Source of the DNA: Alcanivorax sp.
GTDB taxonomy: Bacteria > Pseudomonadota > Gammaproteobacteria > Pseudomonadales > Alcanivoracaceae
Length of the DNA stretch: 64,000 nt
Direction of reading: 5' to 3'
Assembly: GCA_042090255.1 (NCBI GenBank)
Contig: JBELJS010000010.1
Span: forward strand, 8,491 to 72,490
The stretch's first letter is position 1; each line of letters begins with the position of its first letter. Below the pieces are notes generated by a model. That model saw nothing but the letters and a program-made list of their open reading frames with translations. It had not been told where the DNA came from and searched no databases. The position numbers and the translations under genes were made by a program. Shown here piece after piece: positions 1-64,000 of this stretch.

Positions 1-180
1 GCTATGCAAATCGTTTATGAAATCCGTCGCAAAAGAACAATCGTGACCCAGATCATCGGGAAAATACATAAATAGAACATGCACTTCATTCCCCTTTGAG
101 GCCAAGGATTTGGACAAATCCCGGACGTATATTTCAGCGCCGCCAGCGGCCGGCGAAGAAATCATATGGAGTATTCTCAT
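1..180 (-). CDS. Glycosyltransferase family 4-like, N-terminal fragment (gene runs off the left edge)
   Basis: Reverse complement from 180 reads MRILHMISSPAAGGAEIYVRDLSKSLASKGNEVHVLF. This is the typical GT4 N-terminus (GGAE, GH.V). There is no stop before position 1. Confidence 0.6.
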   Translation of the reverse strand, partial: MRILHMISSPAAGGAEIYVRDLSKSLASKGNEVHVLFMYFPDDLGHDCSFATDFINDLHS

Positions 181-259
181 TAATAGCCCATCCCACCTTG
201 CGATAGGAAATCATTATCAACTAATTATTTACAGTCGAACGTCAACAGAAAAAAAGAAA

Positions 260-1366
260 TCAAGGGAGCGCCAAATCACCTTTTATTTCTGAATACAGCT
301 TTTGCATCAAAAGCTCCTTTGAAATAAAAGGCAGGGAAGCCTCTCGCACCTCTTTAGGCGGCACATGCTTCATTGACTCAGCGAAATCCAATATCTCATC
401 TATTAGTGGAGGACCTTCCCTATAATAGGAAAACCAAGGCGGGAAGCCGTCTTTGTGCCCGGAATATACCGGAAGCCCTTCCAGTAGATACTCTCTTACT
501 TTTAGCGTGCAGGCCTCCTGCATACCTTTACGAAATAGGGCGAATGATGAGAGCCCTATCCAACTACGTTGCATCAGAACTTCCAAGTCACGGCCAAACT
601 TTTTGCCGTGCAATATAATACGTTTGTCGTGAATATGGTCACTGATTAGCTCTGAACTTACCGCACCCACGATGTGAAGCACGAAACGACGATGGCTATT
701 AGAAATATCGGCCAACAGCAGATCTAATCCATGCCACGGCACGAAGTTATTTGCGACGAATAGGATTTCTGGCACAAACCTTTGTTCCCCGAAACCCAAA
801 GTTCGCCTGCTGTCGACGAGAATACCATTGGGGTAAATGTATGTCCTAAGCTGATTCTTGCGCGCGCGATTCTTCTCATAACTGGCAATTTCACCAGTGA
901 CACATACTACACCTTCCACTAATCTCAAATTCCATTTGCCTAACTGTTTCTCCAAAAGAAACTTTAATTTGCCTTTAAAGTTAACGTAACGGGCCAACTC
1001 AGGCACCTCTAATGTATGATGGACAGTATAAACAGGGAGACGAGAAATCAGTAAGAAGAAAAAAAGCATGGGATCCGCGACCCGGTAGCGAAGAAAAACA
1101 ACATCACATTGCTTGCCAATGCTGGCAATTTTTTTGTAGTAATAATACCGAGACATAAATGCAGTTAGAATGCGCCTAGTAAAGGATAAACTTTCTAACT
1201 GAGGAAGAGCATCAACAAAATCGATTGGCTCCACACCAGGATGGGGCATTCTCAGAAGACAGCTCCAAGCCAACCCAACCCGTCTGGCCGCTTGCTGCTC
1301 CGAATACATCTGTTTAAGGATGCCCGGCTCATAAGACTGCATTAAGGCAGCGTGAAGAACTCGCAT
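260..1366 (-). CDS. Glycosyltransferase (GT-B, group 1-like), AT-richer than the surroundings
   Basis: 368-aa ORF with a GT1-like C-terminal half (FVANNFVPWHGLDLLL, VLHIVG, ILHGK). It lies inside the polysaccharide locus. Confidence 0.6.
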   Translation of the reverse strand: MRVLHAALMQSYEPGILKQMYSEQQAARRVGLAWSCLLRMPHPGVEPIDFVDALPQLESLSFTRRILTAFMSRYYYYKKIASIGKQCDVVFLRYRVADPMLFFFLLISRLPVYTVHHTLEVPELARYVNFKGKLKFLLEKQLGKWNLRLVEGVVCVTGEIASYEKNRARKNQLRTYIYPNGILVDSRRTLGFGEQRFVPEILFVANNFVPWHGLDLLLADISNSHRRFVLHIVGAVSSELISDHIHDKRIILHGKKFGRDLEVLMQRSWIGLSSFALFRKGMQEACTLKVREYLLEGLPVYSGHKDGFPPWFSYYREGPPLIDEILDFAESMKHVPPKEVREASLPFISKELLMQKLYSEIKGDLALP

Positions 1367-1490
1367 AAAACTTACCAGTTTTTATACATCTACGTGATAA
1401 TGAACGCTGCGCATGACAACATCGCCACCTGGCCTGCTCTGCTTTACCTATCTAGCAATAAACGGTTGCCTTCAGCGTAAGACGGCCAAA

Positions 1491-2510
1491 TTATACGTTC
1501 TTAATATACCACGGCATCGCTGCCGCCAAGCCCTCAGAAACTGTATGAGAGGGCACATAGCCAAGACCGCTTCTGGCTTTATTGATATCTGCCAGGGAGT
1601 GACGAATATCGCCTGGACGAAAATGACGATACTCAAGTCTGCGTGTCCCCCCTATCGACAAGCTGTCCAGCTCTTCGCGAATAGCCACAAAAAGTTGATT
1701 TAGCGTAGTCCGAGAATTTAGCGCCACATTGTATACTTCACCCTTAGACTTCTCTAACGAGGTAGCAGCTAACAGATTGGCTTGAACCGCATTATCAACA
1801 TAGCAAAAATCACGACTGGTTTCTCCGTCACCGTTAATGCAGACAGGCTCACTTCGAATCATGGAAGCGGCCCATCTTGGAATCACGGCTGCATAGGCTC
1901 CATTGGGGTCCTGCCGGGGCCCGAAGACATTAAAATAACGCAAACCAATGGACCGGAAACCATAGGTCCGATCAAATACGTCGGCGTAAATCTCGTTAAC
2001 GTACTTGGTCACAGCATAAGGTGATAACGGGCTACCGATCTTACCCTCAACTTTAGGCAGGTCGGGATGATCACCGTAGGTGGAGCTCGAGGCCGCATAT
2101 GTAAAACTTTTTACCTGCTCGTCCTTCGCTGCAACCAGCATATTCAAAAAACCATCGATATTTGCTCGGTTTGTACCTATTGGATCTTCGATGGAGCGGG
2201 GTACGGAACCCAAAGCAGCTTGATGAAGGATGTAATCGGTGCCCTTCACTGCCTGGCGACAGTCGTCCAGGTTACAGATGTCCCCGGAGATGAATAGGAA
2301 GCGGCGCCACTGCTCTTCGGTGACGAGAGTCTCTACTTCGTCTAGGTTGTGCTTATGTCCAGTAGAGAGATTATCCAGTCCGACCACCGGCTGCCCTAGC
2401 TTGAGCAAGGTTTCCAGAAGATTGGAACCTATAAAGCCTGCGACACCGGTAATTAGCCACGTTTTCGGGTTATCTTTAAGCTGTTCTTTAACTTTTTCGT
2501 ATTGAGTCAT
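1491..2510 (-). CDS. wbpP: UDP-GlcNAc/UDP-GlcNAcA C4-epimerase, WbpP/TviC family (extended SDR)
   Basis: [12 protein letters not shown] motif and [11 protein letters not shown] (YxxxK). Full-length resemblance to WbpP/TviC. It is paired in the same operon with a WbpO/TviB-like dehydrogenase. Confidence 0.8.
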
Positions 2511-2524
2511 TCGGTGAATAGCTC

Positions 2525-3709
2525 CTAATGAAGCAAACGCCGGGCTAATAACGCATAGTCCAGCATTTTCCTGGCCATTTTTTCGGATTCTTTCGCCATC
2601 GCCCTTAAATCAACGATTCCCGAACTGATTTTCCCGAGTATAGAATCGATATCTTGCTCACCGCTAACCACCCAACCGTTGTCTTTTGTATAGATGTTAT
2701 GCCCCTCGAGATCCTCAAGGACTGGCACACAACGGCAGCACAGGCTGGTCTGCATGGTAGCGGACTGACTGCCCGGCTGCAGGTAGACGTCCGCACCACA
2801 GAGCAATGCCCGCAGTTCGGCGGGGGTCCGCCAGCCCCAGAACTCAATCCGGTCGTCAGAGTCGATCAGCGCCTGGGCCTGCTCACGGATGTCGTCGAGC
2901 AGGGAGCCAACGAGTACCAGCCGGAAGCGCGGATCAGGGTTGCCGATGAACGCTTTCAGAGTATCTAGAAGTCTTTTGGAAGCGGACTGTTTACCCGATT
3001 GCACGAACAGCACCTGGTCATTGGTCAAGCCCAGTTCCTGGCGTGTGCCTTCTCTAAGGGCGTTGTATTCGTCATCCTCGACCGGGTGACCGCCCAACGG
3101 GTAAAACTCCAGCTTCTCCTCCGGAACACCGTAAAACGTCCTCGCGAACTTTCCAGTCAGCGCCGAGATATAGAGAATTTTGTCGATCCAAGGAAGACAC
3201 AAGTGCACGATGGGTCGGTAATAAAGATAGTGCAGGCCCCACTTGGAGACAGGACCACGGGCGCTGTTGATAAAGTCCGTGTGGGTATCCACGTAAAACT
3301 TCACCTCCGGATGGGCCTTCTTATAGCGGCTGACGGTCACCAGCTCCCAGCCGCACATGCCGTGGAACAGGATCGAGTCCGGCTCGAAGTCTTCCAGGAA
3401 CTGATAGACGCCTCTATGTGGCCTTAGGCTTTTCGCCACGGTATGGGGTACCCATGGATGATAGGGCAAACGAATCACTTCGATGCCCCGCTTACAGCGA
3501 TAATGGCCCGGTTTTACGAACTCACGACGCCGGTCCGTGGTGAAGATCTGCGTCGACGCGATGACCAGCACCTCATGCCCCTGCCGCACGTGCTCTTCCA
3601 CCAGTTCGTTTTCCTGATAGGCCCGGTCATCCATGTAGTAGTTGGACAGGCAAATGTGGGCTATTCTCATAATCGGTTGACCACTATCAGAGTTTGCTGC
3701 GTCACCCAT
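2525..3709 (-). CDS. Glycosyltransferase family 4
   Basis: 394-aa ORF. The start overlaps the wbpO stop by 1 nt (TAATG), which suggests translational coupling. An alternative start is MRIAHICLS at 3670. Confidence 0.7.
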
Positions 3710-4992
3710 TAAAGCCGTAGATCGACGGCTTCTTTGGGCAGCACGTATTTCAGGTCGTAGAGGACGTGCGGGTCGCGGCCCAGTTGGCGGAATTCGCTGG
3801 CGGGCATCGCCTTGAACTCGTCGTGGGCCACGGCCAGGACGACACCGTCATAGCTGGCCACCTGCGGCTTCTCGATGGGCTGGATGCCGTATTCCCGGTA
3901 GGCCTCATCCGGGTTGATCCAGGGGTCGTAGACGTCGACGGTGACGTTGTAGTCCTGGAGCTCGCGGATCACGTCGATCACCCGAGTGTTGCGCAGGTCC
4001 GGGCAGTTTTCCTTGAAGGTCAAGCCCATCACCAGTACCCGGGCGCCGTTGACTTGGATGCATCGGTCCAACATGGCCTTAACCAACTCGCTGGCCACGA
4101 AACGGCCCATGCCGTCGTTGATGCGCCGCCCGGAGAGGATCACTTCCGGGTGGTAACCCACCGCCTGGGCTTTGTGGGTCAGGTAGTAAGGGTCCACGCC
4201 GATGCAGTGGCCACCCACCAGGCCAGGGCGGAACGGCAGGAAGTTCCACTTGGTACCGGCGGCTTCCAGTACCTCCTGGGTGTCGATGTTCATGCGCTTG
4301 AAGATCATCGCCAGTTCGTTGACCAGGGCGATATTCAGGTCTCGCTGGGTGTTCTCGATCACCTTGGCGGCTTCCGCCACCTTGATGCTGGAGGCCCGGT
4401 GGGTGCCGGCGGTAATCACCGAGGCATAGAGCCGGTCCACGGTATCCGCCACTTCCGGAGTGGAGGCGGCCGTGACCTTCATGATGTCGGTGACGCGGTG
4501 GAGCTTATCGCCCGGGTTGATGCGCTCCGGGCTGTAGCCGGCATAAAAGTCCTGGTTAAAGGTGAGACCGGAGACCCGCTCCAGCACCGGTACGCAGTGC
4601 TCCTCGGTGGCACCGGGGAATACCGTGGACTCGTAAATCACGATGTTGCCGGGCTTGAGGGTCTTGCCGATGGTCTCGGACGCCTTGATCAGCGGCGTCA
4701 GGTCCGGCTGGCGGTGCTCATCGATGGGGGTGGGCACCGTGACGATATAGACGTTACAGCCTTCCAGTGCCGCCGGATCGTCGCTGAACGCCAGACCCTC
4801 CGAGGCGGCCAGCTCCGCGTCGCTGAGCTCCCGGGTGAAATCGTGCCCTTCGCGCAGGTCGCGGATGCGGTCGCGGTTCACGTCGAAGCCCACCACCGGG
4901 CGGTGCTTGCCGAACTCCGCGGCCAGGGGCAGGCCCACATAGCCGAGGCCGATCACGGCCAGTTTGATGTCTTCCAGGGAGGGGTGGGTCAT
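3709..4992 (-). CDS. wbpO: UDP-N-acetyl-D-glucosamine 6-dehydrogenase, WbpO/TviB family
   Basis: N-terminal [17 protein letters not shown] Rossmann motif. 427 aa with the nucleotide-sugar dehydrogenase layout. It neighbours the WbpP-like epimerase. Confidence 0.85.
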
Positions 4993-5048
4993 TCTCTTTT
5001 ACCTTGTCTGATCCGGCCTGCGGTTGGGTTAGATTGTACTGATGTAGG

Positions 5049-5060
5049 CACGCTACCGCC
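5049..5060 (-). promoter_or_regulatory. ops (operon polarity suppressor) element, RfaH recruitment site
   Basis: Reverse complement of 5049-5060 is GGCGGTAGCGTG, identical to the enterobacterial ops/JUMPstart core. It lies about 55 nt upstream of the wbpO start. Confidence 0.8.
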
Positions 5061-5120
5061 GCAGGGATTGCCGTCGGTTCCCTGAGGACGGATGCGTTGC
5101 CGGTTTGTCTCTGAGTGGCA

Positions 5121-5182
5121 GGTCTCTGGGATCCTGCCGGCCGGCTTTGCCGGCCTTTCGCGGGCTGGGCCCGCTCCTACAA
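5121..5182. repeat. REP type 1, single arm
   Basis: ggtctctgggatcctgcc + ggccggctttgccggcc hairpin + tttcgcgggctgggcccgctcctacaa. The rfaH stop codon (5177-5179) lies inside it. Confidence 0.9.
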
Positions 5183-5674
5183 CATACTTATGTCTTTCAG
5201 GGCCAGGGTGAGGCGGTGCTGCTTGTGGAGCATGTTGAGCAGCACGATGGCGCGCTCCTGGCCGTCGAAGCGGTGAAATACCGCTTCCATGTCCGCAAAG
5301 GGACCGTGTTCGATGCGCAGGCGGTCGCCCGGACGCAGCGCGGAGCGGTCGTCATTGGCGCTGGTCTGGGTTTGCAGCTTGAGGGCATCGATCACGGAGG
5401 GCGGCACCGCCGCCGGGCGGTCGCCGAAGGCCACTAGTTTGGTCACGCCCCGGGTGGAGCGGATGGTGTGCCAGCCACTGCCCTGCTCGGACAGTTGGAT
5501 AAAGAGGTAGCCGGGGAACAGGGGTTCCTGCCGCTGCACGCGCCGGCCGGCGCGTACCTTTTCAATGCAGAGCTGGGGCTGAAAGCAGGTAAAGCCCTGA
5601 TTTTCCAGGTTCTCCTGGGCCCTGTAGTTCTGGTTGGCGCGGCACTGAACCACGTACCAGCCTGAATCGCTCAT
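5177..5674 (-). CDS. rfaH: Transcription antiterminator RfaH (NusG paralog)
   Basis: 165 aa. GWYVVQCRANQNYRAQENLENQG and EPLFPGYLF align by eye with E. coli RfaH along the whole length. Confidence 0.9.
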   Translation of the reverse strand: MSDSGWYVVQCRANQNYRAQENLENQGFTCFQPQLCIEKVRAGRRVQRQEPLFPGYLFIQLSEQGSGWHTIRSTRGVTKLVAFGDRPAAVPPSVIDALKLQTQTSANDDRSALRPGDRLRIEHGPFADMEAVFHRFDGQERAIVLLNMLHKQHRLTLALKDISML

Positions 5675-5962
5675 GCCGTTTTCCTTTTCGGGGCTCTGCC
5701 CTTACCCGGCCCTTTTGAGGCCGAGTGTCCGTGTTGATGTAGCTTCGCGCGGGGAGGTGACGTTCGCGTGACGGAGCCTACGTTAGCCGGGTGCGGTCAA
5801 CCCGACCGTAGTGCTCAGGTTGGCTTTTGTTGCACCTTCTTACATTTACACACAGTAATCTGATGCCATTGCACACCCTCACTATGATCAATATCACAGT
5901 AAGGGTCGAAAGACAGCCTATGCATCGACTAGGCCTTCCTCCCGAAAACGGAACCTGTAGAT

Positions 5963-6925
<963 letters not shown>

Positions 6926-6961
6926 TCAGTACTTTTTCAGGCCTGCATGCAGACATCACTG

Positions 6962-9175
6962 TTAATTTTTTTCGCTATCGTAATGATAGGCGTAGTAGCC
7001 GTATTCGTTACTAGCACGGCGCTCAATAGCGTTTAGAATCGCCCCTTTAATTTCCACACGATTTTGTTCGAAGCGGTGCACGCTGACATCCACTTCCTTA
7101 GCAGAGTTCACGCCGTAACGGGCGACGATCAGGCTGGTGCCGGCCTGCTGGCCGATGATAGCGGCGTCGGTGACGGCGAGGATCGGCGGGGTGTCCACCA
7201 GTACCAGGTCGTACTCGGCGGAGAGCCTCTCCATCAGCTCCTTGAAGCGGGAGTGCATGAGCAGCTCCGCCGGGTTGGGCGGGATCTGGCCGCGCGGGAT
7301 AAAGTGTAGGTTTTCCACCTTGGTCTCATGGATGGCCTGCTGGTACTCCGCCTGGCCGGAGAGCACGTCGGAGAGACCCATGTCGTTCTGGTTTTCGAAG
7401 TAGCGGTGCAGGTGGCCCTTGCGCATGTCCGCGTCGATCACCACGACCTTCTGGCCGACCTGGGCGAGCACCGCCGCCAGGTTGGCGGAGATAAAGGACT
7501 TGCCGACCTCCGGGCTGGGGCCGGAGATCATCATCACCTTGTTGGAGGCTTCCATCATGGCGAAGTGGAGGCTGGTGCGCAGGCTGCGCAGGGCCTCGAT
7601 GGCCAGATCCGCCGGGTCGTTGATGGCGAGCAGCGGGATCGGCTCGTGCTTGGAGCGCTTGCGGCGGCGCATCATGGCCACCAAGCGGTCGAGCTTCTGC
7701 TGATGTTCGGACAGAGGGACGGCAGCGTAGACCGGGATGCCCTGCTCTTCCAGTTGGTCCGGGGTTTCAATACCGCGATGCAGCAGGCCCGCACCTAGCA
7801 CATAGCCGGCTGATAGCATCAGGCCGAGCACGCCGGCCAATGCTATCACCAAGTCTTTCTTGGGCTTTACCGGGGCGGGAGCAACCACAGCATCGTCAAT
7901 AATCCGCACGTTGCCCACCGTGCTGGCCTTCATGATGCGAAGTTCTTGAGCACGGTTCATCAACCCTACATAAATTTCTTGGTTCAGCTCGACGTCACGC
8001 ATCAGGCGCAGGATTTTTTGCTGGGTCTCCGGCAAGTTACCAATCTGCTTGTTCAACTGCGCTTTTTCTTGCTCCAGGGAGCGGCGTTGCTCCAGCAGCG
8101 TGCGGTAGGCAGGATGCTCCTTGGTAAACTTGGAAGCCACTTCACTTTCTTTAATTTTCAGTTCGTTGAGCTTCGCTTCCATGGACACCAGTCTGCCAAG
8201 TAGCGACTGGGTTTCTAGTTCCATGTCCACTGAGTCTCGTTGCAAGCGGTACTCGTTGAGTTTTTCTTCCGCGGCAGTCAACTTGGCTTTGAGTTCCGGC
8301 AACTGTTCGTCCAGAAACGCCAAGCTTTTCTCGGCTTCGGCGGCCTGCCGGTTAATGTTCTGCAGCAGATAGTTGTCCGCTACCGCGTCCAATTCCTTCT
8401 GAATACGTTCCGGACTAGAGCCGGCCAGCGTTACATTAAGGATACCTGTGTCTGCACCCTTCTGCTGTGCCTCAAGCCGACTGCGCAAATTGTTCACCGC
8501 AGCCAGTCGGGATTGACGAATCAGGGTCAACGGCTCGCCGCCGTACTGCCATTCGCCAAGTTCCAGGGCAGTACTATTGTCTGCGCTGGCGAGCACCTGA
8601 TCGGCGGGACCGCCGAGGACTTTCTGCTCGTTGTAATACAAAATAGGATGGCCCCGGTCGTCAGCGGCGAGGGTAAATTCAGCCCCACGAAGATTATCTG
8701 GAACGGTGAAACGCTTAACAGTCACCAGGGTTTTGCTGTCGCGATAGCCGGCGAATAAAGGGCGGGGCGAACCCGGGGAGGCGGGTCCCGGTGCGCCTAG
8801 GGCACCCAGTACCGGGATGCGGTCCGGCGCAACCAGGATATCGGTTTGCAGTTGTTCCACTACATTACCCAGCACCATCCGTGACGTCAGAATGGCGATT
8901 TCCGCCGCCGTTGAGGACTCCTGGCCGAGCGCTTCGTTTAGCTCTTCGAAACCCGGCAACCCACTCTGCTTCTTTTCCACCTGCAGCAGGGCGTCCGCTT
9001 TATAGATCGGCGTTGCCAGGAACGCGTAGGCGGCGCCCAGCAACAGGGCCAGAACCGTTGTACCCAGGATCAACCAGCGGGCATCGACCAGCAGCCCCCA
9101 CAGCCGGTGCAGGTCGATATCCTCATCCATGGAGACGGCGCTTCTTCCTCGGGCGGTGTCTGGGCGGTTACTCAT
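6962..9175 (-). CDS. wzc: Polysaccharide co-polymerase / tyrosine autokinase Wzc (PCP-2a)
   Basis: 737 aa. N-terminal TM segment, long coiled-coil periplasmic region, Walker A GPSPEVGKSF, and a C-terminal Tyr cluster NEYGYYAYHYD. Confidence 0.9.
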   Translation of the reverse strand: MSNRPDTARGRSAVSMDEDIDLHRLWGLLVDARWLILGTTVLALLLGAAYAFLATPIYKADALLQVEKKQSGLPGFEELNEALGQESSTAAEIAILTSRMVLGNVVEQLQTDILVAPDRIPVLGALGAPGPASPGSPRPLFAGYRDSKTLVTVKRFTVPDNLRGAEFTLAADDRGHPILYYNEQKVLGGPADQVLASADNSTALELGEWQYGGEPLTLIRQSRLAAVNNLRSRLEAQQKGADTGILNVTLAGSSPERIQKELDAVADNYLLQNINRQAAEAEKSLAFLDEQLPELKAKLTAAEEKLNEYRLQRDSVDMELETQSLLGRLVSMEAKLNELKIKESEVASKFTKEHPAYRTLLEQRRSLEQEKAQLNKQIGNLPETQQKILRLMRDVELNQEIYVGLMNRAQELRIMKASTVGNVRIIDDAVVAPAPVKPKKDLVIALAGVLGLMLSAGYVLGAGLLHRGIETPDQLEEQGIPVYAAVPLSEHQQKLDRLVAMMRRRKRSKHEPIPLLAINDPADLAIEALRSLRTSLHFAMMEASNKVMMISGPSPEVGKSFISANLAAVLAQVGQKVVVIDADMRKGHLHRYFENQNDMGLSDVLSGQAEYQQAIHETKVENLHFIPRGQIPPNPAELLMHSRFKELMERLSAEYDLVLVDTPPILAVTDAAIIGQQAGTSLIVARYGVNSAKEVDVSVHRFEQNRVEIKGAILNAIERRASNEYGYYAYHYDSEKN

Positions 9176-9196
9176 CAGATTCTGTCGTTCCTGTAT

Positions 9197-9625
9197 TCAT
9201 AATTTTTTCAACCAAGCGTCCGTGGCCTGACGCATTAGCGGATAGATTCTTTCGAACACTTCCCGGCCCCGGCGGTAGGGGTCGGGGATATCCTGGCTGC
9301 CGTTCCAATGGCTAAGCAAAAAAGTCTTGCCGCTGGCTTCCGGGAACTGCTGGATGATGCGATCGCGCTGGCGACCTTCCATGACCAGTATCAGGTCCGC
9401 GTCCTGGCACAACGCCCGGTCCAGCTTGCGGGCCTGGTGCGGGCCGCATTCCAACCCCTGGGCGGCGGCCACCTCCCGGGCAGTGGGCTCCATGTCGTGG
9501 CCTTCCAGACCGACCAGGCCGGCGGAACTGATCTGTTTCTCGGGCCTGGCGGCGGCAAGCATGGCCGCCACCGTGGGGCTGCGGCAAATGTTGCCATCAC
9601 AGACCACCAGGATACGCTCGAACAT
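9197..9625 (-). CDS. wzb: Low-molecular-weight protein-tyrosine phosphatase Wzb
   Basis: VVCDGNICRSP (CX5R P-loop), 142 aa, located between wza and wzc. Confidence 0.9.
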   Translation of the reverse strand: MFERILVVCDGNICRSPTVAAMLAAARPEKQISSAGLVGLEGHDMEPTAREVAAAQGLECGPHQARKLDRALCQDADLILVMEGRQRDRIIQQFPEASGKTFLLSHWNGSQDIPDPYRRGREVFERIYPLMRQATDAWLKKL

Positions 9626-10750
9626 CTAGTCGCTTCCCAGTTGATCTTCAGTGCGACCGCCCAAATATAGAGCGGTCACGCTGGGCACCAGCAGGCTCAG
9701 CACCCGGTTCCAACGGGCCAGCGGCGCGGCGGTAACGTAGACGATATCGCGGGGCTGGAGCTGGAAACTGTCCGCCAGCACCAGGGCGGCGGCGTCCTTG
9801 GCGTTAAGCTGATAGACGTCGATGCCGTGTTCCTGACCAGGGGCCGCCTTGCGGAATACGAAGATGCCGGAGGCGTCCGCTTCCCGTTCGTCCAGACCGC
9901 CGGTGTCGGAAAGCGCTTCCGCCAGACTCATGCCGTTGCGGCCCATGGGCATGCTCTTGGGCCGCACCACCTCACCGAGCACGAACACCTTGTTGTCGTC
10001 GCTGCGGGATACATTGACCACGTCACCAGGGCGCAGCAGCACGTTCTGGGCGGCGTTACCGTTTTCGTAGATGCCGCGCAGGGACAGGCGATATTCCTTG
10101 CCGTCCCGAGAGAGGATCACCTGTGACCAATTGGCGTTCTCGCCGACGCCGCCGGCGGCGCTGACCGCGTCCACCAGGCGCATGGGTACATTGGTGATCG
10201 GGTAGGTGCCGGGCTGGTTCACCGCGCCGGTCACATAGATTTTCTTGCTGCGGAAGCCGGCTACCACCACATCCACCTGAGGTGTTTCGATGTACTCATC
10301 CAGGCGTTTGGTGATCATCTCGCGGATCTCAGTGACCTTCATCCCCTCCACATGGACTTTGCCCACGTAGGGGTAAAATATACTGCCGTCGCTGTGTACC
10401 AGGTTGCCGGACTCCTGCGCACTGCGTTCAGAGCCGGCCGGGATAGTCAGTTCAGGGTGATCCCAGACAGTAATCTGCAGTACATCACCGACGCCCACTT
10501 CATAGTCGTATGTGTCCGAGGAATCGGCAAGCGCACCCGGTAAGTCCGGTGCCGGGGCGCTGTTCTGGTCGAGGATGGCGGTGGTGATGGTGTGGGTTTT
10601 GATCACATCCGGCAGGGAGGCGGCGTCGGGCTGTTCGTCTTCGGCGAACCAGCCGGGATTGGAATCGCGATCCGAGCCGGGCACGATGGTGCAGCCAGCG
10701 ACGGCCAGCAGCAGCCCGAATATAGCCAGTGTCTTCATTATTGCTGTCAT
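9626..10750 (-). CDS. wza: Outer-membrane polysaccharide export lipoprotein Wza
   Basis: Lipobox LLAVAGC, 374 aa, Wza/OPX-like layout. It abuts wzb with no gap. Confidence 0.9.
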   Translation of the reverse strand: MTAIMKTLAIFGLLLAVAGCTIVPGSDRDSNPGWFAEDEQPDAASLPDVIKTHTITTAILDQNSAPAPDLPGALADSSDTYDYEVGVGDVLQITVWDHPELTIPAGSERSAQESGNLVHSDGSIFYPYVGKVHVEGMKVTEIREMITKRLDEYIETPQVDVVVAGFRSKKIYVTGAVNQPGTYPITNVPMRLVDAVSAAGGVGENANWSQVILSRDGKEYRLSLRGIYENGNAAQNVLLRPGDVVNVSRSDDNKVFVLGEVVRPKSMPMGRNGMSLAEALSDTGGLDEREADASGIFVFRKAAPGQEHGIDVYQLNAKDAAALVLADSFQLQPRDIVYVTAAPLARWNRVLSLLVPSVTALYLGGRTEDQLGSD

Positions 10751-10767
10751 AACCGTTTGGGAATCCT

Positions 10768-12294
10768 TTACCAGTCAAACGTACGGCGCCACTGCGCCAT
10801 GGCGGTAACCTGTTCGCGTTCACCGGCGAAGGTGTCCACCGGGTCGTCGGTGGCGGCCAGGGCCCAGGTGAGGCGGCCGCCCAGCAGGCCGTGTTCCAGC
10901 CGTAATTCCGCCAGCACGATATCTTGTTCCGCGTTGGCTTGCAGTATTTCGGCCCCATCGGGCTCGACTTGAGCTCGTTTGCCGCCTTCCGCGTTGAGGG
11001 TGGCGGTGGTCACCGAAGCGGTGAAAATCACCCCGTTGCGGAAGAACTGCTGACCACCCAGGGTCAGGGCGCGGGCGTCGCCCTCGAAGGTGGTAGCGAG
11101 ATTCCGCCCATAGTACCGGAAGCCGCTGCGATAGGTCCCGTGCTCATAGGCGGTGTTGAATTCGGCGTCGCTCAGGGCGCGGCCGGCCACGGTGTCGGTG
11201 CCCTCCAGGAAGAACCGCTGGCTGCCGGCGCCGATGCCGGTGAGGGCGTCGAAGCCGACCAGGGCGGAGAACTTGGACGGCAGGCCGCCGGCCTCGTCCT
11301 CGCCCATGAACTGCCCGTAGAAGCCGGTGGGCACGCCGAACACCGGGAAGCCGGCCCGGAAATCAAAGCCGGCCACCTGGTTACTAGGGTCATTGTCGTC
11401 CCCGGGGGCGGTGTTCTGCTGCCCATTGTCCTTACCAATCAAGGCATCACCGAAAGAATCCAGGCCCTGCGGCCGCCCTTCCCCGCCCCACTGGAACAGC
11501 CGGGTCAGGCCGATCTGCAGGAAGCTGGCCGGGCGGAAGGTGAGACGACCGCCGACCAGCTTGGCGTCCGGCACCGCCCGGTCCTGCTCAAGCTGGCCGA
11601 TAAACGCCTGGAAGTCCCAGGGGCCGATCCAGTTGAGCCAGGGCGAGCGCGGGGCGTAGTGGGTCTGGCGGCCGAACCACAGGCCCGGCACCGGACGGGC
11701 GTTATTCGAGAGTGCCAGGGAGCTGTGGTGGCCGGGGCCCCACCAGCGGTCGATGGCGCCGGCGCCGAGCTGCCAGTTGCCGAAACGCCCGGCGACAAAG
11801 CTGCCGTCGGCGCGCACTTCGCTGGCCTGCTCACGATCGTCGGTGTCGGTGTAGCCGGCCTGGATGCGGGCGGCGACGCGGCGGCCGGTGAAAGACACCG
11901 CCGCCGAGCTGTCCACCTGACCGGCGGGCTGGGCGCCGAAATGACGGAACAACGGCTCTTCGTTGGCGCCGCCAAGGGTGACGGTGGCGGTGCGGGTTTC
12001 GGTTTTGGCGCGGTCCAGGGCGGCACGCAAATAGGCGGCGTGTTCGCTGGTGCGGCAGGTGTCGCTGGCGCCGCGCAGGCCTTCGGCCACGGCGGACCAG
12101 TTGACCGGCCAGGTGGTGGTGAGGCCGTCGAAACAGCCCAGCGCCGAGAGCGCTTCCAGATGATGCCGGGCGCGTAAATCCCCGGTCTCCGCCCAGGGGG
12201 CGGCGGCGGCCGTCGCGCTGATGCTTAGCAGTATACCCAGGGCTCCGCCTTTGACTGCTTGGGGCCAGGAGGCCCGCTTGAACCTACTTAACAC
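10768..12294 (-). CDS. wzi: Capsule assembly protein Wzi family (GTG start)
   Basis: Signal peptide, then ETGDLRARHHLEALSALG...TTWPVNW. This resembles the Wzi N-terminal motif. 508 aa, Gly/aromatic-rich and beta-barrel-like. Confidence 0.75.
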   Translation of the reverse strand: MLSRFKRASWPQAVKGGALGILLSISATAAAAPWAETGDLRARHHLEALSALGCFDGLTTTWPVNWSAVAEGLRGASDTCRTSEHAAYLRAALDRAKTETRTATVTLGGANEEPLFRHFGAQPAGQVDSSAAVSFTGRRVAARIQAGYTDTDDREQASEVRADGSFVAGRFGNWQLGAGAIDRWWGPGHHSSLALSNNARPVPGLWFGRQTHYAPRSPWLNWIGPWDFQAFIGQLEQDRAVPDAKLVGGRLTFRPASFLQIGLTRLFQWGGEGRPQGLDSFGDALIGKDNGQQNTAPGDDNDPSNQVAGFDFRAGFPVFGVPTGFYGQFMGEDEAGGLPSKFSALVGFDALTGIGAGSQRFFLEGTDTVAGRALSDAEFNTAYEHGTYRSGFRYYGRNLATTFEGDARALTLGGQQFFRNGVIFTASVTTATLNAEGGKRAQVEPDGAEILQANAEQDIVLAELRLEHGLLGGRLTWALAATDDPVDTFAGEREQVTAMAQWRRTFDW

Positions 12295-12299
12295 TGGCG

Positions 12300-12423
12300 G
12301 CTTCCTATCCTGATGGTTGGTATGTTTCCCCGGTCCCTGGGGCGAGGATTATCACCCGCAAGTTTTGTCATGCCTATGACACGCAGCGGCATTTTACATT
12401 GTGTTTACGATATTGCTAACCCC
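12300..12423. repeat. Conserved intergenic element, copy 1 (upstream of wzi)
   Basis: About 125 bp, similar to 16506-16630. The core is tatcacccgcaagttttgtca(t/c)gcctatgaca...gcattttacattgtgttt. It contains the palindrome TGTCATnnnnATGACA at 12366-12381. On the minus strand it has TAGGCA (12371-12376), a 17-nt spacer and GATAAT (12348-12353). Confidence 0.85.
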
Positions 12424-12449
12424 GGGTGACAGAACAGCACTCCCCCGGG

Positions 12450-13910
12450 TCATTTGCCACTGGATGGGCGCAATCGGCCGGTTAGGCTGGACACCAGCTT
12501 ACGCAGATCGGCGGCCGGGAGGAGCTTCAGGGCCACGACGGCAACGACCATGGCCAGCAGCAGCAAGGTCTTGGCGATGATCGCCAGCCATAGAGGCACC
12601 TCCGAGGCATCGATCCAGACACCCAAGAAGGATAGCCCGGCGAAACAAAGCATCGCCAGGAAGGCGTTGGACCAGGCGTAGGGGACGGGATAGAGCCGCT
12701 GGCTGATCCACACCCAGCCAAGAAAGAACACCAAGGCACTGGCCAGGGTGGCGATGGCGGCACCGGTGACACCAGCCAGCGGCACCAGGGCCAGGTTGGC
12801 GACCACGCTGACCGTGGCGGACACCAGGGTAAGCCAGAACTGCCAGTAGGTTTTCTTGGTGATCACGATGCCCGGCGCGAAAATGTACATCTGAGACATC
12901 AGCATGGCGGGGGCCAGATAAATCACCAACGACGCCGCCTCGGCATAGGCCGGCTTGGCCAGGACCAGGATCGCTTCCCGGGCGAACGCCGAGAGGAACA
13001 GGCAGGCCGGGAAGGCGAATGCCAGAAACCAACCGAACAGAGTGGCGATTTCACCGGGTGTCTCGGGACGCCGGTGGTTTTCATAGATCAGCGGCGTCAG
13101 CGCTGCTCTGATGCCTATGATCAACAAGGCGGCGATGCCGGCGATGCGGCTGGCGATGCCGAACACACCCACCTCTTCCAGCGACATGAAGTGGTTGAGC
13201 GCCAGCCTGTTCACGTACAGGTTCAGGAACACTAGAAAACCCGCCGGCACCAGAGGCGCCGAGAACCGCAGCATCTTCTTCAGCAGACGGGTGTCGAACA
13301 ACGGGCCGTAACTGGACCGCAGCATGTAAAAACAGGCCAATGACGCGCTCGCGGCGGCCATAAACTGGGCCAGCATCACCCCAACCAGCTTCATATCCAG
13401 AAGCACACAGAACAGCACGGCAAAACACACCGTCAGGAGCGCGTAGGCGACACTAACGGACGCATAGGCCCGGCTTCTCAACTGCCAGCGGAACTGGTTG
13501 AGCAGCAGCAGATAAAGGCCGTTGGCAGCAATGAACAACAGCCCCATGCGAAATGCGGGCAGATACTCCGAATCTCCGAGGAGCGTTGCCGTCAGCGGCT
13601 CGGCGAACCACAGCGCCACGGCCAGCCAGAAACCGTACATGCCGAGGGAGAAAAACAGGGCGGTGCTGGCCAGGCGTCGTTTCTCATCAGCATCGGCGGC
13701 CTCGGCCCAATGCCGGGCCAGCCCCTGGGATATCTCCAGGGCGATAGTCAGATTGGCCAGGGCGCCGAGGGTGATCAGTAAATCATAGGCACCGTACTGT
13801 GAAACCGTGAGAACGTGGGTGTACAAAGGCAACAGGAAAAACGCCATACCTCTAGAAAGTACGGTCGCAAGACCGTAAATGAGACTGTCTCGCAATGCGG
13901 CTTTAAGCAT
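12450..13910 (-). CDS. wzx: Oligosaccharide-unit flippase Wzx (MOP/PST family)
   Basis: 486 aa with about 12-14 hydrophobic segments, in polysaccharide-locus context. It overlaps the upstream gene by 8 nt. Confidence 0.8.
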   Translation of the reverse strand: MLKAALRDSLIYGLATVLSRGMAFFLLPLYTHVLTVSQYGAYDLLITLGALANLTIALEISQGLARHWAEAADADEKRRLASTALFFSLGMYGFWLAVALWFAEPLTATLLGDSEYLPAFRMGLLFIAANGLYLLLLNQFRWQLRSRAYASVSVAYALLTVCFAVLFCVLLDMKLVGVMLAQFMAAASASLACFYMLRSSYGPLFDTRLLKKMLRFSAPLVPAGFLVFLNLYVNRLALNHFMSLEEVGVFGIASRIAGIAALLIIGIRAALTPLIYENHRRPETPGEIATLFGWFLAFAFPACLFLSAFAREAILVLAKPAYAEAASLVIYLAPAMLMSQMYIFAPGIVITKKTYWQFWLTLVSATVSVVANLALVPLAGVTGAAIATLASALVFFLGWVWISQRLYPVPYAWSNAFLAMLCFAGLSFLGVWIDASEVPLWLAIIAKTLLLLAMVVAVVALKLLPAADLRKLVSSLTGRLRPSSGK

Positions 13911-15207
13911 CAGGACTCGCCGGCTGGTTTAACAATTTTGCAAGCTGTTGTTTCAGTTCAGATTTACCTTCCAGCCGAAAAGCCGGCCACCCGAAATGGT
14001 CAACAATATAGCGACCCACCAAAACAATCTGGTCTTGGTCAACACCGCAACCATGAACATATGAGAGCTCTTTGGCTGAGCAGAGCCAACTCGCAGGCAC
14101 GTCGCCGTTTAGCAGCCGCAGATAACGTTGAGCGACCAATCGATTGTCCCACCGACTGTGAATAAAATCGCGTGCGGCCAGCCCCAACTCAGTACGATAC
14201 TTGTGATCGTCGATCAAATTCGCCACGGCTTCCTCCAGCTTATCCGGCATGACATAAACACTCGGAGGCATGTCGTCGCTGGCGATATAATCGCTGGCGC
14301 ATTCAGAAAAGTAGCCCGCCACTACCGTGGGTTTGCCAAAGTGGGCAGCCTCGGTGGCAAAAAAAGCCATAGGCGAATCTGAGTACAACTGGTCGATCAC
14401 GAAATCACACCGGGCCAGCTCTTCCCTCACTTTAGAGTTCGGCACGCCCTTTAGCTCTATGAAATCAATCAAATAGCCTTTCTTCTGAAGCCTGCTCACC
14501 ACTGCACGTATTTCATCAGAGCCTTTGATTAACGGTTTCGAAGGGCTGTGAAGAATACGCACTGCGCGATCTGTCTGTGCGACATCCGTAGCCATCGTAT
14601 GATTCGCTCGTGAAACAGGCACCCCCATTGAAAACCAGTTAACGAAATCTCTCCGATGGAACTGCCCGGTGCCAGGAGCATTGACGACGTAATCAGCTTT
14701 ACGCTCCTGAAACCAAACCTTCTTCGATACTTTCTTAGAGGCGTGGACAGCCCGCGTTGCTGCTTGAGCAGAAGGCACACCTGAAATGCTGCCACCACTC
14801 AGATAAGGCGGGCGACAGTCACTACCAAGATAGACGAATATTATTTTTTTGTTCATTGAGCGCAATAAAAAAAGCTCAAAGCGAGTGTTGGTTATGGTTT
14901 TTCCGTATACGAATATATAAGCGTCAAAAATAAAGGCAGAGTAAAAGAGGACCAACCAAGAGAGCAAGAACTGAAGCCCCCAGACCACACCCTTTAATGG
15001 CAGGGGCATCGACGCATTCTTTGCACGAAAGCTTCCTAAACAGCGCCAAATTCGAACTACCACAGGCTGCTTATCATCCGCGCCATCATAACCAAATGGG
15101 TGGGAAGCGGACAGATAGCTTTCAGCGGACACACCGATAGACCGTAAACCGCTAGTCAAGCCCGCCACAAAGCCAGCCACTTCAACGGTACCTAGCATTA
15201 CTTTCAT
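13903..15207 (-). CDS. Unknown-function protein, paralog A (possibly a divergent GT-B transferase)
   Basis: 434 aa, collinear with the 16755-18047 product. Shared blocks are VNAPGTGQFHR, FVNWFSMGVPVS, VRILHSPSKPL.KGS, IDFIELKGVPN.KVREELARCDFVIDQLYSD.PMAFFATEAAH.GKP.VV. One hydrophobic segment lies near residues 73-95. AT-richer than paralog B. Confidence 0.85.
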   Translation of the reverse strand: MKVMLGTVEVAGFVAGLTSGLRSIGVSAESYLSASHPFGYDGADDKQPVVVRIWRCLGSFRAKNASMPLPLKGVVWGLQFLLSWLVLFYSAFIFDAYIFVYGKTITNTRFELFLLRSMNKKIIFVYLGSDCRPPYLSGGSISGVPSAQAATRAVHASKKVSKKVWFQERKADYVVNAPGTGQFHRRDFVNWFSMGVPVSRANHTMATDVAQTDRAVRILHSPSKPLIKGSDEIRAVVSRLQKKGYLIDFIELKGVPNSKVREELARCDFVIDQLYSDSPMAFFATEAAHFGKPTVVAGYFSECASDYIASDDMPPSVYVMPDKLEEAVANLIDDHKYRTELGLAARDFIHSRWDNRLVAQRYLRLLNGDVPASWLCSAKELSYVHGCGVDQDQIVLVGRYIVDHFGWPAFRLEGKSELKQQLAKLLNQPASPDA

Positions 15208-15248
15208 ATCACCAATCCCTGGATTCTTTATTACTAGGAAACGGCCCG

Positions 15249-15374
15249 CTAGCGCTCAAAGGCCTCGCTTTTTTTTGATCCCTGTGCCAATTGGCCCGGA
15301 CGCAAAACCTCGACCACAGACTCAATCGCCTGCTCGCTGATATTGGGTCTCGACAGGTTGATCATACGGCTCAC
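15249..15374 (-). pseudogene. 5' remnant of a DegT-family aminotransferase gene
   Basis: The minus strand reads (GTG)[24 protein letters not shown], identical to the N-terminus of the 18068-19192 product. It then diverges and stops after 41 codons. It keeps the same GTGA overlap with the upstream SDR gene. Confidence 0.8.
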
Positions 15375-16357
15375 TTACTCTGGAAAAGAGCCGGCATTTC
15401 CGGCAAATCGTCCATATTCTTGGAGATCCACTCACCGGTGCGGAGCAGCCCCTCTTCCAAGTCCACGCGCGCTTCGAAATCGATCAGCTCTTTGGCTTTA
15501 TCCACATTGGGGATGCGCAGCTCGATATCCGCGGAAAGAGCGTCCCTGAAGACGATTTTCGACTTGGAATTCAGTACCCGGCAAATGGTTTGCGCCAGGC
15601 CATAGATCGTCGTGACGGCTCTGGCATTACCGATATTAAAGGACTCGCCTATGGCCTTGGGCATGACCAGGGCCTTCATCAAGGCGTCGATCATATCGTC
15701 GATGTAACACCAAGCACGTATCTGAGCGCCGTCGCCAAAGATATAGATGTCTTCGTTTTTCAGCGCTTTGCGGATCATGATGGAGATAGCGCCCTCGCCG
15801 ATCTGGCCGGGGCCATACACATTAAAAGGCCGGAACGTGACCGTCGGCAGGTTGTGCTGGCGGTGGTAGGCATGGGTCAGGTGCTCGCCGGCCAACTTAC
15901 TGACGGCGTAGGTCCAGCGCGCCTCCCCCACCGCACCGGTGGTAGTGGAATCCACTTCTTCCACGCGGTAGGCCCGCGACCCGAAGACCTCGGAGGTGGA
16001 GAACTCGAGGAAACGCTCGACGGTGCCAGCGGACTGGGCCGCCTCCAGCGCGTTGGCGGTACCGACCATGTTCACGGTCATGGTGTTGACCGGATTAACC
16101 AGGGTATTGTCGATGCCCGCAATCGCGGCGGCGTGGATGAACACTTCCGCCCCCCGGGCCGCTTCTTTGAGAGATTCGCTATCGAGAATATCGCCTTGTT
16201 TCACGGTCAGGTTCTTGTGCCCATACGCAGCACTGCGTTCCAGCGAATTGCGACTGAGGTTGTCGTACGCGACGATCTCGTTGTCTTCGATCAGCTTTCC
16301 AATCAGGGTAGAGCCAATAAATCCGGCACCGCCGGTAATGAAGATCCGTTTTCCTTT
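15301..16357. repeat. Perfect direct repeat, copy 1 (~1057 bp)
   Basis: Offset is 3818 nt to 19119-20175. All ORF-track translations in several frames are identical across the two copies. Identity decays at 15287-15300 and breaks at 16358 and 16365. Confidence 0.9.
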
Positions 16358-16363
16358 GAGCAT
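15371..16363 (-). CDS. NAD-dependent epimerase/dehydratase (extended SDR, ArnA C-terminal-domain-like), copy 1
   Basis: [27 protein letters not shown] (RWxYxxSK as in ArnA-type UDP-GlcA oxidative decarboxylases), FRPFNVYGP. The protein is identical to the 19189-20181 product. Confidence 0.85.
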
Positions 16364-16505
16364 GACGTCTTTCCTTTTTAAGACACTGCAATATTAAAAA
16401 ACGCTTAGGCGCTATCTCTATTCTCTATTTATTGAGGCATCAAGATTTCAGCAAACCAATCCGCCGCTGGGCGACCTCATCGCCAACCAGAAGAGCTGCT
16501 CTGCA

Positions 16506-16630
16506 GCTTCCTATCCTGATAATTTGTGTGTAGATCCCATCTTCCTGGGTCGAGGAGTATCACCCGCAAGTTTTGTCACGCCTATGACAGGCAGACGCAT
16601 TTTACATTGTGTTTCCTATACTGCTAACCC
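16506..16630. repeat. Conserved intergenic element, copy 2 (upstream of SDR copy 1)
   Basis: Similar to 12300-12423. On the minus strand: TAGGCG (16579-16584), 17-nt spacer, GATACT (16556-16561). Confidence 0.85.
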
Positions 16631-16754
16631 TGAGCGACTAAACGGTCAAAGGATTCTGTTGGATTGCTGGGCTGGGCCAGCTACCAAAGGGGTCATTGAT
16701 ACCGCGGGCCTTCTGTCGCGCAGTGCCGGGCTGAACATTTTCGTCCTCAAGTGG

Positions 16755-18047
16755 CTAACTTAACAGGTGCGCAAGGCGTTCTTCCAAGGCAGGCTTTCCC
16801 CGGAGCTGAAATGCATCCCATCCGTAGTGATCGAATATATAGTGGCCCATGGCTTTGAATTCTTTCTCAGACACCCCCAGCCCGCCCAGGTACGATAGTT
16901 CCGCTGGCGAGCACCACCAACTGTCGGGCACGTCATCGTTGAGCAAGGCCAGATAACGCCGTGCCACTGCCTCGTTACGCCAGCGTCCGCGCACAAAATG
17001 GCGGGCGGCGGCGCCCAACTTGGCCCGGTAATCCCTGTCATCAATAAGGCGGGCTACGGCTTCTTCTAGCTGATCCGGCAATACATAGGCGCTGGGTGGG
17101 ATGTCCTCGCTATGGAGGTACCGGTTCACGTAAGTGGAGAAATATCCCCCAACCACCGCGGGCTTTCCGTAGTGTGCCGCCTCGGTGGCGAAGAATGCCA
17201 TCGGCGTGTCGGAGTAGAGCTGGTCGATAACAAAGTCACAGCGCGCCAGCTCCTCTCTGACTTTAGCGTTCGGGACGCCTTTCAGCTCTATAAAGTCAAT
17301 GGCATAACCCCTTTTCCTGAGACTGGCGATTACAGCGCGTATCTCATTGGACCCTTTCAAAAGGGGTTTCGAGGGGCTATGGAGGATACGTACCGGGCGG
17401 CTTTCCTGGGTGTCGCCCTCGGGAGGCGACTCCTCGGCTTCCGATACCGGGACGCCCATGGAAAACCAGTTCACAAACTTCTTGCGGTGAAACTGGCCAG
17501 TGCCCGGCGCATTCACCATGTAATGCGCGTAGCGCTCCTGAAACTGAACTGCTTTTGATACCTTTCTTGATGCTCTAACGACTCTTGGCGCCGCTTTATC
17601 AGGGGCCATACCCGCGCAATAGCCGCCGCTCATGTACGGCGGGCGGGAATCACTGCCCAGGGAGACGAATATTATCTTTTTCCCGAGAAGGCGCAGTAAC
17701 CACAACTCGAAGCGGGTATTGGTGAACGTCTTTCCAGCAACGAAAATATAGGCGTCGAATAGACGTACCGAACGGAACAGAACGAACCAGGCGATCACGT
17801 TCTGGGCCGCGAGAAGGGCCGCCCGGATAAGGAACGGCAACGGGGGCGTCCTCTGAAACAAGGTCCCCAGATGCCGCCAAATGCGGACGGTCGGGCTTTT
17901 CTTCTCCTCCTCGTCGCCATAGGAGAAAGAATGCCGCTCCGATACATAGCTTTCGGCATCGACGCCGAGCTTCCGTAGACCCTGAACCAGATTGGCGACG
18001 AAGCCAGCAGTTTCCACGGGCGCAATCAGCACTTTCATGTCACGCAT
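16755..18047 (-). CDS. Unknown-function protein, paralog B (possibly a divergent GT-B transferase)
   Basis: 430 aa, collinear with paralog A with roughly 60 percent identity by eye. It shares the same conserved blocks and the same hydrophobic segment. Confidence 0.85.
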   Translation of the reverse strand: MRDMKVLIAPVETAGFVANLVQGLRKLGVDAESYVSERHSFSYGDEEEKKSPTVRIWRHLGTLFQRTPPLPFLIRAALLAAQNVIAWFVLFRSVRLFDAYIFVAGKTFTNTRFELWLLRLLGKKIIFVSLGSDSRPPYMSGGYCAGMAPDKAAPRVVRASRKVSKAVQFQERYAHYMVNAPGTGQFHRKKFVNWFSMGVPVSEAEESPPEGDTQESRPVRILHSPSKPLLKGSNEIRAVIASLRKRGYAIDFIELKGVPNAKVREELARCDFVIDQLYSDTPMAFFATEAAHYGKPAVVGGYFSTYVNRYLHSEDIPPSAYVLPDQLEEAVARLIDDRDYRAKLGAAARHFVRGRWRNEAVARRYLALLNDDVPDSWWCSPAELSYLGGLGVSEKEFKAMGHYIFDHYGWDAFQLRGKPALEERLAHLLS

Positions 18048-18067
18048 TCCCGCCCCCTGCTGCTGGT

Positions 18068-19192
18068 CTAGTCAACGCCTGATAACACCGCCGTCAAACT
18101 CTCGGCAACCTGGCGTATCTGGTCCGGCGTCATGCGCTCATACAGCGGCAGCGCCAGTCCCTGGGCGTACAAATTCGGCCCCACTTCGCATGTACCCGAC
18201 GCAGGCCCGTAGAGACCGATTTCCTGCATGCTCTGGGCGCCGAGATTGGATTCGATGCCCGCCGCCTTGAGCTTCGCTATCACCTCGGCGCGATCAAAAC
18301 GGCCATTGAGCACCACCATGAAGGTCTGCCAGCTGTGGCCCGGATCGGCGTTTGGCAGGGTCAACAACCCCTCACCGGCGAGCGCGGCCAGATTTTCCAT
18401 GTACAGCGCGGCTAGCTCTCGACGATCACTGACCCAGCCGTCCAAGGACGGTAACTGGGCCCGACCCAACGCCGCCTGGAAGTTCGTTAGCCGATAGTTC
18501 AGCGACGGCTCCACAAAGCGCATACCGGTATCGGTACGCTCCATACCGTGGTTGCGGAGGCGACGCGCCCGTTGGGCCAGCTCTTGATTGTCGGTGGTCA
18601 GCAACCCGCCCTCGCCGGTGGTCAGGGTCTTGCGCGGGTGAAAGGAAAAACAAGCCAGATCACCAAAGGTGCCGGTTTGACGCCCGTTGAGGTTCGCCCC
18701 CAAAGCGCAGGCCGCGTCTTCGACCACATAAAGACCGTGCTTTTCCGCGATGCCGCTGATCGCGGTCATGTCGGCGGGATGCCCGAATTCGTGGACCGGC
18801 ATCACGGCCCTCAAGCGCTCTGGACCGCGCCAGCCTTCGATGATCTCGCGCAACCGCTGTGGATCCAGGTTGTAGGTATCCGCCCTGACATCCACCAACA
18901 CGGGGCGTGCGCCCACGGCCACTACTGCATTTGCCGTGGCGGGAAAGGTAAAGTCAGGAATCAGGACCGCGTCGCCAGCGCCAACATCGAGGGTCATCAA
19001 CGCCAAGTGCAACGCCGCGGTGCCCGAGGACACCAGAATGGCCTCCCGGGAGCCGAGATACGCGGCCAGTTCTTGTTCAAAGGTTTCGCTTTCGGGGCCA
19101 TGCACCAATTGCCCCGAGCGCAAAACCTCGACCACAGACTCAATCGCCTGCTCGCTGATATTGGGTCTCGACAGGTTGATCATACGGCTCAC
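18068..19192 (-). CDS. DegT/DnrJ/EryC1/StrS-family sugar aminotransferase (PLP-dependent), GTG start
   Basis: 374 aa. [34 protein letters not shown] (PLP-lysine region). It overlaps the upstream SDR gene by 4 nt. Confidence 0.85.
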
Positions 19193-20175
19193 TTACTCTG
19201 GAAAAGAGCCGGCATTTCCGGCAAATCGTCCATATTCTTGGAGATCCACTCACCGGTGCGGAGCAGCCCCTCTTCCAAGTCCACGCGCGCTTCGAAATCG
19301 ATCAGCTCTTTGGCTTTATCCACATTGGGGATGCGCAGCTCGATATCCGCGGAAAGAGCGTCCCTGAAGACGATTTTCGACTTGGAATTCAGTACCCGGC
19401 AAATGGTTTGCGCCAGGCCATAGATCGTCGTGACGGCTCTGGCATTACCGATATTAAAGGACTCGCCTATGGCCTTGGGCATGACCAGGGCCTTCATCAA
19501 GGCGTCGATCATATCGTCGATGTAACACCAAGCACGTATCTGAGCGCCGTCGCCAAAGATATAGATGTCTTCGTTTTTCAGCGCTTTGCGGATCATGATG
19601 GAGATAGCGCCCTCGCCGATCTGGCCGGGGCCATACACATTAAAAGGCCGGAACGTGACCGTCGGCAGGTTGTGCTGGCGGTGGTAGGCATGGGTCAGGT
19701 GCTCGCCGGCCAACTTACTGACGGCGTAGGTCCAGCGCGCCTCCCCCACCGCACCGGTGGTAGTGGAATCCACTTCTTCCACGCGGTAGGCCCGCGACCC
19801 GAAGACCTCGGAGGTGGAGAACTCGAGGAAACGCTCGACGGTGCCAGCGGACTGGGCCGCCTCCAGCGCGTTGGCGGTACCGACCATGTTCACGGTCATG
19901 GTGTTGACCGGATTAACCAGGGTATTGTCGATGCCCGCAATCGCGGCGGCGTGGATGAACACTTCCGCCCCCCGGGCCGCTTCTTTGAGAGATTCGCTAT
20001 CGAGAATATCGCCTTGTTTCACGGTCAGGTTCTTGTGCCCATACGCAGCACTGCGTTCCAGCGAATTGCGACTGAGGTTGTCGTACGCGACGATCTCGTT
20101 GTCTTCGATCAGCTTTCCAATCAGGGTAGAGCCAATAAATCCGGCACCGCCGGTAATGAAGATCCGTTTTCCTTT
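19119..20175. repeat. Perfect direct repeat, copy 2 (~1057 bp)
   Basis: See 15301-16357. Confidence 0.9.
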
Positions 20176-20181
20176 AAGCAT
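19189..20181 (-). CDS. NAD-dependent epimerase/dehydratase (extended SDR, ArnA C-terminal-domain-like), copy 2
   Basis: 330 aa, identical to the 15371-16363 product. Confidence 0.85.
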
Positions 20182-20195
20182 GCTGCGTTATCTCT

Positions 20196-21287
20196 CTACG
20201 ATTCGGTGGTGGCCGCCAGGACACGGGCTATGCGCTCCACGTCCTCTGGCGAAAGGTATGGATGCATTGGCAAACTGACCACCTGCTCCGCGGCTTTGTC
20301 GCCCACCGGCAGGGACACGCTGGCGTCCCCCACGGCCGGCTGTCGATTGAGCGGGATCGGGTAATGCACAGCCGTCGGAATACCGGCGGCGGCAAGTGCC
20401 TCACGTACTGCGTCTCGTTGTTCCACACGGATGGTGTATTGCGCCCAGGCACTGGTATTGCCGGGCTCACAGTGCGGCACGGTTACCGCACCCAGCTCGT
20501 CGAGCAGTTCGTTATAGCGTGTCGCCACCTGATTACGCAGGGCGATTTCTTCCTGCAGCAGATCGAGTTTGGGTAACAGTATGGCGGCTTGCAGAGTATC
20601 CAGGCGGCTGTTGATGCCGACTCTGACGTGGTGATAGCGGCGGTCCTGGCCGTGCCTGGCGATCTGCCGCATCACCTTGGCCAGGTCTTCGTGGTCGGTG
20701 AAGATAGCACCACCGTCGCCGTAGCACCCGAGCGGCTTGCTGGGGAAAAAGCTGGTACAGCCGATGGTGCTCAGGGCGCAGGACTTGCCGCCGTGGCTAC
20801 TGGCGCCGAAGCTCTGGGCCCCGTCTTCGATAACCGGAAGGCTGTGTTTTTCGGCTATCCGATTGATGGTTTCAAAATCCGCGCATTGCCCATATAGAGA
20901 GACAGGAATAATTGCTTTGGTTCTCGGGGTTATCGCCGCTTCCATCGCCGCTGGACTGATATTGTAGGTGCGCGGCTCAATGTCCACATAGACTGGCTTT
21001 GCACCCAACAGGGCCGGGGTCTCGGCAGTGGCGATATAGCTGAAACCCGGCACAATGACTTCGTCTCCCGGGCCGATACCCAGCGCCATCTGAGCGATTT
21101 GCAGGGCATCGGTACCGTTAGCGACGGTAATACAGTATTTCACCCCGAGATAAGCAGCGAGGCGTTCTTCAAGCTCATCCACTTCCGGCCCCAGAATATA
21201 CTTGCCGTGGGCTAGAACACGTTGGATGTTCTCGTCGATGGTGTCTTTGATGCGGGCTTGCTGGGCAGCGAGATCGATGAACTGCAT
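20196..21287 (-). CDS. wbpE: UDP-2-acetamido-2-deoxy-3-oxo-D-glucuronate aminotransferase, WbpE family (DegT)
   Basis: MQFIDLAAQQARIK...HGKYILGPEV.ELE..LA.YLGVKY, SFFPSKPLGCYGDGG. It abuts the WbpD-like gene. Confidence 0.8.
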   Translation of the reverse strand: MQFIDLAAQQARIKDTIDENIQRVLAHGKYILGPEVDELEERLAAYLGVKYCITVANGTDALQIAQMALGIGPGDEVIVPGFSYIATAETPALLGAKPVYVDIEPRTYNISPAAMEAAITPRTKAIIPVSLYGQCADFETINRIAEKHSLPVIEDGAQSFGASSHGGKSCALSTIGCTSFFPSKPLGCYGDGGAIFTDHEDLAKVMRQIARHGQDRRYHHVRVGINSRLDTLQAAILLPKLDLLQEEIALRNQVATRYNELLDELGAVTVPHCEPGNTSAWAQYTIRVEQRDAVREALAAAGIPTAVHYPIPLNRQPAVGDASVSLPVGDKAAEQVVSLPMHPYLSPEDVERIARVLAATTES

Positions 21288-21872
21288 TCAGGCGGCCTCG
21301 CTCTTGCGGACGGTCTGTCCGCTCAGGGTATAGACGGCGCCGGTGTGCTCGCACACCACCTTTCCTTCGCCGCTGAGCGGCAAATCAAGCTGCTCGCCGA
21401 ACTCGCTCATCCAACCGATCTGTTTGCCGGGCACACCCACCACAAGAGCGTAATCGGGCACGTCTTTATTGATCACCGCGCCAGCGCCCACGAAGGCGAA
21501 AGCACCAACGGTCACGCCGCACACCAGGGTGCAATTGGCGCCCAGGCTGGCGCCCTTCTTTACCAGGGTGTCGCGGTATTCGTCCTTGCGCTCGATCAGC
21601 GAGCGAGGGTTGTAGACGTTGGTGAACACCATGCTCGGGCCGCAGAACACGCCCTCTTCCAGATGCACGTTGTCGTACACCGAAACGTTATTCTGGATTT
21701 TGCAATTGTCGCCGATGGTAACCTTATTGCCGACGAAAACGCCCTGCCCCATGGACACGTTACGCCCGATGCGGGCGCCGCCGCATACATGGACGAAGTG
21801 CCACACCCGTGAGCCGCTGCCAATTTGTGCGCCGTCATCCACAATGGCGCTTTCGTGAACCTGGTAATCCAT
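21288..21872 (-). CDS. wbpD: UDP-2-acetamido-3-amino-2,3-dideoxy-D-glucuronate N-acetyltransferase, WbpD family (left-handed beta-helix)
   Basis: Hexapeptide repeats, [16 protein letters not shown]. 194 aa, directly upstream of wbpE. Confidence 0.8.
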
Positions 21873-21967
21873 GGAATCTCCCTATCCGAGGCGGAGCAAG
21901 AATAGCGCGCCATTGTATATGGCATCCATGGATACCTCCAAGGCGCTCGTATTCTGGCCCAGGGTGC

Positions 21968-23308
21968 CTATGCGAGGACGAGGGGTACCCGGACGCTGTC
22001 ACCACGTCCGACAGCGAAATAAGCGATGCCGGCACGTCGCAGGACGGGCGGGTCGTAGAGGTTGCGGCCGTCGATCACCACCGGCCGGCGCAGACGGGCG
22101 GTGATTTCGTCGGCGTCGACCACCCTGAATTCCTTCCATTCCGTGCAGATCACCAGGGCATCCGCGCCTTCCAGGGCTTGGTAGCGGTCGTCGGCCAGGG
22201 TCAGGTCGGGCCGCTGACCGTAGAGCCGGCGACACTCCTGGGCGGCTTCCGGGTCGTAGGCCTGGATGCGTCCGCCCTGGGCCCAGACCGCCTCCATCAG
22301 CGACCGGCTGGGCGCTTCGCGCATGTCGTCGGTGTTGGGTTTGTAGGCCAGGCCCCAGACGGCGATGGTCTTGCCGGCCAGGTCGCCTTCCAGCGCCTTG
22401 TGCAGCTTGGCGAACAGGGTGTCTTTCTGGGCGCGGTTGACCTGCTCCACGGCCTGCAGGATACGCGCCGGGTAGCCGGCGTCACGGGCCATGCTTGCCA
22501 GGGCCTGGATGTCCTTGGGGAAGCAGGCACCGCCATAGCCGCAACCGGGGTAGATAAAGTGGTAGCCGATGCGGGGGTCGGAGCCGATGCCCAGGCGGAC
22601 CTGTTCGATGTCGGCGCCTAGGTGCTCGGCCAGGTTGGCCATCTCGTTCATAAAGCTGATTTTGGTGGCCAGCATGGTGTTGGCGGCGTATTTGGTCAGC
22701 TCGGCGGAGCGGGTGTCCATGAAGATGAACTTGTCCCGGTTCCAGTTGTAGGGGCCGTAGCATTCGCGCATCAGTTCACGGGCCCGTTCGGACTCGGTGC
22801 CGACCACGATGCGGGCGCCTCGGGTGAAGTCCTCGATGGCGGCGCCTTCCTTGAGGAATTCCGGGTTGGAACAGACGTCGAAGTCGACCGCCCTGCCCTG
22901 CTCGGCGATCACCGCTCGCACGCGGTCGGCGGTGCCCACCGGTACGGTGGATTTGTTAACTACCAGGCGGTAGCCGTCGATGTGCTCGCCGATGGCGGCG
23001 GCCACCGCCAGCACCTGCTTGAGGTCGGCGGCGCCTTCCGCCCCCGCCGGGGTGCCCACGGCGATGAACAGCAGGGTGCCGAAGCGTACGGCCTGGCCGG
23101 CGTCGGTTGTGAACGCCAGGCGGCCCTCTTCGCGGTTGCGCGCCAGCATGGTTTTCAGGCCGGGCTCGTAGATGGGCACTTCGCCGCGGTCCAGGGTGCG
23201 CACCCGCTCGGCATCGACATCGGCGCACAGCACCTGATGCCCCACATCCGCCAGGCAGGCGGCGGTGACCAGACCGACATAGCCGGCGCCGAACACGGTG
23301 ATACGCAT
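21968..23308 (-). CDS. ugd: UDP-glucose 6-dehydrogenase (Ugd; a WbpA-like UDP-GlcNAc dehydrogenase role is not excluded)
   Basis: MRITVFGAGYVGLVTAACLA, GYGGACFPKD (catalytic Cys), 446 aa. Confidence 0.8.
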   Translation of the reverse strand: MRITVFGAGYVGLVTAACLADVGHQVLCADVDAERVRTLDRGEVPIYEPGLKTMLARNREEGRLAFTTDAGQAVRFGTLLFIAVGTPAGAEGAADLKQVLAVAAAIGEHIDGYRLVVNKSTVPVGTADRVRAVIAEQGRAVDFDVCSNPEFLKEGAAIEDFTRGARIVVGTESERARELMRECYGPYNWNRDKFIFMDTRSAELTKYAANTMLATKISFMNEMANLAEHLGADIEQVRLGIGSDPRIGYHFIYPGCGYGGACFPKDIQALASMARDAGYPARILQAVEQVNRAQKDTLFAKLHKALEGDLAGKTIAVWGLAYKPNTDDMREAPSRSLMEAVWAQGGRIQAYDPEAAQECRRLYGQRPDLTLADDRYQALEGADALVICTEWKEFRVVDADEITARLRRPVVIDGRNLYDPPVLRRAGIAYFAVGRGDSVRVPLVLA

Positions 23309-23435
23309 AGACAGCCCCCCGGGAGCCCATTCGAGTTTTAACAGGACTGCTAGACTAGCGGGAGGCAGGGCTGATCGATGCGTTGAAAAAGACCCAAAAA
23401 ACGGGCTTTAACGGGCCTTCAGGCGCCATGGGTTT

Positions 23436-23518
23436 GTCGGGTTACGGCCTGCGGCCTAACCCGACCTACGGTGGGAGTCGGTAGGCGGGTAGGTCGGGTT
23501 AGCGAAGCGTAACCCGAC
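23436..23518. repeat. REP type 2 doublet
   Basis: gtcgggttacggcctgcggcctaacccgacctac (23436-23469) and gtaggtcgggttagcgaagcgtaacccgac (23489-23518). The same architecture occurs at 35536-35612. Confidence 0.85.
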
Positions 23519-23554
23519 GCGGTCGGCGAGACGTGGTCGGCGAGACGCGGCGTG

Positions 23555-24169
23555 TTACACGCCGATCTTGGCGATCAGCTGGCGCACGCACTCGCCGATG
23601 TCGTTGTCAGCGGTGTTAATTACCACTTCCGCGTTGGCGGGCGCTTCGTAGGGGCTGTCGATGCCGGTGAATTCTTTGATCTCGCCGGCGCGGGCTTTCT
23701 TGTAGAGGCCCTTGGGGTCGCGCTTTTCGCACTCTTCCAGCGGCGCGTCGGCGAACACTTCCACGAACTCGCCGTCCTCGAACAGGGCGCGGGCGGCGTC
23801 CCGGTCGGCGCGGAACGGGCTGATAAACGCAGTGATCACCACCAGGCCGGCGTCGACCATCAGCTTGGCCACTTCGGACACCCGGCGGATGTTCTCGGTG
23901 CGGTCTTCGTCGCTCATGCCCAGGTTCTTGTTCAGGCCGTGGCGCACGTTGTCACCGTCCAGCAGGTAGGTGTGCTTGCCTTGCTCGGTGAGCGCCACTT
24001 CCAGGGCGTTGGCCAGGGTCGACTTGCCGGAGCCGGACAGGCCGGTGAGCCAGATGCACTTGGGCACCTGGTTCTTTTGCTTGGCGCGGTCGTCCTTGGT
24101 GATGTGGGTTTGGTGCCAGATCACTTCGGCCTGGGATTCGTTGTCGCGCTTTTCGTAGGGGCCTGACAT
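23555..24169 (-). CDS. cysC: Adenylyl-sulfate (APS) kinase
   Basis: [15 protein letters not shown]-loop, 204 aa, whole-length APS kinase pattern. Confidence 0.9.
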
Positions 24170-24195
24170 AAAGGGTCTCCTGTTAAGTGGGTGGC

Positions 24196-25968
24196 TTAGA
24201 ACGGCCAGATCAGGGGGATCAGCGAGGTGCTCACGGCAAGGGCGACCAGGCTCATGGGCACGCCGATCTTCAGGTAATCGGTGAAACGGTAGCCGCCGGG
24301 GCCCATGACCATGAGGTTGGTCTGGTAGCCCAACGGGGTCATGAAGCTGGCGCTGGCGGCGAACATAACCGCGACGATGAACGGCAGCGGGCTGACGCCG
24401 AGCTGCTCGGCGACGCCGGTGGCGATCGGGAACACCAGTACGGCGGCGGCGTTGTTGGTGATCACTTCGGTGAACAGGGCGGTGATCAGGTACACCAGCA
24501 GCAAGGCCAGCCAGGGGCTCTGTATGCTGTCACCGAGCATGGCGTCGACGATCCAGGCGGCGGTGCCGCTCTGCTCCAAGGCGGTGCCGAGGGCGAAGGC
24601 GGCTCCGATCACCACCAGCACGGGCAGGTTGACGCTGACGTTCATGCGCGCCCGGTTAACGGTGACGCAGCGGGTGACCAGCAGCAGGCCGGCGGCCAGG
24701 AAGGCGGCCTCGAGCACGGACACCAGGCCGATCACGTTGACGCCGACCATGGCCACCAGGATCACCGTGGCCAGCGGCGCACGGCTGAAGTCTGGCGGGG
24801 TGGAGTCGCTCAGCGGGCTGACCAGCATGAAGTCGCGGCGGTACTGGTACTGCTCGACGAAGGTGTCGCTGGTTTCCAGCAGCAGGGTGTCGCCGGTGCG
24901 CAGCACCTGCTCGCCGACCTTGCCGGGCAGACGGCGGCCGCCGCGGCTGATGCTGAGGATGGCGGCCTGGTAGCGGGTGCGGAAGCCGGTGTCCTTGACG
25001 GTTTTGTTGACGCCGGGGAATTCCGGGCCCAGCACCACTTCCACCAGGCAGCGCTGGTGGTTAGTGAGACGCAGCTTGTGGGCGCCGCCGTGGGCGGGGA
25101 TCAGGCCGTTGACGCGCTGCAGCTCGCGGGCGCACTCCGGGGCGCCGATAAAGGCGAGCTGGTCGCCGGCCTGCAGCAGCTGGTCCGGGCCGACGGCGGT
25201 GAACAGCTTCTCGCCGCGCTGGATCTCGGTGAGATAGCCGTGGGTGAGGTTACGCAGGCCGGCGTCCTGGATGCTTTTGTTGTGCAGCGGGCTGCCTTCG
25301 GGGATCACCATCTCTACGTGGTATTCGCGGGCCTGTTCGACCTGCTCGACCAGCCCTTCGCGCTCGGGCAGCAGGCGGCGGGCGAACAGCAGCAGAAACA
25401 CGGAGCCGGCGATCAACAGCGGCACGCCCACCCAGGCCATATCGAAGATGTGAAAGCCTTCCATGCCCCGGTTCTGCATCATGCCATCCACCACCAGGTT
25501 GGTGCTGGTGCCGATCAGTGTGCAGGTGCCGCCGAGGATGGCGGCGTAGCTGAGCGGCAACAGGAGCTGGGAAGCGGAGAGTTTTAAACGTTGGGCCCAC
25601 TCCTGGACCGCCGGGATCATCATCGCCACCACGGTGGTGTTGTTGAGGAAGGCGCTGAGTATCGAGGTGGGCAAAATCAGCCGGCTTTGGCTGCCCAGCG
25701 CGCTCTTGGGCTGGCCGAGCAGCTTGTGGGCCACCCAGTAGATAGCACCGGTGTCACGCAGGGCGGCGGCCACCACATAGAGCACCGCCACGGTGATCAA
25801 CCCCGGGTTGGCGAAGCCGGCCAGGGCCTGGTCCACGGTGATCACATCGCCCACCAGCACCGCCACCAGGGCGGCCATCATGGTGACCTCGGCAGGCACG
25901 CGGTTGGACGCCAGCGCCGCCAGCACCGCAAGCACCACCAGCGATGTGTAGATCATTTCCGGAGTCAT
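24196..25968 (-). CDS. SLC13/DASS-family anion permease with two central TrkA-C domains
   Basis: 590 aa. Hydrophobic N- and C-terminal halves flank a soluble segment ([21 protein letters not shown]...). It lies 26 nt upstream of cysC. Confidence 0.8.
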
Positions 25969-26088
25969 AAACGGCCAAGCACCCGATCTGAAAATTGCAG
26001 GCTACGAAGAGCGCGATGGTACCTGCGCCTTTATAACCTGCAACTATGTGTTTGTTCTTTACTTATAACGAGCTGATTGGCCTGGCGG

Positions 26089-26487
26089 CTATTTCTCCTG
26101 GTTGCAGATCAGGCGAGCCTCTTCTAGGGCGGCGGTGCGGTGCTTGGTGGCCTGCTTGTACTCGGGATCCGCGAGCATCTGCGCGAACGCTTGGATCGAA
26201 GGGTAGCGCACCAGCAGCACTTCGTCCCAGCGCTCGCCTTCCGGGGCGATCACGCCGGCCAGGGTATCGCCGGACCAGACCAACTCGCCGCCCACGCCCC
26301 GGACCTTCTCGAACGCCACCAGCGAATAGCGGCGGTAGGCCTCGCGGCCGTCGTAGTCGGCTTCGCCGTCCTTGTAGCGGGCTTTGTCGCGGAAGCGCAG
26401 CAGGTTGAGCATGACGATGGGGGTGTCGGCGGGAATGCTGTTGAGGATTTCCGGCAGGCGTTTCGGATCCGGGTCGACGACGGGCAT
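26089..26487 (-). CDS. DUF1330 domain protein
   Basis: Start trimmed to MPVVDPDPKRL, preceded by AAGGAGA. The longer track ORF (to 26730) has no support. Confidence 0.7.
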   Translation of the reverse strand: MPVVDPDPKRLPEILNSIPADTPIVMLNLLRFRDKARYKDGEADYDGREAYRRYSLVAFEKVRGVGGELVWSGDTLAGVIAPEGERWDEVLLVRYPSIQAFAQMLADPEYKQATKHRTAALEEARLICNQEK

Positions 26488-26675
26488 GGCGTGCTCTCCT
26501 TGATTGTGATTATTGGCAACAAGGTTGCCGCTTCCCTCCCCCGCCGCCAATGGTGAGATGCGCCATTTGTATGGGCAGGTTCCGGGGAGGGAGCTCTGGC
26601 GATGAGGCCCAAGACTCTCTAGGATCGACTGTTCACGACTTAATAAAAACACGCCTGACCTTGGGGACCATACCA

Positions 26676-28010
26676 ATGCACACTCTTTCGTTTCGGCGCG
26701 CGTCACTGGCGGCGGCGATGTCGTTCGCATTCGTTTTACCGGCCAGCGCTGATCTGCTCGACGGCGCGGGTGAGACCTTCACCGTACAAGATATGACCGG
26801 AGACGCCCGTCTGAGCGGCTTCGATATCGCCGCTTTGCCGGATGGTTTCGTGGTGGTGTGGACCGAACGTGAGCCCGAGGGCTATGACCGTGTCCGGGCC
26901 CGACGCTTCGATCAGGACGGGGAACCGCGCGCCGACGCTTTTCTGGTGGTCGAGGAAGGCGGCAGCACCGACGTCGCTCTGGGCCGCCCCCTTGTCACCG
27001 CCAGCGATGACGGCAAGCTGCTGGTCGCCTGGGCGCGTGACGGGGACAGCCCGCCCGCGTTCTGCTCCAATAACCTGTTTGTTTCAAGGGTGGACGCGGA
27101 CGACGACCCCAGCCCGGCGGAAACCCCTTACGACGCCGAGGTCGAGCCTTGTCAGATGGGGGTGGCCATGGACGCCGACGGTGACTACGTCGTGGCCTGG
27201 AGTAATCTGAACCACGATCTGAAAACCCGCTCTTTTCTCGCCGATGGCACCGTGCTCGGGGATACCGAGACGATTTCCGGGGGCAACCTGGCCATCGACG
27301 TGTCGGTGGCGATCCAGGAAAACGGCTCTTTCGCGGTTGGCTGGAACTTCACCAATGGCGTCGCCGAATTTCAGACGCGCACGCTGGCGGATAACACCTT
27401 GCTTGATGATACACAGCCGCTGGATAACGGCGATTTCTCCGACGACGACCTGCGCCGATCCGGTGTCGCCCTGGCCGCCGACCAGGACGGCGGGTACGTG
27501 GGCCTGTGGGAACATGTGGACCTTGACGTGGACACTCCCCGGGAGATACGCGCGCAACGCTGGCACGCCGACGGCACCGCCGGAGAGGCCCTGTTGCTCG
27601 GAAGTATTCCGTACCAGGGCGAGCTTCATGCCGCTCACATGGACGCCGACGGCCAGGGGAACCTGGTCGGGGTATGGAGCGGCGAGAGAACCACAGGTGA
27701 AGTGGCGGAAGGCACGCTGATCGACAACAACAACGACGTGAAGGGCGGGCGCGCGGTCACGATCGCTGATTTCTCCGCTTACAACGACCCGCCCGAGGCC
27801 GGCTCCCCGCGCGTGGCCATGAACGGGGACATGGTCGCCGTGGCCTGGTACGGCAGCGACACCCAGACCCTGCGTGCCCGCGTGTTCGACCCGGACAGCG
27901 GCACCGTGAACCCGAGCGGCCCCGGCAGCAGTGGCGGTGGCGGCCCCACCGGTCCTCTGACGCTGCTCGCTGTCACCCTGCTGGTGCTGAGACAGCGCCG
28001 GTTAATCTGA
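26676..28010 (+). CDS. Secreted Asp-rich protein with seven repeats and a GlyGly-CTERM-like sorting tail
   Basis: Start trimmed to MHTLSFRRASLAAAMSFAFVLPASA (signal peptide). It has seven repeats of the form D/N-G-x-hydrophobic-V-x-W, for example DGFVVVW, DGKLLVAW, DGDYVVAW and GDMVAVAW. The tail is SSGGGGPTGPLTLLAVTLLVLRQRRLI. Confidence 0.75.
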   Translation: MHTLSFRRASLAAAMSFAFVLPASADLLDGAGETFTVQDMTGDARLSGFDIAALPDGFVVVWTEREPEGYDRVRARRFDQDGEPRADAFLVVEEGGSTDVALGRPLVTASDDGKLLVAWARDGDSPPAFCSNNLFVSRVDADDDPSPAETPYDAEVEPCQMGVAMDADGDYVVAWSNLNHDLKTRSFLADGTVLGDTETISGGNLAIDVSVAIQENGSFAVGWNFTNGVAEFQTRTLADNTLLDDTQPLDNGDFSDDDLRRSGVALAADQDGGYVGLWEHVDLDVDTPREIRAQRWHADGTAGEALLLGSIPYQGELHAAHMDADGQGNLVGVWSGERTTGEVAEGTLIDNNNDVKGGRAVTIADFSAYNDPPEAGSPRVAMNGDMVAVAWYGSDTQTLRARVFDPDSGTVNPSGPGSSGGGGPTGPLTLLAVTLLVLRQRRLI

Positions 28011-28592
28011 CACCACCATCCCACTCGCGGCGCAAAACGCCCGCAAATCATCCAGATGCAGTTCCGGCGCGGTCACCCTCGCGGTGACTTGCTGGCTGTA
28101 CTGAATGTCTTCCAGGCGGGCGCCGTGCTGGTCGCACCAGTGGCGCAGGGGCTGCTCGTCGGCGAAGCCTAGCCGCAGAGTGACGGTTTGCTGGGGGATT
28201 AGCTCGATCACTTCCATGGCCGAGAGCACCGCTTCGGCGGCGCCGGCGTAGGCGCGCACTAGGCCGCCGGCGCCCAGTTTGACGCCGCCGAAGTAGCGGC
28301 TGACCACCACCATGACGTCGCCGACCCCTTTGTGCTGGATCACGTTGAAGATCGGTTTGCCGGCAGTACCGGAGGGCTCGCCGTCGTCGTTCATGGCGCC
28401 TTGGCCGGACTGCGGGTCGCCGATCAGCCAGGCGTGGCAGTGGTGGCTGGCGTCCGGGTAGTGGGCGCGGGCTTGCTCGAGCACGGCCTGGGCCTGGTCG
28501 CGGTCCTGGACCGGGCGCAGCCAGGCGATGAAGCGGCTTTTGTTGATGATCAGTTCGCGGTCGACGGGGCCGGCTGGGGTTGGGTAAGTCAT
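28002..28592 (-). CDS. yigZ: YigZ/IMPACT-family protein (UPF0029)
   Basis: INKSRFIAWL, HHCHAWLIG, FGGVKLGAGGLVRAY. 196 aa. Confidence 0.85.
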   Translation of the reverse strand: MTYPTPAGPVDRELIINKSRFIAWLRPVQDRDQAQAVLEQARAHYPDASHHCHAWLIGDPQSGQGAMNDDGEPSGTAGKPIFNVIQHKGVGDVMVVVSRYFGGVKLGAGGLVRAYAGAAEAVLSAMEVIELIPQQTVTLRLGFADEQPLRHWCDQHGARLEDIQYSQQVTARVTAPELHLDDLRAFCAASGMVVSD

Positions 28593-28613
28593 TGGGGGAG
28601 GATAGCAGAGACC

Positions 28614-28674
28614 TTGCTAGAGAGGGCTCTGGGATCCTGCCGGGAGCTTCGCTCCCTTTCGCGGGCTGGGCCCG
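28614..28674. repeat. REP type 1, single arm
   Basis: gggctctgggatcctgcc + gggagcttcgctccc hairpin + tttcgcgggctgggcccgctcgcacaag. Confidence 0.9.
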
Positions 28675-28774
28675 CTCGCACAAGACCGGCCCCTACCTGA
28701 TCAGGGGATGTGAACACTTGTCGCGGGGCCGTACCGTCGTTGGTCAAACAACGACGAAAAAAGCGGGTAGCGAC

Positions 28775-29989
28775 ATGGAAACGACGATCTTTACGCGCCA
28801 GCGCGGCGGCACCGTGCTGATGGGAGCTCTGGTCCTGGCAATCACCGCCTGTGGCGGGGGCGGCAGCAGCAGTAGCGGCGGCAGCGCTGGCGGTGGCGGC
28901 AGCCCGCCCGCCGGCGGCCTGGCGCTGGAATCCAACAGCCCCGGCGACGGCGCCACGCAGAAGGCGGACTACCCGGTGGTGGCGGTGTTCTCGGCGCCGG
29001 TGGACCCGGCCAGCGTGGACATGCAGAGCTTCGCGGTGACCGCTGGTGTGAACGAGGTGGACGGCACCTTTAGTTACAGCGACGACGGCTCGGTGGTGAT
29101 TTTCACACCGGACGCGGATCTGGTCGACGGCCAGGCCTACACGGTGACGCTGAACGGCATTACCGATCCGTCCGGCGATGCGTTGAACGCGGAACAAACT
29201 TGGGGGTTCACCGCCAACGCGGTGGCCAATTACGACTGCGCGGTGGGCCCGGTGCCCGCCAGTCTCAACCTGAACCCGGACCAGGACGCCTACTACTCCC
29301 AGTACGCGGACGCCAACGGCCTGCCGGTGCTGGGCGGCGACCTGGTGTCGGCGCCGGCACTGACCCACGCCTGCGAGACCATTCTGGGGATGATGAGCCT
29401 GCGCCAGGATCTGCTCGAGCAGATGATCGCCAACGGCACGCTGGCGGCGGTGACCGGCGACGGCGAGGGGATCACGCAGATTCCCGCCTACTCGGATCTG
29501 GACGCCGTGTTCCCGATTAGCGGCGACACCTGGGACAACCGCGCCCGGGGCGGCCTGGGCGCCACCAAGGCGCGGCCGGTGAGCAGCGGCACCGAAGAAA
29601 ACGTGCTCTGCTACGCCAACGACCCGTACCAGGCGCCGCTGGGCGTGCACGAGGATATCTTCCTGCACGAGTTCGCCCACTCCGTGGACCTGATGGCACT
29701 GGAAGACCTGAACCCGGGTTTCCGGGCCGCGGTGCAGGCCGCCTATGACGACGCCCTGGCCAACAATCTCTACCAGAACACCTACGCGGACGACACCGTG
29801 GAAGAGTACTGGGCGGAAGGGGTGCAGAACTGGTTCAACGCCAACCTGGAGTCCGATCCACCTAACGGGCTGCACAACAGCGTCAATACCCGCGCCGAAC
29901 TGGAAAGCTACGACCCGGCGCTGCACAGCCTGATCTCACGGATTTTCCCTACCGACTACGACGGTGGCTGCCCTGCCGGCGCGCCCTGA
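28775..29989 (+). CDS. Lipoprotein with an Ig-like (SbsA/Big_5-type) domain and a C-terminal HExxH region
   Basis: Start trimmed to METTIF; lipobox LAITACGG followed by a Gly/Ser linker. PVDPASVDMQSFAVT...FTPDADLVDGQAYTVTL is the Ig-like part. FLHEFAHSVD is a possible zinc-protease motif. Confidence 0.7.
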   Translation: METTIFTRQRGGTVLMGALVLAITACGGGGSSSSGGSAGGGGSPPAGGLALESNSPGDGATQKADYPVVAVFSAPVDPASVDMQSFAVTAGVNEVDGTFSYSDDGSVVIFTPDADLVDGQAYTVTLNGITDPSGDALNAEQTWGFTANAVANYDCAVGPVPASLNLNPDQDAYYSQYADANGLPVLGGDLVSAPALTHACETILGMMSLRQDLLEQMIANGTLAAVTGDGEGITQIPAYSDLDAVFPISGDTWDNRARGGLGATKARPVSSGTEENVLCYANDPYQAPLGVHEDIFLHEFAHSVDLMALEDLNPGFRAAVQAAYDDALANNLYQNTYADDTVEEYWAEGVQNWFNANLESDPPNGLHNSVNTRAELESYDPALHSLISRIFPTDYDGGCPAGAP

Positions 29990-30054
29990 TTCCGACCTGC
30001 CCGTTACGCGCCTTGGGGGCGCACCACGGCCCGCTTCGGCGGGCCGTTCTTATT

Positions 30055-30186
30055 TGTGGGAGCGAAATTGTGCGAGCGGGCCTCGCCCGCGAAAGGGAGC
30101 GAAGCTCCCGGCGGGATACCAGAGGTCTCTGGAATCCCGCCGGCCGGCTTTGCCGGCCTTTCGCGGGCCGGGCCCGCTCCCACAAG
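30055..30186. repeat. REPIN (inverted REP type 1 doublet), compact form
   Basis: The arms abut directly at ggataccagaggtctctggaatcc. The variable hairpins are gggagcgaagctccc and ggccggctttgccggcc. Confidence 0.9.
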
Positions 30187-30205
30187 GGGGCAGGGCCAAC
30201 CTCTT

Positions 30206-31180
30206 CTACGGAATCAGGACGACGGCGCCGTGGGTGCGGCGGGCTTCCATGTCGTCGTGGGCCTGGCCCACGTCCTGGAGGGCGTAGCGGACCGGGTCGT
30301 CGGGGGTGAGGATGCCGTCGCGCAGGGCCTGGAAGAAGGCGTCGGCGGCGGCGTCGCGGTCGGCCGGGTCGGCGGTGTAGTGGCCGAGCATGGGCCGCAC
30401 CACGGTGAAGGAGCCGGCGGCCAGGCGCGGCATGGCAAGCGGTTCCACCGGGCCGGAGGACTGGCCGAAGTTGACCAGGTGCCCGCGCGGCGCCAGGCAG
30501 ACCAGGGAATCGTAGAAGGTGTCTTTGCCGACGGAGTCGTAAGCGACGTCGACGCCGCGGCCGTCGGTGAGCTGCTTAACGGTTTCCACCACGTTCTGTT
30601 CCCGGTAGAGAATCACATGGTGACAGCCGTGCTTGCGTGCTCGCTCGGCTTTTTCCTCGCTGCCAACGGTGCCGATCACGGTGGCGCCCAGGTGGCGCGC
30701 CCACTGACACAGTAACTGCCCCACTCCGCCGGCGGCGGCCTGGACCAGAATGGTATTGTCCTCGCGGACCGGGAAGACGTCGGTGAGCAGGATGCGGGCG
30801 GTGAGTCCGCGTACCATCATGCCGGCCACCAGCGCGTCGTCGATATCGTCCGGCAGGCGCACCAGCCGGCCGGCGTCGATCAGGCGCTGGTCGGCGTAGG
30901 CGCCGTAATTGCCGGAGGTATACGCGACCCGGTCACCGACGGCGAACGCGTCCACGCCCTCGCCCACCGCTTCCACGATGCCGGCGGCCTCCAGCCCGGG
31001 GATGCCCGGCAGCGGCAGCGTCTGATAAAGCCCGGAACGCACATAGATGTCGTGGAAGTTCACGCCGATGGCGGTTTGCTTGAGACGCACCTGGCCGGGG
31101 CCCGGCTCACCCACCGACACCGTTTCCGGCCGCAGCACCTGCGGCCCGCCCGCTTCGTGCATGATCATCGCTGTCGCCAT
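30206..31180 (-). CDS. qor: NADPH:quinone oxidoreductase (zinc-type ADH superfamily)
   Basis: Start trimmed to MATAMIMHEAGGPQVL, preceded by AGGAGA. VQAAAGGVGQLL cofactor motif. The N-terminal extension in the track ORF is read-through of a REPIN. Confidence 0.85.
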   Translation of the reverse strand: MATAMIMHEAGGPQVLRPETVSVGEPGPGQVRLKQTAIGVNFHDIYVRSGLYQTLPLPGIPGLEAAGIVEAVGEGVDAFAVGDRVAYTSGNYGAYADQRLIDAGRLVRLPDDIDDALVAGMMVRGLTARILLTDVFPVREDNTILVQAAAGGVGQLLCQWARHLGATVIGTVGSEEKAERARKHGCHHVILYREQNVVETVKQLTDGRGVDVAYDSVGKDTFYDSLVCLAPRGHLVNFGQSSGPVEPLAMPRLAAGSFTVVRPMLGHYTADPADRDAAADAFFQALRDGILTPDDPVRYALQDVGQAHDDMEARRTHGAVVLIP

Positions 31181-31205
31181 GGGGTCTCCTGATGAGTGGT
31201 TGGCC

Positions 31206-31427
31206 TTGTGGAAGCGGGCCCTGCCCGCGAAAGGGAGCGAAGTTGTGCGAGCGGGCCTTGCCCGCGAAAGGAAGCAACGCTCCCGGCAAAGGTTGCCCCG
31301 CAGGATGCCAGAGAGCTTTCTAACGGTAGTACAAACAGCGTCTCTGGAATCCTGCCGGCAAGCAGAGCTTGCCTTTCGCGGGCTGGGCCCGCTCCCACAA
31401 GAGCCCGCTCGCACAGGGCTCCCACAA
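31206..31427. repeat. REPIN cluster (REP type 1)
   Basis: Extra REP cores at both ends. Hairpins are ggaagcaacgctccc and ggcaagcagagcttgcc. The ggcaaaggttgcc module is present. Confidence 0.9.
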
Positions 31428-31432
31428 GAACT

Positions 31433-32638
31433 TCAGGCTTGGCGCTCGATCAGCATGGCGACGCCTTGGCCAACGCCGATGCACAGGCTGACGAGGGCGT
31501 AGCGGCCGCCGGTGCGCTCGAGCTGGCGCAGGGCGGTGAGCGCCACGCGCACGCCGGAGGCGCCCAGCGGGTGGCCGACGGCGATGGCGCCGCCGTTGGG
31601 GTTGAGGCGTTCGTCGTCGCCCTGCAGGCCGAGCTGCTTGCAGCAGCCGAGCACCTGGGCGGCGAAGGCTTCGTTGATTTCGATCACATCCATGTCGGCC
31701 AGGGTGAGGCCGGCGCGCTGCAGGACTTTGTTGCAGGCGTGCACCGGGCCCAGGCCCATGACGCGGGGCGGTACGCCGGCGACGCCGCCGGCGATGATGC
31801 GCGCGCGGGGGGCGATGCCGGCTTTTTCGCCGGCGGCGCGGGAGCCGATGATCAGGGCGCCGGCGCCGTCGTTGACGCCGGAGGCGTTGCCGGCGGTGAC
31901 CACGCCGCCTTCGACGATGGCGGGCAGCTTGGCGAGCTTATCGACGCCGGTGCCGGGGCGCGGGTGTTCGTCTTCGCTGACCGAGAGCGGCGGCTTCTTG
32001 CGGCCCTGGGGCACGTCCACCGGCAGGATTTCCTCTTTGAAGAAGCCGTCGGCGCGGGCCTCTTCGTAGCGGCGCTGGGATTGGGCCGCGTAGGCGTCCG
32101 CCTGCTCGCGGCTGATGTCCAGGTCGGCGGCCACGTTCTGGGCGGTTTCCGGCATCGTGTCGCCGCCAAACTGCTTGAGGATTTTGGGGTTGGGGAAGCG
32201 CGCGCCGATGGTGGAGTCGAACATCGGCATGCTACGGCTGTAAGGGCTTTCCGCCTTGGCCATGACGAACGGGGCGCGGCTCATGGATTCGACGCCGCCG
32301 GCGATCACCAGCTGGCCTTCATCGACGGTGACCATGCGCGCCGCGTCCAGGGTGGCGGCCAAGCCGGAACCGCACAGGCGGTTAACGGTAAGGCCGGCCA
32401 CGGATTCCGGCAGCCCGGCCAGCAGCGCCGCGTGGCGGGCCACGTTGCGGGCGTCTTCGCCGGCCTGGTTGGTGTTGCCGGCGACCACGTCCTCGATCAG
32501 GGCCGGGTCGAAAGCGTTACGGGCAATCAGGGCGCGAATGACGTCGGCGAGCAGGTCGTCCGGGCGGACCGGCGCAAGGGCGCCAGCGTGGCGACCAAAG
32601 GGGGTGCGCAGGCCGTCGTAGATGTAGGCGTCGAGCAT
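31433..32638 (-). CDS. Acetyl-CoA C-acyltransferase / 3-oxoadipyl-CoA-type thiolase
   Basis: NRLCGSGL (active Cys), GHPLGASG, CIGVGQG. 401 aa. Confidence 0.9.
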   Translation of the reverse strand: MLDAYIYDGLRTPFGRHAGALAPVRPDDLLADVIRALIARNAFDPALIEDVVAGNTNQAGEDARNVARHAALLAGLPESVAGLTVNRLCGSGLAATLDAARMVTVDEGQLVIAGGVESMSRAPFVMAKAESPYSRSMPMFDSTIGARFPNPKILKQFGGDTMPETAQNVAADLDISREQADAYAAQSQRRYEEARADGFFKEEILPVDVPQGRKKPPLSVSEDEHPRPGTGVDKLAKLPAIVEGGVVTAGNASGVNDGAGALIIGSRAAGEKAGIAPRARIIAGGVAGVPPRVMGLGPVHACNKVLQRAGLTLADMDVIEINEAFAAQVLGCCKQLGLQGDDERLNPNGGAIAVGHPLGASGVRVALTALRQLERTGGRYALVSLCIGVGQGVAMLIERQA

Positions 32639-32751
32639 GAATAAGGTCCTCGTCCGCTAAGCGGAACACAATTCCGAAACTTGACGAAAAGCATAGGTCG
32701 TGACAGAGTTTGATGCAATACGCTGACTAAAACCAACGACAGAACAAGCCC

Positions 32752-33903
32752 ATGATTCGCGATCAGGAAGTACTCAACCAGCTCGTCGATACCATCCACC
32801 GTTTCGTCCGCGACCGCCTGATTCCGGCGGAGCAGTCCGTGGCCGAAAACGACGCCATTCCCGAGGACATCGCCCGGGAAATGAAAGAGATGGGCCTGTT
32901 CGGTTTGTCGATTCCCGAGGAATACGGCGGCCTGGGCCTGACCATGGAAGAGGAAGCCCTGGTGGCGTTCGAGATCGGCCATACGTCGCCGGCGTTCCGC
33001 TCTTTCTTCGGCACCAATAACGGCATCGGCGCCCAGGGTATTCTGATCGACGGTACCGAAGAGCAGAAGCAGAAGTACGTGCCCAAACTCGCCACCGGCG
33101 AAGTGATCAGTTCGTTCTGCCTGACCGAGCCGGACGTGGGCTCCGACGCGGCGAGTTTGAAAACCCGCGCGGACAAGGACGGCGACCACTACATTCTCAA
33201 CGGCACCAAGCGTTACATCACCAACGGCCCGGAAGCCGGCCTGTACACGGTGATGGCGCGTACCGACCAGAACAACAAGGGCGCCGGCGGCATCAGCGCC
33301 TTTGTCGTCGAAGGCGATACGCCGGGGCTGATCCGCGGCAAGCCGGACGTGAAGATGGGCCAGAAAGGCGCCCATGTTTGCGACATCACCTTCGAGGACT
33401 GCCGGGTGCCCGCCGAGAACATTATCGGCGGCAAGGAAGGCCAGGGCTTCAAGACCGCCATGAAGGTGCTGGACCGGGGCCGTCTGCACATCTCCGCGGT
33501 GTGCGTGGGCGTCGCCGAGCGTCTGATCGAGGACGCGCTGCGCTTCGCCATGGAGCGCAAGCAGTTCGGCGCGCCGCTGGCGGACCATCAGTTGATCCAG
33601 GCGATGCTGGCGGATTCCCGCGCCGAAGCGTTCGCCGGCCGTTCCATGGTGCTGGAAGCGGCACGCAGCAAGGACGCCGGCAAGAACGTCAGCCTCGACG
33701 CCTCCTGCTGCAAGCTGTTCTGCGCCGAGATGGTGGGCCGGGTGGCCGACCGCGCCGTGCAGATTCACGGCGGCGCCGGCTACATGGCCGAGTACGCGGT
33801 GGAGCGCTTCTACCGCGACGTGCGCCTGTTCCGGATCTACGAAGGCACCACCCAGATCCAGCAGATCGTGATCGCCCGAGGCATGGTCCGCGACGCGTCT
33901 TAG
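32752..33903 (+). CDS. Acyl-CoA dehydrogenase (canonical, with the YEGT catalytic motif)
   Basis: 383 aa. FRIYEGTTQIQQ is present. It is divergent from the thiolase gene. Confidence 0.9.
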   Translation: MIRDQEVLNQLVDTIHRFVRDRLIPAEQSVAENDAIPEDIAREMKEMGLFGLSIPEEYGGLGLTMEEEALVAFEIGHTSPAFRSFFGTNNGIGAQGILIDGTEEQKQKYVPKLATGEVISSFCLTEPDVGSDAASLKTRADKDGDHYILNGTKRYITNGPEAGLYTVMARTDQNNKGAGGISAFVVEGDTPGLIRGKPDVKMGQKGAHVCDITFEDCRVPAENIIGGKEGQGFKTAMKVLDRGRLHISAVCVGVAERLIEDALRFAMERKQFGAPLADHQLIQAMLADSRAEAFAGRSMVLEAARSKDAGKNVSLDASCCKLFCAEMVGRVADRAVQIHGGAGYMAEYAVERFYRDVRLFRIYEGTTQIQQIVIARGMVRDAS

Positions 33904-33920
33904 CGGCAAGCTGGCTTTGC

Positions 33921-34107
33921 TTGTGCGAGCGGGCCTTGTGGGAGCTTGCCCTGTGGGAGCGGGCCTCGCCCGCGAAAGGCAAGCTCTGCTTGCCGGCAAA
34001 GGTTGCCCCGCAGGATTCCAGAGGCCTTTCTAATGGCGGCATAAACAACCTCTCTGGGATCCTGCCGGGAGCTGCGCTCCCTTTCGCGGGCTGGGCCCGC
34101 TCCTACA
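33921..34107. repeat. REPIN cluster (REP type 1)
   Basis: Hairpins are ggcaagctctgcttgcc (33978-33994) and gggagctgcgctccc. The ggcaaaggttgcc module is present. Confidence 0.9.
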
Positions 34108-34124
34108 GGCTCCGTGAAATAACA

Positions 34125-35513
34125 ATGCTGAGATTTTCCCTGCCGGTCTGCATGCTCGGCACCTTATTGGCGCTCACCGCCGACAGCGGGTTGCAAGACA
34201 TCGGGCTATGGATGGCCCGCCCCGCACTTCTTCTCTATTTGATCGTGCAATGGCCACGCCAGGGCTATCTGGCCCGCGGGCTGCAGCTGGTGGCGCTGAC
34301 CCTGGCGGCCTCGGTGGCGGCGTTCCACTCCGACCCTGCGCCGATCCTCCTCGACGCCTGGGACCGCTTCTGCTTCTTCGCCACGTTCGTTTCCGCCCTG
34401 GGCCTGCTGCGGGTGTCGGCGATGCGTTCGCGGTTGATCCGCGACGCCGGCCAGGTGTTGATCCGCCAGCGGCCGACGTGGCGCTACCCTACCCTGTCGC
34501 TGGGCAGCGCGCTGTTCGGCATGATCGTCAATATCGGCGTGCTGAATCTGTTCGGCGCCATGGTGCAGCGCAGTAACAGCCTGAAAGCGGCCGCCGGCGT
34601 TAAGGCGATTCAGTCGATTCGCGAGCGGCGCATGATGATGGCGATGCTGCGCGGTTTTTCGCTGGCGCCGCTGGTGTCACCGTTGGGGATCACCCTGGCG
34701 GTAATCTTGTCGAGCATGCCGCAGCTGACCTGGTCGACCATCGCGCCGGTGGCGTTTCCCACCGCCGGGCTGGTGTTCTTTCTCGGCTGGGCGCTGGACT
34801 GGCTGCTCCGGCCCCGCCACCTGACCGCGCCCACGGCGAGCCGTCCCGCTTCGGGGCCGCTGTACCGCTTTATTCTGCTGGCACTGGGCATCACCGTGCT
34901 GGTGTTCGTGGTCAGCTTGGCGCTGAACGTACGGCTGCCGGTGGCGGTGCTGATCGCCTGCCCGCTGAGCGCGGTGGGCTGGATGGCGGTGCAGCGGCGG
35001 CGGCTGGGCGGCGGCACCGGGGTGGTGCGGGCGGTGACCCTGCTGGGCCGGCATTCGCGGCTGATCTTCGGTGCCAGCCGGAACGAGATCGCGGTGCTGG
35101 GCGGCTCGGCGTTCCTGGGCGGGCTGCTGATTCCGCTGGTGGATCAACAGTGGCTCGGCGACCTGCTGATCGCCACCGGCCTGCATGGCGCGCCGGCGGC
35201 GGTGGCGGCGATGTTGATCGTGCTGCTGCTGGCGCAGGTGGGGCTCAACCCGATTGTGTCGGTGACGCTGATCGCCGGGCTGTTCGCCGACACCCACGCC
35301 ATCGGCCTGGAACCACAAGTGCTGGCGGTGGCGCTGATGAGCGCCTGGAGCCTGGCGATGATCTCGTCGCCGTTCACCGCCGCCATGATGGTGCTGGCGC
35401 AGCTCACCGGCCGCTCGCCGTATACCCTGGCCTGGCGCTGGGACGGCCTGTTCTTTTTATTGCTGTTGCCGTTGATCAGCGGCTGGTTGTTTGTGGTGGA
35501 CGCGCTGTATTGA
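34125..35513 (+). CDS. Polytopic inner-membrane protein of unknown function
   Basis: Start trimmed to MLRFSLPVCML directly after the REPIN. About 462 aa with many hydrophobic segments. The 711-aa track ORF is an artefactual upstream extension. Confidence 0.6.
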   Translation: MLRFSLPVCMLGTLLALTADSGLQDIGLWMARPALLLYLIVQWPRQGYLARGLQLVALTLAASVAAFHSDPAPILLDAWDRFCFFATFVSALGLLRVSAMRSRLIRDAGQVLIRQRPTWRYPTLSLGSALFGMIVNIGVLNLFGAMVQRSNSLKAAAGVKAIQSIRERRMMMAMLRGFSLAPLVSPLGITLAVILSSMPQLTWSTIAPVAFPTAGLVFFLGWALDWLLRPRHLTAPTASRPASGPLYRFILLALGITVLVFVVSLALNVRLPVAVLIACPLSAVGWMAVQRRRLGGGTGVVRAVTLLGRHSRLIFGASRNEIAVLGGSAFLGGLLIPLVDQQWLGDLLIATGLHGAPAAVAAMLIVLLLAQVGLNPIVSVTLIAGLFADTHAIGLEPQVLAVALMSAWSLAMISSPFTAAMMVLAQLTGRSPYTLAWRWDGLFFLLLLPLISGWLFVVDALY

Positions 35514-35535
35514 GCGGCGGCATGTTGGGCTGACC

Positions 35536-35612
35536 GTGTCGGGTTACGCTGCGCTAACCCGACCTACATCGTTTCCGCGTAGGTCGGGTTAGGCCGGAGG
35601 CCGTAACCCGAC
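35536..35612. repeat. REP type 2 doublet
   Basis: gtgtcgggttacgctgcgctaacccgacctac and gtaggtcgggttaggccggaggccgtaacccgac. Confidence 0.85.
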
Positions 35613-35664
35613 GCCCAGCGGGATGCCGCCCAGCGGGATGCCGCCCAGCGGATTGCCGCCCAGC
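35613..35664. repeat. 15-bp tandem repeat, about 3.5 copies
   Basis: gcccagcgggatgcc, gcccagcgggatgcc, gcccagcggattgcc, gcccagcc. Confidence 0.9.
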
Positions 35665-35714
35665 CATTTTATACAATGCAACCGACATTCCGGCGGGTAT
35701 GTTAAGAGCTGATC

Positions 35715-35906
35715 TTGTGGAGCGGGCTCTTGTGGGAGCGGGCCCTGCCCGCGAAAGGCAAGCTCTGCTTGCCGGCAGGATCCCAGAGGCCTCTTTAGAA
35801 GCGCAATAGAAGCGTCTCTGGAATCCTGCCGGCCGGCTTTGCCGGCCTTTCGCGGGCAGGGCCCGCTCCCACAAAGGCCCGCTCCCAGACAGGCTCGGCC
35901 CCACAA
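35715..35906. repeat. REPIN cluster (REP type 1)
   Basis: Hairpins are ggcaagctctgcttgcc and ggccggctttgccggcc. Extra degenerate REP cores lie at both ends. Confidence 0.9.
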
Positions 35907-35913
35907 AGTGCGG

Positions 35914-36939
35914 TCAGGCGCTGAAGTAAAGGCGGCCGTCGCGCTCCTCTCGGCTGACGCGCCCGGTAGCGAGCAGGCAGTTCAGGTGGGCGATGCTTTC
36001 GCCCATGGCGAACATCAGCTGGTGGCTGTCGAGCTTGCGTTTGAACAGCACCGGCAGCAGATCGTGGGCGGTGATCGGTTGTTGCCGGCAGGCGTCCTCG
36101 GCGGCGTCGAGCTGCTCGCGGTGGTGGTCGCAGAGGTCGTCGACGCGGGCGTGCAGGCCGTGGAACGGCAGACCATGGGCGGGCAGCACCAGGGTGTTCT
36201 CGTCCATGGCGTCGCGCAACGCGCGCAGGGAATCGGTGAAGGCGGTGACCGGGTCGTCCTCCGGCTCCAACGCGCGCACCGTCAGGTTGCTGGAGATTTT
36301 CGGCAGCACCTGATCGCCGCTGATCAGCACGTTATCGTGCTCGCGGTAGAGGCAGATATGCTCCGGGGCGTGGCCGCGGCCGATGTGCACTCGCCAGGTG
36401 TCGCCGTTGACGGTGACGGCGTCACCGGCCGCCAGGGTGTCCGGTTGCGGCGGCAGTTCCGGCAGAATCTTGCGGAAGGTGTTGCCGCGCCCGGCCAGAG
36501 TATCCAGGTCGTCAGCGGGCACGCCGTGGCGACCGAAGAAGGCGCGGAAGTTATCGCCGATTTCCTGGTCGCTGGCTGCGTGCAGCTGGGTGGTCAGCGC
36601 CCACTCGCCCCGGGTCATCCACACCGGGGCCTGGAAGTGCCGCGCCAGCCAGCCGGCCTGACCGATGTGGTCCGGGTGGTAGTGGGTGACGATGATACGG
36701 TGGATGGGCCGACCGCCCAGGGCATCCTGGAACGCGGTGCGCCAGATTTCCTGGGTGTGACGCGAGGAAAAGCCCGTGTCCACCAGGGTCCAGCCGTCGC
36801 CGTCCTCAAGCAGCCACAGGTTGATGTGGTCGAGGGCGAACGGCAGAGGAAAGTTCAACCAATGCACGCCGGGGGCCACTTCCCGGCGCTGGCCGGGTTC
36901 CGGGGCCTGATCGAACGGGTACCGAAGCAGGTCGGTCAT
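35914..36939 (-). CDS. MBL-fold metallo-hydrolase
   Basis: Start trimmed to MTDLLRYPF. VTHYHPDHIGQ (HxHxDH) is present. Confidence 0.85.
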   Translation of the reverse strand: MTDLLRYPFDQAPEPGQRREVAPGVHWLNFPLPFALDHINLWLLEDGDGWTLVDTGFSSRHTQEIWRTAFQDALGGRPIHRIIVTHYHPDHIGQAGWLARHFQAPVWMTRGEWALTTQLHAASDQEIGDNFRAFFGRHGVPADDLDTLAGRGNTFRKILPELPPQPDTLAAGDAVTVNGDTWRVHIGRGHAPEHICLYREHDNVLISGDQVLPKISSNLTVRALEPEDDPVTAFTDSLRALRDAMDENTLVLPAHGLPFHGLHARVDDLCDHHREQLDAAEDACRQQPITAHDLLPVLFKRKLDSHQLMFAMGESIAHLNCLLATGRVSREERDGRLYFSA

Positions 36940-36968
36940 AACAAAACATCCGTAGCAGGGAGACGAGA

Positions 36969-37934
36969 ATGCAAGCGTGGCAAATTCAAGACGACCACAC
37001 GATGAAGCTGGCGTCCATGACCACACCGGAGCCGGGACCGGACCAGGTGCGCGTTAAAGTGCGCGCCATGGGCGTGAACCGGGCGGATATCTTGCAAGTG
37101 AAGGGGCTTTACCCGGCGCCGCCGGGCTTTGACAGCAGCGTGCCGGGGCTGGAATACGCCGGTGAGATCGAGGCGGTGGGCAGCCAGGTGATGGGCCGCA
37201 AAGTCGGCGACCGGGTGATGGGCCTGATCCCCGGCTGCGCTTATGCCGAGTATCTGGTGACCCACGAGCGCGAGACGCTGACACTGCCGGACGAGATCGA
37301 CTTCGCCACCGGCGCCACCATCCCCGAAGCGTTTTTGACCGCCTACCGGGCGATGTTCCTGGAAGGCGGCCTGCAGCCGGGGCAATGGGTGCTGGTGCGT
37401 CCGGCCACCGCCGGCGTCGGCCTGGCGGGCGTGCAACTGGCCAATGCCCTGGGCGCGCGGCCGATCGGCTCGAGCCGCAATCTGGACAACCTGGCCACCG
37501 CCCGAGAAATGGGCCTGGTGGAAGGCGTGCTGGAAGACGACACTCTGCCCGAGCGCCTGAAAGAGATCACCGGCGACGGCGTGGCGGTGATCTTCGACAT
37601 GGTGGGCCCGGACTGGAACCAGCTGCTCAAGGGCCTGCGCATCGAGGGCACGCTGGTGATGATCGGCGTGCTGGGTGGCACCAAGACCGAGCTGGACCTG
37701 CGCGGCATGATGCAGCGCCGGCAGACGCTCACCGCCATGACCATGCGCAGCCAGCCGCTGGAAAAGCGCATCGCCATCGCCAATGTGTTCAACGACCGCC
37801 TGGCACCGCTGTTCGCCAACGGCCGCCTGCGGCCGCTGCCCTTGAAGACGTTCCCGTTCAGCGACGCCACCGCGGCGCACGCGCATATGATTGAGGACGC
37901 GTTCAGTGGCAAGCGGGTACTGGAAATCCAATGA
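36969..37934 (+). CDS. NAD(P)H quinone oxidoreductase (PIG3/Qor-like, MDR superfamily)
   Basis: GGGAGA RBS. GVNRADILQVKGLYP and PATAGVGLAGVQLA. 321 aa. Confidence 0.85.
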   Translation: MQAWQIQDDHTMKLASMTTPEPGPDQVRVKVRAMGVNRADILQVKGLYPAPPGFDSSVPGLEYAGEIEAVGSQVMGRKVGDRVMGLIPGCAYAEYLVTHERETLTLPDEIDFATGATIPEAFLTAYRAMFLEGGLQPGQWVLVRPATAGVGLAGVQLANALGARPIGSSRNLDNLATAREMGLVEGVLEDDTLPERLKEITGDGVAVIFDMVGPDWNQLLKGLRIEGTLVMIGVLGGTKTELDLRGMMQRRQTLTAMTMRSQPLEKRIAIANVFNDRLAPLFANGRLRPLPLKTFPFSDATAAHAHMIEDAFSGKRVLEIQ

Positions 37935-37936
37935 GC

Positions 37937-38012
37937 GATTCAGGATGCAGGATACAGGATGAAGATCACGCACCGCGGGTTCTCCTGAATCCTGCATCCT
38001 GAATCCTGTATC
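37937..38012. other. Low-complexity hairpin built from caggat-type short repeats
   Basis: gattcaggatgcaggat (37937-37953) is the exact reverse complement of atcctgcatcctgaatc (37989-38005). Alternative registers are possible because caggat and atcctg recur. Confidence 0.7.
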
Positions 38013-38101
38013 GCGCCCACAGGGCGCTATGCGATAACCCATAACGTCAATATCATTGTTATATTAATGAAATACTATTTCACAACAAATGAGGTGCCGC
38101 A

Positions 38102-38860
38102 ATGACCGAAGCTACCGCGACTCGCCAGAGTCAGATGAGCCAGGCCGAGTGGGAAGTGCGCAAGGACCTGGCCGCCGCCTACCGGCTGGTCGCCCTGTAC
38201 GGCTGGGAAGACCTGGTGTTCACCCACTTGTCCGCGCGCGTGCCGGGGCCGGAGCATCATTTCCTGATCAACCCTTACGGCTGGTTGTTCGATGAGATCA
38301 CCGCGTCGTCGCTGATCAAGGTGGATTCCGAAGGCGAGATCGTCGACCCCGGCGCCACCAACCGGGTTAACCCGGCCGGCTTCACCATCCACAGCGCGGT
38401 GCACATGGCCCGGGAAGAAGCGGGCGCGGTGCTGCACCTGCACGCCGCCGACGGGGTCGCCGTGAGCGCGCACAAGGAAGGCCTGCTGCCGCTCAGCCAG
38501 ACCGCCATGCTGTGCCTGGACCACATCAGCTTCCACGACTACGAAGGCGTGGCGCTGAACCTGGACGAGCGCGAGCGGCTGGTGAAAGACCTGGGCGACA
38601 AGAACATGATGTTGCTGCGCAACCACGGCACCTTGACCGTGGGCAAGGACGTGGCGGAAGCCTTCACCTACATGTACTTCCTGATGAAGGCCAGCGAGAT
38701 CCAGGTGCGCACCCTGGGCCAGGGCGAGCCCTACGTGCCCTCCCAGGCCGCCATCGACACCACCAGCGACCAGTCCAAGCAGCTCGGCATGGCCAGCCAG
38801 CTCACCTGGCCCGCCCTGCTCCGCAAGCTCGAACGCATCAACAGCGATTACGCCACCTGA
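38102..38860 (+). CDS. Class II aldolase/adducin-family protein
   Basis: 252 aa. WEVRKDLAAAYRLVALYGW.DLVFTHLSARVPG is the typical N-terminus of this family. Confidence 0.8.
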   Translation: MTEATATRQSQMSQAEWEVRKDLAAAYRLVALYGWEDLVFTHLSARVPGPEHHFLINPYGWLFDEITASSLIKVDSEGEIVDPGATNRVNPAGFTIHSAVHMAREEAGAVLHLHAADGVAVSAHKEGLLPLSQTAMLCLDHISFHDYEGVALNLDERERLVKDLGDKNMMLLRNHGTLTVGKDVAEAFTYMYFLMKASEIQVRTLGQGEPYVPSQAAIDTTSDQSKQLGMASQLTWPALLRKLERINSDYAT

Positions 38861-38865
38861 TTGCG

Positions 38866-38980
38866 TTGTGCGAGCGGGCCTTTGTGGGAGCGGGCCTTGC
38901 CCGCGAAAGGCAGCGAAGTTGTGCGAGCGGGCGGGGCCCGCTCCCACAAGGCCCGCTCCCACAGAGGCCCGCTCCTACAC
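38866..38980. repeat. REP type 1 cluster (about five REP cores, no full arms), 5' flank of the RAYT gene
   Basis: gtgcgagcgggcc, gtgggagcgggccttgcccgcgaaagg, gtgcgagcgggcggggcccgctcccacaag, gcccgctcccacag, gcccgctcctacac. Confidence 0.9.
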
Positions 38981-39058
38981 GAAAATCAGCTTCGGCTGAC
39001 AGAGAAGCGAGCCTCCTCGGGTTAGCGTGATGCCTCCAATAGAAAGGAGGTATCACTC

Positions 39059-39520
39059 ATGCCAAGGAAGGCCCACTCCCACCGTTTGCGTATCGGTCGC
39101 GTTAGCGAGACCGGGCGCGTCTATCTGATCACCATCACTTGCCATCAACGACACACGCACTTCTCCGCCTTGCAAAGCGGCCGCTGCTTCGTACAGGCCT
39201 TGCGTGCCTGCACCGTGCACGCGGTCACCCTCAGCTATGTGGTGATGCCCGACCATGTTCACTGGTTAATGGCTCTTCGTGAGCACGCCGATTTATCCAT
39301 CACCGTACAGAAAGCCAAATCCCTGACCACTCAGCGTTGGCGTCGCGCAGGCCGGGGCGACAACGAACGTCTCTGGCACGCCGGCTTTCATGACCGTGCG
39401 CTACGCCGCGAAGAAGATCTGGTCGCCATGGCCCGCTATATCGTAGCCAACCCGCTCCGCGCCGGCCTCGTTAACGATATCGGCGACTACCCGCATTGGG
39501 ATTCCGCCTGGCTCTTGTAG
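39059..39520 (+). mobile_element. REP-associated tyrosine transposase (RAYT; IS200/IS605 TnpA-like Y1 HUH enzyme)
   Basis: 153 aa. HUH motif in VVMPDHVHWLM and the catalytic-Tyr region ARYIVANPLRAGL. REP type 1 clusters flank it on both sides. The stop codon TAG lies inside the first REP (ttgTAGgagcgggcc). Confidence 0.85.
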
Positions 39521-39712
39521 GAGCGGGCCTTGCCCGCGAAAGGCAAGCTTTGCTTGCCGGCAAAGGTTGCCCCGCGGGATTCCAGAGACGTTGTTTGTGC
39601 TGCCGTTAGACAGGTCTCTGGAATCCTGCCGGCCGGCGTAGCCGGCCTTTCGCGGGCAGGGCCCGCTCGCACAACTCTGCTCCCTTTCGCGGGCGGGGCC
39701 CGCTCCCACAAT
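39515..39712. repeat. REPIN cluster (REP type 1), 3' flank of the RAYT gene
   Basis: Hairpins are ggcaagctttgcttgcc and ggccggcgtagccggcc. There is an extra REP core at the right end. Confidence 0.9.
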
Positions 39713-39720
39713 GGAGCAAT

Positions 39721-40641
39721 TTAAGCGCGCATGCGCAGTGCGGCGAGCATGGTTTGCAGGCGGGGGACGGGGACGCCGTGCTTCTGGGCGATGGCGACCA
39801 CGTTGCCGAGGATGGCGTCGAGCTCGATGGGCCGGTCGTTGAGGTAGTCGAGCGCCATGCTGTTTTTATAGGCGGGCATTTTGCGCGTGCCCTCGATGTT
39901 GCTGTCGATGATCTGCGACGGCAACGAGTGGCCGTCGGCTGCGGCGGTGTCGATCACTTCCTGCATCATTTCGCGTACCAGTTTTTCACCGCCAGGGGTA
40001 TCGAGCATGGTGTAGGTGTCGGCGCCGTTGGCGAGCACGGAGAGCGGGTTGAACGGCGTGTTCCAAAGGCATTTGAGCCAGCGTTCACGGACCACTTCTT
40101 CGGTGAGCTTGATATCGATGCCGCCTTCCACGAACAGGTCGCTCAGCGCCTGGCAGTGGTCGTCCAGGCCGCTGGGATAGCGCCCCATGACCAGCCGGCC
40201 GTAAGCGTTGTGTTTGATTTCACCGGGGGCGACGCGGCTCACGGCGATGAACGCCAGACAGCTGATGATGGGATTCTCGGGGAAGGCGTCGGCCAGTTCC
40301 CGCTCGATATCGAGGCCGTTCTGAATCAGCACGATGTTGGTGCCCTCGCCCACCCAGGGGCGCACCAGGCCGGCGCGGTCGCTGCCGGGCAGCACTTTGG
40401 TGGCGAGGATCACGTAGTCCGGTGTGCTGTCCGGGCGGTCGCCGTCCTTGTAAAGGTGGTCCGGCTTCCAGGAAATGTCACCGAGCGGGCTTTCGAAGCG
40501 GAAGCCGTGCGCTTTGACGGCGTCGTATTCGGAACGCACCACGGCGCTGACGGTGCAGCCGGCGCGTTTGAGGATGGCGCCGTAGAAGCTGCCGATGGCG
40601 CCGGCACCGATGATCAGCGCATGGGGTTTCAGGTTACTCAT
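39721..40641 (-). CDS. panE: 2-dehydropantoate 2-reductase family (PanE/ApbA)
   Basis: IIGAGAIGSFYG, 306 aa, AGGAGA RBS. Confidence 0.8.
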   Translation of the reverse strand: MSNLKPHALIIGAGAIGSFYGAILKRAGCTVSAVVRSEYDAVKAHGFRFESPLGDISWKPDHLYKDGDRPDSTPDYVILATKVLPGSDRAGLVRPWVGEGTNIVLIQNGLDIERELADAFPENPIISCLAFIAVSRVAPGEIKHNAYGRLVMGRYPSGLDDHCQALSDLFVEGGIDIKLTEEVVRERWLKCLWNTPFNPLSVLANGADTYTMLDTPGGEKLVREMMQEVIDTAAADGHSLPSQIIDSNIEGTRKMPAYKNSMALDYLNDRPIELDAILGNVVAIAQKHGVPVPRLQTMLAALRMRA

Positions 40642-40682
40642 GGAAAATCTCTCCTGTATTTAAATTCGTGCCTGTCCGAGCG

Positions 40683-40843
40683 CTGTGCGAGCGGGCCTTG
40701 CCCGCGAAAGGGAGCGAAGCTCCCGGCAGGATCCAAGAGGCCCCTCTAACGTCAGCACCAAGAAGGCCTCTGGTATCCTGCCGGCCGGCGTTGCCGGCCT
40801 TTCGCGGGCAGGGCCCGCTCCCACAAAGGCCGCTCCCACAAGG
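40683..40843. repeat. REPIN (REP type 1)
   Basis: Hairpins are gggagcgaagctccc and ggccggcgttgccggcc. Confidence 0.9.
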
Positions 40844-40852
40844 GCAGCAAAG

Positions 40853-42289
40853 TCAGCCCGTTCCCATTAACCCGCGTCGCATACTTCGCAATGGCCAGAG
40901 CGCGACTAAATAAACAATCAAAAGCATCAGAAAGGCGTCATCGAACCCGACCTCGAAGGCGTGCGGGTGGCCGGCCTCCGGGTGAGCTTGCCAGTAACGG
41001 TCACTGAAGAATTGTACGCAGATGGCGCTGAGGTTAACGCCGATGGCGCCGCCGGTCTGGCGCCCGAAATTAATGATGCCGGAGCCCTGGGGTATCAGGG
41101 CCGGCGGCAGCAATGTGAGGCTGCCGGTGGTCACTGGCGGCATGATCAAACCCAGCCCCACCCGACCCAGGGCGGCCCAGGCCACCAGCCAGATCGCGGC
41201 GGTGGTCTGGTCGGCGGCGCGCATCATCACCATGCTGGCGATAAAGAACGCCAGGCCGCTGGCGATCATCCGCGCCAGCGGAATGCGGTCGGTGAGGTAG
41301 CCGACGAACGGAAAGATAAACGCCATCGCCAAGCCGGCGGGCATCAGCATGAGCCCGGCGCTGGAGGCGCTGAACCCGGACACCTGCTGGAAGTACAGCG
41401 GCATCATGTAGGTCGAGCCGAACACGCCGGCGCCCATGACAATGGACAACAAAAACCCGCCGGTGAAACCGGGCGACCCGAACACGCGCAGATCGAACAG
41501 CGGGTTCGGGCAGCGCCGCTGCCAGAGCGCGAACAGGCCCAGCAGCAGCGGCCCGCCCAGCAAGGCGGTGAACAGCAGCGGGTCCAGCCAGCCGCGCCGC
41601 ATGCCGGACGCCAGCGCCCAAAGCGTCGCCACCAGGCCCAGGCTGAGCAGTACCAGCCCGCCCCAGTCCAAACGCGGCGCCTGTTCCTCGCGGTAGTCGG
41701 GCAGGAAGCGCCCGGCGATCACCATGGCAAGCACGCAGGCGGGCAGCACCACGAAGAACACCGCCCGCCAGGACCAGGCGTCCACCAGCACGCCGCCCAG
41801 GGCGGGCGCAATGGCGGGGCCGAGGATCACGCCCATGCCGTAGATGCCCATCGCCTGGCCGCGTTTGTGCAGTGGAAATACCTGGAAGATGGTGATCATG
41901 GCGTGGGGCTGGATCATGCCAGCCATCACGCCCTGCACCACGCGGGCCAGCACCAGCAGGCCGAAGCTGTTGCTGACGCCGCCCACCAGCGAGGCAACGA
42001 TGAAGATCGCCATGGCGAGCAGAAAGGCACGCCGGGAACCGAACCGCGCCACCGCCCAGGCGTTGAGCAGCATGCCCACGGTCATGGCGGCGAGGAAGCC
42101 GGTGGCGATCCAGTGCACCTGGTCCTGCTCGAGACGGTACTCGGCCATGATGGTCGGCACCGCCACATTGATAATGGTGGAGGCCAGCACCACGGACAGG
42201 GTGCCGAGCATCACCGTGACGGTGGCGTACCATCGATAGGCCGGCCCATAGCGCTCGAACAGACGCTCTATGGCGGGGTTTTCGGGCAT
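40853..42289 (-). CDS. MFS transporter, DHA2 (EmrB/QacA, 14-TMS) type
   Basis: 478 aa with many TM segments. The N-terminus TVMLGTLSVVLASTIINVAVPTIM is typical of the DHA2 family. Confidence 0.8.
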   Translation of the reverse strand: MPENPAIERLFERYGPAYRWYATVTVMLGTLSVVLASTIINVAVPTIMAEYRLEQDQVHWIATGFLAAMTVGMLLNAWAVARFGSRRAFLLAMAIFIVASLVGGVSNSFGLLVLARVVQGVMAGMIQPHAMITIFQVFPLHKRGQAMGIYGMGVILGPAIAPALGGVLVDAWSWRAVFFVVLPACVLAMVIAGRFLPDYREEQAPRLDWGGLVLLSLGLVATLWALASGMRRGWLDPLLFTALLGGPLLLGLFALWQRRCPNPLFDLRVFGSPGFTGGFLLSIVMGAGVFGSTYMMPLYFQQVSGFSASSAGLMLMPAGLAMAFIFPFVGYLTDRIPLARMIASGLAFFIASMVMMRAADQTTAAIWLVAWAALGRVGLGLIMPPVTTGSLTLLPPALIPQGSGIINFGRQTGGAIGVNLSAICVQFFSDRYWQAHPEAGHPHAFEVGFDDAFLMLLIVYLVALWPLRSMRRGLMGTG

Positions 42290-42301
42290 GGGGTTTGCCC
42301 G

Positions 42302-43333
42302 TTATTTTTTGGTCGGGTCGTCGCCGACCTGGATCAGCAGCTTGCCGCGGTTTTTACCCTGCAGCAGACCCTGGAAGGCGCTGACCGCGTTTTCCAGACC
42401 CTCGACCACGTCTTCCTGGTATTTGACCTTGCCGTCGCGGATCCACGCCGGCATGTCTTTCAGGAAGTCGCCCTGGCGGTTGATGTAATCAAACTGGATA
42501 AAGCCTTTGATCAGCAGACGCTTGACCAGCACCTTGCCCATGAAGCCGGGCAGACGATCCGGACCTTCCGGCATGGAGGTGTCGTTGTAGTGGGCGATGC
42601 GGCCACACACCGGGATGCGGGCGAAGTCGTTAACCAGCTCCATAACCGCGTCGAAGGTTTCGCCGCCGACGTTCTCGAAGTAGACGTCGATGCCGTCCGG
42701 GCAGGCCTTGGCGAGCTGCTCGCGGAAGTCCGCGTCCTTGTAGTTGACGCAGGCGTCAAAGCCGTAGGCGCCGACCACGTGCTTGCACTTGTCCTCGGCG
42801 CCGGCCACGCCGACCACGCGGCAGCCCTTGAGCTTGGCGATCTGACCCACCACCTGGCCGACGGCGCCGGCAGCGGCGGACACCACCACGGTTTCGCCTT
42901 TCTGGGGCTTGCCGATTTCATCCAGGCCCACGTAGGCGGTGAAGCCGGGCATACCCAGCACGCCCACGGCGGTGCTGATCGGCGCCTGGGCCGGGTCCAG
43001 CTTGCGCATCGCCTTGGGCGAGTTGACGGAGTATTCCTGCCAGCCACCCGGGCACAGGACGTAATCGCCCTGCTTGAAGTCGCCGCTGCGCGATTCCACC
43101 ACCTGGCCGACGGTGGCGCCTTCCATCACCGAGCCTTCCTCGACGCTGGCGGCGTAGGACTTGGCGGCGCTCATACGGCCGCGCATGTAGGGGTCCAGGG
43201 ACAAATAGATGGTGCGTACCAGCACCTGGCCTTCACCGACCTCGGGGGCCGTGCCTTCCTGGAGCTGGAGGTTGTCGTCACCGGGCATGCCGGTGGGGCG
43301 TTTGGCGAGAATGATCTGACGATTGGTAGTCAT
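42302..43333 (-). CDS. NADP-dependent alkenal/one oxidoreductase (YncB/CurA/PTGR1-like MDR)
   Basis: Start trimmed to MTTNRQIILAKRP. YLSLDPYMRGRM and SAAAGAVGQVVGQIAKL are present. Confidence 0.85.
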   Translation of the reverse strand: MTTNRQIILAKRPTGMPGDDNLQLQEGTAPEVGEGQVLVRTIYLSLDPYMRGRMSAAKSYAASVEEGSVMEGATVGQVVESRSGDFKQGDYVLCPGGWQEYSVNSPKAMRKLDPAQAPISTAVGVLGMPGFTAYVGLDEIGKPQKGETVVVSAAAGAVGQVVGQIAKLKGCRVVGVAGAEDKCKHVVGAYGFDACVNYKDADFREQLAKACPDGIDVYFENVGGETFDAVMELVNDFARIPVCGRIAHYNDTSMPEGPDRLPGFMGKVLVKRLLIKGFIQFDYINRQGDFLKDMPAWIRDGKVKYQEDVVEGLENAVSAFQGLLQGKNRGKLLIQVGDDPTKK

Positions 43334-43368
43334 GGTTGGAGCTCTCCCTGAAGCTGGATTGTTATTCG

Positions 43369-43514
43369 CTGTGGGAGCGGGCCTTGCCCGCGAAAGGCCG
43401 GTGTAACCGGCCGGCAGGATCCCAGAGAGCCATCTAACGGTAGCAAAAACAAGCTCTCTGGGATCCTGCCGGGTGGCTACAGCCACCCTTTCGCGGGCGG
43501 GGCCCGCTCCTACA
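43369..43514. repeat. REPIN (REP type 1), clean exemplar
   Basis: Left arm: tgtgggagcgggccttgcccgcgaaagg + ggccggtgtaaccggcc (43396-43412) + ggcaggatcccagagag. Right arm: ctctctgggatcctgcc + gggtggctacagccaccc (43471-43488) + tttcgcgggcggggcccgctcctaca. Confidence 0.95.
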
Positions 43515-43527
43515 AATTAACTAAAAA

Positions 43528-43553
43528 GGGCGGCCCGAAGGCCGCCCTTTTTT
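43528..43553. terminator. Rho-independent terminator (bidirectional form)
   Basis: aaaaa gggcggcc cgaa ggccgccc tttttt, immediately 3' of the ACAD gene on the minus strand. Confidence 0.8.
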
Positions 43554-44703
43554 ACGCTGCGTGGTCGTCCACGTCGATCAGGTCTTCGAGAACACCGAGG
43601 TGGTATTCGCGGTCACCCAACCAGTGGTCGATCATGACGATGCGTTTGGCGTAATGGGAAACCGGCGTTTCTTCCATCATGCCCATGCCGCCGAACAGCT
43701 GGATCGCTTCCTCGGCGACCTTGCGGCCGGATTTGCCCACCTGGGCCTTGGCGGCGGAGATGCGCTTCTTGCGCAGTTCCGGGTCCACATCGAGGCTGCA
43801 GGCGGCGAGCATGGTGATGGAACGTACTTTTTCCAGCTCCATGCGCATTTCCACCATGCGGTGCTGCAGAGCCTGGAACTTACCGATGGCCACGCCGAAC
43901 TGCTGGCGTTCCTTGATGTACTCCAGAGTCTGGTCGCAGGCCACTTCCATGGCGCCGGAGGCTTCCGCGCACAGGGTGATCAGCGCCAGGTCCAGGGTCG
44001 CTTCCAGGCCGTCGAGGGCCTTGCCTTCGTCGCCGAGCAGCGCGTCGGCGCCGACTTTCACGTCCTTGAAGGTGATGTCGGCGGCGTGCAGACCGTCGAT
44101 GGTCGGGTAGCCACGGCGGCTGACGCCGTCGGCACCGGCGTCAACAATAAAGGCGCTGAGGCCGTCTTTGTCGTTGCCGCTGCCACCGGTGCGAGCGATC
44201 ACCACCAGCTGGTCGGCGCTGTCACCGTGCAGGACCACGGCTTTTTCGCCGTTAATCACATAGCCGTCGCCGTCTTTCTTGGCGCTGGTTTCTACGAAAC
44301 GGTGGTCGTAACGACCCTTGGCTTCGTAGTTGGCCAGGGCGAAGCGGGTTTCACCGCCGATGATCGCCGGCAGGGCCTGCTCTTTCTGGGCGTCGTTGCC
44401 GAGCTTGTCGATCAGCACGCCGGACAGCACCACGGTGGCCAGGTAAGGTTCCACCACCAGGCCGCGGCCGAAGCCTTCGGCCACCACCATCAGTTCCGGG
44501 CCGCCGCCGTTGAAGCCGCCGGCGTCTTCGGAGAACGGCACGCCCAGCAGGCCCAATTCGGCGAATTGGGTCCAGGTGTCGGTGCTGAAGCCGTGCTCTG
44601 ATTCCAGAGCCTTGTTGCGGGCGTCGAAGGTGTAGCTGTCACGGACCAGACGACCCACGGTCTCTTCGAGCATGCGCTGCTCGTCGCTGAATTTGAAATC
44701 CAT
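43552..44703 (-). CDS. Acyl-CoA dehydrogenase family protein (partner subunit, no YEGT motif)
   Basis: 383 aa with the ACAD layout. The C-terminal region reads IDHWLGDREYH where YEGT is expected. Confidence 0.85.
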   Translation of the reverse strand: MDFKFSDEQRMLEETVGRLVRDSYTFDARNKALESEHGFSTDTWTQFAELGLLGVPFSEDAGGFNGGGPELMVVAEGFGRGLVVEPYLATVVLSGVLIDKLGNDAQKEQALPAIIGGETRFALANYEAKGRYDHRFVETSAKKDGDGYVINGEKAVVLHGDSADQLVVIARTGGSGNDKDGLSAFIVDAGADGVSRRGYPTIDGLHAADITFKDVKVGADALLGDEGKALDGLEATLDLALITLCAEASGAMEVACDQTLEYIKERQQFGVAIGKFQALQHRMVEMRMELEKVRSITMLAACSLDVDPELRKKRISAAKAQVGKSGRKVAEEAIQLFGGMGMMEETPVSHYAKRIVMIDHWLGDREYHLGVLEDLIDVDDHAA

Positions 44704-44716
44704 GTTGGTCGGCCTC

Positions 44717-45916
44717 TTATAATCCCAGAATCATCTTGGAGATGATGTTCTTCTGAATTTCGTTGGAGCCCCCAAAGATGGAGAGCGGGCGGAAGTTAAA
44801 GTAACGGCTCGCCACGGACCCGGCGAACTCGGGGCCGACGGTCTCGCCGTCGAAATCACCGGCGAGCTGTTCGGGCAGGAACGGCAGCGCGTGGGGGCCG
44901 GCGGCGCGGCGGAACAAATCGGTGATCTCCTGGCGCAGCTCGGTGCCCATGATCTTCAGGAAGGAGCTTTCCGCGCCCGGGACACCACCGGCTTCGGCGG
45001 CGGCCACGGTGCGCAGGTTGGTCATTTCCAGCGACATCAGTTCCATTTCCACGTCCGCCAGGCGGCTGCGGAAGTGCGGCTCTTCGATCAGCGGCTTGCC
45101 GTTGACCTGCTGCTCGCGGGCCACCTGCTTGAGGTGCGCCAGGGCGGCTTTGGAGCTGCCCACGCCGGCGATGCCGGTACGCTCAAAGGTGAGCAGGTAC
45201 TTAGCGCAGGTCCAGCCTTTGTTTTCTTCGCCAACCAGGTTTTCCACCGGTACTTTGACGTCGTCGAAGAACACTTCGTTGACTTCATGCTCGCCGTCCA
45301 GGGTAATCAGCGGCCGCACGGTGATGCCTTCGCTTTTCTCCATGTCGATGAGCAGGAAGGAAATGCCTTCCTGTTTCTTGGCGTCCGGGTCGGTGCGCAC
45401 CAGACAGAAAATCATGTTGGCGTGCTGGCCCAGGGTGGTCCAGGTTTTCTGGCCGTTGACGATGTAGTGGTCGCCGTCGCGCACGGCGCGGGTTTTCAGG
45501 CCGGCCAGGTCGGAACCGGCGCCCGGCTCGGAGTAGCCCTGGGCCCACCAATCGTCGCTGCGCAGGATACGCGGCAGGTAGTAATCCTTCTGTTCCTGGG
45601 TGCCGAATTTGATGATCACCGGGGCAACCATGTTGACGCCGAAGGGCAACACGGTGGGCGCGCCCGCTTCCGCGCACTCTTCCTCGAAGATGTGCTTCTG
45701 GATCGGGCTCCAGCCGGTGCCGCCGTGCTCCACTGGCCAGTGCAGAGCCAGCCAGCCCTGCTCGTTGAGGATTTTCTGCCAGCGGATGGTGTCTTCCTTG
45801 CCAAGGCGCTTGTGCTCTTTCACCTTGCTGGAAATGTCCTTGGGCAGCTTTTCGTTCAGGAAGGTACGCACTTCGTCACGGAAGGCGCGCTCTTCAGCGG
45901 TGTAATTAATGTCCAT
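44717..45916 (-). CDS. Acyl-CoA dehydrogenase family protein (no YEGT motif)
   Basis: 399 aa. WAQGYSEPGAGSD is present. The C-terminal region reads IFGGSNEIQ where IYEGT is expected. Confidence 0.85.
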   Translation of the reverse strand: MDINYTAEERAFRDEVRTFLNEKLPKDISSKVKEHKRLGKEDTIRWQKILNEQGWLALHWPVEHGGTGWSPIQKHIFEEECAEAGAPTVLPFGVNMVAPVIIKFGTQEQKDYYLPRILRSDDWWAQGYSEPGAGSDLAGLKTRAVRDGDHYIVNGQKTWTTLGQHANMIFCLVRTDPDAKKQEGISFLLIDMEKSEGITVRPLITLDGEHEVNEVFFDDVKVPVENLVGEENKGWTCAKYLLTFERTGIAGVGSSKAALAHLKQVAREQQVNGKPLIEEPHFRSRLADVEMELMSLEMTNLRTVAAAEAGGVPGAESSFLKIMGTELRQEITDLFRRAAGPHALPFLPEQLAGDFDGETVGPEFAGSVASRYFNFRPLSIFGGSNEIQKNIISKMILGL

Positions 45917-45955
45917 AATAACCTCTGTGTCTTAGGCGGCTTCAGGGCTGCGGTT

Positions 45956-48040
<2,085 letters not shown>

Positions 48041-48228
48041 GATTCCTCCTTCAGCGGGGGACCCGCGGTGCGGCGGCCGGAGGGGCCGCGACGGCGCCGC
48101 GCATCCCGTGAAAACGGTTCTCTCCCGGACGCTTCAGTATAAGAAAATCCGGGCCATTATCAATTATTTCGGAATTAGGTTTTATCTAGCGGACCAACTC
48201 TATTGGCTACACCCTATGGGGGCGAGCC

Positions 48229-48386
48229 TTGTGGGAGCGGGCCTGGTGGGAGCGAGCCTGCTCGCGAAAGGCAAGCTCTGCTTGCCGGCGGGATACCAGA
48301 GCCCCTTAAAGGCGGCACAAACAGCGTCTCTGGTATCCTGCCGGGTGGCTAAAGCCACCCTTTCGCGGGCAAGGCCCGCTCGCACA
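48229..48386. repeat. REPIN (REP type 1)
   Basis: Hairpins are ggcaagctctgcttgcc and gggtggctaaagccaccc. Confidence 0.9.
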
Positions 48387-48405
48387 GCTCTCTATAACCA
48401 TAAAA

Positions 48406-48428
48406 GGGCACCACCAGGGTGCCCTTTT
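48406..48428. terminator. Rho-independent terminator (bidirectional form)
   Basis: aaaa gggcacc accag ggtgccc tttt, 3' of the ABC substrate-binding gene. Confidence 0.75.
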
Positions 48429-48460
48429 ATGGCGTTGCTTCACAGTGTGAGGCGCGGCGT

Positions 48461-49624
48461 TTACTCGGTGATTTCGGACAACTTGCGCAGCACTACTTCG
48501 CCGTCCACTACTTCGGCGATCTGCGGGTCGGCGCCCAGGTTGCCGGCGTCGTCGATGCCGTCCACGTCATACGGGTTGTGCTCCACGGACACGTTCTCCA
48601 TGGCGGACGCGATGGCCGCGCGGATCGCTTTGGCGTCTTCCACGGTGCCGGCTTCCTGCATCGCCTGGGCAATCAGGTGCATGGCGAAGTAGTTGTACGC
48701 GGTTTCAGAGGTGGCCACGCCGTTATGGTCCTTCTGCCACTTCTTAAGAAACATCTGCGCGCCTTCGTTCTCGTACATATCCAGGGGCACCACGCCCACG
48801 GACCCTTCCAGGGACTTGATGCCGCCGGAGACCTTGGCCACTTCGTCCATCTTGGCCTGATCCATCAGGATAAAGCCGCCTTTGAAGCCCAGCTCGCGGG
48901 CCTGACGTACCACCAGACCGGTGGGCTCGGAGGCGCCGCCGACGAACATTACGTCGGGATCCGCGGACAGTACCTTGCTGACGCCGGTGTAGAAGTCCGC
49001 GGACTTGTTGTAGTCCATCGGGTTCATGGCCGCGACTTCACCGCCCAGCTCACGCCATACCGGCACGAACTCCTTGGTCCAGTACTTGGCGTAGTCGTGG
49101 GTGGCGTTGGCGACACCCAGTTTGCTGCCGAAGCGGTCCATGGTGATGCGGGAGAACGGCTCGATGTAGTCGGTGAAGTTGGGCGGAATCTTCACGGTCA
49201 GCTTGTTGCCCTTGGAGGTCACGGCCGGCACGGAGGTGTAGGACATCACCAGGAAGCCGTCACGCTCGTTGAACGCCTGCAATGCAAAGGTGCCACCGGA
49301 GTGCGGGGTGAAGATCACCGGCGCGTTGTACTGCTGCACCAGACGCTTGCCGTTCACGGCCGCCTGGCTGGGCGAGTACTTGTCGTCCAGGGACTGGATG
49401 TTGATGGTGTATTCTTCGCCATCGACGGTGATACCGCCGGCGGCGTTGATTTCCTCGGCGGCCATGCGCAGGCCTTCCAGGGTGTTCTCACCGTACAGAG
49501 CGGCGCCGCCGCTGAGCGGGCCGGTGAAGCCGATGTTGATTTCGTCCGCGTGGGCCGCGCCACCGATGGCGAGGGCAACCGCACTGGCCGCGGCCAGGCG
49601 ACGGAAGGATTTCAATACTTTCAT
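48461..49624 (-). CDS. ABC transporter substrate-binding protein (Leu/Ile/Val-binding, type I PBP family)
   Basis: Signal peptide ending AHA. INIGFTGPLSGGAALYG is present. 387 aa. Confidence 0.85.
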   Translation of the reverse strand: MKVLKSFRRLAAASAVALAIGGAAHADEINIGFTGPLSGGAALYGENTLEGLRMAAEEINAAGGITVDGEEYTINIQSLDDKYSPSQAAVNGKRLVQQYNAPVIFTPHSGGTFALQAFNERDGFLVMSYTSVPAVTSKGNKLTVKIPPNFTDYIEPFSRITMDRFGSKLGVANATHDYAKYWTKEFVPVWRELGGEVAAMNPMDYNKSADFYTGVSKVLSADPDVMFVGGASEPTGLVVRQARELGFKGGFILMDQAKMDEVAKVSGGIKSLEGSVGVVPLDMYENEGAQMFLKKWQKDHNGVATSETAYNYFAMHLIAQAMQEAGTVEDAKAIRAAIASAMENVSVEHNPYDVDGIDDAGNLGADPQIAEVVDGEVVLRKLSEITE

Positions 49625-49690
49625 GCGTTTTCTCTCCCTTTCTTTATTGTTTGGGATGTGGTCGGAAATTCACTGTGTCGCGCGGCGCCA

Positions 49691-50407
49691 TCAGGCGCCG
49701 ATGTAAGCTTTACGTACCGCTTCGTTGCCCAGCATGGCATCCCGGTCGCCTTCCATCACCAGACGGCCGTTCTCCATCACGTAGGCACGGGTGGCGATTT
49801 TCAGTGCCGCGAACGCGTTTTGCTCCGCCAGCAGCACCGAGGTGCCTTCCTTGTTGATAGTCTGCACGGCTTCGAACACCTGCTTGACCACCAGCGGCGC
49901 CAGACCCAGCGACGGCTCATCCAGCAGCAGCAGCTTGGGACGGCCCATCAGGGCGCGACCGATGGCCACCATCTGCTGCTGACCGCCACTCAGGGAACCG
50001 GCGGGCTGATCCTTTTTCTCGTCTAAAATGGGGAACATTGCAAGGACATGCTCAAGGGTTTTTTTCATACCCGCTTTATCACGGCGGTGCACATAGGCGC
50101 CCAGCCAGAGATTTTTCAGCACTGACATTTCGGGGAACAGCTTGCGGCCTTCCGGGCACTGCACCACGCCGGCCTGCACCAATGCGGAGGGTTTGCGGCC
50201 GGTGACGTCCTCACCGTTGAGGGAGATCTTGCCGGCGGAGGCCTTGAGCAAGCCGCTGATGGTGTTGAACAGGGTGCTCTTGCCGGCGCCGTTGGCGCCC
50301 AGCAGTACCACCAGCTCGCCCTGCTCCACGCTCATGGAAACGCCGTCCAGGGCCTTGAAGCTGTCGTACTTGGCGTCCACGTTCTCAAGCTTCAACATCT
50401 TCTTCAC
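49691..50407 (-). CDS. ABC transporter ATP-binding protein (LivF-like)
   Basis: GANGAGKST Walker A, LSGGQQQ signature, LLLDEP Walker B. Confidence 0.9.
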
Positions 50408-51152
50408 TCCCCAGATAAGCTTCGATGACCACCGGATTGCTCTTGATCTGCTCCGGCGTGCCTTCGGCGATCTTCTCGCCGTGGTCCAACACCATGATCT
50501 TGTCGGCGAGGCTCATGATCATGTCCATTTTGTGCTCAATCAGGCACACCGTGATGCCGTGGTCGACCATTTTACGGATCAACGCCGCCAGGTTTTCAGT
50601 TTCTTCCGGGTTGATACCGCCGGCGGGCTCATCGAGCAGCACCAGTTCCGGGTCGGTGGCCATGGCCAGCGCAAACGCCACGCGCTTGCGCTCTTCCTGG
50701 GTGGTGTCGGCGATGTAACGGTGGCCGATGTGGCTGAGGCCGACGAAATCCAGCACCTCGGCGGCTTTCGCCCGGCACTTTTTCTCTTCGTCGCGCAGCC
50801 GCTTGGAATTAATGATCACATCCCAGAGCCGCGATTGGGTACGCAGCCGGTGACCGACGATCAGGTTATCCAGCACCGTGGACTGTTCGAACAGCTTGGT
50901 GGTCTGGAAGGTCCGCGCGATACCGAGACGGGCGATGCGGTCCGGCGCCATGCCGGTCACGTCCATGCCGTTGAACTCGATGCTGCCGGAGCTGGGCGGC
51001 ATGGCGCCGGCCACCAGGTTAAAAAAGGTGGTCTTGCCGGCACCATTGGGGCCGATGATCGCGTTGATCTGGCCGGCGGCGAATTCCACGCTCACGTCGT
51101 TGACCGCGGCCAGGCCGCCGAAGCGCTTGGTCAGATTATTGATCTTAAGCAT
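50385..51152 (-). CDS. ABC transporter ATP-binding protein (LivG-like)
   Basis: Start trimmed to [13 protein letters not shown], overlapping the permease stop by 8 nt. GPNGAGKTT Walker A. Confidence 0.85.
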
Positions 51153-52179
51153 TGTCGCGGGCCTCCTTGGACGAAGTGGCGGATTCGCCAACGCGGCTTT
51201 CGCCTTGCTTGGCCGGCGCTTTCTTCGCCAGACGGCGACCGCGCCAAGTCAGGAAGGTGCCGACCACGCCCTTGGGCATGAAGATCACCAACAGCACCAG
51301 CATCGGACCGAATACGATCATCCGGTACTCTTCGAAAGACTGCACTGCCTGGGTCAGCCAGGTGATCGCCATGGTGCCCACCAGCGGGCCCATCAGCGTG
51401 CCGATACCGCCCACCAGCAGGTAGGTGATGATGTCGAAGGTGTGCACCACCTCGGCTTCCGCGGGGCCGATAAAGCGCACCACGCCGGCGTACAGGCCAC
51501 CGGCGAGACCGGCGTAGACGGTGGACAGCACGAACGCCAGCACCTTGTTGCGCATCAAGTTGATGCCCAGGGACTGGGCCAGATCGTCACTGATACGGAT
51601 AGCCAGGAAGGTGCGCCCTACCAGCGAGCTGGAAATACGGCTCACCAACACGATCGCCAGGACCAGGAAGAACAGCACCAGATAGTAGAACGGAATGGTG
51701 CGGGTGAAATCGACCAGCCCGAAACCTTCCGGCGGCGCGATATTGATGATGCCCAGCGAGCCGTGAGTAAGCGCCTCCCACTTATCCAGCAGCAGGTAGA
51801 TGATGAAGCCCACACACAGGGTGAAGATGGCGAAGTAGTGTTCCTTGAGGCGCAGGGACACGATGCCCACCAGGAAACCGAACACCGCCGAGAACACGCC
51901 GGAGGCGACAAAGGCGGGCCAGAACGCCCAGCCGTGGTCCACGGTGAGAATAGCCACCACATAGGCGCCGATGGCGAAGAAGCCGCCGTGGGCCAGATTC
52001 AACTGGCCGCAGAAGCCGGTAATGATGTTCAAGCCGTACACGGCAATGGCCCAAATGAAGGCCAGTGCCATCACATAGATTTGGTATTCACTGCCCGCGA
52101 TCAGCGGGAAAATCAGGGCGAACGCCAACAGCACCACTTTCATGGCCGAGCTGGCGAAAAAGTTGGCAATGCGATCCAT
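51145..52179 (-). CDS. Branched-chain amino acid-type ABC permease (LivM-like)
   Basis: 344 aa, polytopic, in operon order with the LivH-, LivG- and LivF-like genes. Confidence 0.85.
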   Translation of the reverse strand: MDRIANFFASSAMKVVLLAFALIFPLIAGSEYQIYVMALAFIWAIAVYGLNIITGFCGQLNLAHGGFFAIGAYVVAILTVDHGWAFWPAFVASGVFSAVFGFLVGIVSLRLKEHYFAIFTLCVGFIIYLLLDKWEALTHGSLGIINIAPPEGFGLVDFTRTIPFYYLVLFFLVLAIVLVSRISSSLVGRTFLAIRISDDLAQSLGINLMRNKVLAFVLSTVYAGLAGGLYAGVVRFIGPAEAEVVHTFDIITYLLVGGIGTLMGPLVGTMAITWLTQAVQSFEEYRMIVFGPMLVLLVIFMPKGVVGTFLTWRGRRLAKKAPAKQGESRVGESATSSKEARDNA

Positions 52180-53042
52180 TAGCGCACCCCCTTGGTGAAC
52201 AGGCCGGTGGGCTTGATGGAGAGAATCACCACCAGCAGAACAAAGGCAATCAGATCCTTATAGGTGCTGGAGACGTAGTAACCACCCAGCGCTTCGGCGA
52301 AGCCGATGATCAGACCGCCAACGATGGCACCGGGGATGCTGCCCATGCCGCCGAGAATAATGATCACGAAGGCTTTCATGATCACCAGGTGCCCCATCGC
52401 CGGGTACACCAGGTTGATCGGCGCGAACAGGCTGGCGCCCACCGCCGCCAGGAAGCCGGCAATGGCGAAGGTCATCATCGCGACCCGGTTGGCGTCGATG
52501 CCGACCAGGAAGGCGCCTTCCCGGTTCTGCGCCATGGCGATAATGGTGGAGCCAGTCATGGTTTTCTTCAGGTACAGGTGCAGCGCGCCCATGATGGTGA
52601 AGGCGCCGACAATGATCAGCAGCCGCTGGGCCGGCAGTACCAGACCACCGAACTCGAGGATGCCGGTGTAAGGGGTTGGCATGCGACGGAAATCGGAGCC
52701 CCAGTACATCTGCACCACCGCTTCCAGGAACAACAGAATGCCGATGGCGGCGATCTTGTCGTGGATCGGCGGCGCGTGCCGCAGCGGGTGAAACACCAGA
52801 CGTTCGCAGAGCACCGACAGACCGGCCACGAAAATGCCGGCGCCGAGCATGGCGATCCAGTAGTTGAGCCCCAGATCCACCATGATGTAGTAACTGATAT
52901 AGGCGCCCACCATGTAGAGAGCACCATGGGCAAAGTTGGGAACGTGCAAAATGCCGTACACCAGGGTCAGACCCAGGGCCACGAGGCCGTAGATGCTGCC
53001 CAGAGTGAGGCCATTAAGCGCTTGCTGAAGAAACGCGTCCAA
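52179..53042 (-). CDS. Branched-chain amino acid-type ABC permease (LivH-like)
   Basis: 287 aa. MDAFLQQALNGLTLGSIYGLVALGLTLVYG is the typical LivH N-terminus. Confidence 0.85.
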   Translation of the reverse strand: MDAFLQQALNGLTLGSIYGLVALGLTLVYGILHVPNFAHGALYMVGAYISYYIMVDLGLNYWIAMLGAGIFVAGLSVLCERLVFHPLRHAPPIHDKIAAIGILLFLEAVVQMYWGSDFRRMPTPYTGILEFGGLVLPAQRLLIIVGAFTIMGALHLYLKKTMTGSTIIAMAQNREGAFLVGIDANRVAMMTFAIAGFLAAVGASLFAPINLVYPAMGHLVIMKAFVIIILGGMGSIPGAIVGGLIIGFAEALGGYYVSSTYKDLIAFVLLVVILSIKPTGLFTKGVR

Positions 53043-53158
53043 GGCTGAGCCTCCTGTTCGTTTTATTTGAGAAACAACATCCCAGCGAGCGGCGAGGTCC
53101 CATCCGCGTCGGTCGAACTGCGGGACGTTGTTTCAGCTTTTTTTGGGTGTTGGAATTG

Positions 53159-54835
53159 TCAGGCTTTTTGTTGCTGTTCAGCCCATTCCTCTTCCTGCAT
53201 CGCACGCCACATCACCTTGCCGGTGGGCGAGCGCGGCAGCTCATCGCGGAACTCGACGATCTGAGGCACCTTGTAGGCGGCCATCTGTTCCTTGCACCAA
53301 GCGATGATTTCGTCCTCGCTGACCTTGCCCTTGTGGTCGGCGGCCAGCACCACACAAGCTTTCACGGTTTCGCCGCGGCGCTCGTGCGGGGCGGAGATGA
53401 TGCAGCTTTCCTGGATCGCTGGATGCCGGTACATAAGACTTTCGACCTCGGCGGGCCAAACTTTAAACCCGGACGCGTTGATCATGCGTTTCACCCGGTC
53501 AACGATGAAGAAGTAGCCCTCTTCGTCGTAGTAGCCCATATCGCCGGTGCGGAAGAAACGTTCGCCGTCGATTTCGATGAAGGCTTTCTGAGTTTCCAGC
53601 GGGCGGTTCCAGTAGCCCTGGAAGATTTGCGGCCCGCGGGAAATGATCTCGCCCACTTCGCCGACGCCCATTTCCTTGCCGCTGTCCACATCGATCACCC
53701 GTGAATCCACGTCAAATACCGGAATGCCCAAACACTGCTTTTTGGGTTTCTCGGAGGGGTTGATGTGGGTCGCGGCGATGGTCTCGGACAGACCGTACCC
53801 TTCGATGTAACGCAGACCGGTAAGCTTGAACAGCTTATCGGACACCGCTTCGGGCATGGCCGCCCCGCCGCCGCCGATGTTCTCCAGGCTGGACAGGTCG
53901 AAGCTTTCCACGTCCGGGTCGGAAAGCAGATCGATGGCCATGGTGACGATGTTGGTCCAGCTGGTAACGCGGTAGCGCTCAATCAGCTTGGCGGCGGTGC
54001 GGCGGTCCCAGCGGGTCATCAGCACGATGCAGGACCCCAGGAAGATGGGGCCGTTCATGGCACCCTGCATGCCGGTGACGTGGAAGTACGGCAGCGTCGA
54101 CAGGGTCACGCCCTCGCGGCCACCGCCGGAGCGCCAGGCGGCGCCGTGCACGCAAGTGGCCATCACCGAGCGGTGGGTATGCATGCAGCCCTTGGGCGCG
54201 CCGGTGGTGCCCGAGCTGTAGGGGAACACGGCCAGATCGTCCGGGCCCACCAGCAGCTCACCGGGCTGGTGACCGGCGCCCAGGGCGTCACCCCAGGCAA
54301 TGGTGCCCGCGGTGGCCAGCGGCTGCGCCGGGGCAGCCACTTCGGCGGGCAAATCCAGATCGGTCTGCGGATGGATGTAATCACTGTAGGCGCCAACGAT
54401 AACGTGGCGCAGGCGCTCATGGCCGATCAGCGGTTCAATGTGCGGGAACACTTCCTGGCTGCACAGACACACGGAAGCCTGAGTGTCCTGGAGATAATGC
54501 TCCAGCTCGGCGCTACGGTTCATCGGGTTGATCGGCACGACAATGGCGTTGGCGCGCAGAATGGCGTAGTAACTGATGATGAACTGCGGTGCGTTCTGCA
54601 TGAACAGCATCACCCGGTCGCCTTTCTCCACGCCCAGATGCTGCAGTTCGCCCGCCAGGGCGTCCACCTGCTGCTTGAGTTCCCGGTAGGTGATAGGCGC
54701 ATCATAGTAAATGATGGCGTTTTCATCCGGGTAGCGCAGCGCGGAAATTTCGAGGTTGCTGTAAAGGCTGGTTTCCGGAAGCTTGAGCTGATGAGGCAGC
54801 CCCTCCGGCCAGACGGCAAAATGCCGATCAAACAT
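53159..54835 (-). CDS. Acyl-CoA synthetase / fatty-acid--CoA ligase (ANL superfamily)
   Basis: Start trimmed to MFDRHFAVWPEG, preceded by GGGAGAG. YSSGTTGAPKG AMP-binding motif. GYGLSE and TGDMGYYDEEGYFFIVDR are present. Confidence 0.9.
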   Translation of the reverse strand: MFDRHFAVWPEGLPHQLKLPETSLYSNLEISALRYPDENAIIYYDAPITYRELKQQVDALAGELQHLGVEKGDRVMLFMQNAPQFIISYYAILRANAIVVPINPMNRSAELEHYLQDTQASVCLCSQEVFPHIEPLIGHERLRHVIVGAYSDYIHPQTDLDLPAEVAAPAQPLATAGTIAWGDALGAGHQPGELLVGPDDLAVFPYSSGTTGAPKGCMHTHRSVMATCVHGAAWRSGGGREGVTLSTLPYFHVTGMQGAMNGPIFLGSCIVLMTRWDRRTAAKLIERYRVTSWTNIVTMAIDLLSDPDVESFDLSSLENIGGGGAAMPEAVSDKLFKLTGLRYIEGYGLSETIAATHINPSEKPKKQCLGIPVFDVDSRVIDVDSGKEMGVGEVGEIISRGPQIFQGYWNRPLETQKAFIEIDGERFFRTGDMGYYDEEGYFFIVDRVKRMINASGFKVWPAEVESLMYRHPAIQESCIISAPHERRGETVKACVVLAADHKGKVSEDEIIAWCKEQMAAYKVPQIVEFRDELPRSPTGKVMWRAMQEEEWAEQQQKA

Positions 54836-55060
54836 GCCTGTGCTCTCCCTGTGTTTTCTATATCGACGGCCGGCCACGGAACACCGTGGCCGGCCGTTTG
54901 GATTGTTGTAAGGCCCGCGGAGACGCGGAAAGTACCGGCCCTCTACCCGGGTTGTTGTTAACGCGGATACAAAACCAGTACCGAAGTTGACCAAGCGGTC
55001 AATCTGACATGGCGCCCCTGGGGCGTCAATACTATTTTGGAATATGGTTTCGCATTTGGC

Positions 55061-55233
55061 CTGTAGGAGCGGGCCTTGTGCGAGCGGGCCCCGCCCGCGA
55101 AAGGGAGCGCAGCTCCCGGCAGGATTCCAGAGGCCTTATTCAGAGACGTCGTTGAAGCCCCGCTTTCTTGGGTCTCTGGGATCCTGCCGGCAAGCGGAGC
55201 TTGCCTTTCGCGGGCGGGGCCCGCTCCTACAAG
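55061..55233. repeat. REPIN (REP type 1)
   Basis: Hairpins are gggagcgcagctccc and ggcaagcggagcttgcc. Confidence 0.9.
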
Positions 55234-55249
55234 GTGCTTCGATGTTACG

Positions 55250-56047
55250 TTAGCGGGGCAACGGCCGGTCGCCCTGCTCAAAGCATTTATCCGCCAAGAC
55301 ATCGTCGCAGCGGGTGGGCTGCAGCGGCATCACCGAGATGTGCCCGTCGCGCAGGGCGACCACATCGGACTGCGGGTGATCGATGCTGGACGGACGGCGC
55401 TCAAAGGACAGCCAGTGGTAGGCCAGCCCGCGGCCGTCGGTGCCGTGCACCAGACGCGGGGCGGCGATACCGCCGCCAATCTGCCGGGTAAAGCGGCTGC
55501 CGCGCAGATCAGCCACCGGCAGGTCGGGGAAGTTGATGTTCCAGCAGGCGCGCTGGTAACCGTCACGGTCGGCGCCGGCGCTCCACAGCTCGCGGATCAG
55601 GCCAGCCGCATAGCGAGTGGTGGGCGCATAGTCGATGGCCGCGCGGTCAACGAACGCCTGGCTCAGGGCGATGCCCGGCAAGCCCAGGTGGGCGGCCGCC
55701 AGCACCGCGCCGACGGTGCCCGAATACATCACCGAATCACTCAGGTTGGCGCCGCAGTTGACGCCGGACAGCACCAGGTCCGGCGCCTCGTCCTTGAACC
55801 ATTCGGCCATGGCAAACATCACGCAATCCGCCGGCGTGCCGGACAGCGCGAAGCGCCGCTCACCATGGTGATAAACGCGCAGCGGCGTATGCAGGGAGAT
55901 GCCCTGCCCCACCCCACTCTGGTCGTGCTCCGGCGCCACCACCCAGACCTCTTCGGCCAGTTGCGCGGCGATATCCTCGGCGATCTTCAGTCCCGGCGCG
56001 TCGATGCCGTCATCATTGGTCAACAAAATCCTGCCAAACGGCCTCAT
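55250..56047 (-). CDS. surE: 5'/3'-nucleotidase SurE
   Basis: ILLTNDDGIDAPGL and GVNCGANL. 265 aa. Confidence 0.9.
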   Translation of the reverse strand: MRPFGRILLTNDDGIDAPGLKIAEDIAAQLAEEVWVVAPEHDQSGVGQGISLHTPLRVYHHGERRFALSGTPADCVMFAMAEWFKDEAPDLVLSGVNCGANLSDSVMYSGTVGAVLAAAHLGLPGIALSQAFVDRAAIDYAPTTRYAAGLIRELWSAGADRDGYQRACWNINFPDLPVADLRGSRFTRQIGGGIAAPRLVHGTDGRGLAYHWLSFERRPSSIDHPQSDVVALRDGHISVMPLQPTRCDDVLADKCFEQGDRPLPR

Positions 56048-56062
56048 AAAAACCCCAAAAAA

Positions 56063-56179
56063 TAGTTAATAGTTAACAGTGAATAGTGAATAGTGAATAG
56101 TTGGGCGGCTCCGCCGGCACGGCTTCGGCGACAAAGCCGCCCAACTATTAACTGTTCACTGTTACCTGTTCACTGCTAC
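56063..56179. other. AT-rich low-complexity hairpin built from gaatagt/cactgtt short repeats
   Basis: The core stem aatagttgggcggc (56096-56109) pairs with gccgcccaactatt (56137-56150). The flanking arms carry three copies of gtgaatag on the left and the imperfect complements ctgttcact/ctgttacct/gttcactg on the right. Confidence 0.7.
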
Positions 56180-57231
56180 TTGTGTGTTCTTGCGATCTGC
56201 CAGCCGCGCTCGGCGATCAGCCCGGCCCGCTTGCCCACTTCCAGGGCATTGCGGTTGCTGGCATTGCCTTGCAGGGCGCGGGCGTAAACCCCTTGCAGAA
56301 TAGCCGCGGAACGAAACAAGGCAAAGGCCAGGAACACCGGCCAGTCGTTGATGCCGTCGCGGCCGGCGCCTTCGCAGTAACGCTGCAGCAGGCTCTGCTC
56401 GTCGGGGATGCCGCGGGCGCGCAGGTCCAGGCCGTCGAGGCCGCGCACGCCGTTGACACCGTGGGGCATGTGGTACGGCAGGCAGCAGTAGGCCAGGTCG
56501 GCAAGCGGGTGGCCGATGGTGGCCAGTTCCCAGTCGAGCACCGCCACCACCTTGGATTCGCGGTTGTCGACCAGCAGGTTGCCGAGCCGGAAATCGCCGT
56601 GGGCGATGGCGGCGCTGTCGTCTTGCGGGATGTTGTTCGCCAGCCAGGCCATCAGGTTGTCCATGGCCGGCAATTCATCGGTCTTGGAGGCTTCGTACTG
56701 GGCGCTCCAGCGCTTCACCTGGCGCTCCACGTAGCCCTGGGGCTTGCCGAAATCGCCCAGGCCGGCGGCCTGGTAGTCGACGCTGTGCAGCTTAGCCAGG
56801 GTGTCGATCTTGTCGTTGTAGAGGTCGGCGCGCTGATCCTTGGGCAGGGCTTCCAGCTGCGGCTGGGTGAACACCCGGCCGGGCACGAAATCCATCACGT
56901 AGAAGCTGGTGCCGATCACCGCGTCGTCCTCGCACAGCACGTGCATGGCCGGCACCGGCACCTCGCTGTGCTCGCCGAGCGCCTTCATAACCCGGTATTC
57001 CCGGTCCACCTGGTGGGCGGAGGGCAACACCTTGCCGGGCGGCTTCTTGCGCAGCACGTATTCGCGGTCGCCGCTTTGCAGCAGATAGGTGGGGTTGGAC
57101 TGCCCGCCCTGGAACTGACGCACTTTCAACGCGCCTTCCAGCAAACCCTGCTCTTTCAAATATTCGGCAAGACGCGCTTCGTCGATGCGGTGTGCGTCCA
57201 GGACCGGCACGATTTCCGGTTGACCTTCCAT
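56176..57231 (-). CDS. Phosphotransferase-family protein (APH/ACAD10-11 kinase-domain-like)
   Basis: Start trimmed to MEGQPEIV, preceded by GAGGAA. QGGQSNPTY, HGDFRLGNLL (Brenner HxDxxxxN) and LDWELATIG are present. Confidence 0.85.
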   Translation of the reverse strand: MEGQPEIVPVLDAHRIDEARLAEYLKEQGLLEGALKVRQFQGGQSNPTYLLQSGDREYVLRKKPPGKVLPSAHQVDREYRVMKALGEHSEVPVPAMHVLCEDDAVIGTSFYVMDFVPGRVFTQPQLEALPKDQRADLYNDKIDTLAKLHSVDYQAAGLGDFGKPQGYVERQVKRWSAQYEASKTDELPAMDNLMAWLANNIPQDDSAAIAHGDFRLGNLLVDNRESKVVAVLDWELATIGHPLADLAYCCLPYHMPHGVNGVRGLDGLDLRARGIPDEQSLLQRYCEGAGRDGINDWPVFLAFALFRSAAILQGVYARALQGNASNRNALEVGKRAGLIAERGWQIARTHK

Positions 57232-57262
57232 AACTATTCCTCGAATCAAGTTCGCGGCGCCG

Positions 57263-57438
57263 CTGTGGGAGCGAGCCTGGTGGGAGCGGGCCCCGCCCGC
57301 GAAAGGCCGGCAACGCCGGCCGGCTGGATACCAGAGGCCTTACAAGGCGGATCACCAACGAGGTCTCTGGAATCCTGCGGGGCAACCTTTGCCGGGTGGC
57401 TTCGCCACCCTTTCGCGGGCAGGGCCCGCTCCCACAAG
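57263..57438. repeat. REPIN (REP type 1)
   Basis: Hairpins are ggccggcaacgccggcc and gggtggcttcgccaccc. The ggcaacctttgcc module is present. Confidence 0.9.
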
Positions 57439-57460
57439 AGCTGTTCCATAACGCCGGTCG

Positions 57461-58225
57461 CTAACAAATGGTTTCGCCGCCGTCGGCGACGATGGTCTGC
57501 CCGGTGACATAGGCGCTGGCCGGGCTGGCCAGGAACAGCGCCACGCCGGCGATGTCCACCGGCTCGCCGATGCGCCGCACCGGGGTGCGCTCTTCAGCAC
57601 GCTGGCGGCGCACCGGGTCCTCGGTGAGCGCCTTGGCGAAGTCGGTGCGCACCAGCCCCGGGGCGATGCTGTTAACGCGGACGTTGCGCGGCCCCCACTC
57701 CACCGCCAGATTGCGCGCCAGGGCCGCCTCGGCAGCCTTGGAGACGCCGTAGGTGCCAATGGTGGCGTTGCCGCGCAGGCCGGCGATGCTGGAAATGATA
57801 ATGACATTGCCGCCGCCGTTCTTGTCCATCTCCGGCAGCACCCGGTTGCACAGCCAGAAGGTGCCCTTGGCGTTGGTGTCCATGATCTTGTCCCAGGCCT
57901 CGTCGGTGAGCTCGGAGGTGGGGCCGTAGACCGGGTTAGTGGCGGCGTTGCAGACCAGAATATCGATGCGGCCGAAAGCGGCCAGGGTTTCGTCGACCAG
58001 GTTCATCAGGTCGTCTTTCTTGCCGACGTTGCAGGGCACCGCGATGGCCTCGCCGCCGGCGGCCTTGATCGCCTCGCAGACGTCGTGGCAGGGCTCCGGC
58101 TTGCGGCTGGAGATCACCACCTTGGCGCCGGCGGCGGCCATTTCCTCGGCGATGGCCTTGCCGATGCCCTTGGTGGAACCGGTGATCAGGGCGACCTTGC
58201 CTTGCAGATCAAAAAGTTTGCTCAT
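57461..58225 (-). CDS. Short-chain dehydrogenase/reductase (classical SDR)
   Basis: Start trimmed to MSKLFDLQGKVALITGSTKGIGKA (TGxxxGIG). YGVSKAA (YxxxK) is present. Confidence 0.9.
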   Translation of the reverse strand: MSKLFDLQGKVALITGSTKGIGKAIAEEMAAAGAKVVISSRKPEPCHDVCEAIKAAGGEAIAVPCNVGKKDDLMNLVDETLAAFGRIDILVCNAATNPVYGPTSELTDEAWDKIMDTNAKGTFWLCNRVLPEMDKNGGGNVIIISSIAGLRGNATIGTYGVSKAAEAALARNLAVEWGPRNVRVNSIAPGLVRTDFAKALTEDPVRRQRAEERTPVRRIGEPVDIAGVALFLASPASAYVTGQTIVADGGETIC

Positions 58226-58258
58226 TGTTGTTCTCCCGAGATTCGTTTGACGCACCGG

Positions 58259-58415
58259 TTGTAGGAGCGGGCCCTGCCCGCGAAAGGGTGGCGAAGCCAC
58301 CCGGCAAAGGTTGCCCCGCAGGATTCCAGAGACCTTGTTGGTTATCCGCTTTATAAGGTCTCTGGAATCCTGCCGGCCGCTGAGCGGCCTTTCGCGGGCG
58401 GGGCCCGCTCCTACA
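58259..58415. repeat. REPIN (REP type 1)
   Basis: Hairpins are gggtggcgaagccaccc and ggccgctgagcggcc. The ggcaaaggttgcc module is present. Confidence 0.9.
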
Positions 58416-58421
58416 CGTCAT

Positions 58422-59624
<1,203 letters not shown>

Positions 59625-59723
59625 CGGGGGGCTCTCCTCGGTGTTTATTCTGGTCTTGAATCGGCCCCGAAATGTGGCATGACCGGATGGTCGCGTCAAA
59701 TTTTTCGGAACGATGTTCCGAAA

Positions 59724-60359
59724 TTACCGACCGGACAGGGACGGGCACTCGCGCAGGCTGCCCAGGTAGCAATCAACGAAGTGTTCGGCCTCCGCTTCCA
59801 GGTCGAAGGCCTCGGGAATCAGCAGCCAGGTGTAGAGCATGCCGGTCATCTGCACGTGCAACATGGTGATGGCGCGCTCCATGTTAAGAGTGGCGGGCAG
59901 CTGCCCTTGGGCGATGGCATTATTGAGAGTACGGCGAATCATGTCGGAACCGTCCAGGTAGGTCTCTTGTTGCCTGGCCATGAGCGGGTCGGTCTGGGCG
60001 GTGAACTCGCATTTGTGGAAGATGATTTCGAACACGCGTTTCCGGCGCGGATCTCGCACGGTATCGTGCAGCACATAGACCAGCAGCTCGCGTAGCTTGC
60101 CCAGCGGATCGGTCTCGTCCGGGCTTTCCGCTTGCTGGGAAAGGGACTCCATGGGCAGACGGTGCCGTTCAGTCATGGCGACGAAGACATCGTGCTTGTT
60201 CTTGAAATGCCAGTAGATCGCACCCCGGGTGACGCCCGCCTCTTCGGCGATGTCGTTCAGGGACGAGCGGGAAACCCCCTTTTCATGAAACACGCGTTCG
60301 GCGGCATCAATGATCTGTTCGCGAGTTTCGAGGGCTTCCGCCTTGGTGCGCCTGGCCAT
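59724..60359 (-). CDS. acrR: TetR/AcrR-family transcriptional repressor
   Basis: HTH region SLNDIAEEAGVTRGAIYWHFKNK. It is divergent from the RND adaptor gene. Confidence 0.85.
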   Translation of the reverse strand: MARRTKAEALETREQIIDAAERVFHEKGVSRSSLNDIAEEAGVTRGAIYWHFKNKHDVFVAMTERHRLPMESLSQQAESPDETDPLGKLRELLVYVLHDTVRDPRRKRVFEIIFHKCEFTAQTDPLMARQQETYLDGSDMIRRTLNNAIAQGQLPATLNMERAITMLHVQMTGMLYTWLLIPEAFDLEAEAEHFVDCYLGSLRECPSLSGR

Positions 60360-60405
60360 AGGCTGCTCCTGGGTCCGACCGGGTAAGGATTCATAGTTTA
60401 TTCAC

Positions 60406-60433
60406 TATACATACGTTCCTGGATGTATGTATA
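60406..60433. promoter_or_regulatory. AcrR-type operator palindrome
   Basis: TATACATAC-gttcctggat-GTATGTATA. The half-sites match the remembered E. coli AcrR operator TACATACATTTGTGAATGTATGTA. Confidence 0.7.
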
Positions 60434-60482
60434 CTCCCTGACTGCTTTTCCATCCGCTTTTAATAGAAAAACCGAGGTTCCC

Positions 60483-61751
60483 ATGCGCACAGCTCCGGTT
60501 ACTTTACCGATTGCCCTATTTCTCAGTCTCGCCCTCGCGGCCTGCGGTGGCGACGACCAGGCGGGCGGTGATCGGCCGCCGCCGGAAGCCGGTTTTATCG
60601 CCGTTGAACCAGAGGCGTTCACCATCACCAGTGAGCTGCCCGGGCGCACCACCCCACACCAGGTGGCCGAGGTGCGCCCGCAGGTCAACGGCCTCATCGA
60701 AGAGCGGCTGTTCGAAGAAGGCCAGCTGGTGGAAAAAGGCGAGCCGCTTTACCGCATCGACGACAGCCTCTACCAGGCGGATGTAGAGAGCGCTCGGGCC
60801 CAACTGGCGCGGGCCCAGGCGACGCTGAAGTCGACCCGGCTGCGCGCGCAGCGGTTTGAAAAACTGTTGGACATGAAAGCGGTGAGCCAGCAGGAGTATG
60901 ACGAAGCGGAGGCCGCGCTGGGCGAGAACCAGGCCCAGGTGGCGGCGGCCCGGGCGGCGCTGAGCAGCGCCCGCACCAACCTGGATTACACCACCCTGGA
61001 AGCGCCCATCAGCGGCCGCATCGGCCGCTCTTCGGTGACCGCCGGGGCGCTGGTGACCGCCAACCAGGCACAGACTCTGGCCACGATCCGGCAGCTGGAC
61101 CCAATCTACGTGGACCTGACCCAATCCGCCCGGGAGCTGCGCCGCCTGCGCCAGGCGCTGGAAAACGGCGAGCTGGAAAAGGTCGGCGACGACAAGGCGC
61201 GGGTCACCCTGCTGATGGAAGACGGCAGCGAGTACAAGCATGAGGGCGTGCTGCAGTTTTCCGAGTACGCGGTGGAAGAAAGCACCGGCTCCGTGACCTT
61301 GCGGGCGCTGTTCCCCAACCCCGACGGCGACCTGCTGCCGGGCATGTTCGTGCGCGCCAAGCTCCCCGAAGGCGAACGCAGCAACGCCATTCTGGTGCCA
61401 CAGAAAGGCATCGCCCGGGACTCCACCGGCCAAGCCACGGCCATGGTGATCAATGACAACGATCAGGTGGAGCGGCGCAACGTGACCACCGAACAGGCGG
61501 TGGGCAACCGCTGGCTGATCGCCGAAGGGCTGAGCGGCGGCGACCGCTTGATCGTGGAAGGCCTGCAGAAAATCCAGCCGGGCATGACCATCAAGCCGGT
61601 GAAGGTGGATGAAGAACAGGCCGAGGCCGGCCCGCAGGCGGAGAAAGGCGAGACGCCGCCCGAACAGAAGCAGCAAGAGCGGCAGGAAGGTCTCGGCGGC
61701 GAGAACCCGGCTTCAAGCGGCGCCCAGATGGGCGGCGGCGAAAACCAGTAA
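60483..61751 (+). CDS. acrA: RND efflux periplasmic adaptor lipoprotein (AcrA/MexA family)
   Basis: Start trimmed to MRTAPVTLPIALFLSLALAACGG (lipobox). Coiled-coil hairpin region. C-terminal Glu/Gln/Gly-rich tail. Confidence 0.9.
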   Translation: MRTAPVTLPIALFLSLALAACGGDDQAGGDRPPPEAGFIAVEPEAFTITSELPGRTTPHQVAEVRPQVNGLIEERLFEEGQLVEKGEPLYRIDDSLYQADVESARAQLARAQATLKSTRLRAQRFEKLLDMKAVSQQEYDEAEAALGENQAQVAAARAALSSARTNLDYTTLEAPISGRIGRSSVTAGALVTANQAQTLATIRQLDPIYVDLTQSARELRRLRQALENGELEKVGDDKARVTLLMEDGSEYKHEGVLQFSEYAVEESTGSVTLRALFPNPDGDLLPGMFVRAKLPEGERSNAILVPQKGIARDSTGQATAMVINDNDQVERRNVTTEQAVGNRWLIAEGLSGGDRLIVEGLQKIQPGMTIKPVKVDEEQAEAGPQAEKGETPPEQKQQERQEGLGGENPASSGAQMGGGENQ

Positions 61752-61763
61752 TCGGGGATTATC

Positions 61764-64000
61764 ATGGCAAGATTTTTTATCGACAGACCGATTTTCGCCT
61801 GGGTGATCGCCATCGTCATGATGCTCGCCGGGGTGCTTTCGATCTACAACCTGCCGGTGGAGCAATACCCGACCGTGGCGCCGCCGGAGGTGACCATTCA
61901 GGCCACTTACCCGGGGGCGTCGGCGAAGGTGGTGGAAGACTCGGTCACCCAGGTGATCGAGCAGCAAATGAACGGCATCGACAACCTGCTGTACATCACC
62001 TCCACCAGTGATTCAGCGGGCAACGCCCAGATCGCGATTACGTTCGCGCCGGGTACCAACCCGGACATCGCCCAGGTACAGGTGCAGAACAAACTGCAGC
62101 TGGCGACACCGTTGCTGCCGCAGGAAGTGCAGCAACAGGGTGTGCAGGTGACCAAGTCCTCGGACTCGTTCCTGATGGTGATCGCGTTCAACTCCAAGGA
62201 CGGCTCCATGAGCCGCTCGGACCTGGCCGATTTCGTCGCCGCCAATGTGCAGGACCCGATGAGCCGGGTGCAGGGCGTGGGCCAGATTCAATTATTCGGC
62301 TCCCAGTACGCGATGCGCATCTGGCTCAACCCGGACGACCTGAACCAGTACAACCTGACCCCGGCGGACGTGATCGCCGCGGTGGAGGCGCAGAACAACC
62401 AGGTGGCCGGCGGCCAGCTGGGCGGTGCGCCGGCGGTTGAAGGCCAGCAACTGAACGCGTCGATCATCGCGCAGACGCGGCTGGAAGACCCGGACGAGTT
62501 CAAACAGATTCTGCTGCGTGTGAATGACGACGGCTCGCGGGTGTTGCTGGGCGACGTGGCACGGGTGGAACTGGGCTCGGAAAACTACCAGGTGCAGGGC
62601 CGCTTCAACGGCTCGCCGGCGGCGGGCCTGGGCATCAACCTGGCGACCGGGGCCAACGCCCTGGACACCGCCGAGGCGGTACGCGCCAAGCTCGAGGAGC
62701 TGCGCCCGCTGTTCCCGGACAACATCCAGGTGTCCTACCCCTACGACACCACCCCGTTCGTGGAAATCTCGATCATGGAGGTGGTGAAAACCCTGTTCGA
62801 AGGGATCGCCCTGGTGTTCCTGGTGATGTTCCTGTTCCTGCAAAATTTCCGCGCCACGCTGATTCCCACCATCGCGGTGCCGGTGGTGTTGCTGGGCACC
62901 TTCGCGATTCTGCTGGCGTTCGGCTTCACGGTGAACACGCTGACTATGTTCGGCATGGTGCTGGCGATCGGCCTGTTGGTGGACGACGCCATCGTGGTGG
63001 TGGAGAACGTGGAACGGGTGATGGTAGAGGACGGCCTCTCGCCCCGGGAGGCAACACGCAAATCCATGGGCCAGATCACCGGCGCGCTGGTGGGCATCGC
63101 CCTGGTGCTGTCCGCGGTGTTCATTCCGATGGCGTTCTTCCCCGGCTCCACCGGCGCCATCTATCGTCAGTTCTCAATCACCATCGTCTCCGCCATGGTG
63201 CTGTCGGTGCTGGTGGCGTTGATCCTGACGCCGGCGCTGTGCGCCACCATGCTCAAGCCGATCCACGCCGACCACCAGAAAACCAAAGGCTTCTTCGGCT
63301 GGTTCAACCGCAACTTCGACCGCGCCAGCCGCGGCTACCAGGGCCGGGTGGAGAAGATTCTCGGCCGCCGGGGCCGCTACCTGTTGATCTACGTGGCGAT
63401 TGTCGGCGTGCTGGCGTTCACCTTCATGCGCCTGCCCTCCGCGTTTCTACCCGAGGAAGACCAGGGCATCATGCTGACCCAGGTGCAGCTGCCGGTGGGC
63501 TCCACCCAGGGGCAGACCATCGAAGTGCTGAAGAAGATGGAGAACTACTTCCTCAACGAAGAACAGGGCGCGGTGGAATCGATCTTCACCGTGGCCGGCT
63601 TCAGCTTCGCCGGCCGCGGCCAGAACTCGGGCATCGCCTTCGTGCGCCTGAAGGACTGGTCGGAACGGGACCTCTCCGAGGACGGCGTGCAGCATGTGGT
63701 GCAGCGCGCCATGGGCTACTTCTCGACGATTCGCGAGGCGGTGATCTTCGCCCTTAACCCGCCGTCGATTCCGGCGCTGGGCACCTCCGACGGCTTCAAC
63801 TTCCAGCTGCAGGATCAGTCCGGGCTGGGCCACGAGGCGCTGTCCGAGGCCCGCGACCAGCTGCTGGCGGCCGCCAATCAGCACCCGGCGTTGACCGGCG
63901 TGCGCCATAACGGCCTGGCGGATACGCCCCAGTACAAGCTCAACGTGGACCGCGCGGAAGCCCAGGCGATGGGCATCTCGCTGTCGCAGATCAACAACAC
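61764..64000 (+). CDS. acrB: RND multidrug efflux permease (AcrB/MexB family), partial, continues past the right edge
   Basis: ATG at 61764 gives [41 protein letters not shown]. The frame is open to 64000, so it is absent from the ORF track. Confidence 0.9.

What the first reader, a model, noticed from the sequence alone, without database searches (positions are those of the whole stretch)
13903..18047. Two diverged paralogs of an uncharacterised ~430-aa protein, each downstream of an SDR module: candidate novel transferases or polymerases
The 13903-15207 and 16755-18047 products are collinear at roughly 60 percent identity. They share long invariant blocks: VNAPGTGQFHR, FVNWFSMGVPVS, RILHSPSKPL.KGS, and IDFIELKGVPN.KVREELARCDFVIDQLYSD.PMAFFATEAAH.GKP.VV.

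I do not recognise the family. The C-terminal half looks like a GT-B Rossmann domain. The last block resembles the GT4 E..7..E region, and ILHSPSKP is reminiscent of the ILYAPT start of TagF-like domains. The N-terminal half carries one hydrophobic segment.

No wzy is visible in the window. These two are the only locus genes without an assignable role. Each is positioned as the consumer of the sugar made by the adjacent SDR and aminotransferase module.
Basis: partly seen in the sequence, partly recalled or inferred. Interest (0 to 1): 0.65.

Follow-up and report, generated by a model that had tools for sequence, protein, structure and literature searches.

The report
Two divergent GT-B capsule glycosyltransferases
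The two ~430-aa proteins are real, diverged paralogs of a widespread but unmodelled glycosyltransferase family that sits between rare amino-sugar synthesis genes and the flippase gene, so they are most likely ordinary sugar-adding enzymes of a capsule locus, not polymerases.

Summary
ORFs 13903-15207(-) and 16755-18047(-) encode 434- and 430-aa proteins that are 62% identical without gaps, and every quoted motif is present.

They match no Pfam or NCBIfam model above cutoff. An AlphaFold model (pLDDT 94.7) is a two-Rossmann GT-B fold, and its best PDB matches are retaining GT4/GT5 enzymes (glycogen synthase, MshA, PglA, BshA). A profile comparison aligns the C-domain to a genuine GT4.

The family is large, with about 1,460 50%-identity clusters at E<=1e-30 across bacteria and archaea. 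NCBI and JGI already often label its members "glycosyltransferase".

In 50 of 71 loci the gene lies directly upstream of wzx. It usually lies downstream of WbpA/B/D/E-type genes plus an SDR and an aminotransferase.

The window's SDR is 79-80% identical to Pcryo_0617 (PDB 8VR2), the oxidoreductase/decarboxylase of Psychrobacter cryohalolentis K5, whose O-antigen contains 2,3,4-triacetamido-2,3,4-trideoxy-L-arabinose. The likely donors are therefore UDP-2,3-diacetamido sugars.

"No wzy" is a window-edge effect: a polytopic candidate lies about 1 kb past position 1. The "SDR before each paralog" layout is a relic of a module duplication.

Verdict: a new member of a known kind, of modest interest.

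The parts
13903..15207 (-). Paralog A, 434 aa. GT-B fold glycosyltransferase of an unmodelled GT4-like family. Its stop overlaps the wzx start by 8 nt.
   Evidence: ORF. AF2 pLDDT 94.7. Foldseek hits to GT4/GT5 enzymes. Family invariants G128 R132 H220 K228 G229 Y275 P279 E286. dN/dS 0.17 against the 96%-identical orthologue in L001.
16755..18047 (-). Paralog B, 430 aa, 62% identical to A. The likely true start is the Met at codon 4. It is the orthologue (94%) of the single-copy gene in Alcanivorax sp. UBA4485.
   Evidence: Weak Glyco_trans_1_2 and Glycos_transf_1 hits below cutoff. dN/dS 0.14.
19189..20181 (-). SDR copy 1, 330 aa: UDP-sugar 4-oxidoreductase/decarboxylase of the Pcryo_0617 type.
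   Evidence: phmmer E=8e-179 to PDB 8vr2. The Foldseek entry title reads 'Pcryo_0617 oxidoreductase/decarboxylase from Psychrobacter cryohalolentis K5', 79-80% identity, TM 0.9.
18068..19192 (-). DegT-family sugar aminotransferase, 374 aa, the presumed C4 aminotransferase acting on the SDR product.
   Evidence: Pfam DegT E=4e-111. PDB 8vr3/8vr5/9bgp/9bgr at E about 1e-131, then perosamine synthase and ArnB.
15371..16363 (-). SDR copy 2, with a protein identical to copy 1.
   Evidence: In the related contig L001 the two copies are 92% identical at the nucleotide level, with dN/dS 0.03 and dS 0.39.
15301..16357 (.). 1,057-nt perfect direct repeat with 19119-20175. It covers the SDR gene plus the first ~70 nt of the aminotransferase gene.
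   Evidence: Exact-run scan and alignment A2.
15252..15374 (-). Remnant of the 5' end of a second aminotransferase gene: 40 codons, 80% identical to residues 1-40 of the intact one.
   Evidence: tblastn E=9e-17. A 37-aa ORF is called at the same place in L001 and L003.
16503..16638 (-). Intergenic element downstream of paralog B that repeats the wzx-wzi intergenic region (12297-12430; 82% over 136 nt). It carries a promoter-like TTAGCA-17-TAAAAT.
   Evidence: (repeat family D2).
12450..13910 (-). Wzx flippase, 486 aa. It is the conserved downstream partner of the family.
   Evidence: Pfam Polysacc_synt. A Wzx homologue starts within 400 nt after the family gene in 50 of 71 loci.
20196..21872 (-). 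WbpE-like aminotransferase (20196-21287) and WbpD-like hexapeptide N-acetyltransferase (21288-21872), which make the 3-acetamido group of UDP-GlcNAc3NAcA.
   Evidence: WbpE structures appear among the PDB relatives of the DegT family. Orthologues at >=50% identity occur in 22 (WbpE) and 31 (WbpD) of 58 family loci.
3709..6922 (-). WbpA-like UDP-sugar 6-dehydrogenase (3709-4992), NusG/RfaH paralog (5177-5674) and WbpB-like Gfo/Idh/MocA oxidoreductase (5963-6922).

Best explanation
Both proteins are cytoplasmic, membrane-peripheral GT-B fold, Leloir-type glycosyltransferases. They belong to a large GT4-like family that has no curated model. They add sugars to the undecaprenyl-diphosphate-linked repeat unit of this Alcanivorax-type Wzx/Wzy capsule before Wzx flips it.

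Shown here:
- The fold.
- C-domain homology to GT4.
- The conserved K228-G229 and E286, which align with the diphosphate-binding Lys and the second Glu of the GT4 EX7E motif.
- Purifying selection on both copies.
- Conserved placement between amino-sugar genes and wzx.

Inferred, at about 0.4:
- The donors are the UDP-2,3-diacetamido sugars made by the surrounding genes. WbpA/B/E/D give UDP-GlcNAc3NAcA. The Pcryo_0617-type SDR and the aminotransferase convert it to a UDP-2,3-diacetamido-4-amino-2,3,4-trideoxy-L-arabinose derivative.
- The C (donor) domains are 73% identical and the N (acceptor) domains 58%, with residues 61-80 almost unrelated. The two paralogs therefore probably take the same or closely related donors but different acceptors, and install two such residues per repeat.

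The SDR-before-each-paralog layout is history rather than function. A module SDR-AT-GT-wzx-IGR was duplicated. The first wzx and the second aminotransferase were then lost. In this strain the two SDR copies were homogenised by gene conversion.
For: Fold and homology:
- AF2 model pLDDT 94.7, pTM 0.93, with two beta/alpha/beta domains.
- Foldseek gives 113 PDB matches at E<=1e-3. The top ones are glycogen synthase 3fro, MshA 3c48/3c4q, PglA 8dvz, BshA 6d9t/3mbo and GlgM 6tvp.
- hhalign of the family profile against a genuine GT4 gives probability 82%, E=1e-5, over residues 211-357.
- Sub-threshold hits are all to GT4/Glycos_transf_1 models.
- The invariants G128, R132, H220, K228, G229, Y275, P279 and E286 hold across the long and short forms.
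- dN/dS is 0.17 for A and 0.14 for B.

Context:
- wzx follows directly in 50 of 71 loci.
- A DegT aminotransferase is present in 52 of 58 loci.
- Orthologues of the window's Wbp or SDR/AT enzymes are present in 45 of 58 loci.
- A Pcryo_0617-type SDR is present in 26 of 58 loci.
- Short-form relatives with an N-terminal TM helix occupy the same slot after the complete pathway in Idiomarina, Pseudoalteromonas and a Psychrobacter-like contig.
- The sugar is in the P. cryohalolentis O-antigen (PMC8040287).

Duplication history.
Against: - No member has been assayed, and no sequence hit passes a curated threshold.
- TM-scores to solved GT-B enzymes are only about 0.5.
- The first Glu of EX7E is not conserved. 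It is D277, shifted by one position, in long forms and Ala/Phe in short forms.
- 13 of 58 loci with enough flank carry neither Wbp nor SDR/AT orthologues, so the family is not strictly tied to this pathway.
- One contig with the SDR-AT pair (L087) shows no family member in the ~10 kb held downstream of the pair, to the contig end.
- The window has no N-acyltransferase next to the C4 aminotransferase, so the exact donor is uncertain.
- I could not show a family member in P. cryohalolentis K5 itself.
Confidence: 0.7

Rival explanations
1. They are ordinary serotype-specific GT-B glycosyltransferases. Their donors are common sugars such as GlcA from the adjacent Ugd, GalNAcA or hexoses. The adjacency to the SDR/AT module and to wzx only reflects how polysaccharide cassettes are packed and exchanged.
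For: - 13 of 58 loci lack Wbp or SDR/AT orthologues.
- The locus has four further GT genes that could handle the rare sugars: window 260-1366 and 2525-3709, plus two GT4 genes in L006.
- A UDP-glucose 6-dehydrogenase lies in the same operon.
- L087 has the SDR-AT pair and no family member in the ~10 kb held downstream of the pair.
Against: - The gene order AT/acyltransferase - family gene - wzx recurs from Proteobacteria to Bacteroidota, Chloroflexota and Methanosarcina.
- It also recurs for the very divergent short form (about 19% identity) after the same pathway.
- Such persistence across phyla is hard to explain without a functional link.
Confidence: 0.2
2. They are GT-B fold enzymes that are not Leloir glycosyltransferases. 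Candidates are a TagF-like phosphotransferase or polymerase, a pyruvyl or other group transferase, or a UDP-sugar hydrolase or 2-epimerase acting on the rare sugar.
For: - An invariant His (H220) sits where GT4 enzymes have Gly-Arg.
- UDP-GlcNAc 2-epimerases (3ot5, 1v4v, 3beo, MnaA 5enz) appear among the fold matches.
- No curated GT model is passed.
Against: - The best fold and profile matches are glycosyltransferases.
- All weak sequence hits are to GT4 families.
- There is no hit to Glyphos_transf, Epimerase_2 or PS_pyruv_trans even at E<=1.
- Separate Epimerase_2 genes occur in 21 family loci, so that role is already filled.
Confidence: 0.07
3. They replace Wzy and polymerise the repeat unit.
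For: No wzy is encoded within the 64-kb window.
Against: - Each protein has a single hydrophobic segment and a soluble GT-B fold, whereas Wzy enzymes are polytopic and act in the periplasm.
- A 391-aa protein with 8 hydrophobic segments lies between two GT4 genes about 1 kb beyond window position 1, on a contig 100% identical to window 1-1903.
- Wzx, Wza, Wzb, Wzc and Wzi are all present.
Confidence: 0.02
4. One paralog is a redundant, decaying by-product of the module duplication, and only one copy is functional.
For: The duplicated module is visibly decaying elsewhere. The second aminotransferase is reduced to 40 codons and the first wzx copy is gone. The related Alcanivorax sp. UBA4485 manages with a single copy.
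Against: - Both ORFs are intact and keep every family invariant.
- dN/dS is 0.14-0.17 against orthologues in an independent contig that has the same two-copy layout.
- A and B belong to old, separately maintained lineages. A is 96/90/73% identical to P0001-P0004, and B is 94/91/87% identical to L007, P0011 and P0009.
Confidence: 0.08

Closest known systems
GT4-type retaining GT-B glycosyltransferases acting on lipid-linked or small acceptors (PglA of Campylobacter, PDB 8dvz; MshA 3c48; BshA 6d9t; PimB 3okc)
   Same: - Two-Rossmann GT-B fold.
- C-domain with a Lys-Gly after the first strand and a Glu that aligns with the second Glu of EX7E.
- A C-terminal helix motif similar to PglA and PimB.
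- PglA likewise glycosylates an Und-PP-linked di-N-acetyl amino sugar in a Wzx-type pathway (function from the PDB molecule name).
   Different: - Sequence identity is only 11-16%.
- It fails the Pfam and NCBIfam cutoffs.
- His replaces the usual Gly-Arg before the Lys-Gly.
- The first EX7E Glu is not conserved.
- There is an extra helical hairpin (residues ~49-93) in the N-domain and a ~65-aa C-terminal extension with its own invariant residues (W374, P378, Y383, G386, G388).
Short-form relatives (385-393 aa) upstream of wzx in Idiomarina, Pseudoalteromonas, Vibrio, Shewanella and Psychrobacter-like genomes
   Same: - Same slot: after WbpA/B/D/E, the Pcryo_0617-type SDR, the AT and an N-acyl-modifying enzyme, and directly before wzx.
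- Shared core motifs GS[DE]xR, xHxPS..KG[ST] and Y..P......E.
   Different: About 19% identity. An N-terminal transmembrane helix replaces the internal hairpin. There is no C-terminal extension. D268, D272 and D277 are not conserved.
The P. cryohalolentis K5 pathway enzymes (Pcryo_0617 oxidoreductase/decarboxylase, PDB 8VR2, and the aminotransferases 8VR3/8VR5)
   Same: The window's SDR is 79-80% identical to Pcryo_0617. Its aminotransferase matches 8vr3 and 8vr5 at E about 1e-131. These define the probable donor-sugar pathway.
   Different: These are the neighbours of the finding, not the finding itself. No glycosyltransferase for the resulting sugar turned up in the literature searches run here. 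The window lacks an adjacent N-acetyltransferase for the 4-amino group.
WecF (GT56, TDP-Fuc4NAc:lipid II transferase of enterobacterial common antigen)
   Same: From my own knowledge: a transferase for a 4-acylamino sugar, encoded next to its aminotransferase (wecE) and flippase (wzxE).
   Different: There is no hit to Glyco_transf_56 at E<=1. This is an analogy of gene organisation only.

Membership tests
GT-B fold glycosyltransferase superfamily | Two Rossmann-like beta/alpha/beta domains separated by a cleft, with C-terminal helices packing back | tested here: met
   AF2 model pLDDT 94.7. Strands 2-7, 27-32, 96-100, 121-125, 173-176 and 188-190 form the N-domain; strands 216-220, 247-251, 269-274, 294-297 and 317-319 form the C-domain. 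There are 113 PDB matches at E<=1e-3, and the top 50 are essentially all GT-B enzymes.
GT4-like (Glycos_transf_1) family | Score above the curated Pfam gathering threshold for PF00534, PF13692 or PF13524 | tested here: not met
   Paralog A has no hit. Paralog B scores 17.1 bits against a cutoff of 25 (PF13524) and 14 against 26.4 (PF00534). Only 9 and 5 of 64 family members reach E<=0.01.
GT4-like (Glycos_transf_1) family | C-domain nucleotide-sugar motifs: Arg/Lys after the first C-domain strand, and E-X7-E | tested here: inconclusive
   K228-G229 and E286 are invariant, and E286 aligns with the second Glu of a genuine GT4. The first Glu position is Ser278, with D277 adjacent, in long forms and is not acidic in short forms. 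His220 replaces the usual Gly-Arg.
GT4-like (Glycos_transf_1) family | Retaining transfer from a nucleotide sugar, shown by enzyme activity | not testable with these tools
   This needs an in vitro assay.
Wzy O-antigen/capsule polymerase | Polytopic inner-membrane protein with about 8-14 TM segments | tested here: not met
   Each paralog has one hydrophobic 19-residue window. The candidate just outside the window has eight.
TagF-like CDP-glycerol glycerophosphotransferase (PF04464) | A match to the Glyphos_transf model or a TagF-like structure | tested here: not met
   No Pfam hit at E<=1, and none among the top 50 structural matches.
WecF / GT56 | A match to PF07429 | tested here: not met
   No hit at E<=1.
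Pcryo_0617-type UDP-sugar oxidoreductase/decarboxylase (the adjacent SDR) | Close sequence and structural match to PDB 8VR2 | tested here: met
   596 bits, E=8e-179, 79-80% identity, TM 0.9. Activity on UDP-GlcNAc3NAcA was not tested here.

The most novel reading that the evidence does not exclude
The family, in its long and short forms, is the dedicated transferase for UDP-2,3-diacetamido sugars: GlcNAc3NAcA-type uronates and their decarboxylated 2,3,4-triamino-L-arabinose derivatives. It travels with a matching Wzx flippase as a mobile sugar-GT-flippase cassette across bacterial phyla and into methanogenic archaea. The two window paralogs install two such residues on different acceptors.
Probability: 0.35. 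Interest if true: 0.5.

Novelty: new member of a known kind. Interest (0 to 1): 0.33.

Why it matters
The biosynthesis of 2,3-diacetamido uronic acids has been worked out enzyme by enzyme, and more recently that of the triacetamido-arabinose of Psychrobacter. The literature searches run here turned up no transferase that puts these sugars into a polymer.

This family is the most consistent unassigned gene next to that pathway, so it is a concrete candidate to test. It is also a sizeable gap in the curated models: about 1,460 clusters at 50% identity with no Pfam or NCBIfam model.

For this window the practical result is an annotation. The two genes are glycosyltransferases. The locus is a complete Wzx/Wzy capsule locus whose wzy lies just outside the window. 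The duplicated SDR is a recombination relic.

Tried and rejected
- Direct sequence searches of PDB with one protein and with the family profile gave only a 46-residue match to the C-terminal helix of PglA/PimB (E 0.005-0.7). That was not enough alone.
- hhalign against the window's own GT4 (2525-3709) gave nothing (probability 0.3%). Only the stronger Motiliproteus GT4 aligned.
- I looked for the paper behind 8VR2/8VR3/8VR5/9BGP and for Pcryo_06xx locus tags. None is in the held library. The enzyme name was recovered from the PDB entry title through a structure search instead.
- I tried to show a family member in P. cryohalolentis K5 itself by searching with the short-form protein from a Psychrobacter-like contig.
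- The TagF 'ILYAPT' idea, the Wzy-substitute idea and a WecF relationship were all rejected (see the membership tests).
- I checked whether the stretch between the paralog B stop and the repeated intergenic element keeps a wzx remnant. No significant tblastn hit was found.
- The candidate Wzy has no Pfam hit even at E<=1. Its assignment rests only on topology and position.

Full report
**Observation**

The window has two minus-strand ORFs, 13903-15207 (434 aa, paralog A) and 16755-18047 (430 aa, paralog B). BLASTP aligns them end to end without gaps at 62% identity and 74% positives.

In the direction of transcription the order is: Ugd, WbpD-like acetyltransferase, WbpE-like aminotransferase, SDR, aminotransferase, B, SDR, A, Wzx, Wzi, Wza, Wzb, Wzc, WbpB-like oxidoreductase, NusG/RfaH paralog, WbpA-like dehydrogenase, GT4, epimerase, GT. 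So each paralog is indeed preceded by an SDR.

**What the proteins are**

Neither protein reaches any Pfam or NCBIfam cutoff. The only weak hits are to GT4/Glycos_transf_1-type models over the C-terminal third. A phmmer or profile search of PDB finds only a 46-residue match to the last helices of PglA and PimB.

The family is nevertheless large:
- 225 or more hits in the word-indexed search, many named 'glycosyltransferase' or 'glycosyltransferase family 4 protein' by NCBI and JGI, and none with a precomputed Pfam domain.
- 181 genome hits spread over Proteobacteria, Bacteroidota, Chloroflexota, Planctomycetota, Verrucomicrobiota, Armatimonadota and the archaea Methanosarcina and Methanoculleus.
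- 1,459 50%-identity clusters at E<=1e-30 in an exhaustive profile search.

With a 64-sequence alignment, AlphaFold gives a confident model (pLDDT 94.7, pTM 0.93) with two beta/alpha/beta domains. Foldseek against PDB returns 113 matches at E<=1e-3. The list is headed by retaining GT-B enzymes: Pyrococcus glycogen synthase, MshA, PglA, BshA, GlgM, HepE and TreT. TM-scores are about 0.5, as expected when the two domains open and close.

A profile comparison with a genuine GT4 from a related locus aligns residues 211-357 (probability 82%, E=1e-5). It places E286 on the second Glu of the GT4 EX7E motif.

Eight residues are invariant across the long form and a very divergent short form (about 19% identity): G128 and R132 (GS[DE]xR, N-domain), H220 (xHxPS), K228-G229, Y275, P279 and E286. 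K228 and E286 sit where GT4 enzymes bind the diphosphate and the ribose of the donor (established GT4 knowledge).

Differences from canonical GT4:
- His in place of Gly-Arg.
- A non-conserved first Glu.
- A helical hairpin (about residues 49-93) that contains the single hydrophobic segment.
- A conserved ~65-aa C-terminal extension.

I therefore file the proteins as GT-B glycosyltransferases of a GT4-like but unmodelled family. I do not file them as members of Pfam Glycos_transf_1.

**Context elsewhere**

I called genes in 79 non-redundant loci and clustered the neighbours, then named the clusters with Pfam and NCBIfam.

Downstream neighbours:
- The gene immediately downstream, on the same strand, is a ~480-aa, ~11-TM Polysacc_synt protein (Wzx).
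- By tblastn, a Wzx homologue starts within 400 nt of the family gene's stop in 50 of 71 loci with enough flank.
- An asparagine-synthase-like amidotransferase often follows, in 33 loci.

Upstream neighbours:
- SDRs in 53 loci.
- DegT aminotransferases in 48 loci by clustering, and in 52 of 58 loci by tblastn.
- Hexapeptide acetyltransferases in 54 loci.
- Alternatively formyltransferases, or the WbuX/HisH/HisF amidino-forming trio.
- UDP-GlcNAc 2-epimerase-family genes in 21 loci.

Orthologues (>=50% identity) of the window's WbpA/B/D/E or SDR/AT proteins occur in 45 of 58 loci, and the window-type SDR in 26 of 58.

**The neighbouring SDR**

The SDR is 79-80% identical to PDB 8VR2. The entry title reads 'Pcryo_0617 oxidoreductase/decarboxylase from Psychrobacter cryohalolentis K5'. 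Its next-best relatives are UDP-glucuronate decarboxylases.

The aminotransferase matches 8VR3/8VR5/9BGP/9BGR at about 1e-131, then perosamine synthase and ArnB.

P. cryohalolentis K5 has an O-antigen with 2,3,4-triacetamido-2,3,4-trideoxy-L-arabinose, a 2,3-diacetamido uronic acid and di-N-acetylbacillosamine (PMC8040287; reference list of PMC10622841). The window plus its extension L006 encodes the matching set:
- WbpA/B/E/D.
- The decarboxylase and the aminotransferase.
- A PglC/PglD-type initiating module.

That the SDR acts on UDP-GlcNAc3NAcA is my inference from gene order and from recollection of the Holden laboratory's work. The paper is not in the held library.

Starting from SDR homologues, I found the same pathway followed by a 385-393-aa 'no Pfam' protein directly before wzx in Idiomarina, Pseudoalteromonas xiamenensis and a Psychrobacter-like contig. 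Those proteins hit the family HMM at 1e-23 to 1e-32 and carry an N-terminal TM helix. One other contig with the SDR-AT pair has no family member in the ~10 kb held downstream of the pair, to the contig end.

**Mechanism proposed**

The paralogs are peripheral-membrane Leloir glycosyltransferases that extend the Und-PP-linked repeat unit on the cytoplasmic face.

The most likely donors are the UDP-2,3-diacetamido sugars made next door. I put this at about 0.4 because the association is strong but not exclusive, and because other GTs are present in the locus.

A and B are 73% identical in the C (donor) domain, 58.5% in the N (acceptor) domain and 2/20 in residues 61-80. This fits similar donors with different acceptors.

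Both copies are under purifying selection. dN/dS is 0.17 for A and 0.14 for B against orthologues in an independent metagenomic contig with the same two-copy layout.

**History of the layout**

B is the orthologue (94%) of the single family gene in Alcanivorax sp. UBA4485, where the order is SDR-AT-GT-wzx-wzi. A belongs to a different, old allele lineage (96/90/73% to P0001-P0004).

Three traces of a duplication remain in the window:
- The SDR and the first ~70 nt of the aminotransferase gene are repeated perfectly over 1,057 nt.
- A 40-codon aminotransferase remnant follows the second SDR.
- The intergenic region after B repeats the wzx-wzi intergenic region, 82% over 136 nt, including a promoter-like site.

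In the related contig L001 the two SDR copies are only 92% identical (dS 0.39, dN/dS 0.03). The simplest reading has four steps:
- An SDR-AT-GT-wzx-IGR module was duplicated or brought in by recombination.
- The first wzx copy was lost.
- Most of the second aminotransferase gene was lost.
- The SDR copies were recently homogenised by gene conversion in this strain.

'One SDR module per paralog' is therefore history, not a one-to-one functional pairing.

**The missing wzy**

A Logan contig (L006) is 100% identical to window 1-1903 and continues past position 1. It encodes a GT4, then a 391-aa protein with eight hydrophobic segments and no Pfam hit, then another GT4, a Bac_transf initiating transferase and a PglD-like acetyltransferase. 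Position and topology make the 391-aa protein the likely Wzy. With Wzx, Wza, Wzb, Wzc and Wzi present, there is no need for, and no structural basis for, a polymerase role for A or B.

**Verdict**

The 'transferase' reading is supported, and the 'polymerase', 'TagF-like' and 'unrecognised family' readings are not.

These are new members of a known kind: GT-B glycosyltransferases of a GT4-like family that lacks a curated model and any characterised member. The useful lead is the cross-phylum linkage of this family to the 2,3-diacetamido / triamino-arabinose sugar pathway and to wzx. That linkage makes the family a concrete candidate for the transferase of those sugars, for which the literature searches run here found none described.

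Noticed in passing
window 15301-16357 and 19119-20175: A 1,057-nt perfect direct repeat lies 3.8 kb apart inside one operon. It is a substrate for deletion of paralog B plus the aminotransferase by homologous recombination, and a possible assembly hazard. In the related contig L001 the same two copies are only 92% identical, which points to recent gene conversion here.
   Followed up: yes
L006:2834-4009 (about 0.9-2.1 kb beyond window position 1): A 391-aa protein with 8 hydrophobic segments and no Pfam hit lies between two GT4 genes. It is the likely Wzy polymerase of this locus. It is followed by a Bac_transf initiating transferase and a PglD-like acetyltransferase, a di-N-acetylbacillosamine-type start.
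   Followed up: partly
window 5053-5060 (-) and 5177-5674 (-): A NusG/RfaH paralog is encoded inside the capsule locus. An exact ops-like GGCGGTAG lies on the coding strand about 60 nt upstream of the next gene (WbpA-like, start at 4992). The motif count in the window (4, against 2.4 expected) is not significant in itself; the position is what is suggestive.
   Followed up: partly
window 18068-19192 and flanks: No N-acyltransferase follows the C4 aminotransferase here or in Alcanivorax sp. UBA4485. Idiomarina, Pseudoalteromonas, Motiliproteus and the Psychrobacter-like contig do have an acetyl- or formyltransferase at that place. The 4-amino group may stay free or be acylated by the WbpD-like or PglD-like enzyme.
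   Followed up: no
window 23555-25968 (-): An APS kinase (CysC-type) and a CitMHS/TrkA_C-domain anion permease lie directly upstream of the capsule operon on the same strand, in this window and in L001. This may supply PAPS for a sulfated polysaccharide, but no sulfotransferase was looked for.
   Followed up: no
loci L010, L021, L061 and others: Many family loci carry a second, different SDR/aminotransferase pair (about 30-35% identical to the window's) together with WbpE/WbpD orthologues, followed by formyl-, acetyl- or amidino-forming enzymes. This may be an alternative route to related 4-amino sugars.
   Followed up: partly
window 1-2000 and 14001-18000: G+C is 46-55% in the glycosyltransferase-rich parts of the locus, against 62-67% in the rest of the window. 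This is typical of horizontally exchanged serotype-specific regions.
   Followed up: no
loci L057, L064, L079, L026: Several unrelated genomes (Opitutales, Anaerolineae, Oxalobacteraceae, Longimicrobiaceae) also carry two or three family members in one locus. Multiplication of this GT within a cluster is therefore recurrent.
   Followed up: no

Follow-up and report, generated by a model that had tools for sequence, protein, structure and literature searches.

Within a 64,000-nt stretch of an Alcanivorax sp. genome (hereafter the window), two SDR genes of one polysaccharide locus share a perfect 1,057-nt repeat, which is very probably the product of a recent, near-full-length gene conversion between anciently duplicated copies. 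In related genomes with the same architecture the SDR copies are 83–99% alike, as against 100% over 1,057 nt in the window; this bears out the recent gene conversion that an earlier, sequence-only reading had proposed from perfect identity lying beside deep divergence. On these comparisons chance identity is excluded, because the same two genes differ at 100–184 of ~1,100 sites in related genomes. The host locus belongs to a marine, Alcanivorax-like gammaproteobacterium; it is of the Wzx/Wzy type (wza-wzb-wzc-wzi), for a capsule or exopolysaccharide, and has the following features:

3709–4992, minus strand: wbpA/tviB-type UDP-GlcNAc 6-dehydrogenase gene (NCBIfam TviB, 644 bits, cut-off 592)
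5177–5674, minus strand: rfaH, regulator (NCBIfam RfaH, 171.7 bits, cut-off 144.5)
5963–6922, minus strand: wbpB (PDB WbpB, E 2e-124)
12297–12430, minus strand: wzx-wzi intergenic element, resident copy, upstream of wzi
12450–13910, minus strand: wzx flippase gene, sole intact copy (Pfam Polysacc_synt), with an 8-nt overlap with the GT-A stop
13903–15207, minus strand: GT-A, 434 aa, paralogue of GT-B (AlphaFold model pLDDT 91, matching GT4 structures)
15249–15374, minus strand: AT-A stub, a pseudogene of 41 codons; codons 1–25 lie inside the repeat, and the next ~16, which include an A8 run, are diverged and still homologous to AT-B
15301–16357, minus strand: perfect repeat copy A, the putative conversion tract, 1,057 nt (SDR-A codon 3 to stop and the beginning of the AT stub)
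15371–16363, minus strand: SDR-A, same protein as SDR-B, with its own conserved ribosome-binding region (AAAAAGGAAAGACGTCATG)
16364–16502, minus strand: decayed wbpE 3′ end
16503–16638, minus strand: wzx-wzi intergenic element, second copy (82% identical to 12297–12430, 83% to contig L001)
16684–16738, minus strand: stub of the deleted wzx-B (first 26 nt at 16713–16738, stop-codon region at ~16684–16694)
16755–18047, minus strand: GT-B, 430 aa, GT-B-fold (GT4-like) glycosyltransferase (no Pfam match; fold predicted from its paralogue GT-A)
18068–19192, minus strand: AT-B, DegT-family sugar aminotransferase, sole intact copy (Pfam DegT, E 4e-111; PDB 8vr3/8vr5/9bgp, E ~1e-131)
19119–20175, minus strand: perfect repeat copy B, 1,057 nt (SDR-B codon 3 to stop plus the first 65–74 nt of AT-B)
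19189–20181, minus strand: SDR-B, 330-aa extended SDR, YAVSK motif (Pfam Epimerase, E 1e-55; PDB 8vr2, E 8e-179, followed by UXS, E 1e-37)
20196–21287, minus strand: wbpE (PDB WbpE, E 2e-170)
21288–21872, minus strand: wbpD/wlbB-type N-acetyltransferase gene (PDB 3mqg, E 4e-90), together with wbpE directly upstream of SDR-B

A position-by-position comparison at an offset of 3818 gave a single unbroken run of identity with 0 mismatches, exactly as the sequence-only reading had it, and the two SDR open reading frames indeed encode one protein. Beyond this run a lower similarity persists, over 6 nt at the 5′ flank and ~45 nt at the 3′ flank; the direct repeats are spaced 2.76 kb apart. In transcription order the region comprises SDR-B, AT-B, GT-B, the wzx stub, a promoter-like element, the wbpE stub, SDR-A, the AT stub, GT-A and wzx. 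The intact aminotransferase gene proposed after copy B is confirmed by its DegT match, with the ATG at 19183 as the more likely start (371 aa, the length of the gene calls in relatives), and the remnant proposed after copy A does begin with 25 codons of the aminotransferase N-terminus.

The same reading described two tandem modules, each of an SDR, an aminotransferase and a 430-aa protein. Two cassettes are present, of which A is without its aminotransferase, but the duplicated unit is larger and runs from the wbpE 3′ end through SDR, aminotransferase, glycosyltransferase and wzx to the promoter-like intergenic element. The 390-nt "intergenic" stretch contains both the wzx stub and the wbpE stub. 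The former was recognized because the alignment of the window with L001 stops 26 nt into the L001 wzx and a local alignment matches the wzx 3′ end; L013, L016 and L019 share this junction (alignment A2). The wbpE stub is recognizable when aligned to the 3′ end of the wbpE gene at 20196–21287 and to L107 and L110 (A4), another comparison being weak by itself. The second intergenic-element copy holds the region's only sigma-70-like match (TTAGCA-17-TAAAAT, 16627–16599), and the succession of this element, the wbpE stub and SDR-A represents the old duplication junction.

The same two-cassette order was found in the metagenome contigs L013/L105, L016, L019/L104, L101 and L102, among which L013, L016, L019 and L101 are collinear with the window at 87–90%, and the same AT stub occurs in L013, L015, L016 and L019 (alignment A3). 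Judged by these alignments the architecture is old, because its junctions are common to lineages 10–13% diverged, and the recent recombinational assembly suggested earlier does not fit. Two A-type single-cassette loci (L107 and L110) carry an intact A-type aminotransferase gene and a comparable upstream signature. Their junction includes less of the intergenic copy and more of wbpE than the window-type junction; one duplication common to both types is likely but not certain. Another single-cassette contig, L001, is ~100% identical to the window from 26000 to ~18015, including wbpE, SDR-B and AT-B, and 78–85% identical thereafter.

Across the two-cassette lineages the likeness of the SDR copies is graded. 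Those of L019/L104 are 83.3% alike, and their longest identical tract of 20 nt is what a uniform spread of differences would give (P = 0.995). The L013/L105 copies are 91.0% alike and mosaic: the 3′ half reaches 93–99% per 100-nt window, and one tract is identical over 141 nt (0 of 20,000 permutations). The L101 copies are 98.8% alike and perfect from nt 46 to 1063 (a 1,018-nt tract), a homogenization that on this comparison is a separate event, because the likeness of both to the window SDR is only 88%.

The proposed history would start with a tandem duplication of a ~5.4-kb unit, followed by complementary losses of wzx from copy B and of the aminotransferase from copy A. The glycosyltransferase pair would then have drifted to 62% identity, while the SDR pair stayed alike enough for continued recombination. 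In the window strain, non-reciprocal and presumably RecA-dependent homologous recombination would have overwritten one SDR copy over essentially the entire homologous segment, the tract beginning about the start codon, at the onset of A/B homology, and ending 65–74 nt into the aminotransferase stub, at a sharp rise in A/B divergence. Past this 3′ end the stub remains homologous to AT-B but diverged (PGQLAQGSKKSEAFER versus its AT-B counterpart), and it retains copy-A-specific characters common to L013 and L019; because this diverged homology continues past the tract, the interior appears to have been replaced with no new junction. The donor would most simply be SDR-B, because it sits in the block ~100% identical to the single-cassette L001, a contig that could itself descend from a window-like ancestor. 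At sites separating the two L019 copies, the window SDR mostly has the L019 A-copy state (136 vs 37); since SDR alleles are mosaic across lineages, phylogeny does not name the donor.

That mosaicism also lends something to an ectopic import, in which the DNA that overwrote SDR-A came, by transformation or transduction, from a related strain with the same SDR allele. An L001-like strain would qualify, its SDR being 99.9% identical to that of the window, and the near-complete window/L001 identity up to the AT/GT boundary, with divergence beyond, shows that one of the two exchanged locus sequence very recently. The import may have come in the same capsule-locus exchange that fixed the breakpoint near 18015. 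This account is nevertheless unlikely: the tract ends match the limits of A/B homology in the window genome, L013 and L101 show partial or complete A/B homogenization, each for different alleles of its own, in keeping with an intragenomic process, and an extra coincidence would be required for an outcome that is the same by either route.

Similarly improbable is that the repeats constitute a recombination-driven capsule switch, in which RecA-mediated deletion or amplification of 3.8 kb changes or abolishes the polymer at useful frequency and the identity is selected. Close, long, perfect direct repeats lend themselves well to deletion and amplification, and the spacing in the window suits both; moreover, a second lineage, L101, independently gained its own kilobase-long perfect tract. 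Deletion would leave the AT stub alone, which recalls the cap locus of Haemophilus influenzae type b, where, in work attributed to Hoiseth (1986), Kroll (1988) and Kroll and Moxon, reduction of the duplication reportedly leaves a truncated bexA and abolishes the capsule. Both capsule loci contain direct repeats, and in both an essential gene has one truncated copy, so that reduction to a single copy would leave a defective gene. In type b, however, entire 18-kb loci are repeated, with IS1016 at their flanks, and experiments are reported to have demonstrated both loss and amplification, whereas the window has a single-gene repeat in otherwise diverged cassettes. Neither a recombinase, nor an insertion sequence, nor an inverted repeat was found near the repeats. 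The comparison of related strains that had been suggested did return single-cassette (L001, L107 and L110) and double-cassette loci (L013 and others), but among ~30 related contigs no deletion product (order wbpE, SDR, AT stub, GT-A). Sister lineages keep the architecture with repeats 83–91% alike, too diverged to serve as such a device, and the identity is thus not conserved. Deletion between the repeats is possible; it would take the sole intact aminotransferase gene and be irreversible. The on/off or structural switch put forward earlier is accordingly a mechanical possibility for which support is lacking, with no sign of purpose-built design.

An artefact of assembly or polishing, with one true SDR copy or two slightly different copies equalized by consensus, is still less probable. 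Perfect kilobase repeats are a classic source of assembler trouble, but in an independent Logan assembly of short reads from this genome (run ERR12652125; 100% match to the window) the repeat forms one 1,057-nt node (contig L020), with two distinct contexts at each end. L012 (window 19148–16328) leads from the repeat 3′ end across AT-B, GT-B and spacer to the repeat 5′ end, and L011 (15330–12693) from the repeat through the AT stub and GT-A to wzx, each extending 30 nt into the repeat, which is what k = 31 predicts. Bubble popping in this assembly could conceal a rare SNP, and the number of loop traversals (the copy number) is not readable from graph topology; L012, however, exits and re-enters the repeat, which implies at least two passes, and several independent metagenomes assemble the two-copy order unambiguously with differing copies. 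Finally, a fresh tandem duplication in the window strain would yield perfect identity but is barely credible, given old and diverged surroundings (GT-A and GT-B at 62%, the intergenic-element copies at 82%), SDR-A flanks orthologous to L013 and L019 at ~87%, and the need for the SDR alone to have newly landed in the exact old SDR-A position.

As for the encoded functions, SDR-B is a probable UDP-uronate C4-oxidase/decarboxylase. Its best match is PDB 8VR2 (82% identity), and it carries GxxGxxG, YxxxK and T-S-E, the last a UXS/ArnA-type decarboxylase motif. The earlier label "ArnA-like" is apt for the reaction class but not beyond it: the nearest characterized relatives are UXS enzymes, the ArnA model matches weakly (E 3e-22), and the window SDR is no ArnA orthologue and has no formyltransferase domain. 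An extended SDR followed by a DegT aminotransferase resembles the pairing of UXS/ArnA with ArnB-like aminotransferases, and PDB 8VR2, 8VR3 and 8VR5; here the SDR adjoins homologues of WbpA, WbpB, WbpE and WbpD, which would supply a 2,3-diacetamido-uronate. The wbpA and wbpB genes (within 3709–6922, alongside rfaH) would provide the rest of this pathway, the four enzymes together leading to UDP-2,3-diacetamido-2,3-dideoxy-glucuronate. The SDR would then perform C4 oxidation and decarboxylation, and AT-B a C4 amination, to give a 4-amino-pentose derivative, a scheme based on gene context and motifs. The window has no third N-acetyltransferase gene between aminotransferase and glycosyltransferase, where many relatives have a ~600-nt gap.

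The two ~430-aa proteins had been described as unknown, strongly diverged paralogues, AT-richer in module A. Their divergence is borne out (61.6% amino-acid identity; GC 49.7% in GT-A vs 56.8% in GT-B), but they are not unknown: structure prediction makes them GT-B-fold, GT4-like glycosyltransferases, several sources label the family as glycosyltransferase, and wzx nearly always follows it directly. The predicted two-Rossmann-domain fold matches the retaining GT-B-fold GT4 enzymes PglA, MshA, BshA and PimA (Foldseek probability 1.0), although the sequences are only 10–15% identical to those of structurally solved GT4 enzymes and no Pfam model reaches threshold. Each transferase may attach the 4-amino-pentose derivative or a related sugar, in differing linkages.

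Recurrent gene conversion between the SDR copies, or concerted evolution, has its closest parallel in tufA/tufB of Salmonella and E. coli and in rRNA operons, where paralogues on the same chromosome are likewise held (near-)identical by non-reciprocal homologous recombination, group by genome and not by copy, have tracts limited by the extent of homology and, as proteins, are under strong purifying selection. In contrast to these, the window copies are direct repeats 2.8 kb apart in one operon-like locus, so that deletion competes; homogenization is patchy among lineages (83% to 100%), whereas in tuf it is near-uniform, and a role of RecA is here presumed. The dN/dS of both SDR copies is 0.01–0.03, against 0.12–0.26 for the glycosyltransferases; the low SDR-A value could in part be an effect of repeated overwriting by a selected SDR-B as opposed to direct selection on SDR-A. 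Because the two SDR proteins are 96–98% identical even where the DNA is only 83% alike, conversion alters almost nothing in the protein. The window would thus be the extreme of a recurrent process, a clear but ordinary case, and the only new property conferred by the conversion would be 1 kb of perfect homology through which the 3.8-kb segment with AT-B and GT-B could be deleted or amplified.

The duplicated genes lie within a Wzx/Wzy-type capsule or exopolysaccharide region whose GC content falls below that of the 64% backbone. [quoted passage not shown] A 390-nt spacer separates these genes from cassette A (SDR-A, an aminotransferase stub and GT-A), after which come wzx, wzi, wza, (wzb) and wzc, and then wbpB, rfaH, a wbpA/tviB-type dehydrogenase gene and more transferase genes. 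GC content drops to 45.2% at 260-1366, 48.9% at 1491-2510, 46.8% in wbpB (5963-6922) and 49.7% in GT-A (13903-15207), against 64.2% for the backbone; such low values in several genes point to mixed, horizontally acquired origins of parts of the locus. In the nearest species-representative genome, Alcanivorax sp. UBA4485, the flanks are ~93% identical to the window. The leader that separates rfaH (5177-5674) from the wbpA/tviB-type dehydrogenase gene (3709-4992) contains an exact copy of the RfaH ops motif (GGCGGTAG; 5053-5060, minus strand); over the window as a whole this motif shows no enrichment (4 observed vs 2.4 expected).

Comparison of the window with itself returns a single unbroken run of 1,057 identical nucleotides, 15301-16357 and 19119-20175 (offset 3818), so that the coordinates and description of the repeat in the sequence-only reading are accurate. 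Outside the perfect tract, similarity is lost within 6 nt on the 5' side and ~45 nt on the 3' side. The repeat covers the SDR gene from codon 3 to the stop and the first 65-74 nt of the DegT aminotransferase gene, and all genes of the repeat region are on the minus strand. The genome therefore holds two paralogous SDR copies, the setting that intragenomic gene conversion requires.

Genes carrying the repeat
19189-20181, minus strand: SDR-B, 330 aa, protein identical to SDR-A
18068-19192, minus strand: AT-B, intact aminotransferase, continuing from repeat copy B
15371-16363, minus strand: SDR-A, 330 aa, protein identical to SDR-B
15249-15374, minus strand: AT-A stub, 41 codons, continuing from repeat copy A

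An assembly artefact is rejected on the short-read graph, in which two passes through the repeat are required. The Logan assembly of run ERR12652125, made from short reads of the same genome, matches the window at 100% and breaks where a true perfect repeat should break it. One contig (L020) is the 1,057-nt repeat alone, a second (L012) begins 30 nt within the 3' end of the repeat, crosses AT-B, GT-B and the spacer, and stops 30 nt within the repeat 5' end, and in a third (L011) the repeat is continued by the AT stub, GT-A and wzx. Since L012 both exits and re-enters the repeat, at least two passes are needed and the tandem order is the simplest path, with the short-read contigs leaving room for more than two copies, for a heterogeneous population or for a rare SNP removed by bubble popping. 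In other samples, the short-read metagenome contigs L014, L015, L017, L018 and L103 start at the 3' end common to the SDR and AT stub, 97-207 nt before GT-A, which indicates that assemblies of the locus are regularly interrupted by the repeat. Capsule loci assembled from short reads are broken or collapsed by repeats of this kind, several related contigs stopping exactly here, and the number of cassettes can consequently be miscounted.

The history of the two cassettes is recorded in the spacer, which is neither plain intergenic DNA nor the remnant of an insertion sequence, as it resolves into a wzx stub, a copy of an intergenic element and a wbpE stub. The opening 26 nt of the wzx gene of single-cassette relatives are matched at 16713-16738, and the stop region of wzx at about 16684-16694. 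The intergenic element found between wzx and wzi (12297-12430) recurs at 16503-16638 with 82% identity; this second copy holds the only sigma-70-like match of the region (TTAGCA-17-TAAAAT, 16599-16627), while 16364-16502 is a decayed wbpE 3' end. A tandem duplication would be expected to leave just this succession of intergenic element, wbpE stub and SDR-A at its junction. The duplicated unit would have comprised the wbpE 3' end, SDR, AT, GT, wzx and the intergenic element; wzx would subsequently have been lost from copy B and the aminotransferase from copy A. The locus thus illustrates how duplicated cassettes divide their genes, one having kept wzx and the other the aminotransferase, with the third gene still doubled. 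Occurring once before wzi and once before SDR-A, the conserved intergenic element of ~136 nt may act as a transferable module, promoter or regulatory, where cassettes meet; a shorter form lies upstream of the SDR gene in the A-type single-cassette contigs L107 and L110 (about 5566-5656). The ops motif does not occur in the duplicated element, and neither the window nor the intergenic elements matched an Rfam family at the thresholds used.

The sequence-only reading had offered recent recombinational assembly of the two cassettes as one origin of the repeat, a proposal that is contradicted by the sharing of the architecture among lineages 10-13% diverged. The two-cassette order recurs in the independent metagenome contigs L013/L105, L016, L019/L104, L101 and L102, and those aligned to the window (L013, L016, L019 and L101) are collinear with it at 87-90% identity. 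The wzx-stub junction is also found in L013, L016 and L019, and the AT stub in L013, L015, L016 and L019. A fresh duplication fails likewise, as the flanks of SDR-A are orthologous to these old junctions. Single-cassette loci exist in two forms, B-type with wzx intact (L001-L010, L021, L108, L109) and A-type with an intact A-type aminotransferase (L107, L110). The latter carry a comparable signature of intergenic element plus wbpE stub upstream of the SDR gene. The cassette B position of L107/L110 (3403-5513) is occupied by an uncharacterised ORF of 330 aa and by an ORF truncated at its N-terminus that, from a reading of its translation, resembles UDP-GlcNAc 2-epimerase; this occupation suggests that cassette B was replaced there, as opposed to never having been present. 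Within the AT-A stub, a poly-A run (15268-15275) varies from A8 in the window to A6 in L013 and A5 in L019; lying inside a pseudogene, it is probably without function.

Recent gene conversion, the other origin proposed from the sequence, is supported by diverged homology beyond the tract and by an A/B identity that is graded from 83 to 100% across lineages.

Identity between SDR-A and SDR-B in two-cassette lineages
L019/L104: 83.3% identity; longest identical tract 20 nt; P = 0.995, uniform spread
L013/L105: 91.0% identity, 93-99% in 100-nt windows of the 3' half; longest identical tract 141 nt; 0/20,000 permutations
L101: 98.8-98.9% identity; identical tract 1,018 nt (nt 46-1063)
Window: 100% identity over the tract; identical tract 1,057 nt (nt 7-1063)

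Paralogues cluster by genome. The two SDR copies of L101 (Ga0310345_10003725, 3043-4126 and 6848-7931) are ~98.8-98.9% alike, their 11 mismatches being crowded into the first 45 nt, and share just 88% identity with the window SDR; L101 was thus homogenised in a separate event. The full-length tracts of the window and L101 share their 3' end, the point beyond which the AT stub departs sharply from AT-B; 3' of the tract, homology to AT-B runs on for ~45 nt at about 70% identity. The 5' start of the tract coincides with the start of A/B homology. Beyond the tract, the stub of the window retains copy-A-specific characters common to L013 and L019. Only the interior was replaced and no new junction arose, an outcome that is gene conversion by definition.

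As to direction, identity between the window and L001, a contig with a single cassette, is ~100% over a stretch that begins in the core flank, takes in wbpE, SDR-B and AT-B and ends at about 18015, past which it is just 78-85%. On these alignments, conversion from B to A is favoured because SDR-B lies inside the block shared with L001, the direction being left unproven by SDR alleles that are mosaic across lineages. An attempt to identify the donor from sites diagnostic of A-type versus B-type copies failed, the B copy of L019 being an outlier and the alleles mosaic. In the Tara contig L001, the ~100% identity extends from 26000 down to about 18015-18050 (AT-B stop/GT-B start), and this interval is a very recent capsule-locus exchange breakpoint between otherwise near-identical strains with one and two cassettes.

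The SDR is 82% identical to PDB 8VR2 (E 8e-179), an entry with a generic name in the PDB table. Next in the PDB ranking are 6pmh, a UDP-glucose 4-epimerase related protein (E 3e-42), and UDP-glucuronate decarboxylases (E 1e-37). The top NCBIfam model, dTDP-glucose 4,6-dehydratase (E 1e-48), is far under its cut-off, and an ArnA orthologue, which would be bifunctional with a formyltransferase domain at its N-terminus, is rejected, the SDR being a single-domain protein of 330 aa that scores 78.6 bits with the ArnA model, against a cut-off of 777. GGAGFIG, YAVSK and STSEV are read in the translation, corresponding to the GxxGxxG, YxxxK and T-S-E signatures of the UXS/ArnA type. In RmlB, UXS and ArnA, T-S-E versus T-D-E marks the C4-oxidase/decarboxylases, not the 4,6-dehydratases. 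AT-B matches 8VR3, 8VR5 and 9BGP at ~1e-131, followed by perosamine synthetases and ArnB. 8VR2, 8VR3 and 8VR5 are probably proteins of the triacetamido-arabinose pathway of Psychrobacter cryohalolentis; searches of the paper library for literature on 8VR2, 8VR3, 8VR5 or 9BGP, and for later papers on this pathway, returned none. From the presence of WbpA, WbpB, WbpE and WbpD homologues, we infer a putative route from UDP-GlcNAc3NAcA through a 4-keto-pentose to a 4-amino-pentose derivative.

The third gene of each cassette encodes a protein of 430 or 434 aa, for which a Pfam search gave no match at E <= 0.001, Glycos_transf_1 and Glyco_transf_4 included. The sole profile match of GT-B is weak (NCBIfam GT4, E 0.0015). 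For GT-A, an AlphaFold model (pLDDT 91, pTM 0.90) retrieved PglA, glycogen synthase, MshA and BshA in Foldseek (E 2e-8 to 1e-6, TM ~0.5). Both proteins are accordingly predicted from the model to be GT-B-fold (GT4-like) glycosyltransferases with two Rossmann-like domains; a Wzy polymerase and an ATP-grasp ligase were dropped once the fold search was done. They belong to a large family for which the label "glycosyltransferase" comes from several sources, and across many phyla the transferase gene has wzx immediately behind it and, often, SDR and AT genes ahead of it. GT-A and GT-B are 60-62% identical in each lineage and both under purifying selection (dN/dS 0.12-0.26). Many distant genomes (L022-L100) have an AT-to-GT gap of ~550-650 nt, space for a small additional gene, possibly an N-acyltransferase; this gap is missing from the window, where AT-B and GT-B are only 20 nt apart. 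A widespread, Pfam-less family of GT-B-fold glycosyltransferases is now placed beside a probable 2,3-diacetamido-4-amino-pentose pathway.

Conversion removed mostly silent differences, given that the SDR-A and SDR-B proteins are already 96-98% identical even at a DNA identity of 83% (dN/dS 0.01-0.03). In all lineages examined, the SDR-A ORF is intact at 330 codons and its ribosome-binding region is conserved, whereas AT-A and the wzx of copy B have decayed; SDR-A is thus maintained, whether selection acts on it directly or SDR-B repeatedly repairs it. What conversion has added is a perfect 1-kb substrate at which the 3.8-kb unit could be deleted or amplified. Deletion would yield the order wbpE, SDR, AT stub, GT-A, would cost the locus its sole intact aminotransferase as well as GT-B, and would be irreversible.

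It had also been proposed that the repeat could serve as an on/off or structural switch for the polymer, for which the closest precedent is the cap duplication of Haemophilus influenzae type b, which undergoes capsule loss. The arrangement is of that type, with 1,057-nt direct repeats flanking AT-B and GT-B and AT-A reduced to a 41-codon stub, and perfect or near-perfect SDR repeats arose repeatedly (window, L101). However, the deletion order was found in none of the related loci examined, a small sample of short-read contigs that often break at the repeat, and conserved repeat identity was not found as a feature of the locus, sister lineages with the same architecture having repeats 83-91% alike. 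The switch is therefore not supported and stays a mechanical possibility. That selection acts on the second SDR copy and on its repeated homogenisation, giving this group of marine bacteria a recombination-based route to deletion or amplification of the AT-B/GT-B cassette, seems very improbable; such a system would resemble that of cap, but without insertion sequences here. If selected, it would allow capsule composition to be changed, or the capsule to be shed under phage or grazer pressure.

The repeat of the window is a well-documented further example of a known process, the concerted evolution of duplicated genes, and leaves the current understanding of the mechanism unchanged. It offers a clean, well-bounded natural case in a surface-polysaccharide (capsule) locus of an Alcanivorax-like bacterium, in which wild lineages form a graded series from unconverted through partial to two independent full-length conversions. 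In addition, the pairing of the glycosyltransferase family with the pathway could guide glycan work on Alcanivorax-like bacteria.
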